Positions 1 to 64,000 of a DNA stretch of 64,000 nt are shown one piece after another; the stretch's first letter is position 1, and each line of letters starts with the position of its first letter. The notes beneath the pieces were generated by a model that saw only the letters and a list, made by a program, of their open reading frames with translations, ran no database searches and was not told where the DNA came from. The position numbers and the translations under genes were made by a program. The DNA is from a virus: positions 22,059-86,058 of IMG/VR virus record IMGVR_UViG_3300042400_000421. One strand, written 5' to 3'.

Positions 1-351
1 ATCCTTTATGGGATAAGCTCCTGTCATAATTTCTTTATCGTGCCATAGCATTTTTAAAATGTCATCTGGATTAAAAGATAAATCAACATCAATAAACATT
101 AAGTGCGTGTATTCTTTATTAGCCATAAATTTAGCAACTAATTGGTTTCTCGCCCGGCTAATCAAAGAGTCAGACAATGTACTAACAGAAAACTTAAGGC
201 CAATCTCTTTAAAACCAATTGCCGTTTTTAAAAACGACATAAAAAATGGTTCTGTTAGTTGTTGATCATAACAAGGCAAAGCAAAAAGCGGATGCCAACC
301 ATTTATTTCATCAGATGTAATTTCAATTTCTTGTTCTTCAGTTGTAAGCAT
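1..351 (-). CDS. GT-A/GT2-like glycosyltransferase-family protein (partial, runs off window start)
   Basis: Not in the ORF track. Manual translation from ATG 351: MLTTEEQ...LFALPCYD...SDSLISRARNQLVAKF...THLMFIDVDLSF...GAYPIKD. SLISRARN and the FIDxD (DxD) motif are typical of phage GT2-like proteins. Confidence 0.7.
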   Translation of the reverse strand, partial: MLTTEEQEIEITSDEINGWHPLFALPCYDQQLTEPFFMSFLKTAIGFKEIGLKFSVSTLSDSLISRARNQLVAKFMANKEYTHLMFIDVDLSFNPDDILKMLWHDKEIMTGAYPIKD

Positions 352-366
352 ATAAATAAGTATACA

Positions 367-404
367 CAAAAAAAACCCCCTGCGTTTCCGCAAGGGGTTC
401 TTTT
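367..404 (-). terminator. Rho-independent terminator
   Basis: Minus strand: GC-rich hairpin (ccccttgcg-gaaa-cgcagggg) followed by a long T run, just downstream of 426..764. Confidence 0.85.
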
Positions 405-425
405 CGCAATTATTTTAGCTAATAA

Positions 426-764
426 TTACTTAGATACTGTTTTTTCTTTTGGCTTAACACCGGCAACTTCTTTTGCGTTTACTGATGCTGTTTCAGTTAC
501 ATCAGCACTAGCCTTGAAGAAAAGAGTGTTATCATTCGCATCAAAACGGATAACAATATTATAACCCAATTTCTTAGCCTGAGCACGAATACGCTGTTGC
601 ATTGAATTGTAAGCCTTACCTTTTTCAATTCCCTTAATGCAAAACTTATCGCCAGTCTTTACCGACATATCAAGGGCTTCAATAATCATTTTCAATTCTT
701 CTGACACTCTGCCTGAGCGAGAGATTTCAGGGAAGTTATCTACTTTTTGAATATTAATTGACAT
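426..764 (-). CDS. hypothetical basic protein, possibly DNA-binding
   Basis: Likely start MSINIQ at 764 with aaagga upstream. Lys-rich, with its own terminator. Confidence 0.6.
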   Translation of the reverse strand: MSINIQKVDNFPEISRSGRVSEELKMIIEALDMSVKTGDKFCIKGIEKGKAYNSMQQRIRAQAKKLGYNIVIRFDANDNTLFFKASADVTETASVNAKEVAGVKPKEKTVSK

Positions 765-902
765 TTTAATTTTTCCTTTTGTTATATGGATTGTGAGTAG
801 GTCGCCCAACTCGTTGAAGATAACTATAACAGCACCACAACAAGAAAGATGCTCGTTTGCAGGATTTCTTTTAAAAAATGTTTTGCCCAGGATTATTCAT
901 GA

Positions 903-1115
903 TTAAAATGTCTCAGTATTAATTTTAGAGTTTACATGATCATTTTCATGTGTATGTTCACTCATATCTTGTAGCGCATTTTGCAGCTTTTGAATTGCTA
1001 ATCTGCTTGCCGTTAATTCAAAGTTTAGGCTAGCAATTTGCTTATTCAATTCTACAACTATATCTTCAAGAGTAACTTGAAGGCTATTCTGAGTATTTAC
1101 AGTAGTTCTATCCAT
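903..1115 (-). CDS. small coiled-coil hypothetical protein
   Basis: Heptad Leu pattern. Start overlaps the terL end and is preceded by ggaggtgg. Confidence 0.65.
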   Translation of the reverse strand: MDRTTVNTQNSLQVTLEDIVVELNKQIASLNFELTASRLAIQKLQNALQDMSEHTHENDHVNSKINTETF

Positions 1116-2830
1116 TTGTCCACCTCCTCCTTATTCATAGTGTTTACATCAATAAATTCTTTTGTTTCTTTATGGAGCATATAAACTTTACCTTCATCAT
1201 CAAAATCGTCATCCATTTCAAAATCAATACTTGGAGTCAATACTTCAATCTCCAATTCTGCATTAACGGCAATATGATCTAAAGAATTATACACAGCTCC
1301 GGCTAATGCATCAGCCAAGTCTTTTGAGCCAGTAGAAGGGTGATCAATTTTGTTATTTCCATAAAGTTTTAATTTGAGAAGTTCTTCTTCAACTAATAGT
1401 TCATTCCAATAACCACGCAATCTTGTATCATACATACAAGACATTAATGTATCATAATCGGTTTTCTTAACGCTGTGAAAGTCTGAATTAATTCCCATAC
1501 TTCTAAGACTCTGAATCATTTCAATAGATTGCCAACGGTCAAATGTAACTAATCCAACATCAAATTTCCTATGCAAATCAACAATCATTTGTCTAATAGA
1601 TGCAAAGTTAATTTCAGCACCAACCGTTGCTTCCCAAGAGTAAACTAAATCAACATTAATAATAGGAAGTTGCTCTACACCCATAGAGGTTTTAATTTCT
1701 TTAAAACCGGCACAATGTGACATACAAAGAGCAGCCCTATCTCGCTTTAATGCTAAGTCAACATGAATAAATCTTGTATGCCCATCACTATTATTAAACC
1801 AACTTTTAAAAGTTCCATCTTCATTCATAGGATCTTCACGATACATAAAAGCTTTTCTAACTTGATCTGCATCTCTAAAGTATGCATCTTCCATATTCGG
1901 TGGTTCACATTCAAATCTAGCTCTAGCCTGAATAGGATTACGAATATATTCTGATTCTAATTGTTCTCTCTTAATCGTAGGATTAACTTCCCAAGTAGCA
2001 GCTTTCATTGACCAAGTTTTTGGCTCTTTATTATTTCTAGAATCAAAATACCTCTGTTGAATAAAGTCACCTTTATAGCGAGGGAATGACAAAAGAATAA
2101 CTTTGCCGACTTCTGGGAAACGAGACATAACAGATAACTTACTCATATTGTAAATAGCAGAAGCAGAACCTTTTGATCTTGTTTCTCCTTTTAATTCCAC
2201 ATCTGTTTTAAAAGCTGCAATCTCATCCAAAATGATAGTCATAACTTCATAACCTTCCCAACCTTCACTTTCAGAGTGACCAGAGAAGCATCTAACAGGT
2301 CTACTAAAGAAAAAGATTTCTGAAACTCTTGGCTCAAATCCAACTTCATTAAAGAATGGAGAACCTAGCAATAAGTTCTTGAAAGGCTCAAAGAAAACTC
2401 TTTGCGCTTGCTGTGCATTAACAGCAAGGTTTAGCAAGTCAATATACACACCTTTTGCTTTACCGTAGTAACCAAGAGGATCTCTTAAGCAATGCATTAG
2501 ATAGGCCGTATAAGCCATTGATATACGAGCGCAATGGTCTTTACCAGAACCTTTTCCTAACATACAGATTACTTCGTTATCAGTATATTTATCGTAATAG
2601 TCTGAACCTTCCTGTTCCCCCATCAAATGTTGCAATGTAGTTTTTTTAAAAATTTGTGTGGAATGGCGAACAATTTCTAATTGAATAGGCGATAATGGTG
2701 GTAAGCCAAGGTAATGTTGATCTTGAACAAATTGTTCTATTGATACTGGTTCCATAGTGAATTCATCTTTGCTAAGCAATCTCTCAAAGTCAGCCAAATC
2801 TAAATTCATACCCATAAAATCAGACATCAT
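1097..2830 (-). CDS. terL: terminase large subunit
   Basis: Walker A GKGSGKD, Walker B IILDE, coupling motif LSFP, RNase H-like nuclease HVDLA...FDRW...KDLADALAG. Confidence 0.92.
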   Translation of the reverse strand: MMSDFMGMNLDLADFERLLSKDEFTMEPVSIEQFVQDQHYLGLPPLSPIQLEIVRHSTQIFKKTTLQHLMGEQEGSDYYDKYTDNEVICMLGKGSGKDHCARISMAYTAYLMHCLRDPLGYYGKAKGVYIDLLNLAVNAQQAQRVFFEPFKNLLLGSPFFNEVGFEPRVSEIFFFSRPVRCFSGHSESEGWEGYEVMTIILDEIAAFKTDVELKGETRSKGSASAIYNMSKLSVMSRFPEVGKVILLSFPRYKGDFIQQRYFDSRNNKEPKTWSMKAATWEVNPTIKREQLESEYIRNPIQARARFECEPPNMEDAYFRDADQVRKAFMYREDPMNEDGTFKSWFNNSDGHTRFIHVDLALKRDRAALCMSHCAGFKEIKTSMGVEQLPIINVDLVYSWEATVGAEINFASIRQMIVDLHRKFDVGLVTFDRWQSIEMIQSLRSMGINSDFHSVKKTDYDTLMSCMYDTRLRGYWNELLVEEELLKLKLYGNNKIDHPSTGSKDLADALAGAVYNSLDHIAVNAELEIEVLTPSIDFEMDDDFDDEGKVYMLHKETKEFIDVNTMNKEEVDKWIELL

Positions 2831-3452
2831 TTACACCTTTATGGGCGACTGTTTCGGTGACCTTGTTTTCTGTGTCAGAAATTACCTCTGCATCTTGTAT
2901 ATCTTCATCTGCAGATTTCATAATGTCAAAGGCTACAGCGAGTTCTCTTCTTACCTCATCAGCAATGTTTGGATACTTAGATATAACATCTCTCAAAATC
3001 TTAGAAAGAATCTGATTAACATTCTCAGCCTTCTGCATTCGGGCAATGTAATCGTTATCGCCAGAAACACCACTCATTAATTTATGAAGTTGTGCTTTTT
3101 TATTTGCAATCTCTGAGGCTAATTTAAGTGCTTGAATTCTTGCCGGAACCATTCCATGATCTGTCGCAATATTGACAGTCTCCCAAGCCTCCTTGCTTAA
3201 CTGGTCAAATTCCTGAAGGGCTTTGATTGTATTAAATTGGATTCTTTCAAGAAAATAAGGGTCATCATCAGCCTGCTTATTTAGTATTTTTTTGTACTCT
3301 TGAATGTACTCTTTTGCTTCGGTTACTTTTAATGAAAGAAGTGTTGCAATTTCGTGGTGAGAATATCCTTTAACAAATAAAAGACCTACTTCCTCAACTT
3401 TACGCAACTTATCAATCATGCTGTAATTGCTTGCTGGTTCAATATTTGACAT
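2820..3452 (-). CDS. putative terminase small subunit (N-terminal HTH)
   Basis: HTH-like GYSHHEIATLLSL, helical body, overlaps the terL start. Confidence 0.55.
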   Translation of the reverse strand: MSNIEPASNYSMIDKLRKVEEVGLLFVKGYSHHEIATLLSLKVTEAKEYIQEYKKILNKQADDDPYFLERIQFNTIKALQEFDQLSKEAWETVNIATDHGMVPARIQALKLASEIANKKAQLHKLMSGVSGDNDYIARMQKAENVNQILSKILRDVISKYPNIADEVRRELAVAFDIMKSADEDIQDAEVISDTENKVTETVAHKGVNDV

Positions 3453-3490
3453 AATCTATAGTTTATCACACTAATGTAGAAATAAAAGCG

Positions 3491-3512
3491 AAAAGCCCCG
3501 CCGAAGCGAGGC
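3491..3512 (-). terminator. Rho-independent terminator with cUUCGg tetraloop
   Basis: Minus strand gcctcgc-ttcg-gcggggc-tttt. Confidence 0.8.
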
Positions 3513-3617
3513 AATTCACCATTATGTCTTTTACTGAGAAACAACTCGGTAAATTGTGAGCTTGTCGGTTTGCGAGAAAACGACAAAAGTTTCTTGTACT
3601 TGTACTGGGTGATTCAT
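3491..3617 (-). other. candidate small structured transcript containing a leaderless 28-aa ORF (3531..3617)
   Basis: TGGTATGAT -10 lies 6 nt before an ATG; ORF MNHPVQVQETFVVFSQTDKLTIYRVVSQ; two internal hairpins, a closing helix and a terminator. Confidence 0.5.
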
Positions 3618-3679
3618 ACTCTTATCATACCACTCTTTGAACAGTTATTAGGCCGTTTGTTTTGTTTATATAAAAATTA

Positions 3680-4432
3680 TTAATCTTCTTTAAAACCCAA
3701 TTTGTCATCATTTTTTGTAGCAAATGATTCAAGTTCTTTATAATCATATCCATGCATTTTAGTGAATGTTAATCGATAGTTATACCATCCTCTAACACCT
3801 TCCCAAAATCTTTGGTCAGTCTCGTCAGATAAAGCTGCCAATTCATCACTCGTTAAAAGAAAACTTAACACTCCTAATGGCATATAAACAACGCTGTTAT
3901 ATGTTGGATCTTTATCCTCACCATATTCCTGAAGTAAGTCTTGGAACTGTTTAATAATCTTAGAAACGCCATCTCCGGAATAATGGTCAACCTGTCCATA
4001 GGCATTTCTTATTCTTGGGCAATAATCATCAACATTAGTGATAGTGCCAAATGTTCTACAGACCATTGGGCGGTATCCATAGATTGTGCAACCACCCTTA
4101 TAGAAAGCACAATGGCGTTTGGTTTCACCATCAGCTTGCCAGTCTTCATCATGCATTGCTTCTTTAAGGCTATCTATAACGCCCTGCATCCATTCATTAG
4201 CAAAGTCTTCACCTTGCCCCTCCATCTTTAAATAGAATTCCTGCGTCAGCCTGAAGGCAATGTTAGAACATTCTGCGAGAGGTATGCGTAATCCGATTAC
4301 ACAACACCCTCCAGAGCCTAAGCATTTAGATTCAGAACTATTCTGCTTTGCTTCAATAAATCTAACTTGGTTATATACCATATCTAATTTAGCAAAAGTC
4401 GTAATATCTTTAGAAGATACTGCTCTTTTCAT
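3680..4432 (-). CDS. YkgJ-family cysteine-cluster (Fe-S/Zn) protein
   Basis: CLGSGGCC, CAFYKGGCTIYGYRPMVCRTFG and YCP motifs. Confidence 0.85.
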   Translation of the reverse strand: MKRAVSSKDITTFAKLDMVYNQVRFIEAKQNSSESKCLGSGGCCVIGLRIPLAECSNIAFRLTQEFYLKMEGQGEDFANEWMQGVIDSLKEAMHDEDWQADGETKRHCAFYKGGCTIYGYRPMVCRTFGTITNVDDYCPRIRNAYGQVDHYSGDGVSKIIKQFQDLLQEYGEDKDPTYNSVVYMPLGVLSFLLTSDELAALSDETDQRFWEGVRGWYNYRLTFTKMHGYDYKELESFATKNDDKLGFKED

Positions 4433-4758
4433 TATAATTTTCCTCTTTTCTTTAAGTCATTTTGTTTGCGCATCTCTCTGCGTCTTTGTTCAACCATTTT
4501 TTGGGCTGGAGATCTTGGCACTTTTGCACGACCGGCACCTAAGTTGCGGCCTTTGCCTCTGTATTTTAAAAGCTCATACTTCTTACACCAGTTGTAAACA
4601 GTTTGAGGACTTGTCTTGATATTATAATTCTTTTCAAGGAGTTTGACAATATCTGTGAGATTCATTCTTTTAGTAACGTAGTGTTCATATAAAAAACTTT
4701 TATCTTTATAAGGTTCAAGACCCATTGTTACCACCTGTCTTGTAATACCATAATGCAA
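4432..4758 (-). CDS. HTH DNA-binding protein
   Basis: MNLTDIVKLL...SPQTVYNWCKKY helix-turn-helix with a basic tail. Start uncertain (possibly MGLEPY). Confidence 0.65.
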   Translation of the reverse strand: MHYGITRQVVTMGLEPYKDKSFLYEHYVTKRMNLTDIVKLLEKNYNIKTSPQTVYNWCKKYELLKYRGKGRNLGAGRAKVPRSPAQKMVEQRRREMRKQNDLKKRGKL

Positions 4759-5296
4759 TTCCTAATGCATCAACAATATCTTCATCTTCAATACCGGGGG
4801 TATCATCACCATATGCAATAGAAACTATCTCTCGGACCCTTTGCTTTCTTTCATTCTTCATTTTAATTTGAATTGAGCCTTTCTGACCATTATTCTCTAA
4901 AGAAGCCTTATCTTGCTTAGTCATATTTTTATAACCAATGCCCGGTTTCCAGCTTAGAGGATTAATATCTCTAGTTCTTATTCCATTCTGATACAGCAAT
5001 CCCCAAGTAAAACCAATCATATAAGAGATAATACGACTGCTTTGAAAATTCTGAATATAGACGGACTGTTCAATAGCAGCGACATCAGGCTTGTATTTAT
5101 TTATAATTGTTAACAACTCATCTGCTATTTTTGCGAATTTTTCTGATTCAGTTTTATCTTTTTTAAGATCAATTTTCCCAGTAGCAATAACATTTTTATC
5201 TGAATCAATAACTGCCCAAGCCAGAGAATGAGAGGCCGGATCTATGGCTATAAGCTTTGACCAAGTTTGTTTAGCAACAATGCTTTTAATACTCAC
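4715..5296 (-). CDS. ruvC: RuvC-like Holliday junction resolvase
   Basis: LIAIDPA, AAIEQ, PLSWK and DEDIVDALGIA RNase H-fold catalytic motifs. Confidence 0.88.
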   Translation of the reverse strand: MSIKSIVAKQTWSKLIAIDPASHSLAWAVIDSDKNVIATGKIDLKKDKTESEKFAKIADELLTIINKYKPDVAAIEQSVYIQNFQSSRIISYMIGFTWGLLYQNGIRTRDINPLSWKPGIGYKNMTKQDKASLENNGQKGSIQIKMKNERKQRVREIVSIAYGDDTPGIEDEDIVDALGIALWYYKTGGNNGS

Positions 5297-5317
5297 TTAT
5301 ATAGTATAGCGCATAGC

Positions 5318-5629
5318 CTAACGCTCTTCTTTACGGAGTTTCTCTTCATCCCAACCCCAACCGACAAGCCTTTGGATGAATCTCTCACCCTTGCACTGCT
5401 CGCAGATATCCTCATCATTATATGACGATAAGACGGTGGTACAACCGTCTGTTACGCATACTCGTTTACGAGTTTTATTCTCTTTTTTTCTGTAGTAATT
5501 ATCTAAGAGTTTTTTATTTGTTACGACTTTTCTACAGTCGGTTGAGCAATAGATTGTATTATATACCTTTGCAACAAACTCTTTCTTGCATAAATCGTTA
5601 CTGCATATCCTTATTTCACCTTCAAACAT
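5318..5629 (-). CDS. Zn-finger protein
   Basis: Likely start MFEGEI at 5629. CSNDLC...YCSTDC and CVTDGC...CEQC. Confidence 0.7.
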   Translation of the reverse strand: MFEGEIRICSNDLCKKEFVAKVYNTIYCSTDCRKVVTNKKLLDNYYRKKENKTRKRVCVTDGCTTVLSSYNDEDICEQCKGERFIQRLVGWGWDEEKLRKEER

Positions 5630-6344
5630 TCCCTGACCAGCATTTATCAGCCAAATTGCAGTCTGCACACTTTGCAGAACTACGCTTGTAAGGCTGTGTG
5701 GGTATCTCTTTGGCCAAGAAGGCTTCATAAATCCCTGTATATTTTTTGAATAATTTATCAATAAAAGCATCGTCACGCTCAATGAAGATTGGCAATATTT
5801 CTTGATTATTTTTATTCTCGTATATAACAAAACCACTAGGCAAATCTAAGCAGCGCATATAGATTTGTGCTTGGCGAATATGATCATCTTTTGGTTTGTT
5901 ATGCAATTTCCTATAATGGAAACCTTCATTTGAAATTGATTTAAGTTCAATGAGTTTATGACCATTAAGATCAATAATCCCATCAGCAGTGCCCTCAATA
6001 GGCGGAGAATCATGAGTAACAGGAATTTCTTCTGCTACTAAGATACCCATACCACGAAGATAAGTGTAAAGTCTTTCATGGACTGCATGACCGTTATCAA
6101 AGATACGATAAGTCTGTGGTTTAAATGAGGGAGTCATTTCTGTTCCTTCAAAAAGGTAATACCAATATCTAGCACACTGATTTGTGTAACTAGGATGGAA
6201 TCCACCTACCTTTTTCTGTTCTGGAGTGTTCCTTGCTTCCAAATAAGTATCAATAGACTTATTTAGTTCGTCAACGAGTTCCTCGCCAGTTTTTTTTATA
6301 ATGTTCGTTGGCTTAGGCAAACGAAGTGCATTTAAAGATTTCAA
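5622..6344 (-). CDS. Cas4/RecB-like PD-(D/E)xK exonuclease with Fe-S cysteines
   Basis: HPS..CAR, GHAVHE, GTADG, IELKS, QAQIY and C-terminal CADC...C. Confidence 0.85.
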   Translation of the reverse strand: MKSLNALRLPKPTNIIKKTGEELVDELNKSIDTYLEARNTPEQKKVGGFHPSYTNQCARYWYYLFEGTEMTPSFKPQTYRIFDNGHAVHERLYTYLRGMGILVAEEIPVTHDSPPIEGTADGIIDLNGHKLIELKSISNEGFHYRKLHNKPKDDHIRQAQIYMRCLDLPSGFVIYENKNNQEILPIFIERDDAFIDKLFKKYTGIYEAFLAKEIPTQPYKRSSAKCADCNLADKCWSGNV

Positions 6345-6658
6345 TTAGCTCCTTTAGCTGATAGCTTTAATGTATTAATATTCTCTTGAAGAGCTTCATA
6401 CATAGTTTTCCAAATATCGTTTACGAATTTATCGTTGTCACTCATAATGGAAGATTTTCTTTTAAACGCTTGAGATTTTACAATCATCATTGTTCTATAG
6501 GCTGCTAATATATTAGCATACTTGATAGCTTGCGATCCTACATAAGTCTCTGGATTGTCAATAATATCTTGAACAATTCTCATACACTCAATAAATTCAT
6601 CTGCCTTATCACCCATATGTTGGGCAAGCAGTTCAGGGCTTACAAAAATATCAGCCAT
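6341..6658 (-). CDS. hypothetical protein
   Basis: ORF overlaps both neighbours. Confidence 0.65.
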   Translation of the reverse strand: MADIFVSPELLAQHMGDKADEFIECMRIVQDIIDNPETYVGSQAIKYANILAAYRTMMIVKSQAFKRKSSIMSDNDKFVNDIWKTMYEALQENINTLKLSAKGAN

Positions 6659-8042
6659 TTACTTCTCCACTTTCTATTAGTTTCTTTAATTCTACACCAA
6701 TCCACTCGGCTACTGGCGATGCAATTGCGTTTCCGCACATTTTATATCTATTTGTGTCGGCAATCTTCTTGCCAGTGTAATCAACAGCCGTATGGTTGTC
6801 GGGAAAACCCATAAGCCTTTCACATTCAATAGGAGTTAATCTTCTGAGTATAAGTTCAGGAGACATTACCCCATGTTGAGATATTGTATCTAATGTATAA
6901 GAAGGATCACCAATATCCCCAAAACCCTTGCCCTGCGGACCGGAGGTGTCTGCACGACCAATAATTGTTCCTTGAATTGGGATTGCAATATGGTCTGCTG
7001 AATCAACACCTGTACGGATTGTACGATAGATATCTTCAGTAATCTTATTGTTATAACCATCATAAGCAAGAACAGGAACTTGACCACCGCCAGTACCCAT
7101 ACGGTGCTTCAATGTTGGAACCATATCATCATCATAAACACGAACATCATTAACTCTTGTACCATCAACAACTAAGACTGTCGCTCTTGACTCGCCAGTA
7201 TTATCAAATGCATTAAGCGTTGGAGCTACTGCATTATCAATCCATGATTCATCATCAGTAGAATTCTGTGCTCTTCTAGACTTTACGAATGGCTCAAGGA
7301 CAAAGTTTCTCTCAGGGCGTTTGTAATCACTGGCAGCAAGAGTTACTCCTCCTTCTGTCCACTTTGCGTGTCCAGATTGTCCGTACCAGACAGTTTCTGT
7401 AGTGCTACTCTCAGTAGTTCTGGCAGACTGTTTCCTTTTCTTTCTGCCCTTCTTAATATCCCCCCTGCTGTCTTCGGGGACAGGTAGTATTTTTCCGCTA
7501 CTTCGTTCAATGGCTGAAGAGTCCCAGCAAGCGAGGACAAAGATTCTTCTTCTGCGTTGTGCGACTCCGAACCATTGTGCATCCAAGATGTGCCATTCAA
7601 TTGCCAATGCCCCGATGTTAGCCATTTGGTTGAGGACTTCTGCGAAGTCTTCTCCCTTATTACTTGTGAGGGCACCTGGTACATTTTCCCAGATTGCCCA
7701 TTTAGGAAATTCTCCATTAGTTGCTTCTCTCATTTCTTTTATTATTCTTATACCTTCAAAGTATAAACCTGAACGATCTCCTTCAAGACCGGAACGCTTA
7801 CCTGCTACAGATAAGTCTTGACATGGTGAGCCAAATGATATTAAATCAACTGGCGGTAACTCTGCACCATTTACATCTCTTACATCTTCAAATTTGGGTA
7901 CACTAGGCCAGTGTTTTTTTAATACACTTTGGCAGTTCTTATCCCATTCAACTTGGAATGAGCATTCCCATCCCGCCGAGTCAAATCCTAAATCAAATCC
8001 GCCGACTCCTGCGAATAGGCTTCCATACTTTAATTGCTTCAT
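6651..8042 (-). CDS. dcm: C5-cytosine DNA methyltransferase with long variable region
   Basis: SLFAGVGG, GSPCQDLS, WENVPG, QRRRRIF, RRLTPIECERLMGFPD, GNAI. Confidence 0.95.
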   Translation of the reverse strand: MKQLKYGSLFAGVGGFDLGFDSAGWECSFQVEWDKNCQSVLKKHWPSVPKFEDVRDVNGAELPPVDLISFGSPCQDLSVAGKRSGLEGDRSGLYFEGIRIIKEMREATNGEFPKWAIWENVPGALTSNKGEDFAEVLNQMANIGALAIEWHILDAQWFGVAQRRRRIFVLACWDSSAIERSSGKILPVPEDSRGDIKKGRKKRKQSARTTESSTTETVWYGQSGHAKWTEGGVTLAASDYKRPERNFVLEPFVKSRRAQNSTDDESWIDNAVAPTLNAFDNTGESRATVLVVDGTRVNDVRVYDDDMVPTLKHRMGTGGGQVPVLAYDGYNNKITEDIYRTIRTGVDSADHIAIPIQGTIIGRADTSGPQGKGFGDIGDPSYTLDTISQHGVMSPELILRRLTPIECERLMGFPDNHTAVDYTGKKIADTNRYKMCGNAIASPVAEWIGVELKKLIESGEVNG

Positions 8043-8044
8043 TA

Positions 8045-8440
8045 CTATTTTCCTTTAAAAACTACAACAACCGAGGGGAACGGTGCCGGATTCTTTTGAT
8101 CATCAAATTTTAGTCTACCCTTGATAAAGCGAATTTCATCAGAGTTCATGACAAAATTATGCCACCACCGAGTATCTGTGCGACTAGGGATTAGAAATAC
8201 AGAGGTCTTACCTTTTTCCTGCTCTCCGACAGCCTTCTCTAGCCATTTAGCAATAACATTGCCATAAGGAGGATTAACAAAATTGCAGTTACCCCATTCA
8301 ATCTCTAAACCGTCAAAAGAAGGGTCAGGAGGGCAAGGATCAAAATCAAAGTTAAACTCTTCATTAAGTTTTGCATAAAAAAGTTTTGGTGTTTTCCAAT
8401 TATCTCTGCTGGCTGTAAAATGGACTCTACTTGTATTCAT
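8045..8440 (-). CDS. phage N6-adenine DNA methyltransferase (Dam-like)
   Basis: WKTP, FDFDPC, FVNPPY, LIPSRTDTRWWH, FIKGRLKF, APFPS. Confidence 0.9.
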   Translation of the reverse strand: MNTSRVHFTASRDNWKTPKLFYAKLNEEFNFDFDPCPPDPSFDGLEIEWGNCNFVNPPYGNVIAKWLEKAVGEQEKGKTSVFLIPSRTDTRWWHNFVMNSDEIRFIKGRLKFDDQKNPAPFPSVVVVFKGK

Positions 8441-9083
8441 TATATTTCTTCCTATTGTTTGTAATTGAGTTTAGGATTTCTAAACCTAAATCGTAAGGAA
8501 TGCGAGATCTATCTCTCGCTCCCTTGATGCCTTGTGTACCAGTTATTGAACCTCTAGGAGCAGCAACATGGCATGAGTCACCATTCTTGCAAGGAATACG
8601 AGGCTCCCAGTTTAAAACTTCACCCCATAAGTCAGTAGGTTTCATTCTTTTGTCCCCATACGAACAATATGTAATTGTATTTCTTGGCAACCCCTGAACA
8701 GCAGGGAGTTTGCGAAGCACTCCTCTTGGGTTTTCAATTAAATAACCATAAGTAGGATTTAAATTTTCAATTATGTTTCTAACATGCGTAACAAGATTTT
8801 GACTCTGAATAGCCATTTCTGTTTTAGGAATATAAGCACCTTTCCCTCCTGTCCAATGATGACCAATAGATGCAACGCTGAAAGCAGTGCAAGGGGGTGA
8901 TGCCCAAATAAAATCTGGTGTCCCATAAGTATTGTATAACCATTCACTTGTTATATCCATCATGTCAACAGTATGTGTTGATTCAAAGTCTGGACTTAAT
9001 TCAAAGCTAATGACTGTATGTCCGGCATCCTTAAATGCCTGTGTTGAGGAACCTGTCCCCGAAAAGAAGTCAAATATCAGCAT
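8427..9083 (-). CDS. short C5-cytosine DNA methyltransferase
   Basis: DFFSGTGS, WASPPCTAFS, IENP, YCSYG..KPTDLW. Confidence 0.85.
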   Translation of the reverse strand: MLIFDFFSGTGSSTQAFKDAGHTVISFELSPDFESTHTVDMMDITSEWLYNTYGTPDFIWASPPCTAFSVASIGHHWTGGKGAYIPKTEMAIQSQNLVTHVRNIIENLNPTYGYLIENPRGVLRKLPAVQGLPRNTITYCSYGDKRMKPTDLWGEVLNWEPRIPCKNGDSCHVAAPRGSITGTQGIKGARDRSRIPYDLGLEILNSITNNRKKYNEYK

Positions 9084-9240
9084 CCCATTTTTTCCCTGCT
9101 ATTAGTTTTGGTGATTGATGGCAGATTCCACATTTACCGAAATATCCATCTCCGTAGTGCGTCTTCCACTCACGACAGCATAGCACTACTACTTCCATCC
9201 CAAAGCGTTGCTCAAGTTTTTTTCTTTCTTCACTTTTCAT
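9070..9240 (-). CDS. small Cys-containing protein (56 aa)
   Basis: Manual translation MKSEERKKLEQRFGMEVVVLCCREWKTHYGDGYFGKCGICHQSPKLIAGKKWDADI; fills the gap between neighbours. Confidence 0.55.
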   Translation of the reverse strand: MKSEERKKLEQRFGMEVVVLCCREWKTHYGDGYFGKCGICHQSPKLIAGKKWDADI

Positions 9241-9243
9241 TGA

Positions 9244-9870
9244 TTACTCAATGTCATAATGGTATCTATTGTCATCAGATGTTTTCCACTTGTTAGCATC
9301 TTCAACATCCCATTTTCTAGTATTAACAAATCTCTCAATCAAAGTTCCAGTCTTTGTTGTAAAAGATGGATCAAATAATCTAACTCTATTGTTTGGCTGT
9401 ATAGCATAGTTTCCGTCATCTCTAAGCATTACATGGCCGCATTTGTGTTGCCCAGGGTTTGTACTAAATCCAAGGTTTATGGTGTTATCATCGGGGGCAT
9501 GCCAATCAAGCGTGAATAAATACTTAGCGTTTACAAACTCACCAGAACGAGCAACATAAGTCATTCTCATATTTCTCATTGCTTGAAATTCAGTAACCGC
9601 TACATGAGGACTAAAAGAGTTCCAAAGAACAAGTTCATGAATATCAACTTCAGGAACATTTGGTCTTTCACAAAAAGCATTTATAGGCATTCTCCACCAA
9701 ACCCCTCCATCCTCCATTAAGAAGTGAAATAAAGGACTTCTCCCTTGAATACTTGTTACTCCAAAAATCATGCAAGGGAAGTATTCATCATGAGAATCTA
9801 ATTGATCTCTTAAGAAGTTACCTCTAACGTAACATTCAATCATTGGTATATTGGCATTAAGTTCTGGCAT
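9244..9870 (-). CDS. phage hypothetical protein
   Basis: Likely start MPELNANIP. Protein-like composition; motifs HKCGH and YAIQPNNR. Confidence 0.7.
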   Translation of the reverse strand: MPELNANIPMIECYVRGNFLRDQLDSHDEYFPCMIFGVTSIQGRSPLFHFLMEDGGVWWRMPINAFCERPNVPEVDIHELVLWNSFSPHVAVTEFQAMRNMRMTYVARSGEFVNAKYLFTLDWHAPDDNTINLGFSTNPGQHKCGHVMLRDDGNYAIQPNNRVRLFDPSFTTKTGTLIERFVNTRKWDVEDANKWKTSDDNRYHYDIE

Positions 9871-9886
9871 TTTGTTTATCTTTCTT

Positions 9887-10186
9887 TTATTCGTAATCTG
9901 AATCTTTAATAAGTTCCTTAAAAACTTCCCATTCAATGATGGCAACTTTTACATCAGAATCTTCTCCAAGAACAACGGAGATGCAGGGGTGTTTATGGTT
10001 AGACTTCCAAGCGTCTTTTCTCATCTTTAACCAGTTAAGTCTAGTTAGACTAAACGAAGAACCATTGTGTTTATAGTCCAAGAGAAAACTGTGAAACTCA
10101 GCATCACCTTTTTTCAAACCCCTACCAGAATTCTTAACAGCCTTGGCAGCGTCTTTTTTAATCTCTTCTTTTTCTGTTCTTTTCAA
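9887..10186 (-). CDS. Hjc-like PD-(D/E)xK resolvase/endonuclease
   Basis: E...NSGRG..KGDA...LDYK pattern of short phage resolvases; close to recA. Confidence 0.65.
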   Translation of the reverse strand: MKRTEKEEIKKDAAKAVKNSGRGLKKGDAEFHSFLLDYKHNGSSFSLTRLNWLKMRKDAWKSNHKHPCISVVLGEDSDVKVAIIEWEVFKELIKDSDYE

Positions 10187-10201
10187 TGCAATTCTTTCTG
10201 A

Positions 10202-10330
10202 CTATTCCCAAAAATAATCATCGTCTTCAAAATCTTCCTCAATCTTCTTAATTAAGGCAATAGTTCCTATGACTAAAAGACCCGAAGCAATAGTAAAGGG
10301 TAGTGTTATAAATATAAGCAGTTTTTTCAT
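10202..10330 (-). CDS. small single-pass membrane protein (42 aa)
   Basis: Manual translation MKKLLIFITLPFTIASGLLVIGTIALIKKIEEDFEDDDYFWE; ATGA overlap with the recA stop. Confidence 0.55.
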   Translation of the reverse strand: MKKLLIFITLPFTIASGLLVIGTIALIKKIEEDFEDDDYFWE

Positions 10331-11244
10331 CCTACTAATATTTTAGCACTAATCTCCTCAATCTGCTTTTCGGTTAACTCAATCTTACCCATACCATTCC
10401 ACTTCTCTTCCTGATAGAAGAACCAAGCGCCTCTGCGTTCAATAATCCCCATCTCAATGGCGATATCAAGCATTTCACGATACTTATCAATAGAAGCCTC
10501 TTGGGGGAGAACATAATACTCACCCTTTGTGCCGATACTCGCTCTTTGCTTTGTCTTCTCAATAGTCCAAGCAACCTTCTGAGAAGTAATCATATTACGA
10601 TCATCTCTTTCCATTTCCTTAGATGACTGTGACAAGAACAACTTAACAATATTATGCATATTATGGAAAACTGAGTTACCAATTTTTGCCTTAGTAACTG
10701 CATACATTCCACTCAAGTCCATTGTCTGATGAGCAATAAAGATCATTATGTTTCTCTCTTTATGGAGGTAGTTAACCAACTGCTGAAGAAGAGCGCCTTG
10801 AGAGCGAGCAAGCAAACCAATTGCTTTACTTCCTTCCGGCTTGTCGTATGCTTCCTGTCTAATGATATTTGATAGAGAGTCAAACAAGAAGATGTGCTTC
10901 TCTTCTTGATGGTTCAGGTAAGGATAAAGATTCTTTAGAATATCCTCAACAACTGTTGATTGAATTACAACAATATCCTCAATGTTTACACCACACTTAG
11001 CAGCATACTCTTCATTAAATGAATATTCAGAGTCAACTATTACAGGCCTAAAACCTTTAGCCTGAGCTTCAGCAAGAATTCTGAAACAAATAGTTGACTT
11101 ACCTACTGAGGGGTTGCCCCAAAATAAATGAGTAGCCCCAGTATTTAAACCACCGCCTAGTGCTCGGTTAAGACCGACACTTGGAGTTTCAATAACCTCA
11201 TGGATTGGCATGAGGTCGCCTTTACGCTTATCTACAATTAGCAT
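10327..11244 (-). CDS. recA: RecA/UvsX-like recombinase
   Basis: LNRALGGG, Walker A GNPSVGKS, VDSE, Walker B FLFDS. Confidence 0.92.
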   Translation of the reverse strand: MLIVDKRKGDLMPIHEVIETPSVGLNRALGGGLNTGATHLFWGNPSVGKSTICFRILAEAQAKGFRPVIVDSEYSFNEEYAAKCGVNIEDIVVIQSTVVEDILKNLYPYLNHQEEKHIFLFDSLSNIIRQEAYDKPEGSKAIGLLARSQGALLQQLVNYLHKERNIMIFIAHQTMDLSGMYAVTKAKIGNSVFHNMHNIVKLFLSQSSKEMERDDRNMITSQKVAWTIEKTKQRASIGTKGEYYVLPQEASIDKYREMLDIAIEMGIIERRGAWFFYQEEKWNGMGKIELTEKQIEEISAKILVG

Positions 11245-11290
11245 ATACTTTTCTTTCTTTTATAGTTTTTATTATCATAACACATGGATA

Positions 11291-12325
11291 CTATAGAGTT
11301 CCCATCCAATTATGAATTATTTCCGCACAATATTCAAAATCAACACAATTTTTAAATGTTTTATATGCATTAATAGACATTTCATCTAATACATCTTTAT
11401 TGATATAAATTTCTTTTATTTTCTTTATTGCATCGTCATTTGAATACTGATCTAAGTCAATGCAACTTTTATCATTAAATAGTTCTTGAGCTAACTGATT
11501 TCGGTACAGAGAACTTCTTATGATTGTTGGTCTTCCACAGGCGTAAGCATTATAAATTATATGACCATACCCATCACCATGATCTTTGACATGAAAAACT
11601 AAATCATCATTATTCATTGAGTTTGCTAGGTCTACAACACCTGACATATTACCATCACGGCACTGACCACCATAGCTGTTGAATTTAATTTCTGGTATGG
11701 ACTTCTCAAGTTCATTAAAATCTCTCCAGCCAATTGGTAATTCCTGTAACAAATTTACATAGCTACTTATTCTTCCAGATTCTTTATGACTTGTTGGCTT
11801 AAATATATTTGTATCAAACTCTTGATGATAGTAGATTACATTAGCATCTTCAATAGTCCCCGGATTAACAGATCCCATAACATTAAGTCCTCTGAATATA
11901 TTAGGGTCCCAATTATTTCCAATTTGAATTATCAACTTAGCCTGTGGTTGAAACTTTTTGATTAACTCTTGAAATACAGAAATGTGCGCTGGTATTGAAG
12001 CAATCATGAAATCAAATTTCTGGCTCTTAAAAGCTTCTAATGTTATTCCATTATGTGTTGTTATATTGCCGGGGTCATACACGCTATATACACCATCTGA
12101 ATGTTCTTTAACAACATTAAGAGGAGGAGTGTTATCTGCTAATACTTGGGTTTTAACATCAAGAAATTGTTTAGCAGTATCTAATTGGTCATTGATAGCC
12201 CAGTAGCCTTCATAGAACCATTCAAGCCCGATTGGTCTATATACATTCATTCCTAGCCTCTCCTCAAAAAGCATCACCAATGAACGCAAAAGAGAGTTGT
12301 GATGAAAATCAGTTAAGATATTCAT
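11291..12325 (-). CDS. putative GT-B glycosyltransferase
   Basis: C-terminal DGYGHIIYNAYACGRPTI resembles the GT4 donor-binding motif. Confidence 0.7.
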   Translation of the reverse strand: MNILTDFHHNSLLRSLVMLFEERLGMNVYRPIGLEWFYEGYWAINDQLDTAKQFLDVKTQVLADNTPPLNVVKEHSDGVYSVYDPGNITTHNGITLEAFKSQKFDFMIASIPAHISVFQELIKKFQPQAKLIIQIGNNWDPNIFRGLNVMGSVNPGTIEDANVIYYHQEFDTNIFKPTSHKESGRISSYVNLLQELPIGWRDFNELEKSIPEIKFNSYGGQCRDGNMSGVVDLANSMNNDDLVFHVKDHGDGYGHIIYNAYACGRPTIIRSSLYRNQLAQELFNDKSCIDLDQYSNDDAIKKIKEIYINKDVLDEMSINAYKTFKNCVDFEYCAEIIHNWMGTL

Positions 12326-13071
12326 TGTTTTTCAAAATATGCTAAACCAATAGTTTCATAATTTTGTACATCTGCAAAACGCTTGTTTGTTACATCTTTA
12401 AACTGATTGCCAATAAGAGTATTAAATTCTTTATACATCTCCTTGGTTGTTGGCAAAGCATGAAGTTCTGCAACAATGCTATTAATCTTCTCCAATGTCT
12501 CAGGAGATGCTCCCTTGAAAGCACTCCACTCAGCGCCTTCGCAATCAATCTTAAGAATATCTACATTATCAATATCACCAAGAACATCATCAAGACTAAT
12601 TGTGCTTACTTTAATTTCGCGGCCTTCTGTCCAAAGATCCTTTTGCCATTCTGAAGAATCGATAGTATTCCCAATAAAGCGATGATGTGAACCTGATTCT
12701 GTATTCTCATTGCCATATCTTAATACAACTTCCTTACCTGATACTTCATTAATAGCTTTATGGTGGAGAGTAAAATTGTTTTCCCATCCATTTGCTTTAA
12801 CATTCTTCATAATAAGTTCAGCATTCTCCGGCAATGGCTCAACTGCAATCACTTTGAATCCACGACTGAGCATTGCGAGTGAGCAACCTCCAGCATGTGC
12901 GCCAATATCTACTGCTGTAGATTTTTCAAGGTCAACCTGCAAGTCGCCAATCTTGTATTCATCCTCGGCAATGCAAGAATACAAAGTATTCCAGTCATTA
13001 GTTCCTTGTCTTGTGAATATAGTTACCTCCACACCCCAAGGTGTTTTAATCTTATCTTCTTTATATTGCAT
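12322..13071 (-). CDS. FkbM-family methyltransferase
   Basis: VDIGAHAG, AVEP, ILKIDCEGAE, ELH. Confidence 0.92.
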   Translation of the reverse strand: MQYKEDKIKTPWGVEVTIFTRQGTNDWNTLYSCIAEDEYKIGDLQVDLEKSTAVDIGAHAGGCSLAMLSRGFKVIAVEPLPENAELIMKNVKANGWENNFTLHHKAINEVSGKEVVLRYGNENTESGSHHRFIGNTIDSSEWQKDLWTEGREIKVSTISLDDVLGDIDNVDILKIDCEGAEWSAFKGASPETLEKINSIVAELHALPTTKEMYKEFNTLIGNQFKDVTNKRFADVQNYETIGLAYFEKQ

Positions 13072-14059
13072 CTAAAAATTCCTTCCATTGTTTCATTATT
13101 TTCTTTTTACCAAATACATCAATAGCGTAGGCTCTTTGCTTTTCACTAATCTGTTTTGCGTATGCATCGTTGTCAATCAACTCTTGTGTTTGTGAAATCA
13201 TTTCCTCAATGCTTCCACATACGATTCCACCAAAATCCCTAAGAATATCTTCCACTTCATAGAAATCAAAATTATATATAATATTTGCCATTTGATTACT
13301 GATTGCGACAATTGGCAATCCCATCATTAATGCTTCAATAAAAGACAGCGTATATGATGCAGGAGCAGTTCCACCATATGGCATAACTCTTGCCTCTTGC
13401 ATTCTCTTTATCTGAGCCTCGTAAGGTATAGCACCGCCGTTATATTTACCTAAGTCATCATTGCCGGGGCCATAGATTGTCCCATCAAATTTCTCAATAA
13501 CAGCCATGACTTCATCGTAATGACAATGATCTCTTCTACCTTTTAATGTCTGGGCAAAGTTAACAACATTGCGACCATCGCCAGTCCAGCCCGACAACTC
13601 ATCTTCATCTTTGCAAAAACGAATGAGTATATCTTCCCCAATGTAATTAGAAATCCTTCTTTCGTTTGGAGAGTATCTAATAATCTTTAGACCTTCATCA
13701 CGCATTGGTTTCAAAGCTGCCTCTACTGCTTCAGTAGACTGACCTATTGTTCTCCAAATTACATTCTTATGCTTAATCCGACTCCAGTTTTCAATAATTA
13801 CATTAGGCGAATGCATTACGATAATGACATCAAATGGGTCAATAAGTTCACTTGGCAAGTTTGTCTTTGGAAAATTGGTTGCAAAAGGTACATACTCATG
13901 ATACATAACCGCATTCTTAATTGCTGGTCTTGGATGACTGATATGCCCCGCCGGATCAATGTATGCTCCATTAGAGAATACCTCATGACCCAAATCTGTT
14001 AGCAGCTGTACTTCATCATATTCCAATATTGAATGACAACTTAAATAATGTATTTTCAT
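13061..14059 (-). CDS. putative GT-B glycosyltransferase
   Basis: Likely start MKIHYL (ATGA overlap); YTLSFIEALMMGLPIV motif. Confidence 0.75.
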   Translation of the reverse strand: MKIHYLSCHSILEYDEVQLLTDLGHEVFSNGAYIDPAGHISHPRPAIKNAVMYHEYVPFATNFPKTNLPSELIDPFDVIIVMHSPNVIIENWSRIKHKNVIWRTIGQSTEAVEAALKPMRDEGLKIIRYSPNERRISNYIGEDILIRFCKDEDELSGWTGDGRNVVNFAQTLKGRRDHCHYDEVMAVIEKFDGTIYGPGNDDLGKYNGGAIPYEAQIKRMQEARVMPYGGTAPASYTLSFIEALMMGLPIVAISNQMANIIYNFDFYEVEDILRDFGGIVCGSIEEMISQTQELIDNDAYAKQISEKQRAYAIDVFGKKKIMKQWKEFLDAI

Positions 14060-15132
14060 TTTACTTCCTCTAGTATTTCCCATGCTCTTTTGATGTACGG
14101 TTGAGATACTTTCTCCCAAGTCATGTTTTCACTTATATACAACGCACTATTATATGTGTGTTGTGCAATCTGTTCGTAGTTACTAGTAACATGAATCATT
14201 TTGTCACACAAGTCGTCAAAGATTGGCTCTGCCCATAATCCACAGTTCTCATACCGACCAAACATTTTCCATGTACTCCAATTAAAATCAAGAGGTACTG
14301 ACATATCTGCGAACTCAGTGCAGGCTAATGCATTTGTACAAATTGTTGGGATACCTTTAGCAATTGATTGAAACGGTATATTCCCCCATCCTTCTCCGCT
14401 GGTCGGATAGATGAGACAGTCAGCCATATCATAAATCTCTCCCAGTTTCTCATGTGAAACTTCATCATCAATAATCTCAATCTGGGGATGGCGAAGAGAA
14501 TGCATCTCTCTACCTCTAAAGATTCTTCCATCAGGTTCACCATTGGATTTATAAATTAAACGGTAGTTATCGTTACCCTCATACAATCTTAAAAAAGCAT
14601 CAACAGCCATTTGAGAGTTCTTCCGGCTGGAAGGTGAACCCATAGACAAGAATGTAAATGTTGAATGTGGTGTTCTTAGCTTGGGAGAATAAATATTGGG
14701 GTCAACTCCAAGCTTAAACTCATGAACCGGCCGATGAACACCCGACTCAATGAATACCTTTTGCATAGCAACACTGCATGTCCAAATCTCATCCATGCTA
14801 TTGCATAGATCAACCCAATAATTAGGAAGTCTATTTGTCTCCCAGAATGTAAATCCAACGGAATAACGTTGTGACTTTACAAAACCATCAGGTACGGAAT
14901 GATTAATGATAATCTCTTGTGTGCAATCATCTTTCTCCATGTACCCGATACCAAGACCTTCCAGCATCGCCATATCAGGTGGCATTTGAATCTTTCCAAT
15001 CTCGGTCCAGTCCGTGGGCTTGCTTCTACGGATTGGCAATCCGCTTGACCCAATGAAGTCCCATAGGCGGTCGGGCGTGTATCCGTAGCCCTCACTAAAT
15101 TTTGGTATTTGGTTATCCGACCAAACCAGCAT
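14056..15132 (-). CDS. GT4-like glycosyltransferase
   Basis: EGYG, FWET, RKN, PTSGEGWGNIPFQSIAKGIPTI. Confidence 0.88.
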   Translation of the reverse strand: MLVWSDNQIPKFSEGYGYTPDRLWDFIGSSGLPIRRSKPTDWTEIGKIQMPPDMAMLEGLGIGYMEKDDCTQEIIINHSVPDGFVKSQRYSVGFTFWETNRLPNYWVDLCNSMDEIWTCSVAMQKVFIESGVHRPVHEFKLGVDPNIYSPKLRTPHSTFTFLSMGSPSSRKNSQMAVDAFLRLYEGNDNYRLIYKSNGEPDGRIFRGREMHSLRHPQIEIIDDEVSHEKLGEIYDMADCLIYPTSGEGWGNIPFQSIAKGIPTICTNALACTEFADMSVPLDFNWSTWKMFGRYENCGLWAEPIFDDLCDKMIHVTSNYEQIAQHTYNSALYISENMTWEKVSQPYIKRAWEILEEVK

Positions 15133-18100
15133 GCACTAATCCTTTCATATCTATATACTTTGCAATTGGAATCATTGCTCTCTCATTTTCAATCTTGTAC
15201 GAGTCAAGCCGTGTCAAAGTTTTCTTGTCCTCAATTTTAGCAAGTTTTGCAGCATACCATGAACCCTTTTTGATGATACTTTTTACCTTACCAAATACCC
15301 CAGGGAATACAACAATCTTAAAGATCTGTTCCCCATCCCAGCAATAAAGGTTTGCCATATCCTTACCAGTCTGTGTTGTAAAGAATCTAGTGTGAAAGAT
15401 ATACAACAACGTCTTTTCATCGTCAGCGCCACCCAGTCCCGATGGATACAGCCACGCATAGTCATGCTCTTTTGCCTTAGCACGAAGTTTTACAAACTCA
15501 TGCATCGGTGTATCTATATAATGGTATGCGTCACAAAAAGAGTGAAGTGTCCGGTCACCAATCAATGCGTACACATAGTCTCTCACGGCCACTTCTGTAT
15601 CACGCTCTGCAAACACCGTAGCAGAGCCTGACGCATCTTCAAACTCAATACGGAGGTATTGTGGTGTTTTCTTAGTAGAACGCACCACAGCCTTTACCAT
15701 CGTCAATGGAGAGTTAATCTCATGGAAGTTCGCTATGTCTTCTACGAATTCATCCATCTCGTTCTTCTCCGAATGAATTGTAATTGGAAAACCCAAAATT
15801 GGAAGATAGTAACGCTCATGTTCATATTGAGAAGCAAACCCAATTGATTTGAATGCGCCTACCTTATCTAAGTTATCTTTAACATTAACTCTAACTGCTC
15901 TCTTAGAGCATTTGTTTGTGAATTCATCGTAAGAGTTAAATGGTCGCTTAGCTTTAATCTCGTCAATTGCTGTACGACCACATGCCTGAACATTGCTTAG
16001 TCCAAACCTAATTCCTACTTGCCCATCAACATAACCAACGGTAAAGTACTCATCTGACTCATTAATATCGGGAGGAAAGATATTCACACCCAATCTCTGC
16101 GCTTCCATCAAGTAAGCCGTAATCTTATCCGTTGCATCTTCATTGCAAAGCAAAGCCCAAGTGAACTCAAGCGGATAGTTGACTTTGAGCCACATAGTCT
16201 GGTAAGACAACATTGAATAAGCAACAGCATGAGACTTGTTAAACATGTACAAGGCTGCTAACTCAAAGTCCAGCCAAATCTTTTCCGCTTTCTCTTTTGT
16301 AATATATTGGTTATTGACAAACTTTTCTCTGTATTCATCAAATCCAGCAGCGTCACGCTTCTTACCAATGATTTTTCTAAGTTTGTCTGCTTCAGCCCAA
16401 GTGAAGTCTGCAAGCAACACAGCCATTTGCATTAGTTGCTCTTGGAAGATGACAGTTCCGTAAGTTTCACGAAGAATATCTTCAACCAAAGGGTGAGGGT
16501 AGCGAGGCTTCTTCTCACCTTTCTTGCAGTCAATATAAGTCTTACCTTGTGACAACAATGCCCCCGGTCTTACTAATGCGTTACTAACTACTAAATCATT
16601 GAAGTTATCCACGCCCATTCTTTCAATAAGATTTCGATAAGCAGCAGCATCGGCTTGGAATACACCTACTGTATTTCCGTCATTAATTGCTGTATATACT
16701 TTAGGGTCATTAAGCTCAAGAGATTGTTCTGTTACATCAATACCAGTTCTCTCTTTGATCTTAGACAAGCAATCCTTAATCACTGAAACGGTTTTAAGAC
16801 CTAATACGTCAATCTTAATTAACCCAACCGCTTCGGCATCTTCCATGTCAAAGGCTGTTACGACTGAACGAATACCAGCATTGACATCTTTTCTAGACTC
16901 AACAGGGCAAATTTCAGTTAAAGGAATAGATGAAACGACCATTCCGGCAGCATGAATGCCTGCATTACGAATACGACCTTCAAGTTTCTTTGACAACTCT
17001 GCAACATCAGGATACTTCTTACAAAAGATCTTACCCTTATCAGATGTTTCTAATTCTTCAATTGTCTCAAAGTATGGAGTAATTGCATTAATCTCTTGAA
17101 ATGGAACTTGGAAAACTCTAGACACATCCTTAACAGCAGACTTAGGCTTATATGTTCCATAAGTAGTAATTGCTGCTACTTTGTCATGACCCCATCTATC
17201 ACGAAGATAATTTCTTACTTCATGTCTGCGCTTATCTTCAAAGTCCAAGTCAATGTCGGGGTAGTCATTACGCTCAGGGTTAATAAATCGTGCAAACAAC
17301 AGATTATATTTGATTGGATCTACTTTAGAAATATCAAGAAGATAGGCCATAAGGCTTCCTCCAACTGAGCCACGACCAGTGCCACGACCAATATTATTTG
17401 CGTCTGCCCATTTAACAAGATCCCAAACAATTAAGAAGTAGTCAGAGAAACCAAGTTGTTTAATAATTCCCAACTCTTCTTCAAGACGAACTTTGTATTC
17501 TTCTCCTAGATTGCGATTAGATAATTCAAATTCTGTAAGTTCACGAATGTAATCATCAGAATTAAATAACTTTGAATATTTAGGAAGAAGATTCTTTCTC
17601 TTCTCAATCTTTGCAGTGCATTTCTCTGCAACTTCAATAGTATTTTCAAGATATGAGATATCAGAGTACCCAGCATCTTGAAACCAATTATAAACGGTAT
17701 CGGCATCTGCCATGTAAGGATTGATATCGTCAAACCGGAGGCTTCTCTGCGGATACATTTTATTAATCTTGTCTACGATAGAAGAGTCGGGGTCGTTAAG
17801 AACCGGCATATTTTCTTTTGCGTAGCGCTCTTCTCCTGCACTTAGGCTTGGATACTGGGAAACCATCAACAATACTTCTTCACAACCCTTTTCATCATGT
17901 GTAGGAAAGTGACAGTCAGCAGTTGCAACAACTTTCTTATCAAAGGCTTTTGACAAGTCAATAAGCCCATCATTTATAGACTTTGGATTCCATGCTTGAA
18001 TCTCAAAATAGAAATCGTCTTTGAATATCTTTACAAATCGTTCGGACAATTGTTCAGCTCTTGAATAGTTGCCTGACTCAATAGCCTTTGCAATAGAGCT

Positions 18101-18517
18101 ACCACGACAGCCTGATAATGCAATGATATCGTCATCAACTAAATCTTCTAGTAGCTCAAAGTCCATTCTTGGTTTATAGTAGAAGTTGTCAACCCAGCCA
18201 GTTCTTGATGCTTTGAATAACTTATTCAACCCCTCGTTGTTTTTTGCAAGAAGAATTAAATGGAATCGCTCATGTTTCCCATCACCATCACCTTTAATCT
18301 CTGGAACAAAGTATGCTTCAATACCGAAGATTGGCTTAACGCCTTCTTTAACGCATGCATCTTGAAACTTCAAGACACCGCCCATTGTTCCGTGGTCAGT
18401 GATAGCAGAAGCGTACTGACCGTTCCGGCTAGATGTTTTAGCCATTTCCTGAGGCGTAGACATTCCATCAAGGAGTGAATACTCCGAATGGCAATGCAGG
18501 TGAACAAAATCAGTCAT
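15113..18517 (-). CDS. dnaE: DNA polymerase III alpha subunit (family C)
   Basis: PHP domain HLHCHSEYSLLDG/TDHG/ADCH, GRGSVGGS, catalytic PDIDLDF, FNKSHAVAY. Confidence 0.97.
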   Translation of the reverse strand: MTDFVHLHCHSEYSLLDGMSTPQEMAKTSSRNGQYASAITDHGTMGGVLKFQDACVKEGVKPIFGIEAYFVPEIKGDGDGKHERFHLILLAKNNEGLNKLFKASRTGWVDNFYYKPRMDFELLEDLVDDDIIALSGCRGSSIAKAIESGNYSRAEQLSERFVKIFKDDFYFEIQAWNPKSINDGLIDLSKAFDKKVVATADCHFPTHDEKGCEEVLLMVSQYPSLSAGEERYAKENMPVLNDPDSSIVDKINKMYPQRSLRFDDINPYMADADTVYNWFQDAGYSDISYLENTIEVAEKCTAKIEKRKNLLPKYSKLFNSDDYIRELTEFELSNRNLGEEYKVRLEEELGIIKQLGFSDYFLIVWDLVKWADANNIGRGTGRGSVGGSLMAYLLDISKVDPIKYNLLFARFINPERNDYPDIDLDFEDKRRHEVRNYLRDRWGHDKVAAITTYGTYKPKSAVKDVSRVFQVPFQEINAITPYFETIEELETSDKGKIFCKKYPDVAELSKKLEGRIRNAGIHAAGMVVSSIPLTEICPVESRKDVNAGIRSVVTAFDMEDAEAVGLIKIDVLGLKTVSVIKDCLSKIKERTGIDVTEQSLELNDPKVYTAINDGNTVGVFQADAAAYRNLIERMGVDNFNDLVVSNALVRPGALLSQGKTYIDCKKGEKKPRYPHPLVEDILRETYGTVIFQEQLMQMAVLLADFTWAEADKLRKIIGKKRDAAGFDEYREKFVNNQYITKEKAEKIWLDFELAALYMFNKSHAVAYSMLSYQTMWLKVNYPLEFTWALLCNEDATDKITAYLMEAQRLGVNIFPPDINESDEYFTVGYVDGQVGIRFGLSNVQACGRTAIDEIKAKRPFNSYDEFTNKCSKRAVRVNVKDNLDKVGAFKSIGFASQYEHERYYLPILGFPITIHSEKNEMDEFVEDIANFHEINSPLTMVKAVVRSTKKTPQYLRIEFEDASGSATVFAERDTEVAVRDYVYALIGDRTLHSFCDAYHYIDTPMHEFVKLRAKAKEHDYAWLYPSGLGGADDEKTLLYIFHTRFFTTQTGKDMANLYCWDGEQIFKIVVFPGVFGKVKSIIKKGSWYAAKLAKIEDKKTLTRLDSYKIENERAMIPIAKYIDMKGLVHAGLVG

Positions 18518-19037
18518 TGATTTCCAATTCTAAAAGACTACCAATTGTAGGTAGTTGATTCCAATATTTTTTATTGTACCATGCTCGTCTGAGGAAAGCG
18601 TTGTGCCCCTCCTCAAGAAGTGTGATTACTTCGTTTGGATTATCTTCTACAATGAATTCAGCGTTAAGATCATTAATAACATTATGCTTTTCACCCATAT
18701 TACAAAAAATTGGTGTCATTGTTGATATTTGCCATTCATCAAGCCATTGCTGAGTCACACTCATTGATGCATCACTTCTTCTTGCAGTTACAATGTATAC
18801 ATCGTTGCCTTTGGCAAACCATTTATTAACTTGATACCAAGCATCCTCAAAAGGTTTTAAATTTTTCCAAAATAATAAGTCTTCCATTATTTCATTTGAT
18901 AAGTCACACTCATGATATGTTGTTAACCAGTCTGTGTAATCATAATCAAAATGCCCTCTTATTTCAAGAGCTACGGTTAATGATTCGCCAATATTAGCGA
19001 TTACACCGTCAAGATCTAAAGCAATTGTTTTTCCCAT
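18510..19037 (-). CDS. HAD-family 5'(3')-deoxyribonucleotidase
   Basis: ALDLDGVIA, IVTAR, K, IVEDNP, AWYN. Confidence 0.85.
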   Translation of the reverse strand: MGKTIALDLDGVIANIGESLTVALEIRGHFDYDYTDWLTTYHECDLSNEIMEDLLFWKNLKPFEDAWYQVNKWFAKGNDVYIVTARRSDASMSVTQQWLDEWQISTMTPIFCNMGEKHNVINDLNAEFIVEDNPNEVITLLEEGHNAFLRRAWYNKKYWNQLPTIGSLLELEIND

Positions 19038-19048
19038 ATAAATAGCAA

Positions 19049-19072
19049 GCAGGGGAGATTTCTCCCCCCTGC
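19049..19072 (-). terminator. GC-rich hairpin after SSB (weak terminator or stabiliser)
   Basis: Inverted repeat gcaggggaga-tt-tctcccccctgc with a poor T-tract. Confidence 0.55.
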
Positions 19073-19093
19073 GCCATTACCTCTCTATTAGAG

Positions 19094-19741
19094 TTACCAC
19101 TCGTCTTTTGAAATTTCGCCAGTTGTAAAGAATCGCTCTTGCTTGTCATATGACAATGTTAAATAAACATTGTCAAGATCATGCATTGGCAGTTCTGCTA
19201 CATCCTTTGGCATTTCTGAAACACTCAATGGAATAAGGCTATAGTTTGTGTCTGACGCACCTGAACCTTGACGAGAATACTTGTACTCTCTATCAGTAAT
19301 GCTACCGAATTCCTTTGCATACTCAATAAGAATTGAACCAATATGACGCTGATTGAATGTTGTATCAATAATTCGTGGTTCCCAAACTCCCGGCTCTACC
19401 TCAACTGCAACATTAATTACTAAGTGAGTCTTTGGCTTCCATGCCTTATCTTTATGAGTTTGTTCCGAACCCCAACAACGGAACCCAAACTTTTCAAGTC
19501 CGGCGGTAGAGGCTGCTCGCCACTTCCAGTTGATTGGTGATGTAATAACTGGAACCATTACTCCAGTCCCAAACTTTTCATCAAAGTTTTTTGCATCTTC
19601 TGTCAACTCTTGACGGAAGCGCACCTTGATTGATTCTCCTGCTTGGATTGTTAGGTACTTCTTAGTACCAGTTTTATTTGCACCCTGTGCAGGTGCAACT
19701 GCTTTTTCTAGCTCTGATAGTGTTTTTACTGTTTTAAACAT
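19094..19741 (-). CDS. single-stranded DNA-binding protein (gp32-like)
   Basis: KVRF, ITDREYKYSRQGSGASDTNY motif, acidic/aromatic C-terminus, position between primase and polymerase. Confidence 0.75.
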   Translation of the reverse strand: MFKTVKTLSELEKAVAPAQGANKTGTKKYLTIQAGESIKVRFRQELTEDAKNFDEKFGTGVMVPVITSPINWKWRAASTAGLEKFGFRCWGSEQTHKDKAWKPKTHLVINVAVEVEPGVWEPRIIDTTFNQRHIGSILIEYAKEFGSITDREYKYSRQGSGASDTNYSLIPLSVSEMPKDVAELPMHDLDNVYLTLSYDKQERFFTTGEISKDEW

Positions 19742-19752
19742 ATTTATATCTC

Positions 19753-20697
19753 CTATATATGTGATTGTTTGTTTGTTAATGTGTTTATTATTTCTTCCTG
19801 TGTCATCTCTCCTGCGTCTTTTTTGTCCGCAGGCAATTGCACAGTGTAGAGGTCTTTACCGCTACAAGCAAATAGTATATCACGCTTCATGTACTCTCCT
19901 GCCTCATCATTGTCTGAAAATACAATTATTGAATCAAAATATTTTTTCAATAACTTGAACTGAAAATCAGAAATCTTTGAGCCAAGTGTAGCAACAACAT
20001 TGGGGAAACCAGCCTGATGAATGAACATTGCATCAATACTTCCTTCCACAACTATGCATGAATTATACTGTTTAGCATTTTGAATGTTAAATAAAACATT
20101 GGCTCTCTTAAAGCCTTTGTTGTACAAGTATCTTGGTTCTTGCTCGCTCTTTATAGCACGACCAATAAAACCAACAGCCTTATACTGTGCATCCCTAACA
20201 GGGATTACAACTCTCTCTTTTGCTGCCGAATATCCAACTTCAAAATGTTCTAATATATCATACTCCAAGCCTCTCTCATAGAGAGTTAAGAGTTTTTGTA
20301 AATCTTCATCATTGGTATAGTCAATTTCAACATCAGATATATTGAGTTGTTCTTCCTCAGCCTCTTCATAATTAAGTTCTCTATCAATATGATTCTGAAG
20401 AGCAACATGATCTAGCTTGATATCTTTACCAAAAGGTTTCCCAGTAACTTGTTTATACAAGTGCCTGAAGTTACCTTTTTTACCGCAAGATGGATTAAAG
20501 CATTGCCATAAACCAGTCTTGATGTTGATATAAAACGCTGGACTATGCAGATTTTTATGGAAAGGACAGAAGATATTTACTTCACTCATGCCCTCACTTT
20601 GGACATGAATGTTGTAGTCATTAAATAAATCTCTAATGTTCTTTTCGAGATTACTTGATGAAATGTAACTGGAATTTGAAAATGTTTGATTTCGCAT
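19753..20697 (-). CDS. dnaG: DNA primase
   Basis: CPFH...WQCF..C zinc finger; TOPRIM VVEGSIDA and DNDEAG. Confidence 0.93.
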   Translation of the reverse strand: MRNQTFSNSSYISSSNLEKNIRDLFNDYNIHVQSEGMSEVNIFCPFHKNLHSPAFYINIKTGLWQCFNPSCGKKGNFRHLYKQVTGKPFGKDIKLDHVALQNHIDRELNYEEAEEEQLNISDVEIDYTNDEDLQKLLTLYERGLEYDILEHFEVGYSAAKERVVIPVRDAQYKAVGFIGRAIKSEQEPRYLYNKGFKRANVLFNIQNAKQYNSCIVVEGSIDAMFIHQAGFPNVVATLGSKISDFQFKLLKKYFDSIIVFSDNDEAGEYMKRDILFACSGKDLYTVQLPADKKDAGEMTQEEIINTLTNKQSHI

Positions 20698-20839
20698 TAT
20701 AATCTGTTACCAATTTTGTTTTAATAAAGCTTCCATGAACGGCTCTCCATTCATCTTCTATCCAAGGTCTTAACCTTACAATAGTCTCAATATCTTGAGC
20801 CTCTCCATTAATGTATCTTTTGGGCATTATAGCTCCCAT
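20651..20839 (-). CDS. hypothetical protein
   Basis: Overlaps both the helicase and the primase. Confidence 0.55.
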   Translation of the reverse strand: MGAIMPKRYINGEAQDIETIVRLRPWIEDEWRAVHGSFIKTKLVTDYNAKSNIFKFQLHFIK

Positions 20840-22044
20840 TCTTCATTCCACTTTCCTGTTTCAAGGTTCCATCTAAGATAGAAACCAAATTGTGTTGATC
20901 TTCTTACTTTTCGTGATACAACCTGAAAAACATCAGAGTTATATTCACGATGAATTGCTAATACTAAGTCGGCATCATAGGCCAACTGCTTACTCCATGC
21001 TACTTCTTCAAGTTCAGGTGGTCGCTCTGAGTGACCCTCATTCATTGTTACAGCAGCAACATCGATAATGGGGATACCATTCTTAACAGCCATACGCTTG
21101 AATGCTTTAGAAAGGTTCTTTGCCTTTTCTGTTTCATTCTTTGCGCCAGTCGCATCATCAAATAGGCCGTGATAGTCAAGAATAACCATGTCCGGATGAT
21201 ACTGGTCAATCTTTGCTTGAACCATATTTTGGTCAGCAGATTCTAACCCCTCTGATGTCACCAAATAGATTGGATGCTTACCCTCAAATGTATTCTCAGC
21301 CCATACTGCATAGTCATCCACAATGCTTCTGTTGGCTTTTACAAGGTCTGTATTGGTAAAGTGCCCCTCGCCGTTATTTAAAAGCGTGTCCAGTCTCTGA
21401 CCTTCCTGTTGTTTATTCATTTCTAATGAAATAATCAAAGGTCGGTATCCTGCCCGCCATGCATTTACTGCAAATAAACGAGCAATAAAACTTTTACCAA
21501 CGCCAGTCCAACCAAGAAGAACAACAAAGTCTCCCGGTTGCCAACCGCCGAAAGACTTATCAAGAACTTTAATTCCACTAGGTATTCCAGGAATATCTCT
21601 TGACTCTTCTAGTGATCTTCTTTTTAAATCGCTAGCTCTATCTTTCCACTCACTTACAAGGTCAGTATCCTTAAGACTACTGGAGAACTTATATAATTGA
21701 GATGTTGATTGCATGAGATATGCCATAGCCTCTTTAGGGCCCATATCCTTAAGCATATTATTGGCTTTAGAAATAATCTGCCGTGTTTGATACGACAAAG
21801 ATTCTTTCTTTGCTTCTATTAAGTAATAACTTAATGGTTCAGGAGTATTGATAAACTCAAAGTCTGGATAGTGGTGTTTTACCGTATCCTTTGAAGGAGT
21901 CTTTTTATGCTCGTCATAATGTTGCACTACGAAGTTCCAAATGTCACGATGTTCAACAAAGACATTTTCAATGCCCTCATTAACCGCCTCAACATAGTTA
22001 CCCGAATTAAGTAAAGAGTTAATAACTCTTATTTCATAATTCAT
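20827..22044 (-). CDS. dnaB: replicative DnaB-like helicase
   Basis: GWTGVGKS, SLEM, ILDY, YDADLV. Confidence 0.93.
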   Translation of the reverse strand: MNYEIRVINSLLNSGNYVEAVNEGIENVFVEHRDIWNFVVQHYDEHKKTPSKDTVKHHYPDFEFINTPEPLSYYLIEAKKESLSYQTRQIISKANNMLKDMGPKEAMAYLMQSTSQLYKFSSSLKDTDLVSEWKDRASDLKRRSLEESRDIPGIPSGIKVLDKSFGGWQPGDFVVLLGWTGVGKSFIARLFAVNAWRAGYRPLIISLEMNKQQEGQRLDTLLNNGEGHFTNTDLVKANRSIVDDYAVWAENTFEGKHPIYLVTSEGLESADQNMVQAKIDQYHPDMVILDYHGLFDDATGAKNETEKAKNLSKAFKRMAVKNGIPIIDVAAVTMNEGHSERPPELEEVAWSKQLAYDADLVLAIHREYNSDVFQVVSRKVRRSTQFGFYLRWNLETGKWNEEWEL

Positions 22045-22342
22045 TTTCCATTCGCTTTCTTGTTTCTTCTAATATTTCTTGGAATCTGTTATCAGACTTG
22101 TTGTTGAACTGCACTCTGTCTATATGTGTTTTAGATTCAATTGCAAAATCAAATACTAAAACCGGCCCTGTCTTCCCTTTGACAAAAGATTCAATAGCTT
22201 TAAACAATAGTTCTGATTCATAAAACTCAGATATTGCTTTGGCTACTGGCTCTTGTCTAGGGGAGTCAGGAATAAATAGCTTAGAGTGCTTTTTGCAACA
22301 ATCCTGAAAGAATAGAATCGTCTGCTCTCCAGTTGCTTTCAT
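22034..22342 (-). CDS. hypothetical protein
   Basis: Coupled ORF upstream of the helicase. Confidence 0.6.
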   Translation of the reverse strand: MKATGEQTILFFQDCCKKHSKLFIPDSPRQEPVAKAISEFYESELLFKAIESFVKGKTGPVLVFDFAIESKTHIDRVQFNNKSDNRFQEILEETRKRMENEL

Positions 22343-22577
22343 TTTCCCTCGTTGCTTCTTGCCAAGTGTGGACTAGGTAATCATACTCGGAGATACCGGC
22401 AATTACCCCAACAAAAGAGGTATTTTTTAAAGCAGTAATTAGACATTCTTTTTTGACAGTACATCTTGAGCAGCCTTCTTTTGCATACTCAACTTCTTTA
22501 ATGTCATAAGATAACCAACTACTTGCTTTGGCATCACCTGTGCAGATTGCTTTAGATCTCCAATTACTTTGCATCAT
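22281..22577 (-). CDS. whiB: WhiB-family Fe-S transcription factor (divergent)
   Basis: WRSKAIC...AKEGCSRCTVKKECL...GVIAG four-Cys WhiB spacing. Confidence 0.8.
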   Translation of the reverse strand: MMQSNWRSKAICTGDAKASSWLSYDIKEVEYAKEGCSRCTVKKECLITALKNTSFVGVIAGISEYDYLVHTWQEATRENESNWRADDSILSGLLQKAL

Positions 22578-22761
22578 CTAATTCTTGAAGCTTTGCCTCA
22601 ATTTGCATATCAATGGAATCCCATAACTTCTTCCACGAAGCCTCATCATCCAACGATGGTGCCATTGTTTTAGCACCTGCGTCAAGACGAAGTGACTCGT
22701 AGTTTCCAAGGTTCTTGGTGATTCCAAGGGATGCCCATATTTCTACTTTTTCTTCACTCAT
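22564..22761 (-). CDS. small phage hypothetical protein
   Basis: NLGNYESLRLDAG motif; coupled ORF. Confidence 0.65.
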   Translation of the reverse strand: MSEEKVEIWASLGITKNLGNYESLRLDAGAKTMAPSLDDEASWKKLWDSIDMQIEAKLQELDDAK

Positions 22762-23192
22762 AACTTTAACTTTACCTTTTCCTGTATTGTTTTAATTTTG
22801 GCATTGATGCCAATATTTTTTTCTTGTGTTGGTCTACCGGGTGTTCTATCATTAAAGAATTCAATCATTTCATAAACATCTGATTCTTCATAATAGCGCC
22901 AATTCTGGTAGCTCTTATACTTTTCACCAAATTTACTTGGCTCTGGTATTAGATTCTTTTTTTCATATTTTCTAATTGTGTCAGTTCTACGCTCAACAAT
23001 TTTAGCAACTTCTCCAACAGTATATAGCCTGATTAGGAGAAGTTCTGACTGCTGATACGGAATTAAAATGTTTTCTCCATTATCAAGTCTTTCAGCATAA
23101 ATTTTATTGCTATTTTTATTTACTTTCTTTAACTTAACGATAGTATCAGAATAGCGATAAAACTTATTTAGGACTGGTTTTTTTGTAATCAT
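22758..23192 (-). CDS. MerR-like HTH DNA-binding protein
   Basis: YTVGEVAKIVERRTDTIRKYEKKNLIP...WRYY. Confidence 0.85.
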   Translation of the reverse strand: MITKKPVLNKFYRYSDTIVKLKKVNKNSNKIYAERLDNGENILIPYQQSELLLIRLYTVGEVAKIVERRTDTIRKYEKKNLIPEPSKFGEKYKSYQNWRYYEESDVYEMIEFFNDRTPGRPTQEKNIGINAKIKTIQEKVKLKL

Positions 23193-23376
23193 TCCTTGCC
23201 CTCTTTCCTTGCTTTAGTTTCTCTAAAAATAATTCTAGTTTTGCAACTTCTATATCCTTAGTATCACCACACACAACGCATGTAACATCTACATAATAAG
23301 TTCCATTGGCATAGTAATCTGCACCAATAAACTTTTGCTGTCCACATTTAGAACATTGCAATCTTATGTTTCTCAT
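23164..23376 (-). CDS. Zn-ribbon protein
   Basis: CSKCG...CVVCG. Confidence 0.65.
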   Translation of the reverse strand: MRNIRLQCSKCGQQKFIGADYYANGTYYVDVTCVVCGDTKDIEVAKLELFLEKLKQGKRARNDYKKTSPK

Positions 23377-23382
23377 AGAATT

Positions 23383-24549
23383 TTAATCAAGCCAGCATGT
23401 ATATTCTGCTGTAACAATTCCTCTTTCTGGATGAACAAACATCAACGGTTGAGATGCTTGACCGATAGCAGCAAGACTCTCCATAGCGTAAGTATTAGTT
23501 GACTCAGGGCTTCCTGAGATACGACACTGCACACTGTTAAATGTCATCTTAGTTGGGGTATGGAAATGACCAAAGTAAACATCATCAAATGGCTCTTCAA
23601 TTGCTCCAACTTTCCATCCAAAGATTTTCTTTTGGAATGAATAAAAAGTTGAAAGACTGCCAAATTGATCACCGTGAATAAGCAATGACTTATAGTTGCC
23701 AATTGTATCAATTGCGTACCAGTTTCTTTCTCCACGACCATCGGGGATGTGGAACTTAATACGCTTTTCATTCTCAAACATAAGTTGAAGAATCCTATAA
23801 AGCATACGATCACCATTAGTTTCAGGATCATGGTCACGCCTTGCACGACCTCCAACTGAGCCATGATTACCAATTACACCAACAAATGTAACTGTCTCAA
23901 AATTCTCAAGCATTTTAGTAACAAAGTTCTTTAAAATTCTTGGCCCATCAACAGTAATTTGACGATATAAACCACCATCAATTAAAAATGATTGACCAGG
24001 GAAAATTAATTCTCCCTCAATAATGTCTCCTAATGCCCAAATATGCAAGTGCTTAACTGGGTGTTCTGCTCTTTGAATTTCTGTCAACTTAATAACAGTT
24101 TCTGCATACTGCTCAATTCTGCGCTCACATATTTCAGAGTTATAAGTAGGTGTTACCTTAGCAAGTTGCCAGTCTGCTAGAACAGCAACAGCAACTTCCT
24201 CAGAAGCCTTTCTCTTATCTTTTGCAGGAGTTGGAATGCGATCAATTTTATTGTCCGCAATGTCCTCTTTTACTGCACGATAAACGGCACTTGCAAGTTC
24301 AGTACTCTTGCCCTTAAGTTTTTCATACTCTTGCAAAAGCTTTGCATATGAAACCTTAAGTTCTGATTCATTTGTCGGTGTTTTTCCAACCACCGGATTT
24401 ACAGGGATTTCCACAAATCCATTTTCTTTTCTAAATTTACACAGACCCATTGAGTCAATAGACTTTCTACAACTTGCATCTGCGTATTTTTGGTTTTGTG
24501 TATTTGGTTCAAAGGTCTGATTACAGCCTTCTGCTCCACATTCTTTCAT
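23383..24549 (-). CDS. calcineurin-like metallophosphoesterase with N-terminal Zn finger
   Basis: ADWQ, LGDIIEG, GNHG, IHGD, GHFH. Confidence 0.85.
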   Translation of the reverse strand: MKECGAEGCNQTFEPNTQNQKYADASCRKSIDSMGLCKFRKENGFVEIPVNPVVGKTPTNESELKVSYAKLLQEYEKLKGKSTELASAVYRAVKEDIADNKIDRIPTPAKDKRKASEEVAVAVLADWQLAKVTPTYNSEICERRIEQYAETVIKLTEIQRAEHPVKHLHIWALGDIIEGELIFPGQSFLIDGGLYRQITVDGPRILKNFVTKMLENFETVTFVGVIGNHGSVGGRARRDHDPETNGDRMLYRILQLMFENEKRIKFHIPDGRGERNWYAIDTIGNYKSLLIHGDQFGSLSTFYSFQKKIFGWKVGAIEEPFDDVYFGHFHTPTKMTFNSVQCRISGSPESTNTYAMESLAAIGQASQPLMFVHPERGIVTAEYTCWLD

Positions 24550-24590
24550 TCGGACTCCTTCGTAGTCTCGAATATCATACCATAGGAAAG

Positions 24591-25028
24591 TTAGATATTT
24601 GACCTTTTAAGTCTATTTTCTATGGGTTTATTTTGAGCATGATTTCTCTTTTTAGTATGGGGTTTTGTATTCTTTACAGTCTCTCTCATCTTTGTTTTAT
24701 GAGCAGCTGAGGACTTATGACCTTCTTTATGCAATGCACTATGTTCTATATGAGTACATAAAAAAAGATTATCTAAACGATTGTCATCTTTAATTTCATT
24801 AATATGATGGACCGTTTCCCAAGGCTGCAAATAGCGTTGCACGTACTCTTCCATAACAAGTCTATGCTCATAAGCATAACCACGAATATTCTTTGGGTGA
24901 TCTGTTTTTAATACCCTGACGTAACCTTTATCGTCAATGTACTTTCCACCATTATAGTTTGCACTATCTTCGCCAGAAGGCGGTTTGTCTGACCAACTCA
25001 CATCTTTACGCTGTGATGCAAGAGCCAA
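24591..25028 (-). CDS. HNH endonuclease (possible homing endonuclease)
   Basis: EHRLVME...VHHINEIKDDNRLDNL. Confidence 0.88.
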   Translation of the reverse strand: MALASQRKDVSWSDKPPSGEDSANYNGGKYIDDKGYVRVLKTDHPKNIRGYAYEHRLVMEEYVQRYLQPWETVHHINEIKDDNRLDNLFLCTHIEHSALHKEGHKSSAAHKTKMRETVKNTKPHTKKRNHAQNKPIENRLKRSNI

Positions 25029-25030
25029 GG

Positions 25031-25672
25031 TTATGCAACTCCACCGATATCTTCGATATAGAATTGAACTAGTGACGAATCAGTAAGCGCCCATGTACTT
25101 GGGTTTGCAGAACTTGCACCAGCGATTCTTTGTACTTCAATAAAGAATGATTCGTTAACTTCATCTGAAGAATAAATTGAAGAGTAAACTCCAGCCCCAA
25201 AAGTCTTTCCAGTTCTTAAAGTTGTATTTGCAATATTCGCACCACCACTGACTAAGTTGATAAAAGTTCCAATTCCAGAATTAAGTGTGTATGTTGTTAT
25301 TGTATTACCACTACTTACTCCATTTCCTTTGCAAAACCTAATCTCGTATCGGCTATCTTCTCCACCAGAACTCGCTTGGGTTATTCCAGGAAGATGAAGA
25401 GTTAATCTATAATATCTTGTTGACTCAACTGTAACACGATTATCAGCACCTCCGACTAAATCAAGAGAGGCTAATTTGACATTGGCAAACTCTGCTGAGA
25501 CTGAGGAGCCATTAGTAATGACAGTATTAGAAATTTTAAGAAGACCTTTAGGCTTATCTTCATTAAAAATTTTAACCTGCTCAATATTAGTAGACATCTG
25601 GTTAAGACGAACGCTACTAATCGGGGTTAAATCTGTCCATGTAACAAGGGAGTAGTTTGTATAGTCAGCCAT
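25031..25672 (-). CDS. putative virion/tail-associated protein
   Basis: N-terminal W...TPIS..RLNQM..NI tail-fibre-like motif; beta-rich. Confidence 0.55.
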   Translation of the reverse strand: MADYTNYSLVTWTDLTPISSVRLNQMSTNIEQVKIFNEDKPKGLLKISNTVITNGSSVSAEFANVKLASLDLVGGADNRVTVESTRYYRLTLHLPGITQASSGGEDSRYEIRFCKGNGVSSGNTITTYTLNSGIGTFINLVSGGANIANTTLRTGKTFGAGVYSSIYSSDEVNESFFIEVQRIAGASSANPSTWALTDSSLVQFYIEDIGGVA

Positions 25673-25681
25673 ATCTATCTA

Positions 25682-27619
25682 TTATACACCTTCTGAAGTT
25701 TGTCCGCTGCTCTCTAGCTCTTCAACTCTTGCTGTCAATTCTTGAATAGCTCTAACTGCAATCGACATAATTGCATTCTCTTTATACATTGTAGGCTTAA
25801 TATCTTCAAAATCTTCTTCTAAAGAAAAAGGTGTTCTATCGACACGATCAAATTTTCCAGGATCAGTCGCTTCATATGACAATAGTGACACATCTATTTG
25901 GTCTTGAACTTCTTCAATGTCTTCAATAATAAACCCGGCTTCAGTACTGAGTTGTCTAAGAGCATAAGTGTAGTCAGTATCCCTTTCATTGCGCTTCACT
26001 GTGAACTTGACTGGGCGCAACTTCTTTAATATGTTCGTAGCAGCAACGCTAGGGTCTTCATCAAAATACTCAATGTTTTCTTTAATTGCTCGTGTTGACG
26101 ATCTGAAATAAAGAAATCCGTCTAATCTAAGCACAGCGCTTCCACCAGTAGCTAGACCCGGAAACTGTGAACAGGAAACAAAGCCATTGGCTCTTGTTGA
26201 TAAGGCAATACCCCCACCACTTCTTTGTGATTCAAACATGATGCCTTCAGCGTCATTACCTTGGCTTGTTGTCAAAGAGAAATTAGAAACAGTTGCGCCC
26301 CCCAATGGCATCAATGATGGTTTAGAAGTTATTTCCGAATATGAATGTGTATGACTAGAAGTTGCATATGTATTTGCAACACCGCCATAAACTTGAAGTG
26401 TTCCACCGCTTGTGATGCAAACTAACTTATTGCTAGATGTTGTGGATGGATCATCATATAAAGCAGTCGCATTGACCACACGCATGGTTCCGGTTGAAAC
26501 GCTGTCAGAGTCTCCACCAAGATATGTGTATGTGCCTCTTCCTCTAATTCCATAACCAGAACCGACCCAGATATTAGTAGCTGACTCAAGATACAGCCCC
26601 GCACGAATTACGGATGATGTTATAGAGCTAGTAAGATCAGTTCCATTTGTCGTTCCTCTTACGGTTATTCCAGCGTCAGTATCATTTATATCGACATTTA
26701 CCCAATAATCATTACCAATAATATTATCAACATATTTATAGGCTATAAAATGTCCAGAAGCGTCTATTTTTACATATTCTCCAACTGCACTAAGTGCAAC
26801 TTCATCACCTGCTACCAAGTTACCACCAGTAACATCTAAACCGCCAACAGAACCTGCTGCTAAAGCACCTCTGACAGTTACATTATTAAATTCAGCATTT
26901 CCATCTGCGCCTATTCTAAACCCAGCAGAGCCAGCAGAAAAACCATTACTTTGAATTTCACTTGCATTAATATTAATACCACCAATGAAACCATCAGTAA
27001 TTGCATCGCCATTGTCAAAAGTGCCAGGCGTTGAACCATCAGGAAATTGCAGAGTTCCTTTTATTGTCAAGGTACTTCCATTCCAAGTAAAATTGCTTCC
27101 TAAAGAAAAATATCCACCTATGTTTGCAAATATTGGCGTATTAGTGTTTGCATAAACACCAGTTCCAGCAACTAAGTTTCCTCTAATCTGAATGTTATTA
27201 AAAATTCCAGTACCATTACTGTAAATAGCCCATCCAGTTTGAGTTGTTGTATTGTTAATAAAGTTATTACTTCTAATAATATTATTAACTAATACAATAT
27301 TAGAGGATAACTCATCTGCCGTAATAGTTCCTGCAATAATCTCTCTGGCAGAAATGGCATTGGCCTGAATGCGAATACCTGCAGGATTTAAAACCCTACC
27401 CTCAATAGTGTCAATAATAAAAGTTTTAAGAACATTTTTATTATTCTGCTGTCTTGCAGACCTAGAAGTATCTCTAGCGTTTTCAGTAGCAACAAAATCA
27501 AACATTGAATATTTTGATGTATCAATCAGTGTAGAGGTAAGACCATCATGCTTATGCCCCTCAACCCTTTTAAAAGTTACTTGGCCTTCACTTATTACAA
27601 CATTAGATTTAGCAGCCAT
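25682..27619 (-). CDS. tail fibre/spike with C-terminal intramolecular chaperone (S74-like)
   Basis: SSTRAIKENI...LRPVKF...GFIIED...AIQELTARVEELE; Gly/Asn-rich beta repeats. Confidence 0.85.
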   Translation of the reverse strand: MAAKSNVVISEGQVTFKRVEGHKHDGLTSTLIDTSKYSMFDFVATENARDTSRSARQQNNKNVLKTFIIDTIEGRVLNPAGIRIQANAISAREIIAGTITADELSSNIVLVNNIIRSNNFINNTTTQTGWAIYSNGTGIFNNIQIRGNLVAGTGVYANTNTPIFANIGGYFSLGSNFTWNGSTLTIKGTLQFPDGSTPGTFDNGDAITDGFIGGININASEIQSNGFSAGSAGFRIGADGNAEFNNVTVRGALAAGSVGGLDVTGGNLVAGDEVALSAVGEYVKIDASGHFIAYKYVDNIIGNDYWVNVDINDTDAGITVRGTTNGTDLTSSITSSVIRAGLYLESATNIWVGSGYGIRGRGTYTYLGGDSDSVSTGTMRVVNATALYDDPSTTSSNKLVCITSGGTLQVYGGVANTYATSSHTHSYSEITSKPSLMPLGGATVSNFSLTTSQGNDAEGIMFESQRSGGGIALSTRANGFVSCSQFPGLATGGSAVLRLDGFLYFRSSTRAIKENIEYFDEDPSVAATNILKKLRPVKFTVKRNERDTDYTYALRQLSTEAGFIIEDIEEVQDQIDVSLLSYEATDPGKFDRVDRTPFSLEEDFEDIKPTMYKENAIMSIAVRAIQELTARVEELESSGQTSEGV

Positions 27620-30600
27620 TAAACAACCTTCCTTAAAACAAGAGAATGAGATATAGACTCACCATAAGAGAATTCTTGTGATGTAACCCAATACTCTCCA
27701 TCAATTATATCAAATGCATCTAATGCACCAATCTTAATACGATCCCCAAGCTGAATTGTTGGAATTGCCATTATGCTGACATTGATAATAGGGACTGGCT
27801 CACTCATCTTTTCAATGATAAATTTAGCAATCTTGCTGGCATGCTCAAGTGATGTTATGTATGGGCTATCAATAGTTAATTCTTTTAATCCATATTTTCT
27901 TATATTCTCTTGGAGCAATTCTGTCTGTTCGCTCACTTGCTCAGTGCTTGAAACAACTGTGACTGGAATGCCAGAAATGGAGGTAAAATATTCCTTCTCA
28001 CTGATGGGGTCTTTCCCTTGTGCGTAAACAATTGCACCATAGTCGTTTTGATCAGAAGCTGCGATAACTAATTTTGCACTATAGCCACTATACTCAAACT
28101 TAAGAATATTGATTATATCTGGATTTTCATCATTAATACCAATAATAAAAGGTTGATTAACACCAATTGCCGGAGATTTATCATAGTTAATCTGAAAATA
28201 TCTTGCTTCTCTAACCTTTGTGTCGGCATCAAAGGCAAGAGCAGTCGTGTCAAACTGAGCTCTTTCAACCTCAAGAAATGATGTGTCAGTTTTAGATTTA
28301 TATTTAATAATCTCAGTTTTAACTTCTGAACTCACAGTTTTGCTTAGTGCTAAATATCCAGTGTTAGAAAATATAGGGTCAGTTGTAGTAGATACAGGAA
28401 TCAATGTATCGTCTAGTGTAATGTCAGATGTTAATTTTACAACTGCTAAAGTAGTAGGGCTAGGTGCAGTCCAAAGAGGTTGAGTACCTGAGTCAATATT
28501 TGCAACCGAACTAATTTTTACAACAACTTTATTAGTCTGCAATTGGCTAGTGTAATCACTACTTATAATGTCTGATGAATCATTGATTGTATATTGGACA
28601 TTTGCATGTTGATCAATTGATTCCTCAAAGAAGCGATTATATGACTCATATCTAGCATAACCTTCTTCATCAATATAGAAACGACCTAAATCTCCGAGAG
28701 TAATTGCATCAACTGCTTCTCTGATATGCCCAATTCCTGAGTATAGGAATGGGAATGTTTGAGGAGTGTCAACCTGTGATGATATATATCTATTAAGGAC
28801 ATCTGCAGCAGACAAAGTTTTTTTATAGATAGCAAATTCATCAAATATAAAATCACGGCCTGTTACGATTGGGACTTCTCCAACTCCCGCAGTAAATGAA
28901 GCACCTCGCCCCCCGATTGTAATATCACCTGTTTGTGTAACAATATTTCCAACAAGAGTTGTTTGCCCTTCCATTGAGCCATTTAGGTAATATTTTAATT
29001 TTTTATCATCAGTATTATATGTTGCAACAATATGATAAAAAGTATCATTAATTAGCTCAGATGTTCCAGTTGCTGAATAAGTTCCGGAAGATGTTTTTAT
29101 CTTAATACCATGTGATGAATCATCATTGAAATAAAACTCATACCCATTTGCTGGAGATGAATTTGCCCATGTTGACAAGTACTCTCCTGAACCAGTTGTA
29201 AAATGACCGTCATAAAATTTAGCAATAAGTTCAATAGAGAAATCTTTTTCACTTATAGTAATTGATGAATGGTTTGGAATTCTTACATAGCCATTATCAA
29301 TTAATAGAATTCCACGATTATTTTCCTCAGTTGTAATGCTGTCAGCATAGGCTAACTGAACATTGGAAGATAAAAAACCATCGTTTTGATGATGACTTAA
29401 TGCGACATTACCAATGCTGTATGAACCAAGTGCTTCGTTGGAATTACGCCCCCCTAACCCATCTCTTGCGACTACGGATCTAACTTCAGAACTTGGCATA
29501 AGCGTATATGCTAAAGATGAATTCCCCCTGTAAAGACCGATAGAGAAGTTTGCATCGCCAGAGCCATGCCAAAATTCAACCCTTAAGCGATAGGGGATAC
29601 CGGCTTCTAGATTTAAAAAACTATTACCTCTAAAAGTGTAGGCTGAAAAGTCAGCAGAGGAAGTTGCATCTCTCCTAGTATCAATAATAAGTAAATCATC
29701 TAAATAAACTCTTGCCCCGCCATTTGCAATCCTAAGCATTAAGTCTTGATTGCCACTATTTAATGGCATGTAATAACCATCAACAACTCCATTAAAGTAT
29801 TTTGTAAAAGTCTCTGAGGTTAATATTGAAGTAAAAGTATAGTTACTATATGATAGTGCGTGAACTGCTGAACCGGGGTTCTCTGTTGTTAAAACTGTAT
29901 TGTCAGGTGTTGAAAAAGATTTGACACCTGCAATCTTCTCTTCAATAGAAAGATTCTTTTCAAGAACATCAACTTTTATATTCTTATATTCTTCTAACTT
30001 ATCGCTTCTCATTCCCCAAAAGCGAGCTCTTAATCCTGGTTCTAATGATGCAATAGAGCCTGTCTTGTCAATTGAGTTCTCACTAAATGAATAACTAGCA
30101 ACTGCTCCATAATTAACACCATCTTTTGAATAAGCGGATGTTTGTTTAAATTTACTCTTTGGAAAATTAGCTTGCATTAAAAGATTCAATACACCACTCC
30201 CTACCGTTGAGTTTTCAACAAGAAAGCCATTTGTTAAGTTCTTCTCAGAAAGGAACTTAGAAAAATCACTAGCTTTAATTGAAACAGTCATGTCAGAAGT
30301 TGAAGATGCCCATTCGTCTACATAATATGTTCCCATATCTACATATTCATAAGGATCAAATTGAACGATTGCGCTGTCAGCATGGGCTATAGGGTCAGAG
30401 TCGTAATATCCACGCTCTAGAAAACTTACCGTATTTGTACCAGTTACGGTGTTACAAAGTATAATTTCGCGGCTCTCGTTGTCTGGGTCAATAGTGACAT
30501 AGAAAGAGCCTGACGGGCCTCCTGATGGGAATATGGCGGTATCTAGCACCGTCATTGAAGTCGCAGAATTAGAGAGGCTTTCTGCCAAATGGGTGTGAGA

Positions 30601-31512
30601 AAGAATGTCGTCTGTTTTTTTAATTCTCCAGCCAGTAGCAACTGTTACCTTCAAGTCTTTCTTCATATATTTGCCATAGCCAGTTGTTTGATTAAAAGCA
30701 TTCCATTGCTTATCCGTATTATCTAATTTAATATTTACGCTAGGGCTCTGTGTTCCGCCAATTGGGAGACTTGACTCATGTGTATCTCTAGACCTTGACA
30801 CTGAGTAATCAATTACTTCATCTGTAATGTCAAGTTCATATATTGGTGCAATCTCATGTATTCTTGCAACATCCGACCCATTTTTGGTAGAAATAACAGT
30901 AAAGATTATTTTGGCAGCATTATATGAGGCATTAGATGCATTTGTAGACTTTAAATAAAAATCTTTATAGTATTCATCTTCAGTAAGTGTTACTGTTTTA
31001 TCAAGCAAATCAATAAAGGTAGCACTTTGAACACGAATTCTAAATTGTTTAATTTGACCTAAGCTTTCTGATGTTACAACTCTAACCTTATTTACTTTTC
31101 TTTCATCAAATGTAATTGTCAGAACTGGAGAAGAGGCAAAAACACCATTTGCTTGACTCTTAGTTTTTGACCACCAGCCAAACTCATAATCATCTTCTAG
31201 GACTGCCGGAGTTGCATGGAATCTTCCATCAGCTTTAATGACAGTTCCATCTTTTTCTTTAGCATCGCATACAGCCCAAGTAAAAGACTCTTGCTCATAT
31301 CCATTCATTAATTGATTATTAGTAAAATAATAACCAACAGAACCTTTAGTGTTTACGGTATGGACATCAGTATTGGTAATAACAACATTTGACAAGTGCC
31401 TACTATCTAGTAAGTCAATTGTAATCTTTGGTTTTACTACCTGTGAATACCCAGAGATGGCTGAGCTGAAAAAGGTAGACAGTGTTTTACCATATATGTC
31501 ATTCTTTATCAT
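27619..31512 (-). CDS. large minor tail protein with PA14-like and LamG/ConA-like domains
   Basis: GGARVYLDD...YRLRVEFW (PA14-like); FYHIVATY...YLNG...IGG...FDEFAIYKKTLS (LamG-like). Confidence 0.8.
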   Translation of the reverse strand: MIKNDIYGKTLSTFFSSAISGYSQVVKPKITIDLLDSRHLSNVVITNTDVHTVNTKGSVGYYFTNNQLMNGYEQESFTWAVCDAKEKDGTVIKADGRFHATPAVLEDDYEFGWWSKTKSQANGVFASSPVLTITFDERKVNKVRVVTSESLGQIKQFRIRVQSATFIDLLDKTVTLTEDEYYKDFYLKSTNASNASYNAAKIIFTVISTKNGSDVARIHEIAPIYELDITDEVIDYSVSRSRDTHESSLPIGGTQSPSVNIKLDNTDKQWNAFNQTTGYGKYMKKDLKVTVATGWRIKKTDDILSHTHLAESLSNSATSMTVLDTAIFPSGGPSGSFYVTIDPDNESREIILCNTVTGTNTVSFLERGYYDSDPIAHADSAIVQFDPYEYVDMGTYYVDEWASSTSDMTVSIKASDFSKFLSEKNLTNGFLVENSTVGSGVLNLLMQANFPKSKFKQTSAYSKDGVNYGAVASYSFSENSIDKTGSIASLEPGLRARFWGMRSDKLEEYKNIKVDVLEKNLSIEEKIAGVKSFSTPDNTVLTTENPGSAVHALSYSNYTFTSILTSETFTKYFNGVVDGYYMPLNSGNQDLMLRIANGGARVYLDDLLIIDTRRDATSSADFSAYTFRGNSFLNLEAGIPYRLRVEFWHGSGDANFSIGLYRGNSSLAYTLMPSSEVRSVVARDGLGGRNSNEALGSYSIGNVALSHHQNDGFLSSNVQLAYADSITTEENNRGILLIDNGYVRIPNHSSITISEKDFSIELIAKFYDGHFTTGSGEYLSTWANSSPANGYEFYFNDDSSHGIKIKTSSGTYSATGTSELINDTFYHIVATYNTDDKKLKYYLNGSMEGQTTLVGNIVTQTGDITIGGRGASFTAGVGEVPIVTGRDFIFDEFAIYKKTLSAADVLNRYISSQVDTPQTFPFLYSGIGHIREAVDAITLGDLGRFYIDEEGYARYESYNRFFEESIDQHANVQYTINDSSDIISSDYTSQLQTNKVVVKISSVANIDSGTQPLWTAPSPTTLAVVKLTSDITLDDTLIPVSTTTDPIFSNTGYLALSKTVSSEVKTEIIKYKSKTDTSFLEVERAQFDTTALAFDADTKVREARYFQINYDKSPAIGVNQPFIIGINDENPDIINILKFEYSGYSAKLVIAASDQNDYGAIVYAQGKDPISEKEYFTSISGIPVTVVSSTEQVSEQTELLQENIRKYGLKELTIDSPYITSLEHASKIAKFIIEKMSEPVPIINVSIMAIPTIQLGDRIKIGALDAFDIIDGEYWVTSQEFSYGESISHSLVLRKVV

Positions 31513-32507
31513 TATGCCTCTTCCAATGTCAAACTACAGTCAAAATAGTATACACCATCAGATAAATCTCTTCTTAGCAGAGTTTCTGAATATGACCTCA
31601 CAAATACATTATAAGTTGTCTCTGTGTAAGGAGTTAAGCCGTTTTGATCTTGATTAATGACTTTAAGGACATGTACATCGGGGTCTTCTGAGACTGAAGA
31701 AATAAAGTCCCTTCCGTGTCTAGTATCAACTGTCTTCTCCATAAAGTTTGGCAAAAATCTCCATGACAATGAGAAAGTCTTTCTTCCCGACTCCGATGCT
31801 CTTTTATAATATCTATTTTTTCTATTATTCCAATTTCTATTTTCAATAAAAGATGGTGCTATAGAAATATCAAATTCTCTATTATGATTTGTTAATGGCT
31901 TACCATCGAGAATTAAAAATGTTCTTATAGAAGAATAATCTATAAATGAAGGACTAAATCTCACTGGGGGATTAATATTAGCTTTAGAAACTAAACGAAT
32001 TAAAGCTAAACCAAAAACAATTTCACCAGCAAGAAATGATGTAGATGTTGTAACACCGACCACTGATCTACCATTAACAGTTTTAATGGCATTAATTTGC
32101 GCCGTTGTTGTTACTGCAATATCAGTATGAGCCTTGGTGATTCTTGTCCCCGTCATCACAAGTGAAGAAACAATATCTACTGCAGAGGATGCCTTAGCAA
32201 CCTTCATTGCAGATGCTGTAACGGATGTTTCCGAATCTAAATGAATCAAACCTTGCAATATCTCGGTAGGGGTAGAAGTTTTAGATATTGATAAATCGAT
32301 TGATGAGCTTGCAAATGAAATTTTTGAACTAGAGAATGCGGATGACGATTGTATTTCTGAAGAAGATATCCCTGTTGCAATAGTAATTGCAGATGCCGTT
32401 ACTGATATTGAAAGATCATTAATAAAAGCGCTAGCAGCAAGTCCACCAACATAGAAGTCAATATCCTTAGCCTGTGGTCCTATATTAAACTTTTCATCAC
32501 CAGCCAT
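31512..32507 (-). CDS. minor tail protein (distal-tail-like C-terminal domain)
   Basis: C-terminal half is paralogous to 32507..32965; position after the tape measure. Confidence 0.6.
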   Translation of the reverse strand: MAGDEKFNIGPQAKDIDFYVGGLAASAFINDLSISVTASAITIATGISSSEIQSSSAFSSSKISFASSSIDLSISKTSTPTEILQGLIHLDSETSVTASAMKVAKASSAVDIVSSLVMTGTRITKAHTDIAVTTTAQINAIKTVNGRSVVGVTTSTSFLAGEIVFGLALIRLVSKANINPPVRFSPSFIDYSSIRTFLILDGKPLTNHNREFDISIAPSFIENRNWNNRKNRYYKRASESGRKTFSLSWRFLPNFMEKTVDTRHGRDFISSVSEDPDVHVLKVINQDQNGLTPYTETTYNVFVRSYSETLLRRDLSDGVYYFDCSLTLEEA

Positions 32508-32965
32508 TACTGCTCCTCCAACCCAAGGCTTACATCATAATAAGCACAATTAGTTTGTAAGTCTCTTCTTAGCAATCTTTCACTATATGAATTAATATAA
32601 CATGTATATGCTCTATATTCATCATTTGGATCTAGTTTGATTAATAAATAAACAAGCCCTCTTGTCTGAGCTAGAATATTCAAATAATCACGACCTTTTC
32701 TGCCATCGGCGGTTTTATCTTGGAGAGTAGGGAGATATTTAAATGACAAAGAAAATGTTCTTTTATTCTTTTGCACATATCTTTTAATACGCCCTCTTGC
32801 CAATTCAACATCAGAGCCAGATTGATTTATTTCTGATGAAAATGTTCTTCCATGTTCTGTAATCTCACACCCCTGTTTTTGCAACGCTGTAAGAGATTCA
32901 AACGGAGTTGCGCTAATCAAAACAAGATGAGTGAGCCCTGTTTGCTGGTTCTGAACAGCGACCAT
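32507..32965 (-). CDS. putative distal tail (Dit-like) protein
   Basis: Directly follows the tape measure; KRTFSLSF...SLGLEEQ. Confidence 0.6.
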   Translation of the reverse strand: MVAVQNQQTGLTHLVLISATPFESLTALQKQGCEITEHGRTFSSEINQSGSDVELARGRIKRYVQKNKRTFSLSFKYLPTLQDKTADGRKGRDYLNILAQTRGLVYLLIKLDPNDEYRAYTCYINSYSERLLRRDLQTNCAYYDVSLGLEEQ

Positions 32966-35900
32966 TAAAGACCTCTGTTCAAGCCGCTGTATGTAGAGAT
33001 TGTTCTACTTTGCAATCCGGCATTCTTTTGATTTTGTGGTCCAACATTAATATTGTAATTTTTCATCATAGATTCAAACCATTGCTTTTCACCAATGAAG
33101 TTATCAACATAAATATGAACGGTTGATGATGATGTTGTCTGAGGCTGTACAGGTCCGTTATATGATGGAGTTTTAGGAGTGTTAAATCTCATGTCATTCA
33201 TTGCCTGAAGAGCAGTGATGCCAATATTCTTAACTGCGTTAGAGTTAATTACATAATTTCCACCGTGAAGCATTGCAGGGAGTCCGGGAACTGCGCCACC
33301 AATTTTATATTCGGGGATTATACCACCGTTTTTAAACGGCTTTGGCTGATATGTCCCTTGGTTGATATTCTGAAGCATCCCCCAACCGTATTTCTTAACG
33401 GCTGAATTTCTTACAACATATTCACCACCATGGAGGATGGCAGGAATTCCTTGTTGAATTGGACCAGTGGTTGCTCCACCGTCACCATAAGGAATGGGAC
33501 CACCCATTTCACGAAGTTTGTATCCGTTATATCCTTCCGATCTAGAGCCTTTTGTATACAAATTTCTAATAATTGTTAATGATGTTTTATTGGCAGTATT
33601 TGAAAGTGTTGGGTATTTCTTAACAAAGTTTTCAAACACCACTAGCGCATTTTCATTTGCTTTATTATTTTTAAGCATGGTAAATGCAGTTGCGAGGTTG
33701 TTAACAATAAACTGTCCATTTGCACCACGGTAATTACTCATCATTACCTGAGCCATTCCTCTAGGAGTTACAATTCCACCTTTACCAACTTGCACAAGAC
33801 CTGTTTCTGTTCCAGTGCCTCCACCAGTGCCTCCACCAGTGCCATCGCCAGTGCCTCCACCTTTTCCACCACCAGTGCCTCCACCAGAGGATTCTCCTTC
33901 ATTCTTTGCAACAAGTTCTTTGTAGTCTGCGTAAATCTTGAATAGTTCTGCAAACTTAGTTGAAGACTCTCCAACGGCTGTGTTTAAAGTATCTGTAAGA
34001 CCGATGTACTTTTGCTTCATCCCTTCAATTGAGGCATCAATGGTTGTTTGCCACACACCATTCTCACCAAAAGGATTATTCTTAGCAATAGTGTCAGCTA
34101 TTGATGCAAGACTCGTAGTCAATGGGCCTTGAGCGTCTACTCCAAGTGCTCCAAGTGCACCTGTAAATGTTCCAGCAAAACTACCGCCAGCAGATGTTCC
34201 ATATTCATTTGCAGCAGTCTTTAATTTTTCTAGCTGTTCATTAAATTTATCAGCAGTTGTTGGAGGGAATTCAGTAATCTTCTTTGCCGCGTCTGTAAAG
34301 TTCTTGATCATGTCATCAAAATACTTAGTTGCAATTTCTTTTGCATTCTTGATTGAATCAACCAAATCTGCTTTTCTTTGGTCTGCTAATTCTTGATTTC
34401 TTGAAACTTCAAGATCTGCTATTTCTTTCTGAGAATCTACTTCAGACTTTCTTCCTTCAAGTGAAATTTGTCTTGCATCGTCAATACGACCTTCATAAAT
34501 TGCAAGTTGATAGTTGCGCTGAGAGTTGAGTTGGTTAAGAGCTCTCTTCTCTTCCATCTCTCTTTTCTTATTTTCATATTCTTTTGTCTTAGTAAGTCTT
34601 TCTTCAGCCTTGGCAACCGTTTCAATTTTTGTAATTTGATCGTCATAAAGCTTAAGAGATGCTTCTTTTTGTGTTTTAAGACCTTCAGTAAGAGCAGTTA
34701 CTGTGTCTGACATTATTGTTTTAATGCGGTCTTGGATATCGTTCTGCAACTCTTCCTTTAAAGATTTCGAGTAACTTGCCATCCTCTTGGCAAGAGCTTT
34801 ACCACCCTTATCTGCACCTTCCTCAATGCCAGTACCAATATCATTAGCAATCTTTTCTTGCATTGATTTTGTATTGGGGACAGGGACTACTGGAGTAACC
34901 TTGACAGTTGCCTTAACAGACTTCATGCTTCGTGCTTTGTCAATATATTCTGCAGTTGCGTCTAATGCCTGCGCAGCCTTTTTAAATACTCCTCCAACAA
35001 ATGGGAGTTTGCCCATAGCCCCAATAACTTTGGAAATCATTTTTAATATTCCGGAGAACAGACCACCAAATGGTCCCATTAATCCAACAACAGTTTTTCC
35101 AATTCCATCAGCAATTTGACTGAAACCTTTAGCAAAATCTCCTTTAAATAGATTAATAATTCCAGAAACAAAAGATATTACACCACGGATAACTGCAAGC
35201 AATGGCTTAAGAGCCTGACCAACTCCACCACCTATTACATTTTTAAATAACCAGCCAATAAGTTTAGCAATAAACTTAATAACATCTGCAAGAATATTAA
35301 ATGCGGTAGCAATGACTTGAACGACCATACTGCTACTGCTGGCACCGCCTGTTAGTTCTCCAAAGAAGTCAATGATTGGTTGAATTGCACCCTTAACACC
35401 GTCAACAATAAGACCCCATGCCTCTTGGAATGCTTTAATGCCAGGAGCGATTGCTTGTTTAAATTCTTTCCAGTTTTTTACAAGAATAATTATGATTGCA
35501 ATAACAGCAGCAATAACAGCACCTACACCCGTGAACATTAAGAATCCACTACCCATGCTCGCAATAGCAGGGATTATTCCCATAATTGTTGAGCCAAGAC
35601 TTGCAAACATTGGGCCAATTTTTGCGAGAAGGGACATTGGATTTTTAAGAGCAGTCATAAAGCTTGGTCCAACCTTTGCCAACGCTGACCCCATGTCTTT
35701 GATGCCAGTAACTGGGTTCTTGGCAAAACTTGCAACGCCCTCTACTGCCCTAAATGTAGTTGCACCACCAAGGAATTTTGATCCAACTGCTTTTGTTGAG
35801 TCATAGGCTTTAGGAACAAAGTCTTTAACTTTGTCAGCAGCTAAACCAACATTTAACTTAGTTGTCGCTAGTCTGCCCTTAAATCCACCACCCATAATTG

Positions 35901-38900
35901 TGTCAACTGTGCTTTCATCAATTTTTTTACCTTTGAAGAATCTTTCCTTTATGAGTGTTCCTGTGCCAACACCACCAAGTTTTGTTGTTATACCCTTTGC
36001 TTCAAGTTCAAGTTTACGCATTGTTGCAACATGCTTACGCATTGCATTTTCTTCAGCGAGCAAAACAAGAACTTGCTTGTCTCTATTGAGAACCATTGCA
36101 TAGAATTTTTCTAATGCAATTTTATTTGAATCAGTTAAATCGGCTCTAAGCAGTGCAATCCTGTCTGCATTAAATTTTTTAAGGCGAGCAAGTCCTCTTG
36201 CATTTTCCAATGATTCAACTCTTGCTGAGACAGCAGCAGCCTCTAAAGCTGCTTGTGCTTGTATTTTTCTCCAGTTAAGAATTCTTCCACCGACTTTTGT
36301 GCCATCGGCTGCAGTTGAACCTGCAGGATAACGATACATTCCAGTAGGGCTAACGCTGGGTTTGAAAGCAGGTGTGCTTGCAGGAAGCATTCCTGCAGCA
36401 AGTTTTTCAGAGTAAGACATTGCTCCTCCACTTGCTAATGGAATTGGTCTACCCCCAAGAAGTCTTTCAATTGTTCTCTTGTATCTATCAGCATAAGCCG
36501 CTGCTGCTTTTTTAGCGACATCTGCCTCATGAGCAATTCTGTCTGCATCTGGTAAACTTAATTCAGCAGCAGTAAGTTTTCTTGGGACTGGCATGATAGG
36601 CATGTCAGGCATTCCTCCAGCAGTTTTAGCAGAAAACATTCCTTTAAACCCTTTTGCTGGAGAACTACCATCTCCTGTGCGACTAAACATTCCAGAAGAC
36701 ATGAGATCTGCTGTCATAGCAGCCTCTCTTGAAGAATTTAATTCAAGGACTGATTTTGATAATGCGATATTTGCAGTTGTTTGTTTCTGAAGAACGCCAG
36801 TTACTAAACCAATCTTCTCAGCAAACTTAGCTATTGGGCCGCCACCGCTAGCCATCTGTGAAATGAACGTTGCAAACTTACCACTTGTATTTACAACAGT
36901 ATCGCCCATAACAGTAAGAGGCTTAGTTAAATTAAGCATCTTTGTATTTGCAGCGACCATTTCAACTGTCATTGTTTTTAGACCCGGCAAGAATCCAAAT
37001 ACAACTTTTGCAACGCTTCCAATTGCCAGCCTTACTTGACCAAATGCAAAAATTAATGGTCCAATCGCAGCAGTTGCAATCCCAATCCCAACAACTAGTT
37101 TTGCTATAAATTCTTGAGTTGCAGGGGTAAGCCTTTTCCATGCATCATAAAGGTTTGATGCAACTTCTGCAATCTTTTCAATTCCTGGTCTAACAATTTT
37201 AAGGATATCAGTAGCAAAACCCTTAAATGTGTTCTTAACCCTTTGAATGGTTACGTCTAACGAAGCTAGCGCTGTTTCTAATTCTCGGTCAGCAACTTCT
37301 TGAGCGTTTTTAACACCAGCAAGTTCAACATACATCGCTTTACCCGCTTCAGTTGCTGTTTGTCCAATTAAGTCAATGCCTTCTTTTTGTGAAACATTTT
37401 TAATACCTTCTGCAACGGCATCTCTTACTTTGATAGCCTCGTCAATTTGCGATTGCGTTACGCTCGCAGAAAAACCTTCAACTGCTTTGCCCGCTTGTGC
37501 GGTTGCAATTCTTGCGATAATCGCAATATCTTTGTATGATTTAATTAATGGTAATTGAGCATTCTTTGTTGCATTGGCACTAGTAATAGCATTATTAGCA
37601 AAACCTTGAAGTCTTGCATCAGCAGAATTAATTGATTTGTTGGTATCTTTAAGAATAGAGTCAAACTCAGCAAGTTGCTGGATTGGAAGCAACATTCTTG
37701 TTCCCTGTCTTTTACCAAAGACTTGAGAGAAGAATTGAAGAATACCTTCATTGCCAGGACCACCAGCTTTACTAAGAGCACCATACGCATCAATTAAAGC
37801 TTGAATGGCATCTAAGCCAGTTCCTCTTACTAATTTAAAGTGATCTCCATACTTTTCTGTAAGGCTTGCAAACATTTTTTCTGTCTTTACAGTTGGATTT
37901 ATTAGACTCTGCAAAGAGAACTTAATACCATTAGCAGAAGCACCAACTTCAAGACCAGCAGCTTTCATAGGGGCAAGAAGACTTGCTGCTTCAGTCATTG
38001 ACAAACCGAAAGTTGTTGCAGCAGATGCAACTTCAGGGAATGCTTTAGCAATGTCTTTCATGCTTAAGGCTGTTTGGTTTTCAATAATGTTGAAAAGATT
38101 TAATTGGGCGGTAGCTGCAGCAATCGCCCTTGTTTCAAATTGTTCAGCAGTTAATCCTTTTGACTCACCGCTCTGCTCCATCGCTCTTCTCGCTTGGAAA
38201 TATAAACTCTGGACAAGATCTTGCGCAGCTCCAATATCCATACTACCAAGTTTTTCAGTCTTAGCAGTTAGCTCAGTTATCTTGGCAATACTTTCTGCAG
38301 TTTGAATACCTAATTCAGCAAAGTCTGCAGCAAGACCAACGGTGAGGCTTTTTGCTATACCGAATCGATTACTTGTTGCTGAGAGTGATTTATCAAGTTG
38401 ATTAAATTTATCAACCATTGTATTTAACTGTTCATTCTGAGCCTTTGTTCCTGCCCCCAGAACGCCCATCTTGCGAGCAGCAGCATCAAGATTTGGAGCA
38501 ACACCTTCAAGAATTTTATTTAAACGAACAAACTCTTTATCAACAGCGACAACCGCTTGCAGACCATAACGACCAAAAGCCATAATTGGTGTTGTAAGAC
38601 CAATGATAAGACTTCTACCAACGAATTGTGCGTCTTTACCTAAACGCTTTTGTTCTTGTGAAACAGATTTTAAATCCTCAACTAAAGCACCGAGCTTAAC
38701 GCTCTTGATTGCTTTTTGATAATTTTGCATATCTTTGATTCCGGCCCGTGAAAAAGCCGCAGAATGCCCGCTAGCAAGGCTGAACTCTTTGCCAAGCCCA
38801 GCAATCTCTTTTTTAACTCTTCCCATTTCATTGGAAAGCACGACCTGATTACGAGTTAACTGAGAAAGTGTTTTAGCATGGCTTTTAAGTGATGAGTCAG

Positions 38901-39066
38901 CAGAACCGACTGCTTGTGACAATGCTCGACTTCTTGCGTCAAGATTTTTCATTGGATTAGATACGCTGTTAATCGCACGATTAAGTTGCGTCATTGCATT
39001 ACTAAGTTTGTAGACTTCCTCTACACCCGTAGTGGCAATTCCTAATACAATATCTACATCACTCAT
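32965..39066 (-). CDS. tail tape measure protein
   Basis: 2033 aa, Ala/Gly-rich helical, hydrophobic central segments, duplicated C-terminal LHGGxYV motifs, follows the tail chaperone. Confidence 0.95.
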   Translation of the reverse strand: MSDVDIVLGIATTGVEEVYKLSNAMTQLNRAINSVSNPMKNLDARSRALSQAVGSADSSLKSHAKTLSQLTRNQVVLSNEMGRVKKEIAGLGKEFSLASGHSAAFSRAGIKDMQNYQKAIKSVKLGALVEDLKSVSQEQKRLGKDAQFVGRSLIIGLTTPIMAFGRYGLQAVVAVDKEFVRLNKILEGVAPNLDAAARKMGVLGAGTKAQNEQLNTMVDKFNQLDKSLSATSNRFGIAKSLTVGLAADFAELGIQTAESIAKITELTAKTEKLGSMDIGAAQDLVQSLYFQARRAMEQSGESKGLTAEQFETRAIAAATAQLNLFNIIENQTALSMKDIAKAFPEVASAATTFGLSMTEAASLLAPMKAAGLEVGASANGIKFSLQSLINPTVKTEKMFASLTEKYGDHFKLVRGTGLDAIQALIDAYGALSKAGGPGNEGILQFFSQVFGKRQGTRMLLPIQQLAEFDSILKDTNKSINSADARLQGFANNAITSANATKNAQLPLIKSYKDIAIIARIATAQAGKAVEGFSASVTQSQIDEAIKVRDAVAEGIKNVSQKEGIDLIGQTATEAGKAMYVELAGVKNAQEVADRELETALASLDVTIQRVKNTFKGFATDILKIVRPGIEKIAEVASNLYDAWKRLTPATQEFIAKLVVGIGIATAAIGPLIFAFGQVRLAIGSVAKVVFGFLPGLKTMTVEMVAANTKMLNLTKPLTVMGDTVVNTSGKFATFISQMASGGGPIAKFAEKIGLVTGVLQKQTTANIALSKSVLELNSSREAAMTADLMSSGMFSRTGDGSSPAKGFKGMFSAKTAGGMPDMPIMPVPRKLTAAELSLPDADRIAHEADVAKKAAAAYADRYKRTIERLLGGRPIPLASGGAMSYSEKLAAGMLPASTPAFKPSVSPTGMYRYPAGSTAADGTKVGGRILNWRKIQAQAALEAAAVSARVESLENARGLARLKKFNADRIALLRADLTDSNKIALEKFYAMVLNRDKQVLVLLAEENAMRKHVATMRKLELEAKGITTKLGGVGTGTLIKERFFKGKKIDESTVDTIMGGGFKGRLATTKLNVGLAADKVKDFVPKAYDSTKAVGSKFLGGATTFRAVEGVASFAKNPVTGIKDMGSALAKVGPSFMTALKNPMSLLAKIGPMFASLGSTIMGIIPAIASMGSGFLMFTGVGAVIAAVIAIIIILVKNWKEFKQAIAPGIKAFQEAWGLIVDGVKGAIQPIIDFFGELTGGASSSSMVVQVIATAFNILADVIKFIAKLIGWLFKNVIGGGVGQALKPLLAVIRGVISFVSGIINLFKGDFAKGFSQIADGIGKTVVGLMGPFGGLFSGILKMISKVIGAMGKLPFVGGVFKKAAQALDATAEYIDKARSMKSVKATVKVTPVVPVPNTKSMQEKIANDIGTGIEEGADKGGKALAKRMASYSKSLKEELQNDIQDRIKTIMSDTVTALTEGLKTQKEASLKLYDDQITKIETVAKAEERLTKTKEYENKKREMEEKRALNQLNSQRNYQLAIYEGRIDDARQISLEGRKSEVDSQKEIADLEVSRNQELADQRKADLVDSIKNAKEIATKYFDDMIKNFTDAAKKITEFPPTTADKFNEQLEKLKTAANEYGTSAGGSFAGTFTGALGALGVDAQGPLTTSLASIADTIAKNNPFGENGVWQTTIDASIEGMKQKYIGLTDTLNTAVGESSTKFAELFKIYADYKELVAKNEGESSGGGTGGGKGGGTGDGTGGGTGGGTGTETGLVQVGKGGIVTPRGMAQVMMSNYRGANGQFIVNNLATAFTMLKNNKANENALVVFENFVKKYPTLSNTANKTSLTIIRNLYTKGSRSEGYNGYKLREMGGPIPYGDGGATTGPIQQGIPAILHGGEYVVRNSAVKKYGWGMLQNINQGTYQPKPFKNGGIIPEYKIGGAVPGLPAMLHGGNYVINSNAVKNIGITALQAMNDMRFNTPKTPSYNGPVQPQTTSSSTVHIYVDNFIGEKQWFESMMKNYNINVGPQNQKNAGLQSRTISTYSGLNRGL

Positions 39067-39114
39067 TAATTAGCACCTCTTAAATTATCCCATTTTAATC
39101 TGCAAAACGCAATG

Positions 39115-39761
39115 TTATTCTTCAATAGTTTCAAATCCGAGAGATATTGGAAGTGATCCATAGTTAGAACTGTTAATGTATGGAGCTTCTTCTTCCGGCA
39201 TAGGGTCGTACCAATCATCACTAAAGTCAACCTCACCACCAAAAGCAACTGCTGACGCTTTAATTGACTTTGTATATTCATTTCCACATGCCCGATACAA
39301 AAGGAACAACTCATGCAAAAGCAATGAGTCTTCCAGTTCTTCTAGGCTTTTCCAAGCACCGATTTGTACGAATATTTCTGATTCGTATTTAAGCAGGGGG
39401 AGGTCATCCCAAGCGATTGGTTCGCCTGTGCCTCCAGACTCCCCCTCTATTGGTTTGGGTCGCCACCCATAGCAACCAACATGAGCTCTTGGAAAGAGCG
39501 TAAGTCAAGTGCGTCTTCCAATGCTTCATCATCAGCAGCAAGTTCTGGGTCTACCTTTTTAAGAGCAATCTTTGCCGCAGCAACCATCTTATCAATGTCC
39601 TCATCCGAGAGTGAACCTTCGTCAGTTGACTTCATATCATTGGCAACCTTCATAAATTCTCTAAGCGAGCGAATTGTAAGAGGCTTGATAGATCTCGTTT
39701 TTCCGTCTGCAAATACAATATCTGTACCCTTATGCATATCGACATTCTTATTATTAGCCAT
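39115..39761 (-). CDS. tail assembly chaperone, long form via -1 frameshift (about 215 aa)
   Basis: Slippery C-CCA-AAC at 39459..39453; the -1 frame is open to the stop at 39115 (PIEGESGG...FETIEE). Confidence 0.82.
39447..39761 (-). CDS. tail assembly chaperone, short form (104 aa)
   Basis: Start MANNKN; IKPLTIRSLREF; lies between the major tail protein and tape measure. Confidence 0.85.
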   Translation of the reverse strand: MANNKNVDMHKGTDIVFADGKTRSIKPLTIRSLREFMKVANDMKSTDEGSLSDEDIDKMVAAAKIALKKVDPELAADDEALEDALDLRSFQELMLVAMGGDPNQ

Positions 39762-39795
39762 TTTGTAATTTCCTACCTTTGCGTGTATACAGAGA

Positions 39796-39832
39796 AATCC
39801 TCTGTGCAGTATATAATACCACACAGAGGATT
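39796..39832. promoter_or_regulatory. 11-bp perfect inverted repeat enclosing an extended -10 element
   Basis: aatcctctgtg / cacagaggatt flank ataatacca (minus strand TGGTATTAT). Confidence 0.55.
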
Positions 39833-39861
39833 GCCCAAGTACTAATTTTAAATGTTATTTA

Positions 39862-40461
39862 TTAAGCTGGCTTCTGGTCAATAATCTTGCCGTACTCGTA
39901 TCCAGTATCATCAGATGCTGGGAGAACACGGAATGAAACTGCGAAGACTGTTGCCTCTGCTCGCTTCATGCTGATTGTTGAAGATTCCATCGAAATAGCT
40001 CTCTTTGTTCTAAACTTACGGGTATAAGTCGTTGAAGCGGTTGAGTTTGGCGCATTTCCTTCAATCTGAACTGCTTTTTCGAATGGGTAAACATTCTGAC
40101 CACCAAACTTGAATGTTGTGGTGTTTGTACCGTCAAGGTTGTTAACAATATCAGAAGCTGCTGAGTCAGAGTTTGCAACTGTTGAGTTGTAACTCCATGC
40201 TACAGCAAGGTTCTCCAATGTGCCTTCAGCCATAGTCGTCTTGACCATAACCTTAACCTTCGACTGGATGACTTTTGCAGCGTCACCGAACTGGTCAACC
40301 TCAATGTCAACCATATCTGGTTGCCATGAAATTTCTACTCCACCTTGCGTGTATCCCACATGGCGGAGGGCATCGAAATCGGATCCAGTCATTGTCAAGT
40401 TGGATGTTCCAACTCTTACGACTGCTTCACCTACGACTATATTTGCGGCTGTTGTTGCCAT
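39862..40461 (-). CDS. major tail tube protein
   Basis: VGYTQGGVEISWQPD..DIEVDQ...TTMAEGTLENL; strong SD ggagga. Confidence 0.88.
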   Translation of the reverse strand: MATTAANIVVGEAVVRVGTSNLTMTGSDFDALRHVGYTQGGVEISWQPDMVDIEVDQFGDAAKVIQSKVKVMVKTTMAEGTLENLAVAWSYNSTVANSDSAASDIVNNLDGTNTTTFKFGGQNVYPFEKAVQIEGNAPNSTASTTYTRKFRTKRAISMESSTISMKRAEATVFAVSFRVLPASDDTGYEYGKIIDQKPA

Positions 40462-40477
40462 TTTAGATTCCTCCTAA

Positions 40478-40672
40478 TTATTCGAGAAAAAAGATTTTCT
40501 TTCCTCTTTTGTCACGCCATTTAGCGATCTTTTGTACATGATCTGGGCTAACTTCTTCTTTTTTATTACCAATTCCCAAGCCTTTTTGCCATTCAAACTC
40601 GTAAGATTTAGCGCCCATTTTAACGGTATACCCTTCGGCCTTACCAATGTATGTAATAGTAGTATACTTCAT
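40478..40672 (-). CDS. hypothetical protein
   Basis: ORF with an upstream TGGTATGCT -10 element. Confidence 0.6.
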   Translation of the reverse strand: MKYTTITYIGKAEGYTVKMGAKSYEFEWQKGLGIGNKKEEVSPDHVQKIAKWRDKRGKKIFFLE

Positions 40673-40694
40673 ATCCTATTAGCATACCACAAAT

Positions 40695-41111
40695 TTAAAG
40701 ACTTGTTGAGAATATGCGGAAATCTAAGTCCATCTGATACCAGCCTTCTTTTTCAAGAGGTTCAATCAAACTAGAACCCAGAAACACAGAGGATTTGAAC
40801 CGATGATTGGCACTTGTAATACCACCAGACTGCTGCACACTGTCCCCATGACCTAATAAATAAATTATTCTTTCTGCTAATTTAAAGAGTCTATCAACAT
40901 CGCTATCATACAAAGAATACCTGACCAAATCATTCCTATTCCAAAACGCCTCTACTGACGGGATTGAAGGACTAAAGAAGTAAACAACAAAAGGAGGGGA
41001 CTCAGTTCCATATCCGATAACTGGGAAGAAGTTCATGGTCTTCCCAGCAATACTTTGAAGAGTTGCATCATTCTTTAAAAATGTATTTACATCATAAACG
41101 CTTATTGTCAT
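40695..41111 (-). CDS. putative tail terminator/completion protein
   Basis: Size, position and PPFVVY motif. Confidence 0.6.
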   Translation of the reverse strand: MTISVYDVNTFLKNDATLQSIAGKTMNFFPVIGYGTESPPFVVYFFSPSIPSVEAFWNRNDLVRYSLYDSDVDRLFKLAERIIYLLGHGDSVQQSGGITSANHRFKSSVFLGSSLIEPLEKEGWYQMDLDFRIFSTSL

Positions 41112-41653
41112 TTCGCTCTACTCCTAACTCTTGGCAAATCAATTATGCCAGTTGCCCCGCCTCTTGGACCAAAGCCAAAACGAGCCAATGCATATTCCAA
41201 GTTCTTAATAATCTGCTCTTTAGCCTCTCTCTTGAGTTCATCTTCATGCCCTGGCATTCTCGGAATTTTTGCATCCCATAATGCGGATGGATAAGGGGGG
41301 ACAGATTCTTTTCTTAATTTCATACGATAATCGCCTTTTGCTTTTACAGAATAAGATTTACGACCTTTAAGAAATACTGAAGCTGCAATATATGCATCAC
41401 CACCAGCAGATGTCTTTGCAGTCTTTGTTGGTGCTATTGTCAATTTATAACCTAATTTACCAGATGCAGCAATAGTGTATTCCAGATATTGTGATGCTGG
41501 ATATTTCCTATAAAGATTTTGACCAAGATTATTTGCTGTACGAAACAAAGCTGATTGCTGGGCAGAAGCAACTCTGTTTGGAAAAGTATCAATTTTATTC
41601 ATAATAGCTTCCATCTGTTTAGTCGCATTAGAATTAATAGTCATTTTAAGCAT
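41108..41653 (-). CDS. putative neck/tail-completion protein
   Basis: Basic protein in the head-tail joining block. Confidence 0.55.
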   Translation of the reverse strand: MLKMTINSNATKQMEAIMNKIDTFPNRVASAQQSALFRTANNLGQNLYRKYPASQYLEYTIAASGKLGYKLTIAPTKTAKTSAGGDAYIAASVFLKGRKSYSVKAKGDYRMKLRKESVPPYPSALWDAKIPRMPGHEDELKREAKEQIIKNLEYALARFGFGPRGGATGIIDLPRVRSRAK

Positions 41654-42020
41654 TTTCAACAACCCTTCTTGCGCCAACAATTAGATGATGAAGTCTTCCA
41701 CCAAAACCCATTTGCTTACGGATACTTATTATTTCCAATGGACCAGTTTCAATTACATTTCCATAACGATCTTTTACATTTAAAATTCTATTATTGTAAG
41801 AGATAAAACCAGAGTCTTGATAAGAAATGTAAAACTTATATTCTTCAATGTTTTCAATATATGGCTCAATTCTTCTTTCGCTGACTCCTGACTGGTAAGA
41901 GGCAGGGATAGTCGCTGTTTTTGTAAATGTTATTGTTTTTTGACCGGCAGCATTTGTATCAGTTATTTTTTGATAAACATCAACCGTGTGTACAAACCTT
42001 AGATATGTTTTTGCTGCCAT
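41646..42020 (-). CDS. head-tail adaptor/stopper
   Basis: Beta-rich, 124 aa, HHLIV near the C-terminus; synteny. Confidence 0.7.
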   Translation of the reverse strand: MAAKTYLRFVHTVDVYQKITDTNAAGQKTITFTKTATIPASYQSGVSERRIEPYIENIEEYKFYISYQDSGFISYNNRILNVKDRYGNVIETGPLEIISIRKQMGFGGRLHHLIVGARRVVENA

Positions 42021-42931
42021 TAGACCACATAATCCATCACAAACAGTGTGTAATCCATAAGCAAGATATCTGCTTCAATGTTCCCCGTTGATTCATAGAA
42101 GTTCTGATTCATATACAACGAGATTGCATCCATGTCAGCTCTATAAATTCCGTGATTACGATATTCAGAGTCATTATTCATAATATCGGCAACAAGAAGT
42201 TGAGCAGCCTGCTTTATATTGTCAGGAACATATCTCCAGCCATAATCTCCAGTTACTTTATAAATAGAGTCATTATTAAATTTTCCAATAAGAAATGTGT
42301 TCTCTAAACTATTAGATTTCTTAAATCTAATGTTCCAGCTTGTATCAAAGCCAAAACCTTGCTTTACTTTTTCAATATTTGATGTATTCTCTCCGTAAAG
42401 AATAAACTCATCATCAGTTCCGGGATCTTGTACAACATCAGTCATTGTTGAGATAGGTAATGGTAATCTAAGGCTCGAAAAACCGTTGCCATTTATAGAG
42501 ATTGAAAGATCCTGATAGAAGTCAAAGGACTGTCCACAGAATGTATTAATTATGTTCCTGACCCTCTTGTTCAGAGCTTCAAAATTGTTGGCAAATGTAT
42601 CCTCAAGTTCTGGATAAAGGTCAAAAAACTCTGAGGCCGTCAAGTAGGGGGTATAGACATTTATATAGTCAGATTGGGTATAGGAAACACCAGATACCGT
42701 ATAGGTAAAATCAACCCTGTGCTTGCCTGCTGAATTTAAAATATAGATTCCCGAACTTCTCTGCCCAAAGGTGATTGTATAAACCCCTGTGCCCGTTCTA
42801 GTGGCGCTGGTTGGACCTGAGACTAGATCGCCGAATTCATGATAGAGCGACACCGATACCAGATTTGAGGTTGGGTCACTTGGCAGGGTTAGTGTAAGGG
42901 TTTTAGATGTGTTGATTTTTACTTCATCCAT
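42020..42931 (-). CDS. head-tail connector (adaptor) protein
   Basis: IINTFCGQSF, YGWRYVPDNIKQAA, TGNIEADILL. Confidence 0.75.
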   Translation of the reverse strand: MDEVKINTSKTLTLTLPSDPTSNLVSVSLYHEFGDLVSGPTSATRTGTGVYTITFGQRSSGIYILNSAGKHRVDFTYTVSGVSYTQSDYINVYTPYLTASEFFDLYPELEDTFANNFEALNKRVRNIINTFCGQSFDFYQDLSISINGNGFSSLRLPLPISTMTDVVQDPGTDDEFILYGENTSNIEKVKQGFGFDTSWNIRFKKSNSLENTFLIGKFNNDSIYKVTGDYGWRYVPDNIKQAAQLLVADIMNNDSEYRNHGIYRADMDAISLYMNQNFYESTGNIEADILLMDYTLFVMDYVV

Positions 42932-42972
42932 TATGCTTTAATTATACAGCATATAGGTTTAGTTGGTAAATC

Positions 42973-43263
42973 TCAAAACCACCAAAAATGTTTCACTATA
43001 GACAAACTGGCTAGGATGACCCAAAGCACATTGAAGAGGATAATTGTTGGCAAAGTCTTGCGGGTTGATGTCCAGATAAGACTTATGCTTGAAATGATGG
43101 CAAAGATATATAACCACCACCATTGTTTATCAAGAAGAAGACCCGGAAAGATAATTGCAATCTTTGTTGCAAATCCCCAAGCCTCTACTGAGTTAACCCT
43201 TGTCCAATAAGAACGACTACTCATCGTCTTGATTGCATCAATTATTTTCTTAAAGAATACCAT
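42973..43263 (-). CDS. small three-TM membrane protein
   Basis: Three hydrophobic stretches; Trp-rich. Confidence 0.65.
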   Translation of the reverse strand: MVFFKKIIDAIKTMSSRSYWTRVNSVEAWGFATKIAIIFPGLLLDKQWWWLYIFAIISSISLIWTSTRKTLPTIILFNVLWVILASLSIVKHFWWF

Positions 43264-44042
43264 TTCTTTTTTTCCTTCATCTCTTGCTCTATTCTAATCT
43301 GGTGCTGTCTATAAATCCGGCTATCATCCCTTTGAGCTAAGCTTCCTTTGCCCATACCATTCCCATTTATAAATCTACGCATTGATTCATTTCCCCAAAT
43401 AATATTTTTAAAATCTCCATGCCTATGATATGGAATCATATGCTGGATAGGTGTTCCGGCTGGAATAGTAAACTCCTTGTCCGTTAAAACATTTATCACA
43501 ACATTTATTTGGTTATAAAAATCAGTATGAACAATGCCCGGAACAATTGTATAATTTTCATTAGGTTCGTGTAGCATTGGTAGCGCAATAAGAGAAACCC
43601 CTTTTGGAGTGCGATATCTCCAAGGTGTTACTAATTTAGGGAATTGACCTGTTTGAACTTTATTATGTTTTGATATAGGACACCCCTCAGCCATTTCTTT
43701 GTTGAAGCCATCAATTGGAAAAGAATAATGATCATTGAAATCAGATGTTTTAAATTCAAAACGCTTACCAGTGGAGTCTGGTCTTATTGTTACATCACAC
43801 CATAGAGGGATTACAAAACCAGCAGTTGAGTAATCGTATACACCTTGGCATCTTCTCAATGAAAAACGGTCATGTGGTAAATCTTTCCACCAAGAAGGTA
43901 ATTTTTTTTCCGTAAGATATGGCGGAATGCCCATGATCCTATTGTCATCAGGGATTATTACAATTTCATTCTTCTTGGGCTTAGGTATATCTTCTAAGAA
44001 ATTTACAACCTTATATTTGTATTTGTTTGAGCGATTCCGCAT
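43242..44042 (-). CDS. hypothetical beta-rich protein of the halogenase/oxygenase cassette
   Basis: LPSWWK, CQGVYDY..GFVIPLW, KLVTPW, PGIVHTD, IPAGTPI; overlaps the halogenase end. Confidence 0.65.
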   Translation of the reverse strand: MRNRSNKYKYKVVNFLEDIPKPKKNEIVIIPDDNRIMGIPPYLTEKKLPSWWKDLPHDRFSLRRCQGVYDYSTAGFVIPLWCDVTIRPDSTGKRFEFKTSDFNDHYSFPIDGFNKEMAEGCPISKHNKVQTGQFPKLVTPWRYRTPKGVSLIALPMLHEPNENYTIVPGIVHTDFYNQINVVINVLTDKEFTIPAGTPIQHMIPYHRHGDFKNIIWGNESMRRFINGNGMGKGSLAQRDDSRIYRQHQIRIEQEMKEKKKWYSLRK

Positions 44043-45480
44043 GGTCTACCTTTGCATGATTTGATTGTTCTATCTTAGCAGAGTCAACAAGATGAATTAC
44101 ATGATCTCTAATATTGAAGTACTCAATTAACCTAGTGGCATTCTCTCTCTTCAAGACCCCTTGCCCTTGTGCAACATGATACAAATGAGGAACATGGAAA
44201 AGTTCAAAATCAACATTGCCAACATCAGTTGCCATTGGGCTGCGTACACTCCATAGATCTAATAAATTATTCAAATACTCTGGCTTTTCCATGTTCTTCT
44301 GGTTTCTCCACATTTCACTATCATCTCTATCAGAAATATAGTGAAGGGAAATCATGGAAACCAAGTTATCCATCATAACATCCATTTTTTTATTAAAGTT
44401 GTTACCGACTATAGAATTAGAATCATCATAGCCTACAAAGTTTTCAATAAAGCACCTAATTTGCTGAATTGTTGAGCTTATTGAAGTAGCCTCTAGTGGT
44501 TCAACAAATGAAGAACACAGACCCAAAGCCAAACAATTCTTATACCACATTTTGTCAAGACTTCCCGGTTCAAATTTAAAAGACTTCTTTGGTGTAACTT
44601 CAAACCCAAGCAAATCTGATACATCCTTTATAGCCTGATCATCCGAAATTAAGTCAGAGTTGAATACATAACCGTTACCCCGCCTGCTTTGAGTTGGAAT
44701 TTCCCAAACCCATCCATTAGCAGTTGCTCTAGCCCGAGTATAGGGTCTAATCTGACCACTGGGGTCAGACTCTGTTGGGAATGCTATAGCAGCATTCATT
44801 TGAAGGAACTTTGAGTAAGACCTCCACTTAGTATTCCCCATTGCATTCATCAAGACTCTGGCTGTACCACTAGCATCAATCCAAAAATCCGATGTTTTTA
44901 CATCCATATTGGATGTCATAACAGATTCGATATATCCATTTTCATTATTCAAATTTACTTTTATAACCTCAGTATCTTCAATACTGATTCCTCTATTTTG
45001 GCATAATTTTTGCAAATAATCATTTAATCTATTTGTATCAAAATGGTATTGATTGACTGATGTATGTGGATTATCCGCTCTGACCTTGTTTTCAATCATA
45101 GCTCTAGATGCAGTATTTTCAGTCAGTGTTTTTCCAGCTTCAACCAATCCATTGTATAAACCACTTATTTGAAAAGGACCTTCATAGGGAACAGACGCAA
45201 CGCTATGGAAATAATCAGGGGTATGCTTTGTCCAATTTTCAAATCGAATACCATTTTTATGAGTAGCATGTGTCTCATTAAGCATTTCTGCAAGGGGTAT
45301 CTTGCAGATATCCATGAACATACGCCAATGTTCTGTGCTACCTTCCCCAACACCAACGATTCCAATCTTTGATGAAGACAATATTGATATATTGAATCTT
45401 GGATAAGCTGCTTTTATCATTAAGCCAGCTAACAGTCCAGCAGTGCCAGATCCAACTATTGTAATGTTCTTTGTATACAT
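44011..45480 (-). CDS. flavin-dependent (tryptophan halogenase family) halogenase
   Basis: GSGTAG FAD motif, GVGEGS, catalytic Lys in ATHKNGIRFENW, YHFD, IDASG, WxWxIP (WVWEIP), FVEPLEATS. Confidence 0.93.
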   Translation of the reverse strand: MYTKNITIVGSGTAGLLAGLMIKAAYPRFNISILSSSKIGIVGVGEGSTEHWRMFMDICKIPLAEMLNETHATHKNGIRFENWTKHTPDYFHSVASVPYEGPFQISGLYNGLVEAGKTLTENTASRAMIENKVRADNPHTSVNQYHFDTNRLNDYLQKLCQNRGISIEDTEVIKVNLNNENGYIESVMTSNMDVKTSDFWIDASGTARVLMNAMGNTKWRSYSKFLQMNAAIAFPTESDPSGQIRPYTRARATANGWVWEIPTQSRRGNGYVFNSDLISDDQAIKDVSDLLGFEVTPKKSFKFEPGSLDKMWYKNCLALGLCSSFVEPLEATSISSTIQQIRCFIENFVGYDDSNSIVGNNFNKKMDVMMDNLVSMISLHYISDRDDSEMWRNQKNMEKPEYLNNLLDLWSVRSPMATDVGNVDFELFHVPHLYHVAQGQGVLKRENATRLIEYFNIRDHVIHLVDSAKIEQSNHAKVDHAESLKQIQI

Positions 45481-46547
45481 ACAACCTTATCTATCATTTT
45501 TTTTGGATCAATACTTGGTGAGTATTGTAAACTATTTTTATTTTCAAAATAAACTTGAATAAGTTCAAGGTAATCTTTGCCCTCATAATCAATATTATTC
45601 CTTGTAACAATGTCATACATAAAAGTATCTATTTGATGTCTTTCTGAGGCAAGAACGCTTGGTGGTATTACAACACCACTTGGATGTGAATTGCTCAAGG
45701 ATGTTAGGGTTCTATACTGGCAATTTGATTTAATAAAATCAGAAAGGACTTCCGGCATTTCTTCTGCTAATTCATTTTCTCTTCCAGTATATGGCTGACC
45801 ATTTAAATACTTGGATAGCCTAGACGGAGGATATTGAGTGGACAACCATTCTTCTAATTCCGATGGGATGTTTAAACTTGCCCATAAAGCCTTTGCCTTT
45901 TGAGAAATCTCAATATGCTCTTGAACATCACTATCCGACACCTTAGCCCATTCATAAATAAGTTTAAGTATTGAAGAATAAGACCTTCCAGCTAGAAGCT
46001 GGTTGAATTCGTCATTAGGGTTTTCATTTTCTACTTGTAGAGTCTCAAAATATGCAATATGACAGACACCAGAAAGGCTAATTGGATTGAATGTTTTGGA
46101 TATCACATAGGGGTTGGTATTTTTAGGAATAAAAAAAGGAAATCCGCCATATTTCCCGTAATCGCATCGAAGCGGGTGTGTTCCATCTTTTGTTTTTGAA
46201 GTACCTTCAATTTTAGAATAGTCTTCAAAACTTGGCAATTCAATGGAATTAACAAATAAAAAAAATTTAAAATAATCAAATACTTTTTTATCTAAAATAT
46301 CAAACATTTGATCAAAATAAGTTAAATTAATATTTATACCATTACAAATAAAATTATGGACACCAACGCCCCTGACTGGGAAGGCAATAATCTTGCCAGA
46401 TTCTGTATTGATTACATCATAATCATTATAAGGAACCAAACCGTCTACGGTATTAACCTTTAAATCAGTATTGCTCACATCCCCTATGAAATAGAAGCTT
46501 TCATAGTCAAGGGGGTTAATTTCATTAATGCTTTTCATATGAACCAT
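45456..46547 (-). CDS. hypothetical protein
   Basis: 363-aa ORF overlapping both the oxygenase and the halogenase; no recognised motif. Confidence 0.7.
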   Translation of the reverse strand: MVHMKSINEINPLDYESFYFIGDVSNTDLKVNTVDGLVPYNDYDVINTESGKIIAFPVRGVGVHNFICNGININLTYFDQMFDILDKKVFDYFKFFLFVNSIELPSFEDYSKIEGTSKTKDGTHPLRCDYGKYGGFPFFIPKNTNPYVISKTFNPISLSGVCHIAYFETLQVENENPNDEFNQLLAGRSYSSILKLIYEWAKVSDSDVQEHIEISQKAKALWASLNIPSELEEWLSTQYPPSRLSKYLNGQPYTGRENELAEEMPEVLSDFIKSNCQYRTLTSLSNSHPSGVVIPPSVLASERHQIDTFMYDIVTRNNIDYEGKDYLELIQVYFENKNSLQYSPSIDPKKMIDKVVCIQRTLQ

Positions 46548-47173
46548 GTTACCAGACTATATTTTACACCATTATCAACTGGGTGCGCTATGTGTGTATA
46601 TGGAAAATTGGATGGGAAAAGAATCACATCATCCTTGTTCAGCTTGACTGTCAAGTTGAAATTATTAAATTCCAATTCTCCTCCATCAAAACCATCTTCC
46701 CCTAGGCAAGCAACCATGCTAAGAATTCTTTCATTTTCGGAACCATGATCATGGTGTATATGGTATTCAGAACCACCTGTGTATTTTAATAAAGAATACC
46801 CTGTCTCTGTTTTTAATGAAAGGTCAAAAAAGTTTCTATAGTCCCAAATGCATTCGTTTAGGGGTGTAAGAATGTTTTCTATAAACTTTCCTTTTAAATC
46901 TTTTAAATCTTCATTAACATCTTCGGATAAGAGTACATTCATTGACATTTCAAGAGAAGTTCTGTAATCGCCAACAAACCCATTGTTTACACCATTGCCA
47001 GTTGATGACTGCATCCATAACAAATATGCCCAATCTCTATTTGCTTCACTTTCAATTAAATTAGTAAAATTTTCACTTTTTAATGCGTTTCTATATATAA
47101 AAATACACGGAGCTTGTTCAAATTTTTCAATTGACAACAAAACTAAATTCCTCTTCTTTATTATCGTCAACAA
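46535..47173 (-). CDS. 2OG-Fe(II) oxygenase (prolyl-4-hydroxylase-like)
   Basis: LLKY...HHD...FDGGEL.F...FPSNFPYTH...KYSLVTW (HxD...H triad). Confidence 0.92.
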   Translation of the reverse strand: MLTIIKKRNLVLLSIEKFEQAPCIFIYRNALKSENFTNLIESEANRDWAYLLWMQSSTGNGVNNGFVGDYRTSLEMSMNVLLSEDVNEDLKDLKGKFIENILTPLNECIWDYRNFFDLSLKTETGYSLLKYTGGSEYHIHHDHGSENERILSMVACLGEDGFDGGELEFNNFNLTVKLNKDDVILFPSNFPYTHIAHPVDNGVKYSLVTWFI

Positions 47174-47531
47174 GAATACTGCACAGATGCTCGCCAGAGG
47201 TTTGACAAAGGTAGTTGTACCTTACAGTGTGCATTTCTTCATAAATAGGTTTAATTGATTCATTGTTTATTAAAAGTTTAATGTTATTCTTTAAAGTTTT
47301 ATATTCATTAATATATCGGATACATTGATGAAAACCAATAGGTGCTTCTGTGTACAACAGACTTAGATCCTTCTTTTCTGGGATTTTAATCACTGACACA
47401 GTGTATCTATTGAAATCAACATCTGTGGATTCTTGCGAATCTCCAATTAAAATTGGAAGACCTGTTTTGATCGCCAACTCTTCTGCGCTAGCAATATGGT
47501 CATCGCTAGGGCAATACACATATCTTCTCAT
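47127..47531 (-). CDS. hypothetical protein
   Basis: Coupled ORF in the cassette. Confidence 0.6.
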   Translation of the reverse strand: MRRYVYCPSDDHIASAEELAIKTGLPILIGDSQESTDVDFNRYTVSVIKIPEKKDLSLLYTEAPIGFHQCIRYINEYKTLKNNIKLLINNESIKPIYEEMHTVRYNYLCQTSGEHLCSILVDDNKEEEFSFVVN

Positions 47532-47764
47532 TACAAGTATCGATTCAGCAAGTCTTTTGTTTGGATATAGTGCTCGTAAGCATTTTTTAATGAAGCAAAT
47601 TTAACAACATCTTCTGGGGATGTTTTGTCGTCAAAAAACCCTGATTCAAAACTGTCAGGATCTATTCCTGCTTGAATCAGACCAGAATACAGACTTCTTT
47701 GAGCTTGTGTTATATTTTCTTCAACAATTTTTTTCTTGTCTTCATCTGTTATGTTAAATATCAT
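47531..47764 (-). CDS. small helical hypothetical protein
   Basis: SD aggag; immediately after the fibre gene. Confidence 0.65.
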   Translation of the reverse strand: MIFNITDEDKKKIVEENITQAQRSLYSGLIQAGIDPDSFESGFFDDKTSPEDVVKFASLKNAYEHYIQTKDLLNRYL

Positions 47765-47772
47765 AAAATCTC

Positions 47773-49872
47773 CTATGTGTTTAAAATTGTAATTACTGAA
47801 CCAGATTGACCTGCTCCACCACCAGACACAGTTCCACCAATTGTTGATGTTACCACCGTGTTGGCTATTGAGTCAGTAATGATAATTATACCACCACCAC
47901 CACCAGTGATGCCAGCTGATCCGGCAGTTGATGAACCAGCAGCGCCTGCAGTTCCACCATTTTTTACGACACTTCCTTGACTTGATACGGACCCCGCTGT
48001 TCTGTAGCGATATGTCCCATGATTGTATTGGTTGTGATACCTTGGCCATGCAGATGCAATATGCCATGCCCCGCATCCGGAAAAGAATTTATCCCCCCCA
48101 TGACCACCGTTATGCTCAACACCCTGATGGGGACCATCATGACCAATATGAAATTCACCGCTTGTGTGTGAGCTATCTGCGATTCTTGCTTCTCCAATAT
48201 TACCTCTATGCCCCGGAGTATGGTCAATGCTATTAATCCCATAGTATGTTCCAGTTAATGAATCAACATGTGCGTTATTGTTATAATCACCGCTGTGATG
48301 TGCATAATTTCCTCCTTGGTTATTTGCAGCACCAAAGTTATAAGTTCCGGGACCATGACCAAAAGTGCGATTAGTTTGTACCCCGCACCAATAAGAACAA
48401 TCCCCCGAACAGGTAGTATGGTGTACCACACCTCTATGAACATGGTGGTAGGTATACCCATGCCTATAATTCTCTGCATAGGCAACATTCGGTCCGCCAT
48501 GTGGAAGATTTGGGGTAGGAGTTGAGGCATGAGGTCCATGTGTTCCATCACCTGTTATATAATGCTTTGAACCATCAACCAAGTGAGTTAATGGTTGATT
48601 AGGAGCTGCTGTACCTGCACTTCCTGTTGAGCTATTTGCACCAACATTTGCATTCTGCCCTTGAGCTAAAATTGTTCCTAATCCAGTGATTTGCTTGGCA
48701 ACAATGAGGACAATACCCCCGCCGATTCCGCCGGTTCCTCCAACAGACGCAGGTGGTGTTGTACCAGCAGTTCCGGGACCGCCCGGTGCAAGAGCATTTC
48801 TGTTAAGTTCACCAGCACCACCATTTGTTGCAGGGGTTAAAGTTCCAGACGCACCAGACGCACCAGCAGCTCCGCCTCTTATTGCAGACACTGTTCCTTC
48901 GGTATCTATCACGATACCAGAAATCAATGTTTCAATATTTTTCCTATCAGAGTCAGTTATTTGTGATGCTGTATATGTATTACCACCAGAATTTCCTCCG
49001 ATGGCTTTTGCGATATTACCAGAGCCAAGGAGCATACGCTCTGCAAGGGTCGAATTAGAATAAAGTTGTTGCGGGATGACTCCAATATTACCAGTAAGAG
49101 TCAGTGTATTTTTTACAAATACACGATAACCGTTTGTATTCAGATGAACTCCGGTATTAATAGTAAGATTGTTGTAGTACATATCTCTAGAAAGAGATGT
49201 GTTTGAGGCAATTACAACAGTACCGTCAGACCCGGTTCCGTAAACTGAGTCATTACCAATTCTTTGAACTGAAGAGGATGGCTCAACTGAGAACATCCGC
49301 ACCGGTCTTACGCTGTGTGATTCAGATTTCAAAGGACCAACGGCATCCAAGTATAGCCACATAGAAGCTCTTGAGAATGCATCGCCATAGATAGTTCCAG
49401 TTTCTTGCGTTGAACCCCAATAGTTAGCATTGCCTAGATTGTCTGGATTGTTAAGGCCTCCTATGTCTCCATTATCATAAAAAAGAGCGGATACCATTTG
49501 ACCAAGTTCAAATGAAGATGGAAGAAACCAGTCATTCTTACCACCAGAAGTGCAAGTTCTAGCCAAAGCTGCTGCTGATGTAGCGGGGTCTGTATTTCCC
49601 TGAGCGATAATGGCTAAAGTATTAGCATAACCAGTTCCATATGCAGTGCCAGTCGCTCCGAGAACATTGGATGTTTGATAAGATGTTTGCGCCCAAGTCC
49701 TTTTAGGATCTGCCCCAACCCCATTCCACCCATAAGGAGCAGCTTCAAAATATTTCCCTGTTTCATTACCGGAAGTTGATGGAGTAGCAAATATAAATCC
49801 ACCGCTTGGACCAATATCGCCAACTGCAAATGTTCTTAATGTTTTAGGACTATATCTTTCTAAACCAGCCAT
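47773..49872 (-). CDS. Gly-rich fibre/decoration protein with N-terminal DUF1566-like (CLec) domain and His-rich insert
   Basis: GTGYANT...DWFLPS..EL...YWGST...VRPVRMF; scaffold shared with 49874..50605; 26 His in the 197 aa encoded by 48591..48001. Confidence 0.75.
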   Translation of the reverse strand: MAGLERYSPKTLRTFAVGDIGPSGGFIFATPSTSGNETGKYFEAAPYGWNGVGADPKRTWAQTSYQTSNVLGATGTAYGTGYANTLAIIAQGNTDPATSAAALARTCTSGGKNDWFLPSSFELGQMVSALFYDNGDIGGLNNPDNLGNANYWGSTQETGTIYGDAFSRASMWLYLDAVGPLKSESHSVRPVRMFSVEPSSSVQRIGNDSVYGTGSDGTVVIASNTSLSRDMYYNNLTINTGVHLNTNGYRVFVKNTLTLTGNIGVIPQQLYSNSTLAERMLLGSGNIAKAIGGNSGGNTYTASQITDSDRKNIETLISGIVIDTEGTVSAIRGGAAGASGASGTLTPATNGGAGELNRNALAPGGPGTAGTTPPASVGGTGGIGGGIVLIVAKQITGLGTILAQGQNANVGANSSTGSAGTAAPNQPLTHLVDGSKHYITGDGTHGPHASTPTPNLPHGGPNVAYAENYRHGYTYHHVHRGVVHHTTCSGDCSYWCGVQTNRTFGHGPGTYNFGAANNQGGNYAHHSGDYNNNAHVDSLTGTYYGINSIDHTPGHRGNIGEARIADSSHTSGEFHIGHDGPHQGVEHNGGHGGDKFFSGCGAWHIASAWPRYHNQYNHGTYRYRTAGSVSSQGSVVKNGGTAGAAGSSTAGSAGITGGGGGIIIITDSIANTVVTSTIGGTVSGGGAGQSGSVITILNT

Positions 49873-49873
49873 A

Positions 49874-50605
49874 TTACACCAATTGAGAGTATATCACTGA
49901 ACCATTGACACAACTTGTTCCGCCTGTTACATTTGTTGTAATTCCAGTTGGTAAGGCTGAATGGGTTGAAACAACAATGATTACTCCACCTCCTCCTCCA
50001 CCGCCACCAGTTAATCCAGAGGCTTTAAAATAAGAAGTTGCGGTTGGGGAAATATAACGAGCAGCGATAATAAGAACTCCACCTCCCGGACCTCCAGAAC
50101 CACCTGCACCCCCTCTTAAAAAGAGTGGTGTTGTGTTGCTTGCGTTAATGACATATCCTTTTACAGATTGGGTTGGTTGGTACCAGAATCCACTTGTCGT
50201 TGTTTTATCGCCTGTACCGCCTTGTGCGACTGTTGGTGGAGTTGCAGTCTGTGTTGCACTGTTTCCTCCAAGGCTATTTGTAACCGCAGTATTAGTAGCA
50301 CCACCACCCGCAATAGAGCCAGTGCCTGAAAAACCAGTCGTCATCGTATAGTTGTTGGCTGTACCTACTCCAATAGTAGAGTTGGAAGCCAGAGTTAAAA
50401 TATTTTTTACAAAAATTCTATAACCCGCAGTATTTAAAACAACATCAGAGTTAACAGTGAGGTTATAATAAAATTGATCAGATGTTAAAGTTGTATTTGC
50501 AGAGATAGTTACTGTACCATCAGAGCCAGTCCCATAGGTTGAATCTGGGGCATCAATGAATGATGAGAAAGCATTTGCGGAAGGAAATCTAGATATACCG
50601 GCCAT
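49874..50605 (-). CDS. Gly-rich virion protein, paralogue of the 47773..49872 scaffold
   Basis: YGTGSDGTV...YYNLTVN...LNTAGYRIFVKN; GGGGGGVIIV. Confidence 0.7.
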   Translation of the reverse strand: MAGISRFPSANAFSSFIDAPDSTYGTGSDGTVTISANTTLTSDQFYYNLTVNSDVVLNTAGYRIFVKNILTLASNSTIGVGTANNYTMTTGFSGTGSIAGGGATNTAVTNSLGGNSATQTATPPTVAQGGTGDKTTTSGFWYQPTQSVKGYVINASNTTPLFLRGGAGGSGGPGGGVLIIAARYISPTATSYFKASGLTGGGGGGGGVIIVVSTHSALPTGITTNVTGGTSCVNGSVIYSQLV

Positions 50606-50964
50606 TACGACTCCTCAACTCCAAAAATAGTTACATTCAATGCAGAGTTTGCAGAGCATAAAAATGTAATCTGATCACTAGTTGTATTGCTTGCAGTATT
50701 TCCATTGTTAATTAAAACCATTGAACAGTTAAAAGCAAGAGTTTCATTAGCATTAACTGTTATATTACTTAATATATCATGTGTATTGGCTTCGGCAACA
50801 TTAAGAGGCTTTAAACGAATGGTTGCAGTTCTTGAAGACGCTGTTGTATTTGTGATTAGAATTTGTTTAACAATTGTAGTTGTGTTTAGAGGTACAGTAT
50901 AAGCAACAGCAGTAACTGTTGATATCTGGGTTGGACCAGCCAACCTTTTTTGACTAATTGGCAT
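50605..50964 (-). CDS. small beta-sandwich virion protein (paralogue of 57128..57460)
   Basis: YTV...IV..I...N...TVNANET...GVE. Confidence 0.6.
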   Translation of the reverse strand: MPISQKRLAGPTQISTVTAVAYTVPLNTTTIVKQILITNTTASSRTATIRLKPLNVAEANTHDILSNITVNANETLAFNCSMVLINNGNTASNTTSDQITFLCSANSALNVTIFGVEES

Positions 50965-51722
50965 TATATAACCTCCATATAGAATCTGATCATGTTGTCA
51001 CGAACAGTATTGCTATTTACCCATAAACTACCATTATATTCTAAAACCTGTCCTGATGCTGGGGTTGTGATGGAAACATCGTGGAGTTCATCTATTTCGT
51101 ACCCATTCTGTGTTGCAACATAGACAATTCCGTTATTTGTTGCACGAACAACAACGCCAACAAAGACGAGGTGTTCTGGGGCAGATGGTTTTGTTTTTGT
51201 AAAAGCCCCATTTTCGCCAAGCCATAAAACATCGCCAGCCGTGTATCCAACCGACAGATCAATACCATCGACATATCCACGAGTGACAACAGGACCGTTT
51301 TCAGAAGTTGCAATCGATGAAGCGACTAATCCTATTGTTTTGGATGATGTAGCATCAGAGTCATTGTCTGCTCTTTTTACTGTTGCATGGTCACCTGTTG
51401 CCCCAAAGAGATAAACAACAGTTCCGGTTGTAAGCGTTGTTGCCTCAGCATTACGAACATAAGTTGCGTTTGAAGCATACTTATTAACCCAGTTGGTACC
51501 GTCATAAACAAGAGATTCATATTCTAGTGGCGATGTAATTACGACATCGGTAAGACCATCTAGATTTAAAGAACCAGAACTCCCGAATTCAACAATAGTA
51601 TTAGAAGAGTTTTTATAAAAAAGCTTACCGTCAGCATAATTAAGCCCTAACTCTCCATGCTCAAGCGTAGAGGGGACTGCAGTAGTTGTTCCTGAGTTTT
51701 TAATTTTAATGGTGTTAGCCAT
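50964..51722 (-). CDS. fibre-like virion protein
   Basis: MANTIKIK..VPSTLEHGELGLNYADGKLFY N-terminal attachment motif; LxDV-I...LxYxGxxWVN repeats. Confidence 0.7.
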   Translation of the reverse strand: MANTIKIKNSGTTTAVPSTLEHGELGLNYADGKLFYKNSSNTIVEFGSSGSLNLDGLTDVVITSPLEYESLVYDGTNWVNKYASNATYVRNAEATTLTTGTVVYLFGATGDHATVKRADNDSDATSSKTIGLVASSIATSENGPVVTRGYVDGIDLSVGYTAGDVLWLGENGAFTKTKPSAPEHLVFVGVVVRATNNGIVYVATQNGYEIDELHDVSITTPASGQVLEYNGSLWVNSNTVRDNMIRFYMEVI

Positions 51723-51734
51723 TACTTCCTCCTA

Positions 51735-52835
51735 CTAGAAAGTACCGCCATCTACTGTATCAGACCATGCAGGTACACCTGCTACAACTTTCAAGAACTG
51801 ACCTGTTGTTCCGATTCCAAGATTGGAAAGAGTGTTTCCAGATGAGGAATAAACTAAATCACCAGTTGTGTAAGAAGTAAGACCAGTACCTCCAGATGTT
51901 GAAGCAATTGCTGTACCATTCCATACACCAGTCACAATAGTGCCAAGTGTAGTCAAACTTGAGTATATGACTCCTGACCCTAAAGTTGTATTTGAAAGAA
52001 CTGAAGTTCCAGCGATTTCGTAAACTTTTCCTGCAACGAGGTTTAAATCTTCAGATGAAGTCCATGCGTCTGTTGCATCAACCCAGTTGAAGGTTTTGTT
52101 TGTTGCGCCAAGAATTGTAATACCAGCGCCATCAGCCGTTGTATCTGTTGGAGTAGCAACATTTGCAAGAACAATATTCTTATCCTCAACAACCAGAGTT
52201 GCGGTATTAAGAGTTGTTGTATTCCCATTAACAATCAAGTCTCCTGTAACGGTAAGTGTATTTCCAATTGTTACATCATCTGGAAGACCAATTGTTACAG
52301 CACCAGTCCAAGGACCAGTGCCAGTGCCAGAGACAGTAACTTCATTTGATGTTCCTGTGACTGATGTAACAGCAGCTGTTCCAAGATCGCTAATTTGTGA
52401 ACCAGTAATTGAAATCGTTGTATTACCAGCAGCAGTTAGACGACCATCCCCCTGTACAGTGAATGTAGCAACAGTATTTGCACTACCATAAGAACCGACT
52501 GTGACTGCTGTATTGCCAAGAGTAACTCCAGAAATTGCATTATCAACATAAAGTTTTGTTGCAGCATGAGTGTTTGCTGTTGGAGTAGGTACAAGAACAA
52601 GACCATTGAAAGTCTTATTTCCTGATACTGTTTGAACACCAGAGAGGGTCAAGTATGCGCCTGCACCACCAATTGCTTCTACTGTTGTAGCAGTGCCTCC
52701 TGCACCACCCGTTCCTTTACCGTAGTAAAGAACATCGTCTACTTCGTTATATGCAAGTTCTGCATTCTCCAGAGAGGCTGGTGCACCGGCTGCTCCTCCA
52801 GAAGCCCTTCTTTTAATTCTAATTGTATTAGCCAT
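51735..52835 (-). CDS. fibre-like virion protein
   Basis: MANTIRIKRR...PASLENAELAYN; VTGDLIVNG..T....VEDKNI; ends VDGGTF. Confidence 0.72.
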   Translation of the reverse strand: MANTIRIKRRASGGAAGAPASLENAELAYNEVDDVLYYGKGTGGAGGTATTVEAIGGAGAYLTLSGVQTVSGNKTFNGLVLVPTPTANTHAATKLYVDNAISGVTLGNTAVTVGSYGSANTVATFTVQGDGRLTAAGNTTISITGSQISDLGTAAVTSVTGTSNEVTVSGTGTGPWTGAVTIGLPDDVTIGNTLTVTGDLIVNGNTTTLNTATLVVEDKNIVLANVATPTDTTADGAGITILGATNKTFNWVDATDAWTSSEDLNLVAGKVYEIAGTSVLSNTTLGSGVIYSSLTTLGTIVTGVWNGTAIASTSGGTGLTSYTTGDLVYSSSGNTLSNLGIGTTGQFLKVVAGVPAWSDTVDGGTF

Positions 52836-52836
52836 T

Positions 52837-53112
52837 TTAGTAATTACCTCCATCAAGTAATGTATTTGCGATTGAGTGAGCATGGTCTGCTCTACTTGCA
52901 ACCTCAAGAGTTCCGCTATTTGCGGACCTTGTTATATCCAACGGCGCTGCGTCAGATAATGTTAAAATTCTTTCTAGTGTTATTGTTGTTGGAGCACCAA
53001 CGATGGTTGTTATATCACCATTCTGAACGCTCAATATACTTGCATCACCACTAGACACAGATAAACTTGTTATATCACCAGTATTAACCTGTAAGATTGT
53101 TGTATCAGCCAC
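52837..53112 (-). CDS. small virion protein
   Basis: ASRADHAH fibre motif; ends LDGGNY. Confidence 0.6.
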   Translation of the reverse strand: MADTTILQVNTGDITSLSVSSGDASILSVQNGDITTIVGAPTTITLERILTLSDAAPLDITRSANSGTLEVASRADHAHSIANTLLDGGNY

Positions 53113-53440
53113 GACTTACCTGACCTGTCAATGAAACTTTGCCTGTCATTAAAGTTGTTACATACGAACCATTTGTTTCTTCAAAGTCGTAAAAATAAAT
53201 TCCAGGTTCTATTGAAGATGTAGCATCTGAAGAAAGAGACATTGTTACAAGACCATTAGCAGCACTTGTTACAGCAACGGTGAAAGAAAGGACTACGGAA
53301 TCAGACGAGCGAGATTTGCGCATCTGAGCCGTATAAGTTCTTCCTGTAATGTTTGTATTAACATTCGCACTATTTCTAATCCGAATTTCGTGCGTATAAC
53401 TATCACCTTTGTAAATTGAGATATTTCTTTCTGCAGCCAT
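53105..53440 (-). CDS. Ig-like/BppU-like virion attachment protein
   Basis: IYKGDS...ITGRTYTAQMR...YFYDFE...LMTGKV. Confidence 0.65.
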   Translation of the reverse strand: MAAERNISIYKGDSYTHEIRIRNSANVNTNITGRTYTAQMRKSRSSDSVVLSFTVAVTSAANGLVTMSLSSDATSSIEPGIYFYDFEETNGSYVTTLMTGKVSLTGQVSRG

Positions 53441-53442
53441 AG

Positions 53443-53541
53443 TTAGCAGTCACAAGTCTCACAACCACAGTCGCATTGTTCAACACAATCGCAATCACAC
53501 TCACAAGACTTATTTCTCCCCTTTGTCAAATCTTCCATCAT
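53443..53541 (-). CDS. metallothionein-like Cys-rich microprotein (32 aa)
   Basis: Manual translation MMEDLTKGRNKSCECDCDCVEQCDCGCETCDC; ATGA overlap with the upstream stop; ends 2 nt before the next ATG. Confidence 0.65.
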   Translation of the reverse strand: MMEDLTKGRNKSCECDCDCVEQCDCGCETCDC

Positions 53542-54068
53542 GCACCTGGCTTTGGCAAGGCTCTCCATGCTGCTTCAAATTTAGCAGCGTCTTTTGCCAT
53601 TTCTGGAGAAAGTTCCACATGCAACCACTGGCCGCCAAATGAACCAGCATTATCATCTTTGGTAAAAATTTTTACCCCAGCCTCATTTTCTCCTCTTGAG
53701 CAGCGAAATCCTCTTCCATACCCTTGCACTTTATCTTTAACATTAGTATCAAAAGCATAGTCATGGATTTCTTCAATTCCTAATTCTTTAGTATGAGCAA
53801 GGAACCAATTCCACATTTCAACTCCTGTCTTACGATCTGGATAACCTAAGTCAACAGCAGCGCCAGTTGCATGAACAGACATCCACTTCTCCATACCAGG
53901 ATCTCCAATCTTCTTACCTTCGGTATGAGAGTTTCTCATCAGCCTGGCAACATAGATCCCCATATTGGTTGCTTTCCATCTTTTATTGCAAAGTTCAGCG
54001 AGTTTTTGAGTTCCAGGCTGTGCTTTTTTTCCGTCAAAACTTGGGTAATAGCTATACTTTCTTGGCAT
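53538..54068 (-). CDS. putative endolysin, M15/Hedgehog-like Zn peptidase
   Basis: R...SVHATGAAVD...WLHVE (SxHxxGxAxD...HxE); next to a holin-like gene. Confidence 0.75.
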   Translation of the reverse strand: MPRKYSYYPSFDGKKAQPGTQKLAELCNKRWKATNMGIYVARLMRNSHTEGKKIGDPGMEKWMSVHATGAAVDLGYPDRKTGVEMWNWFLAHTKELGIEEIHDYAFDTNVKDKVQGYGRGFRCSRGENEAGVKIFTKDDNAGSFGGQWLHVELSPEMAKDAAKFEAAWRALPKPGA

Positions 54069-54256
54069 TATTTTGTCTTCCCAAATGCCGAATCATTAGG
54101 ATTCAGATAGCGCATAATGACAGGAAGGGCAGCAGCCCATAATGCATTTGCAGCCATTTTTACATCACCAGTTGATGCGTATACAGCAACAGCAGCTCCC
54201 AATACGCTTCTTGCGTAGGATGCAGCCATTGCCTTTTGTGCTTCAGTAATTTTCAT
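54068..54256 (-). CDS. putative holin
   Basis: Start MKITEA with SD aaggag; two TM segments; RYLNPND. Confidence 0.7.
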   Translation of the reverse strand: MKITEAQKAMAASYARSVLGAAVAVYASTGDVKMAANALWAAALPVIMRYLNPNDSAFGKTK

Positions 54257-54299
54257 ATATATCTCCTTTTGTGGATAACCACTATAAGTCAATTATACC

Positions 54300-54548
54300 T
54301 TAGATGTCTTTTTGAGGCTGACTTTTAGAACCATTAAAGATTTCATCAATTTCATTTGCGTCAAGTTTGCCATCATTAAGAAAGGCTTTTGCAAGACCTT
54401 CAACAACTTTAGCAACTCCGCCAATTCCAGCCATAAGGACTGCTTGGGGGAGGTTGACTCCAGCAATAGAGCCAGCCCCAATTACTCCAAGACCAGATGC
54501 CCCAAATACAGCAAGTATTCTCAATAATATATTTTTAGTATTATTCAT
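54300..54548 (-). CDS. small two-TM membrane protein (holin-like)
   Basis: Hydrophobic N-terminal half; DGKLDANEID tail. Confidence 0.6.
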   Translation of the reverse strand: MNNTKNILLRILAVFGASGLGVIGAGSIAGVNLPQAVLMAGIGGVAKVVEGLAKAFLNDGKLDANEIDEIFNGSKSQPQKDI

Positions 54549-54565
54549 TTTATTTTTCTCCTTTT

Positions 54566-55240
54566 TTACTCAAACAAAGTATTGTTTATTCTATAAACTA
54601 AAAACTCTTGAGCTCCAATATTTTTATTTTGAATTAAAATATCATCTAATTCATAAAAGAATTTGTTAATTAATTTATACATAGTCTCAATGTTTCCTAT
54701 GTAAATATTGTCAATTCCATAATTATTTTCATTATCAAAAATAAATGCATTTTTTGTAAATATCATTTTATTATTATCTTTTATAAAGTTAATAATTTTT
54801 TCTTTTTCAAAATTATTACTATTGTCCATAATGTCAAATCTTAAATTTATAATTGCTTTATTTTTGTCTACATTTTTATTATGGATATCTTCTATTACTC
54901 TATGTTTTCCATACCAATAATTTTTCCAACCAATGAGTGGAGTGGTTATATTCTGAATATTTCCAGATGTATTACCTATCAAAGTTATTTGAGTATCATC
55001 ATCAATAATAATGTTTTTAATTAAATGTTGTAAATCATCAAAATAATCATAAATAATTTGATTATTTACTTTTTTATTATTAACAGCTATTTGTCTATAG
55101 CTAATATTGTTCGCAAATATATCCCAAGTATGTATAAAAATTTTTAAATCTGGGTATAGGGCATAAATTTCTTTCACCAAAGAGTAAAGATCCTTTCTTT
55201 CAAATGAATTACGGATATGCCCTCTAATCATAAGTATCAT
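54566..55240 (-). CDS. AT-rich hypothetical protein, possibly glycan-related
   Basis: RGHIR, FIHTW and LRFD motifs; very Ile/Asn/Lys-rich. Confidence 0.6.
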   Translation of the reverse strand: MILMIRGHIRNSFERKDLYSLVKEIYALYPDLKIFIHTWDIFANNISYRQIAVNNKKVNNQIIYDYFDDLQHLIKNIIIDDDTQITLIGNTSGNIQNITTPLIGWKNYWYGKHRVIEDIHNKNVDKNKAIINLRFDIMDNSNNFEKEKIINFIKDNNKMIFTKNAFIFDNENNYGIDNIYIGNIETMYKLINKFFYELDDILIQNKNIGAQEFLVYRINNTLFE

Positions 55241-55247
55241 TTATAAA

Positions 55248-55415
55248 TCATTCCTCTTTTTTAATTAGTGCTCCAAACATATGGACAACAAAAGCAGTAA
55301 CTGTTAGCCATAATCCATAAGTTTGAGTTTTGCCAGATAATGTAATTAAAACAATTACACCTCCAGATAATGTCCATGCCAAAGCATGGAGTTCTTTTAA
55401 TATTTTTTTAAACAT
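55248..55415 (-). CDS. small two-TM membrane protein (55 aa)
   Basis: Manual translation MFKKILKELHALAWTLSGGVIVLITLSGKTQTYGLWLTVTAFVVHMFGALIKKEE; TAATG overlap with the upstream gene. Confidence 0.65.
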   Translation of the reverse strand: MFKKILKELHALAWTLSGGVIVLITLSGKTQTYGLWLTVTAFVVHMFGALIKKEE

Positions 55416-57103
55416 TATTTTCTCCTTGATCGGCTACTACCCCGATCTGTATTACCAGAACCACCGCCTCCGGATGGTCCACCAGCACCTCCACCCGATG
55501 GGGCAGAACTGCCTCCAGAGGGCATAGGAGCTGTTGTAATCATTGTTAAAGTAGTTGTTACAGCAATGAGTGCCCTTCTTGCTTTTACATCTATCCCAGA
55601 GCCTGTAGGGATATAATCATCAAGACCTTCTCCGAAGATGTCAATCGCCCCCTCGAAGGCTTCTTTAATTTCAGTTGGGGCATCGGTAAGTGTTTCAACA
55701 AGAGCAACTTCTTCTGCTGGAGTAAGATTCTCAACAGCAATTTCTTGGAAGATTTCTGTAGCTTGATTTGCGTCAATACTTTCCAAAACCTTTGCGCTCG
55801 TAGCAAGGTCTGTTGCTTGGTCTTCTGTAACACCAAGTTCCAAAACACTGTCAACAGCATTAGACACCTGTTCTTCAGAAACAGAATCTGACTCTAAAAT
55901 TCCAACAACCGCTTCAAATTGTTCATCTGACAACGGCGTATCTAATACAGAGTCAATAACTGATGCAAATTTTTCATCCGAGATTGGCTCATCAAAAATA
56001 GAATCAAGGGCAGCAGAAAATTGCTCTTCAGATAACGGCTCAGAAAAGACTGCATCGACAGCAGCTTCAAATTGTTCTGCACTTAGTTGAGATGTATTGT
56101 CAAAGACAGCTTCCACTGCAGCAGAGAAGTTTTCGTCAGACATAGGCCCATCAAACACTGAATCAATAACTGTAGAAAACTGCGAATCAGTTAAATCTTG
56201 ACCAAGAAGAGAATTAACCACTGCCGTAAGTTCTTCAGGAGTTCCGACATCTGCTACTAAGTCATCAACAGCATTTGCAAGGTTTGCATTAGTTATAGGT
56301 GCATCGAAAATATCATCAACCGTTGCGTCTATAGTTTCTTGAACCTCTTGGGGAACTTCAATTGTTGGCGTTGGGTCTTCAGGAATTTCAACAGGTGTTG
56401 TATCTATTTCTGGAGTAGAAACTGGAGTTTGGTCCAACTCGGGAATTGAAACAGTGGTGTTTTCTGTTGGAAGTGTTTCAACAGGAGGGGGAATAACTTC
56501 CTCAACAGTCGTTGTAGTCGGTTCAGGCTCAGGTGCTATAGTTGTTGTAGAAGTTGTAGTGGAGGTTGTAGTTGAAGATGTTGTTGTTGTGGTCGGCACC
56601 ACTGTCGTTGTGGTTGTGGTTGTTGTGGTGGTCGTTGTAGAAGTTGTAGTAGTTGGCTCTATTGTGGTAGAAGTAGTTGTGGTTGATTCCACTGTCGTAG
56701 AAGTAGTTTGAGTAGAACCAACACCGTTAAAACTTAATTCATATTGTAAGTTCCACCCTCCATTGGTATGCCAAGCATCAGGGTTGCCACAACAGATACC
56801 AGCCCTTAGCCTATAACGACCAGCAGGCACCTCCATTGAGATATACGACTGCAGACCAATGGAGTCATCAATGCTATAGAGAAGCGTTCCAGATTCGTTA
56901 TATAACCAAAGCATAGGGTCTGAGTTATAACCAGCAATCATATAGGTTTGCGCTATGAACTGAGTAGTCTCACTGTATTCAAACCAAACATCCGTTGGCT
57001 GTGTGATTATTAGGTTTTCAGCCTTGGCGGGGGATGCAAAAATAGAAATAAAAATTAAAGGTATTAATACCCAAGAACCTTTTTTAAATCTTAATTGTCT
57101 CAC
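55415..57103 (-). CDS. secreted/surface protein with Thr-rich linker and acidic 17-aa repeats
   Basis: Signal peptide ending AKA, beta domain, poly-Thr linker, repeats, hydrophobic segment and basic C-terminus. Confidence 0.75.
   Translation of the reverse strand: MRQLRFKKGSWVLIPLIFISIFASPAKAENLIITQPTDVWFEYSETTQFIAQTYMIAGYNSDPMLWLYNESGTLLYSIDDSIGLQSYISMEVPAGRYRLRAGICCGNPDAWHTNGGWNLQYELSFNGVGSTQTTSTTVESTTTTSTTIEPTTTTSTTTTTTTTTTTTVVPTTTTTSSTTTSTTTSTTTIAPEPEPTTTTVEEVIPPPVETLPTENTTVSIPELDQTPVSTPEIDTTPVEIPEDPTPTIEVPQEVQETIDATVDDIFDAPITNANLANAVDDLVADVGTPEELTAVVNSLLGQDLTDSQFSTVIDSVFDGPMSDENFSAAVEAVFDNTSQLSAEQFEAAVDAVFSEPLSEEQFSAALDSIFDEPISDEKFASVIDSVLDTPLSDEQFEAVVGILESDSVSEEQVSNAVDSVLELGVTEDQATDLATSAKVLESIDANQATEIFQEIAVENLTPAEEVALVETLTDAPTEIKEAFEGAIDIFGEGLDDYIPTGSGIDVKARRALIAVTTTLTMITTAPMPSGGSSAPSGGGAGGPSGGGGSGNTDRGSSRSRRK
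56510..56712 (-). repeat. low-complexity ACN codon repeats encoding a poly-Thr linker
   Basis: gttgt/gtggt runs on the + strand, in frame within 55415..57103. Confidence 0.8.
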
Positions 57104-57127
57104 CTAACAATAATACTAGATTATGAG

Positions 57128-57460
57128 TTAAGCAGAATACTCAACACCACTAATCGTAAAAGTACACTTATTATTAGCATTTACTACATAAATTTTTTGC
57201 TCAGCGCTAAGAACAATTCCTGCGTCATAAGAAACAGTTTCATTTGCATTAACAGTAAATGTTTTAAGAATTGCATTATTATTTCCCGGAGTGCCAGCAG
57301 ATGATAAAAGATGAATATCACATGTTGCAGCAGTTCCAGTAACATTACAAATGTTAATATTTCTAACTATTGAATAACTTCCTGCAGTGTTAGAAACTGT
57401 GTAGACATTTGAAGCGGTGTCATTACCGATATATAAATTTTTTGGCAATAAGTTAGCCAT
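57128..57460 (-). CDS. small beta-sandwich virion protein
   Basis: Paralogous to 50605..50964. Confidence 0.6.
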   Translation of the reverse strand: MANLLPKNLYIGNDTASNVYTVSNTAGSYSIVRNINICNVTGTAATCDIHLLSSAGTPGNNNAILKTFTVNANETVSYDAGIVLSAEQKIYVVNANNKCTFTISGVEYSA

Positions 57461-57810
57461 TAGACCCCCATCCAGTAAAGGATTTGACCGTCAAAGACGG
57501 CCGTGTTCATTGATTGAACAGCAGTTGCATCTAGAACATGATCAACAGTTGAGCCAGCAGCGTGTGGCAATGCAACTGTACCGTCATAACCTCTTGATGC
57601 AACAGTAAAATCATTTGAGATTCTTGACGAAACTAAAATTTTTTCTTCATCAGTAGTAGATCTTCCTATGACTATAACGAACGGATTTGTATCGCCAGTT
57701 GGGAATGTAGAGCCATCAGATACACTAAAAGAAGTAGATGAGTTTGAAATATTTGCACTTAGAGTCTGGACAATAACAGCCCCAGAAATCTCTCTTCTTT
57801 CAATTCCCAT
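57460..57810 (-). CDS. virion protein
   Basis: TLSANISNSSTSFSV...EKILV...RGYDGTVALPH domain, also seen in 27619..31512. Confidence 0.65.
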   Translation of the reverse strand: MGIERREISGAVIVQTLSANISNSSTSFSVSDGSTFPTGDTNPFVIVIGRSTTDEEKILVSSRISNDFTVASRGYDGTVALPHAAGSTVDHVLDATAVQSMNTAVFDGQILYWMGV

Positions 57811-57821
57811 ATGAACTCCTA

Positions 57822-58202
57822 TTAGTCAATTGTGATGTCTAAGTCACCAGTTGCAATTCTTAATGTGTCGCCAGCATCAAGAGATTTGTTTGCGGTTAAT
57901 GTTCCATGAATAAGAATGTTTCCACCAGTGCTGTTGTCAAGAACAGCAACTGCGACTACGGTGCATGCAGGCATTCCAGTAAAGTCTAGGTTGCTTGAAT
58001 TAGCTGTAGCACCACCTGTTGAAGCAGTCCATGCCCCTGCAATTCGAGCATAGGAGCCTCCTGTAACTTCTGTGCCTGCCGAAGAATCGGTCGGGGCAAC
58101 GGTGTACAACGCAACATATGTTGTTGGCATTGTATATGCTGTTGTTCCTAGAACATGATCTAGAACTTTGTTTTCAGCGTAGTTTGTAAGGCTTCCTGCC
58201 AT
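57822..58202 (-). CDS. virion structural protein
   Basis: NYAENKVLDH, YVALYT..P, EVTGGSYAR; follows the capsid block. Confidence 0.7.
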   Translation of the reverse strand: MAGSLTNYAENKVLDHVLGTTAYTMPTTYVALYTVAPTDSSAGTEVTGGSYARIAGAWTASTGGATANSSNLDFTGMPACTVVAVAVLDNSTGGNILIHGTLTANKSLDAGDTLRIATGDLDITID

Positions 58203-58204
58203 AA

Positions 58205-58519
58205 TTAATCCTCCTTAGAATTAAGATAATCCTCAAGCTCTAATTGGTTTGGAGCTCTAAAATTGTCAAGAGTTAAAAGGAAGTCTGCTTGATCTTCCGA
58301 AACTTCTTTTATATTGTCTTCTCTTGTGAAAAAAATATCCCCTGATACATAAGATGCACCAGACTCAAAGATGATTACTTTTAAACCAGTTGCTGCAGGA
58401 GTATCTTTCTTTTCTGCTTTTGGTTTTGCTGCAGCCTTTTTTGCTGGAGCTTTTTTTACAGGATTGCTTTCTGCTTTTGCAGAAGTTACGTCTGTGCTTT
58501 TAATAACATTGTCACTCAT
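58205..58519 (-). CDS. hypothetical protein with Lys/Ala-rich tail
   Basis: KKAPAKKAAAKPK; apparently leaderless. Confidence 0.65.
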   Translation of the reverse strand: MSDNVIKSTDVTSAKAESNPVKKAPAKKAAAKPKAEKKDTPAATGLKVIIFESGASYVSGDIFFTREDNIKEVSEDQADFLLTLDNFRAPNQLELEDYLNSKED

Positions 58520-58555
58520 AGTTAATAGATTACCATATCCTTATATAAAATGCGA

Positions 58556-58581
58556 GAAGGAGGGGAATTAACCCCTCCTTC
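58556..58581 (-). terminator. hairpin terminator after the major capsid gene
   Basis: gaaggagggg-ttaatt-cccctccttc 10-bp stem. Confidence 0.75.
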
Positions 58582-58605
58582 CACAGAAATTTTATTTTCT
58601 AAATG

Positions 58606-59637
58606 TTAGAGGCTACGAAGCTTAACATTCTTGCCGATTACATACGAATCTGCGTTTTCAATGTTGTTACCAACACGCATAAACTGAGTATACTCAATTG
58701 TGTCGCTCTTTGGCTTGAACTGACGATAAACTGTAATATCACGGTGGATACCAATGATACGGTTGTTAGGGAATGTCAATTCAATGTGACCATGGGAACC
58801 GGCTGTACCTGAGTAATCGCCCGTAACGGTTTCTGGCATAAGTGGAACTTCCACCAATGGGATACCGAATGGAGAGATACCAGTTGAACCAGGACCACCA
58901 TTCATACGCATTGAACCTTGCAAGAAAGCCATGTCACCTGCTAATGAGCCTGGTGATGGTGCGCCTGCAGTTGCGGCTGTAGCGGAGTTTGGATTGCCCA
59001 AGCTGTAGATTGTGTCCTGAACAACGCCTGAACCAGAGAAGAACTTCAGTTCATTTCTGCGCTGAAGGTACTTGGTTGGCATGTTGCGAAGGATACGGTC
59101 GTAAGTAGCTCTTGAAACCTGATTACCAGCTTCATCAACTGTACGGCCATTGGCTTTTGCAAGCTTAATGAAACCATCGACAGCCTTGATAAGACCATTG
59201 TTTGAAGATGTATTACCATTGATGAACAAATCGTCAAGGTCGTTAGCTGTTTGACGAGCCATAACCTGTGCGATGTGGTCTTCAAGGGAAGCGCCTTCAA
59301 TGTTGTCCTCAAGTGACTCTGTTGATACGGACCAATCAAGACGCAACTTAACGGTGCTGATTGATACCTTGCTGAAGGTGACGGCTGCATTTGTGCCGTC
59401 ATCTGTTGCCTCGGTTGCCTTTGAAAGCAAACGAGTTCCAACGGAAACCTTATCGATTTCCATTTGTGGAGTACGCATGCGAACGACTCTTGCGTTCTGC
59501 ATTAATACTGATTGGTCAATGACGAAATCAAGGAAACGATTCGACTGGGCTGGCTTTAACAGACCACCAGAATCATTACCAACAACACCTGTTGTTACTT
59601 CATTAGCCTTTGAAAGAATTTCTTCTTGTGATGCCAT
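58606..59637 (-). CDS. major capsid protein (HK97 fold)
   Basis: GGLLKPAQSNRFLD, STESLEDNIEG, DLFING; strong SD gaggagg. Confidence 0.93.
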   Translation of the reverse strand: MASQEEILSKANEVTTGVVGNDSGGLLKPAQSNRFLDFVIDQSVLMQNARVVRMRTPQMEIDKVSVGTRLLSKATEATDDGTNAAVTFSKVSISTVKLRLDWSVSTESLEDNIEGASLEDHIAQVMARQTANDLDDLFINGNTSSNNGLIKAVDGFIKLAKANGRTVDEAGNQVSRATYDRILRNMPTKYLQRRNELKFFSGSGVVQDTIYSLGNPNSATAATAGAPSPGSLAGDMAFLQGSMRMNGGPGSTGISPFGIPLVEVPLMPETVTGDYSGTAGSHGHIELTFPNNRIIGIHRDITVYRQFKPKSDTIEYTQFMRVGNNIENADSYVIGKNVKLRSL

Positions 59638-59652
59638 ATTATATTCCTCCTC

Positions 59653-60012
59653 TTATGACTCGTAACCAAGGGCGCTGATAACGCTCTGTGGTAAATATAC
59701 GTTGTTCCATACTGACTTTGGAGCAGACTTGGCAATTGCCTCGTCTTCTTCATCGTCTTCTGGGTCAACACTCTTTTTGATAGCTCCAGCGTCAGCAAAC
59801 TTGCTAACTTGCTCTTCTGTCTCAGAGAGAGCTTTTTCTGCGGCTTCTAATTTTTCTTGAAGTTCAGCAGTGCTGGCTTCAAAACCCTTTGTAATATTGT
59901 CGATCTTATCGTTTAGCGATGCCTCAACTTCTTCCTTAATGGAAGTAGCGAAGTTAGCCAACTTATCGTCAACAACAGCACTCAGAGCATCTTTAAGGAC
60001 TTCAATATCCAT
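59653..60012 (-). CDS. nested in-frame scaffolding protein (119 aa)
   Basis: Internal caggaggaacatATG (MDIEVLKD...). Confidence 0.65.
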   Translation of the reverse strand: MDIEVLKDALSAVVDDKLANFATSIKEEVEASLNDKIDNITKGFEASTAELQEKLEAAEKALSETEEQVSKFADAGAIKKSVDPEDDEEDEAIAKSAPKSVWNNVYLPQSVISALGYES

Positions 60013-61215
60013 ATGTTCCTCCTGTGTGTTTTCATTAACTTCAACTATATCTGTTGTTGAAGCATTTTCTTGAACATCTGGAACAAGCCAATTGACTAAT
60101 CTCTTCAAAAGAGATAGCCTATTTATTTCTTGTTCATTCATGTCTAAGACCATATCACAGTTTACATCATTTTGCAATAAAATATCCTGTGTTTCAATTA
60201 ATTCTGTATCTTCTACAGATTTATTTGCAATCATTTCATCTTTTTCCTTTTTCTTTTTCTGGGGCTGTGTTGGAGTTTTAAAACTTCCTTGTGTTGGATT
60301 TTTAATTCCCGCACCCATATTCCCAGATGTGACTTCACCTTCTTTCTTCATACCTTTCTCTTTAGTATTCTGATAGCGTTCAAGAAGTCTGCGACCTTTT
60401 GCAGCAAGTTCTGCTGCATCTTGTGCGTTTTGTGGTACTGGTTCTCCCCAAGCTGCTGCAGAGAGAGCAAGCCTTGTAGGTCTACCTTTTGGATCTTTCA
60501 TTGGACCAGATGGATTTGTAAAAAAGCGTGTAAGGAATGAGCCTTTTCTACGCATTTTCTCTGGCGTATCTGCTGCACCTCGGACTCCGGGCTTGAGATT
60601 TGCGCCCTCAGTCTCCTTGAAGTGTCTACGACCTGCAGCAGTCAGACCACCCTTAGGGTCTTTGAGAGGTTGCTTTGCTTTTTCAAAATCAATATCTTCA
60701 AGAACATCCAAAATATAGTCAAGATTGCCATCAATATCCATTTTGATAATATCAACAATTGCAAGTGCATTTGCGGGGTTATCAACTAAACTCAACTCAC
60801 CAAGCGTATATTTTTTAATAATATTAACTGGTCGGCCTCTAAACATTTTTTCTGTAGACTCAGCCTTTTCCATAATTTTTCCACCAATGGAAAATGCTTG
60901 AAGAGTTCCATCAAGGATTTTTTCCCAAGTATCTTGGGCACCCTTTGAAATATAAGCACTTACTTTAATAGCCTTATATTTTTCACCATCTTCAGATTCA
61001 ATTTCAACTGGTTCATAACTAATAGCTTTACCTACGGCAATGGGGTGATGCATTTCTCTAATATTTCCACCCCAATTCTTGAATGCCTCTAAAGAAGCAC
61101 TAAACTCAACAATATCGCCGGACTTATCAATATTGTCAGCAGTAGCAATACCACTAACAATTCTTTCTTCTCTTTTGATCATATCAATAGGGAAAGATAA
61201 ATTAAAGTTTTCCAT
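59653..61215 (-). CDS. prohead protease fused to a basic inserted domain and C-terminal scaffold
   Basis: IREMH...AVGK...FSIGG...ELSLVDNPAN protease motifs; acidic coiled-coil C-terminus. Confidence 0.88.
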   Translation of the reverse strand: MENFNLSFPIDMIKREERIVSGIATADNIDKSGDIVEFSASLEAFKNWGGNIREMHHPIAVGKAISYEPVEIESEDGEKYKAIKVSAYISKGAQDTWEKILDGTLQAFSIGGKIMEKAESTEKMFRGRPVNIIKKYTLGELSLVDNPANALAIVDIIKMDIDGNLDYILDVLEDIDFEKAKQPLKDPKGGLTAAGRRHFKETEGANLKPGVRGAADTPEKMRRKGSFLTRFFTNPSGPMKDPKGRPTRLALSAAAWGEPVPQNAQDAAELAAKGRRLLERYQNTKEKGMKKEGEVTSGNMGAGIKNPTQGSFKTPTQPQKKKKEKDEMIANKSVEDTELIETQDILLQNDVNCDMVLDMNEQEINRLSLLKRLVNWLVPDVQENASTTDIVEVNENTQEEHMDIEVLKDALSAVVDDKLANFATSIKEEVEASLNDKIDNITKGFEASTAELQEKLEAAEKALSETEEQVSKFADAGAIKKSVDPEDDEEDEAIAKSAPKSVWNNVYLPQSVISALGYES

Positions 61216-61257
61216 GATTACCTCGTAATTTTAAATTATACACCATTATTTGTATAA

Positions 61258-61518
61258 TTAGCCAACTGCGTAAGCTGCAAGACTTACTCCGGCTGTAACA
61301 ACTTTAATCGTTGTATAGTCTCCCGGAATTTTATGGTATAAATGACTTCCATTAGTTGGTGAATGTGGAATAAGAATTTGATGTCTTCCATTTAATTCAA
61401 TAACAACATTGGTGTTATTGTCAGTGTTATGGACAAACAAATAATCAGTGTGATGTCCAATTGACACCACTCCATCTGTGCTTGCGATAGCTGTTGTTGT
61501 ATATACAATACTACTCAT
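61258..61518 (-). CDS. small hypothetical (virion?) protein
   Basis: Start MSSIVY with SD aaggag, overlapping the portal stop. Confidence 0.6.
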   Translation of the reverse strand: MSSIVYTTTAIASTDGVVSIGHHTDYLFVHNTDNNTNVVIELNGRHQILIPHSPTNGSHLYHKIPGDYTTIKVVTAGVSLAAYAVG

Positions 61519-63145
61519 TTTTTTCTCCTTCAAATACCTTAACGGTATCTATATTGTCGCCAGAATCTTGACTCTGGCCTCTTTCTTTTTGATCTCCACT
61601 GCCTTGAACACCCGTTGGTGTTGAGCCAGCATCTGATCTAGACTTTGGTGGAATTGATGAAGCATTATTGGAATTGCCAACTGGCGCTCCTGCTCCTTCC
61701 TTTTTAACTTTTGTAGGGAAAGGAAGGACTTCATCACCATCTTTACGTTCTGGCAACCCAACCTTAGTTCTAACTTCATTTGGAGAAATAACTTCAGTTC
61801 TAAGATATCTATCGTAGATTCTTGATTCCATATCTTCATCCATAAGATCAATCTTATTAAGTTTGAATTGCAGAAGGTCTGTAAACTCTTTAACCAGACG
61901 ATTGAGTTTCTTTTCAATAACTGCTTGATCTGGTCCAATCACTTGCATCTTAAATGTTTTATCGGCATCTCTTGACACTGCCAAGTTTGCATTGTCATAA
62001 ACTCCGACTTTGGGAGCAGGAACCCTATTTGCGACAAGTATCTCATCACGGTTTGATTTACGATATTTATCAAAAGATGAATCTTGAATTCCGGCTTCTA
62101 ATTTTTCAAATTTAATATCAGTATCAGAACCAATAGATGCAGGCAAAGGAATAATTAAAGTACCGTGATTGCGACCTTTAACTTCGTTTCTAAAATAATT
62201 AACAAGCTCTTGTTTCGAGCGCTGACTAATCTTTGCACCTTTAAGGATAATTGCATAACGAGGAATGGCTTTGTTTTCAAAATAGTCAATATTATATTCT
62301 TTAGCAAATTTGTCTCCAATTATTGCTGCAGCAGCAGAAACGGCTGCAGGAATACCATAATAAGTATTGTTTGGAGAATACATTTTAAAGTGAATAATCT
62401 CGTTAGGGCTTGGGTCCATGTTAATTGGGTCTTCCATCCCCAAGTCTTGAAAGTTTCTAAAGAATACAGCTTGAATCTTATTACTTCTAGAAATCTGTAC
62501 AAAACCATCTCTTTTTCTACGAACTCTTACCATTGTTCCAGGGATATGACCGATATACCCAATCTTCCCAGAATTATTGCGACCAATTTCTAGATAACCG
62601 TTCCCAATTGTAAGAACATCTTGCCAAACACGAACCATTGTCTCAATCAAAGTCTCTTCAATATTAAGATCCTCAAAAGCGTCATCAAGTTCTTCTTTGA
62701 GATCTTGCATCTGTCTTCTCATTCTCTCAAGTTTTACTTTGTCATCTTGAACTCTTTCAATCTTCCTTTTAGCCTTCAAAGTTTCTTGGAATTCATAACC
62801 TAGACCAACGGTATTCATTACACGGGCATTAATAGCCGCATAATGAATAGAACTTTGATCATAAAGATGTGCAAGATTATCTAAATCATAAGGAGGATTG
62901 ATAATGTCCCATAGTGAATATCCGTTAACAACAAGAGGATCAATATATTTACTTGCTGTACCGTCTTCGCCTTCATACTTCTTTTGAAGTCTTTGCGCTT
63001 TCCTCTTCATTCTTGGAGAAAGTGAAGACATTTTAACTGATAAGAATGGATCTGTTACTTTCTTTTCTGCATCAAAAGCGCTGTACGAGATATCGTCAAA
63101 CTCTACTTCAACTTGTTCATCTTGAACGACTTCCATTTTTTGCAT
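61511..63145 (-). CDS. portal protein
   Basis: IGNGYLEI.R, EIIHFK, YYGIP, YFENKAIP, ISPNEVR..GL. Confidence 0.93.
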   Translation of the reverse strand: MQKMEVVQDEQVEVEFDDISYSAFDAEKKVTDPFLSVKMSSLSPRMKRKAQRLQKKYEGEDGTASKYIDPLVVNGYSLWDIINPPYDLDNLAHLYDQSSIHYAAINARVMNTVGLGYEFQETLKAKRKIERVQDDKVKLERMRRQMQDLKEELDDAFEDLNIEETLIETMVRVWQDVLTIGNGYLEIGRNNSGKIGYIGHIPGTMVRVRRKRDGFVQISRSNKIQAVFFRNFQDLGMEDPINMDPSPNEIIHFKMYSPNNTYYGIPAAVSAAAAIIGDKFAKEYNIDYFENKAIPRYAIILKGAKISQRSKQELVNYFRNEVKGRNHGTLIIPLPASIGSDTDIKFEKLEAGIQDSSFDKYRKSNRDEILVANRVPAPKVGVYDNANLAVSRDADKTFKMQVIGPDQAVIEKKLNRLVKEFTDLLQFKLNKIDLMDEDMESRIYDRYLRTEVISPNEVRTKVGLPERKDGDEVLPFPTKVKKEGAGAPVGNSNNASSIPPKSRSDAGSTPTGVQGSGDQKERGQSQDSGDNIDTVKVFEGEKNE

Positions 63146-63483
63146 TAAATTGACCTCTGATGAGCGAAATATGCATCATACATATCTTCGTATGGGTCTG
63201 CAATTAAACCATTGGAAAGTCTTTCAGCTTGATCATCTCTTTCTGAAGAAGAAATTTTCCTTGCTCCAGCAATCCATCGGATAGTTCCTTCGTTAGTTCC
63301 AGTCCAATATTTGGCAGCCTGTGAAACACTTTTTTCAACCTTTGGGTCATTCATTAGCCCTTCTGCCGAAAGAACTCCATCGCCATCAGACAAAGGAAGA
63401 CCGTCTGGAAGAATCCAAATACAAACACCATAGGCTCTTTCCGGAACCCAGATTTTCTTATTTTTAATAATGTCAGAACTCAT
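63145..63483 (-). CDS. phage hypothetical protein upstream of portal
   Basis: TAATG-coupled to the portal gene. Confidence 0.65.
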   Translation of the reverse strand: MSSDIIKNKKIWVPERAYGVCIWILPDGLPLSDGDGVLSAEGLMNDPKVEKSVSQAAKYWTGTNEGTIRWIAGARKISSSERDDQAERLSNGLIADPYEDMYDAYFAHQRSI

Positions 63484-63545
63484 ATAGTTACAATTCTACA
63501 TCACTTTCTTTAAATTATCTACACACTAGCGACAGTTTTATGTGA

Positions 63546-64000
63546 TTAATGAACAATGTTGTCTTTAATAAGTTTGATTTCGCAACTATCTGTTGTGCAA
63601 TAGCTTTCTCCAACTGCGTCAGCAGCCATTCCTGCATATACACCTTCAAAGTCAATCGGGAATAATTTCATCTCACCATCGTTGATATATTCATCTTCAG
63701 TAATTTGAGTGTAGGGCATTTGTGGATAAGTAAAGTTTCCAGAAGGTAGGAATGAAACAGTCTTTAATTGACCATCATACATATGAAGAACTGTCCCAAC
63801 ATGCTTTTGCTCAGTTTCCGAATCAAAAGATATTGTTACAGAAACAGAATTATCTGACCAATATCTCTGAGCAACAGAGGCAATCGCCATCTTTTCAAAG
63901 ATAGTTACATCACGCTCTGCTCTTTCAGCATCAGATTTAATTGGGAAAAATACAACAGATGTTGTATCTGGAGATTCAGATGCAGGCTCAACACGATAAT
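63546..64000 (-). CDS. nrdJ: class II (adenosylcobalamin-dependent) ribonucleotide reductase, C-terminal part
   Basis: YWSDNSVSVT, LKTVSFLP, YPQMPY..IT..EY, terminal CTTDSC redox pair; runs off the window end. Confidence 0.88.
   Translation of the reverse strand, partial: YRVEPASESPDTTSVVFFPIKSDAERAERDVTIFEKMAIASVAQRYWSDNSVSVTISFDSETEQKHVGTVLHMYDGQLKTVSFLPSGNFTYPQMPYTQITEDEYINDGEMKLFPIDFEGVYAGMAADAVGESYCTTDSCEIKLIKDNIVH

Follow-up and report, generated by a model that had tools for sequence, protein, structure and literature searches.

Flavin-dependent halogenases of RiPP pathways, such as MibH, SrpI and ChlH, modify peptides, in which they halogenate Trp. To our knowledge, no flavin-dependent halogenase that acts on histidine has been described. 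Phage halogenase genes were judged probably non-functional in 2005 (PMC1079782), and possible antibiotic protection for the host has been suggested for phage halogenases (PMC2984593). In cyanophage Syn9, tryptophan halogenases lie together with tandem 2OG dioxygenases and a protein that has a dUTPase fold and a conserved cysteine, a trio that was read as a secondary-metabolite synthesis system (Iyer, Abhiman, de Souza, Aravind 2010, PMC2938197). VirX1, the halogenase of Syn10 and the one viral halogenase characterised so far, is a related trimeric enzyme whose active site is large and open and for which no natural substrate is known (PMC8407142). Protein hydroxylation can also prepare a second modification, as in the Skp1 pathway, where the prolyl 4-hydroxylase PhyA acts first and Gnt1 then glycosylates the protein hydroxyproline (PMC3515798). 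Finally, Gly/His-rich metal-binding structural proteins are described from Nereis jaws (PMC9465683), and 5-bromohistidine occurs in sponge skeletons (PMC8659048).

Here, we analysed a locus from a freshwater actinobacterial siphovirus of lake water (IMG/VR record IMGVR_UViG_3300042400_000421, 86 kb); the window is the whole stretch of 64,000 nucleotides that was studied. As in the Syn9/Syn10-type neighbourhood, a 2OG-Fe(II) oxygenase, a Trp-halogenase-type enzyme and a dUTPase-fold Cys protein are encoded together by a phage, in or beside structural genes. There, however, about ten dioxygenases and two halogenases belong to a marine myovirus, whereas this siphovirus genome has one of each, and its trio is joined with a His-rich fibre gene, p77 and p134 into one recombination unit, a link that is not part of the 2010 description. 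The trio has been known since 2010; what is new is a reciprocal swap of the unit, its joint absence from relatives, its linkage in 43 of 43 loci among the matches listed and a sister clade that carries a glycosyltransferase.

Table 1. Features of the fibre-enzyme module and its borders (positions in the window).
Feature	Coordinates	Strand	Basis
p119, small conserved gene before the fibre pair	50605..50964	-	weak phrog_1276 match
gly243, short His-poor paralogue of the fibre core, Gly-rich beta-helix type	49874..50605	-	shared core motifs
699-aa fibre-type protein	47773..49872	-	ORF and translation, position, architecture
His-rich insert, about aa 406-656	47905..48657	-	composition and alignment
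p77, small acidic protein	47531..47764	-	limited to halogenase/His flavour
p134, 4-Cys protein	47127..47531	-	limited to halogenase/His flavour
P4H-type 2OG-Fe(II) oxygenase	46535..47173	-	PF13640 E 1.2e-12
p363, optional protein	45456..46547	-	N-terminal beta-sandwich and helical C-terminus (model)
Flavin-dependent halogenase, Trp_halogenase family, intact catalytic core	44011..45480	-	Pfam E 2.4e-94
p266, dUTPase-fold protein, invariant Cys65	43242..44042	-	fold comparison of predicted model
TM96, Trp-rich three-TM protein, optional	42973..43263	-	hydropathy: three hydrophobic segments
Head-tail adaptor, backbone gene, downstream module boundary	42020..42931	-	phrog_442 E 1.9e-9
Recombination unit, fibre through TM96	42865..49886	.	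identity profiles vs L004, L028

The original prediction placed a seven-ORF cassette between the fibre genes and the head-tail connector, and both the positions of all nine minus-strand ORFs and their junctions were reproduced. Directly 3' of the fibre gene lie seven packed or overlapping genes: p77 follows the fibre gene after 8 nt, p134 overlaps p77 by 1 nt and the oxygenase gene by 47 nt, and the later junctions are overlaps of 13 nt (oxygenase/p363), 25 nt (p363/halogenase), 32 nt (halogenase/p266) and 22 nt (p266/TM96). A gap of 41 nt separates TM96 from the adaptor gene, and no convincing terminator was found in the gene string from fibre to TM96. The genes upstream of the module encode portal, protease, capsid and fibre-type proteins; those with replication and nucleotide functions sit far away, at 1-25 kb. 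Profile scans of the whole 86-kb record returned exactly one halogenase and one PF13640 oxygenase and, in agreement with the first reading of the window, neither a flavin reductase nor small-molecule pathway genes: no scaffold-building, activating or export enzyme and no peptide synthetase was found in the module or the record.

The halogenase keeps an intact catalytic core. It matches PF04820 with 317 bits (cut-off 21), residues 5-447 covering profile positions 1-449 of 458, and the GxGxxG, catalytic Lys and WxWxIP features proposed at the outset are all found in a HMMER alignment to PrnA (2apg), in which the phage enzyme retains GSGTAG, GWVWEIP and FVEPLEATS, the last with the conserved Glu of the FxEPxES motif, and its Lys75 falls on PrnA Lys79. 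Its dN/dS between the window and the related locus L004 is 0.02. Sequence matches in the PDB are PrnA and Th-Hal (about 2-3e-50), RebH (about 1e-45) and VirX1 (2e-33), and the closest solved homologues use free tryptophan or indoles. The C-terminal region of PrnA is the substrate module that binds free tryptophan. In the phage enzyme, of 489 aa, this region is short and has no alignable counterpart: the alignment stops at PrnA residue 433 of 538, leaving the last ~73 residues unaligned, and the position of PrnA F103 is a Val.

The oxygenase matches PF13640 with 49.1 bits (cut-off 27). The predicted HxD...H triad holds, since H140, D142 and H194, together with K204, are invariant in seven orthologues, and retention of the HxD motif marks the enzyme as hydroxylase type rather than halogenase type. 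Sequence similarity to PiuC and to the Bacillus anthracis collagen P4H is marginal (E 0.002-0.007). Some relatives have two or three such oxygenases, and the wider 2OG oxygenase class includes base hydroxylases (PMC2938197).

The model of p266 is of moderate confidence (pLDDT 68) and resembles dUTPases, with a Foldseek probability of 1.00 and a target-normalised TM of at most 0.74; VIA-align gives Z 10.2 and rmsd 3.7 A over 126 residues, and its top 11 matches are all dUTPases. The Pfam dUTPase profile covers 41 residues and scores 18.3 bits, below the cut-off of 22. Invariant among orthologues are K23, P41, W51, C65, G67, G75, K136, P140, W141, G196 and P204; no Asp is invariant in this alignment, and the dUTPase catalytic motifs (motif III Asp, motif V) are not found. 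The protein corresponds to the Syn9 'dUTPase fold, conserved cysteine' protein of Iyer et al. 2010. It is the tightest partner of the halogenase (pairwise-divergence correlation 0.77), and homologues also occur apart from any halogenase, in jumbo-phage contigs and in haloarchaeal viruses, HF2 among them, beside ribonucleotide reductase.

The other members are small or optional. Complete His-type modules contain p77 in 32 of 32 cases, p134 in 29, TM96 in 22 and p363 in 20. Pfam and PHROG scans returned no family for p77, Pfam and protein-atlas searches were uninformative for p134, and the p363 model (pLDDT 70.6, pTM 0.75) has no significant fold match. In the cassette-less loci L031-L033, a gene resembling p363 lies after one for a Gly-rich protein poor in His, and in L093 p363 has a recombination history of its own. 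TM96 sits at the edge of the exchanged block, is 80-99% conserved in close relatives and, among the matches listed, is absent from the ~60 relatives without the full cassette, except for weak matches in L095/L097. Pfam and PHROG scans of p77, p134, p363 and TM96 revealed no RiPP-type leader peptide, recognition element or protease, scans that a novel recognition protein could escape.

The 699-aa protein combines a weak Lcl_C-like N-terminal domain (E 0.0011, under the Pfam cut-off), a Gly-rich beta-helix core, the His-rich insert and a Gly-rich C-terminal strand, and it contains Gly/Pro-rich segments. From this architecture and the position of its gene, we infer that it is a virion fibre; no match was found in cultured phages. 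The upstream paralogue gly243 shares its YGTGSDG...GYR[IV]FVKN core and GGGGG-hydrophobic C-terminal strand and has 0-4 His across all loci. Next to this pair, p119 occurs in 30 of the 32 complete modules of the His type and in each of the four examined that carry the glycosyltransferase (L211, L212, L215, L217). Our recount of the 251-aa insert gave exactly the 26 His, 15 Tyr and 3 Trp first reported, plus 4 Cys. Column conservation in the insert is 0.61 for His against 0.27 for Tyr, with non-His residues ranging from 0.23 to 0.33, values in which aligner bias may inflate His. Trp and Tyr are poorly kept, some relatives having no Trp and 2-5 Tyr. Between the window and L004, 28 of 28 fibre His are kept, which alone is not significant (about 0.14).

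How is this module inherited? The fibre gene, whose His-rich insert is hypervariable, is passed on and swapped together with p77, p134, the oxygenase, the halogenase and the dUTPase-fold protein. Indeed, the window is 95-100% identical to L004 over about 42,780-49,870 only, with flanks at 52-85%, whereas its flanks are 92-100% identical to L028 and the stretch 43,115-49,886 (fibre to p266) reaches only 35-66%. Because L004 shares just that block and L028 just the flanks, the fibre and the enzymes move as one unit. The insert is its most diverged stretch (84-92% against 98-100% elsewhere in the block shared with L004), and gly243 stays with the backbone (identity 97% in L028, 67% in L004).

The same linkage appears across relatives. 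When the survey was anchored on the adaptor gene (80 of 209 adaptor matches listed), ~60 relatives among those listed had neither the cassette nor the fibre, and gly243 and p119 were missing along with them. When it was anchored on the fibre core, whose HMM matches the fibre-type gene in cassette-bearing loci only (80 of 152 fibre matches listed), the halogenase accompanied the His-rich fibre in all 43 of the distinct loci with enough sequence context among those listed, including loci with the enzymes upstream of the fibre and duplicated or relocated modules. The divergence of the halogenase follows that of the fibre core with r 0.62, a closer correlation than the 0.47 between the fibre core and its adjacent paralogue. 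Thus, the expected co-occurrence of enzymes and insert was borne out within this fibre family. The oxygenase/halogenase/dUTPase-fold trio is also present in cyano- and pelagimyoviruses (HTVC008M, P-SSM2, S-H38, L019-L025, L127/L128), where no His-rich protein lies within 10 kb and His-poor Gly_rich_2 proteins are sometimes near. In P-SSM2, the halogenase adjoins homologues of the window's fibre-assembly-like gene.

A sister flavour of the module (L204, L211-L218) differs in both insert and enzyme. Its fibre core is the same, but the insert is rich in Pro, Tyr and Asn instead of His, and a PF11397 glycosyltransferase replaces the halogenase, p77 and p134, while the PF13640 oxygenase and p266 are kept; TM96 is missing as well. 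In fact, the Pro-rich repeat fibre adjoins the PF13640/PF11397 pair. We take PF11397 to be the family of Gnt1, a hydroxyproline GlcNAc-transferase. This pairing and the HxD...H...K signature of the window oxygenase recall PhyA/Gnt1 on Skp1 and the bacterial and viral collagen-type P4Hs; unlike them, the window itself has no PF11397 gene and its oxygenase, a candidate peptidyl-proline hydroxylase, is only marginally similar to solved P4Hs. Since the glycosyltransferase flavour is a single clade, the co-variation of insert and enzyme is one evolutionary contrast, unreplicated.

Taken together, the genomic comparisons suggest that the enzymes act on the fibre insert, and we tentatively favour the reading that the locus is a late-expressed accessory module which tailors this insert in freshwater actinophages. 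The enzymes would act during virion assembly on an insert looped out of the fibre beta-helix. The oxygenase would hydroxylate residues in Gly/Pro-rich or insert segments, and the halogenase, drawing on host FADH2 and lake-water halide, would halogenate electron-rich side chains, while p266 (whose fold is normally trimeric), p77 and p134 could serve as non-catalytic adaptors presenting the fibre to the enzymes. The outcome may be a change in receptor binding, metal binding or stability of the fibre tip. Which side chains? His, Tyr and Trp had all been proposed, and this part stands for His, which tracks the halogenase; because Trp and Tyr are not conserved and Tyr-rich sister fibres lack a halogenase, His is implicated if the fibre is the target. 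By this correlation the imidazole of conserved His is the most likely site, Tyr or Trp less so. The insert is thus a concrete, yet unproven, candidate substrate of a viral halogenase; that its His (perhaps Tyr/Trp) residues are halogenated, that it is also hydroxylated and that it represents the natural substrate class of VirX1-like viral halogenases is possible but doubtful.

Such a system resembles MibH, SrpI and ChlH by description, as the halogenase would act on a ribosomal polypeptide encoded next to it. However, the RiPP substrate is a short leader-bearing precursor and the residue is Trp, whereas here the candidate is a 699-aa structural-type protein, His is implicated by correlation and no recognition-element or protease genes were found. 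It also recalls the Nereis jaw protein Nvjp-1 and sponge skeletons, Gly- and His-rich extracellular structural materials in which halogenated His and Tyr are natural, but these are animal products and the resemblance is compositional, with no homology. As far as we know, the halogenating enzymes of these materials are not flavin-dependent halogenases.

The claim that the enzymes modify the neighbouring insert draws support from co-inheritance, swap and sister-clade switch, and also from the gene string lacking a convincing terminator, the conserved His columns and the P-SSM2 halogenase beside fibre-assembly-like genes. It is weakened by the p266 homologues that occur apart from a halogenase and by the myoviruses that have the trio with no His-rich protein. 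The latter fit a small-molecule pathway, a reading that we find rather doubtful, in which the enzymes modify a free amino acid, an indole or a host metabolite into an antibiotic-, siderophore- or signal-like product and the fibre is a mere neighbour, accessory genes gathering beside hypervariable fibre genes. Iyer et al. 2010 interpreted the same trio in this way, jumbo cyanophage clusters have been read likewise, and the solved homologues act on free substrates, as does VirX1, which halogenates many small aromatics in vitro (PMC8407142). Yet the scaffold-forming, activating and export enzymes that such a pathway would involve were not found in the 86-kb record, the enzymes are never apart from the fibre in the 43 loci among the matches listed and are swapped with it, the enzyme set shifts with insert chemistry, and translational coupling within a late structural operon would be an unusual position.

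Could the genes instead be linked with no interaction at all? Contiguous genes can remain linked without interacting, which counts against the tailoring reading. The insert would then be a metal- or receptor-binding tip, with the enzymes acting elsewhere, for instance on the envelope of the host, on a different virion protein or on Gly/Pro-rich stretches in other fibres, and breakpoints in conserved flanks would hold the block together. In fact, strongly conserved sequence flanks the exchanged block on both sides, at the end of gly243 and at TM96/adaptor. The inserts of L016-L018, short, His/Cys-rich and with CC pairs, have a metal-binding look, Gly/His-rich metal-binding structural proteins are known from Nereis jaws, and p77 (dS 0.50 between the window and L004) and the separate history of p363 reveal mosaicism inside the block. 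Nevertheless, the halogenase tracks the fibre core more closely than the adjacent paralogue does, relocated, inverted-order and duplicated modules retain fibre and enzymes, and a joint switch of insert type and enzyme type is hard to obtain by pure hitch-hiking. We consider this explanation unlikely. Finally, a role in nucleotide or DNA modification, with p266 handling a pyrimidine nucleotide modified (e.g. at C5) by the halogenase and oxygenase, is highly improbable: the dUTPase fold, the HF2 homologue beside ribonucleotide reductase and the base hydroxylases among 2OG oxygenases speak for it, but p266 has no invariant Asp and a sub-threshold dUTPase score, the oxygenase is P4H-type and not TET/JBP-type, the genes lie in a structural module far from the nucleotide genes, the sister flavour joins p266 and oxygenase to a glycosyltransferase of a presumably protein hydroxyproline-directed family, and the fold is reused non-catalytically in herpesvirus tegument proteins, which are among the VIA-align matches.

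The module is a minimal and directly testable system, in which a single fibre comes with one halogenase, one oxygenase and three small partners. Should the tailoring reading prove false, the tight co-inheritance would still need explaining, and the module would be a compact handle on the Syn9-type pathway. If it is true, this would be the first enzymatically halogenated virion protein and the first case of a flavin-dependent halogenase that uses imidazole or a folded structural protein as its substrate, a new protein-modifying class for biocatalysis. With the sister clade, in which a P4H and a hydroxyproline-type glycosyltransferase accompany a Pro-rich insert, fibre tailoring would then be a modular, exchangeable system. 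Phages would then alter their own adhesins chemically, here through halogenation and hydroxylation and in the sister clade through glycosylation, adding a new layer to host-range evolution.

The locus may be a fibre-tailoring module that is expressed together with the structural genes, a reading we put forward tentatively. The window covers structural and replication genes, all on the minus strand, of a viral record (86,058 bp, ~82% complete by CheckV). According to the original prediction, seven tightly packed or overlapping genes follow the long fibre-type protein (hereafter the fibre) and precede the head-tail adaptor. Every element of this list was borne out: p77, p134, a 2OG-Fe(II) oxygenase, p363, a halogenase, p266 and the small membrane protein TM96 form a cassette with overlaps of 1-47 nt among its genes, the only gaps being 8 nt on the fibre side and 41 nt on the adaptor side. 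The predicted composition of the fibre's His-rich insert was also reproduced exactly (26 His, 15 Tyr, 3 Trp). We found no convincing terminator from the capsid terminator (58,582-58,555) to the adaptor, and promoter-like matches were not in excess (52 vs 58.4 expected from shuffling), so no promoter is claimed.

Structural genes around the fibre and its cassette, in order of transcription (window coordinates)
Feature	Position	Strand	Basis	Remark
Portal	61511-63145	-	PHROG + Pfam scans	
Protease/scaffold	59653-61215	-	PHROG + Pfam scans	
Major capsid protein	58606-59637	-	PHROG + Pfam scans	
562-aa protein without assignment	between major capsid protein and 53105-53440 gene	-		
Fibre-assembly-like gene	53105-53440	-	PHROG + Pfam scans	
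Fibre-type genes	51735-52907 and 50964-51722	-		p119, a small gene, comes next
243-aa Gly-rich protein (gly243)	49874-50605	-		
699-aa fibre	47773-49872	-		seven cassette genes come next
Stretch within fibre insert				HYITGDGTHGPHAS
Head-tail adaptor	42020-42931	-		then major tail protein and 2033-aa tape measure

Elsewhere in the window, Pol III alpha and recA flank a group of ORFs (11291-15132, minus strand): a GT4 glycosyltransferase, an FkbM-type methyltransferase and two without assignment. They form a possible second tailoring set of the genome, unlinked to the fibre cassette. The replication module also holds two C5 cytosine DNA methyltransferase genes (6651-8042 and 8427-9083, minus strand), one full-length and one N-terminal-only.

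Comparison with two related viral loci uncovered a reciprocal swap. Identity to L004 reaches 95-100% only within ~42,780-49,870, from the fibre through TM96, and falls to 52-85% in the flanks; for L028 it is the flanks that are 92-100% identical, the interval 43,115-49,886 being just 35-66% so. From this exchange, the fibre evidently travels with the enzymes and its own paralogue gly243, a short, His-poor version of the fibre core, remains with the backbone. Within the block shared with L004, dS is 0.50 in p77 and 0.20 in the insert as against 0.02-0.04 in the enzymes (47531-47772, minus strand, p77 and the fibre 3' end), which points to either an additional small patch of recombination or a mutational hotspot at this place.

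Surveys in both directions describe the same linkage. When anchored on the adaptor (80 of 209 matches listed), about 60 relatives lack the cassette, and in these the fibre, gly243 and p119 are missing too; matches to a fibre-core HMM are confined to cassette-bearing loci, where they always come in twos, one His-poor and one His-rich. When anchored on the fibre core (80 of 152 matches listed, 39-98% identity), all distinct His-rich-fibre loci with adequate context among the matches listed (43/43) carry the halogenase with the oxygenase and p266, including loci with upstream enzymes, duplicated modules and modules relocated within the structural region. The co-occurrence of enzymes and insert, which the original prediction had named as a check, was found within the fibre family. 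Divergence matrices of 43 modules rank halogenase with p266 highest (0.77), then halogenase with fibre core (0.62), with oxygenase (0.49) and with the short paralogue (0.49), and finally fibre core with short paralogue (0.47). Within the fibre family, the link between fibre and enzymes is thus very tight. Two loci, L173 and L197 (IMGVR_UViG_3300042291_001557 and IMGVR_UViG_3300042545_001591), each have two short-paralogue/fibre sets ~9 kb apart; both sets of L173 include halogenase and p266, and the second set of L197 runs past the locus end. In L095/L097, otherwise without cassette and fibre, tblastn finds a distant halogenase match (31-32%) and a TM96-like match (53%).

The halogenase (Pfam Trp_halogenase, E 2.4e-94) keeps GSGTAG, GWVWEIP and FVEPLEATS, and its Lys75 aligns with PrnA Lys79; alignment thus upholds the GxGxxG, catalytic Lys and WxWxIP that had been read from the sequence. 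It has no alignable counterpart of the PrnA C-terminal region and is under strong purifying selection (dN/dS 0.02 vs L004). The related phage halogenase VirX1, whose natural substrate is not known, is trimeric, and its site is large and open (PMC8407142). The oxygenase (PF13640, E 1.2e-12) has the expected HxD...H, with H140, D142, H194 and K204 invariant in seven orthologues. Genome-wide there is one halogenase and one PF13640 gene; no flavin reductase was found across the whole genome record, in line with the original prediction.

The enzyme trio is more ancient and more widespread than this one phage: its halogenase shares 30-38% identity with the enzymes of P-SSM2, S-H38, S-PM2 and pelagiphage HTVC008M. 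In HTVC008M it comes after a 2OG oxygenase, between two terminase genes and beside neck genes; in P-SSM2 it abuts fibre-assembly-like genes, one of which shares 31% identity with the product of 53105-53440 in the window, with an oxygenase two genes away. In myovirus-like contigs, 2-4 halogenases accompany a p266 homologue and oxygenases in runs, sometimes adjoined by PF21722 Gly-rich proteins; the surroundings of distant p266 homologues were taken from viral contigs. The fibre-core HMM misses these PF21722 (Gly_rich_2) proteins, and one common family is not claimed. Since no His-rich protein lies within 10 kb in these contigs, the trio of oxygenase, halogenase and p266 does not require a His-rich fibre. 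Homologues of p266 without halogenase occur in jumbo-phage contigs and haloarchaeal viruses; the latter are tailed viruses, L108 (Halorubrum phage HF2, 48119-49003) and ~40 other records, and in HF2 the gene adjoins ribonucleotide reductase.

The enzyme trio itself is already published. In Syn9, ten dioxygenases and two tryptophan halogenases form a cluster that was interpreted as secondary-metabolite synthesis, and it likewise has a dUTPase-fold conserved-Cys protein, the counterpart of p266 (Iyer et al. 2010; PMC2938197). That the window's enzymes would similarly yield a small-molecule product, rather than modify the fibre to which they are so tightly linked, is an alternative to be taken seriously, if an unlikely one. 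Our literature search found no paper connecting the trio with a His-rich fibre.

Insert chemistry bears on the choice between these readings. Among the matches listed, the halogenase is missing from fibre-core loci in one group only, L204 with seven relatives. This sister flavour has an insert rich in Pro, Tyr and Asn (0-2 His, 29-71 Tyr, 31-62 Pro). Behind the insert-bearing fibre come the short paralogue, a glycosyltransferase of PF11397 (E 1e-26 to 1e-29; we take this to be the family of Gnt1), a pair of p266 genes and an oxygenase of PF13640; p77, p134, p363 and TM96 are absent. Given these Tyr-rich inserts without halogenase, abundant Tyr does not demand one. Both flavours share a core of p119, short paralogue, long fibre with insert, oxygenase and p266, to which the His flavour adds halogenase (43/43 loci listed), p77 (32/32) and p134 (29/32), with TM96 (22/32) and p363 (20/32) optional. 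On Skp1, hydroxyproline made by a prolyl 4-hydroxylase is then glycosylated by Gnt1 (PMC3515798). By analogy, the pairing of PF13640 with PF11397 beside an insert rich in Pro hints more strongly than any other observation at the fibre as the target of the oxygenase and hence of the module.

His-type inserts have Trp down to 0 and Tyr down to 2-5, and His is dense in all. Column conservation is best for His (0.61, a value that aligner bias may inflate) vs 0.27 for Tyr; between the window and L004, 28/28 His are kept, alone not significant (chance ~0.14 by our own estimate). The L016-L018 fibres have short (~115-123 aa) inserts rich in His and Cys; these contain paired CC motifs but hardly any Tyr/Trp, and look like metal-binding sites. 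Because the sister flavour is one clade, the co-variation of insert and enzymes is a single contrast, not statistically replicated. Linkage without interaction, in which fibre and enzymes would merely be inherited together, strikes us as rather improbable.

The partner p266 has a weak Pfam dUTPase match, below cut-off, and also matches phrog_7084. Its AlphaFold model (pLDDT 68) gives a Foldseek probability of 1.00 to dUTPases, which also make up the top 11 matches of VIA, an independent aligner (Z 10.2, rmsd 3.7 A over 126 residues). In a 13-sequence alignment Cys65 is invariant and no Asp is, so p266 probably does not function as a dUTPase, and nucleotide or DNA modification ranks low, as a very improbable role for the cassette. 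Two sister-flavour p266 paralogues (L217:9187-10616) weakly match Pfam DUF6065 (E 7.5e-5 and 0.008), a candidate name for the family.

For p363 there was no PDB sequence match and no significant Foldseek match, and VIA-align returned only helical-bundle matches (Z up to 6.1). The cassette-less L031-L033 carry, directly upstream of the adaptor, the gene for a protein of 348-380 aa that is rich in Gly and poor in His (weakly matching PF21722 and F5/8 type C) and, after it, a p363-like gene. This arrangement, together with a separate recombination history of p363 in L093, suggests that p363 is fibre-related or fibre-associated and not a member of the enzyme set. The best protein-atlas scores of p134 (0.88) fall under the 0.9 level for a usable lead, and p77, p134 and TM96 have nothing credible in Pfam at E up to 1, hence no family; TM96 does have the three hydrophobic segments foreseen for the last cassette protein.

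The capsid protein is ~50% identical to counterparts in ~130-kb Streptomyces siphoviruses. Two WhiB-family genes are present (22383-22562, minus strand, and G000:C1:13684-13887 outside the window; E 1.9e-11 and 3.3e-20), a family matched only in Corynebacterium among control genomes. Sequencing runs listed as containing the region are lake-water/freshwater metagenomes only, with no RNA run among them. Together, these features point to a freshwater actinophage with an actinobacterial host. G+C is 34-44%. There is no close cultured relative: neither the 6.9-kb region (blastn) nor the fibre (tblastn) matched cultured phages.

Returning to tailoring of the fibre, we infer all the steps that lead from co-inheritance to catalysis. 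Proteins of the dUTPase fold, and fibres, are trimers and so is VirX1; a 3:3 complex is thus conceivable. What is new here is the reciprocal swap with its mapped breakpoints, the two-way presence/absence survey and the divergence-matrix ranking, together with the recognition of a PF11397 flavour and the specificity of p77/p134 for the His flavour.
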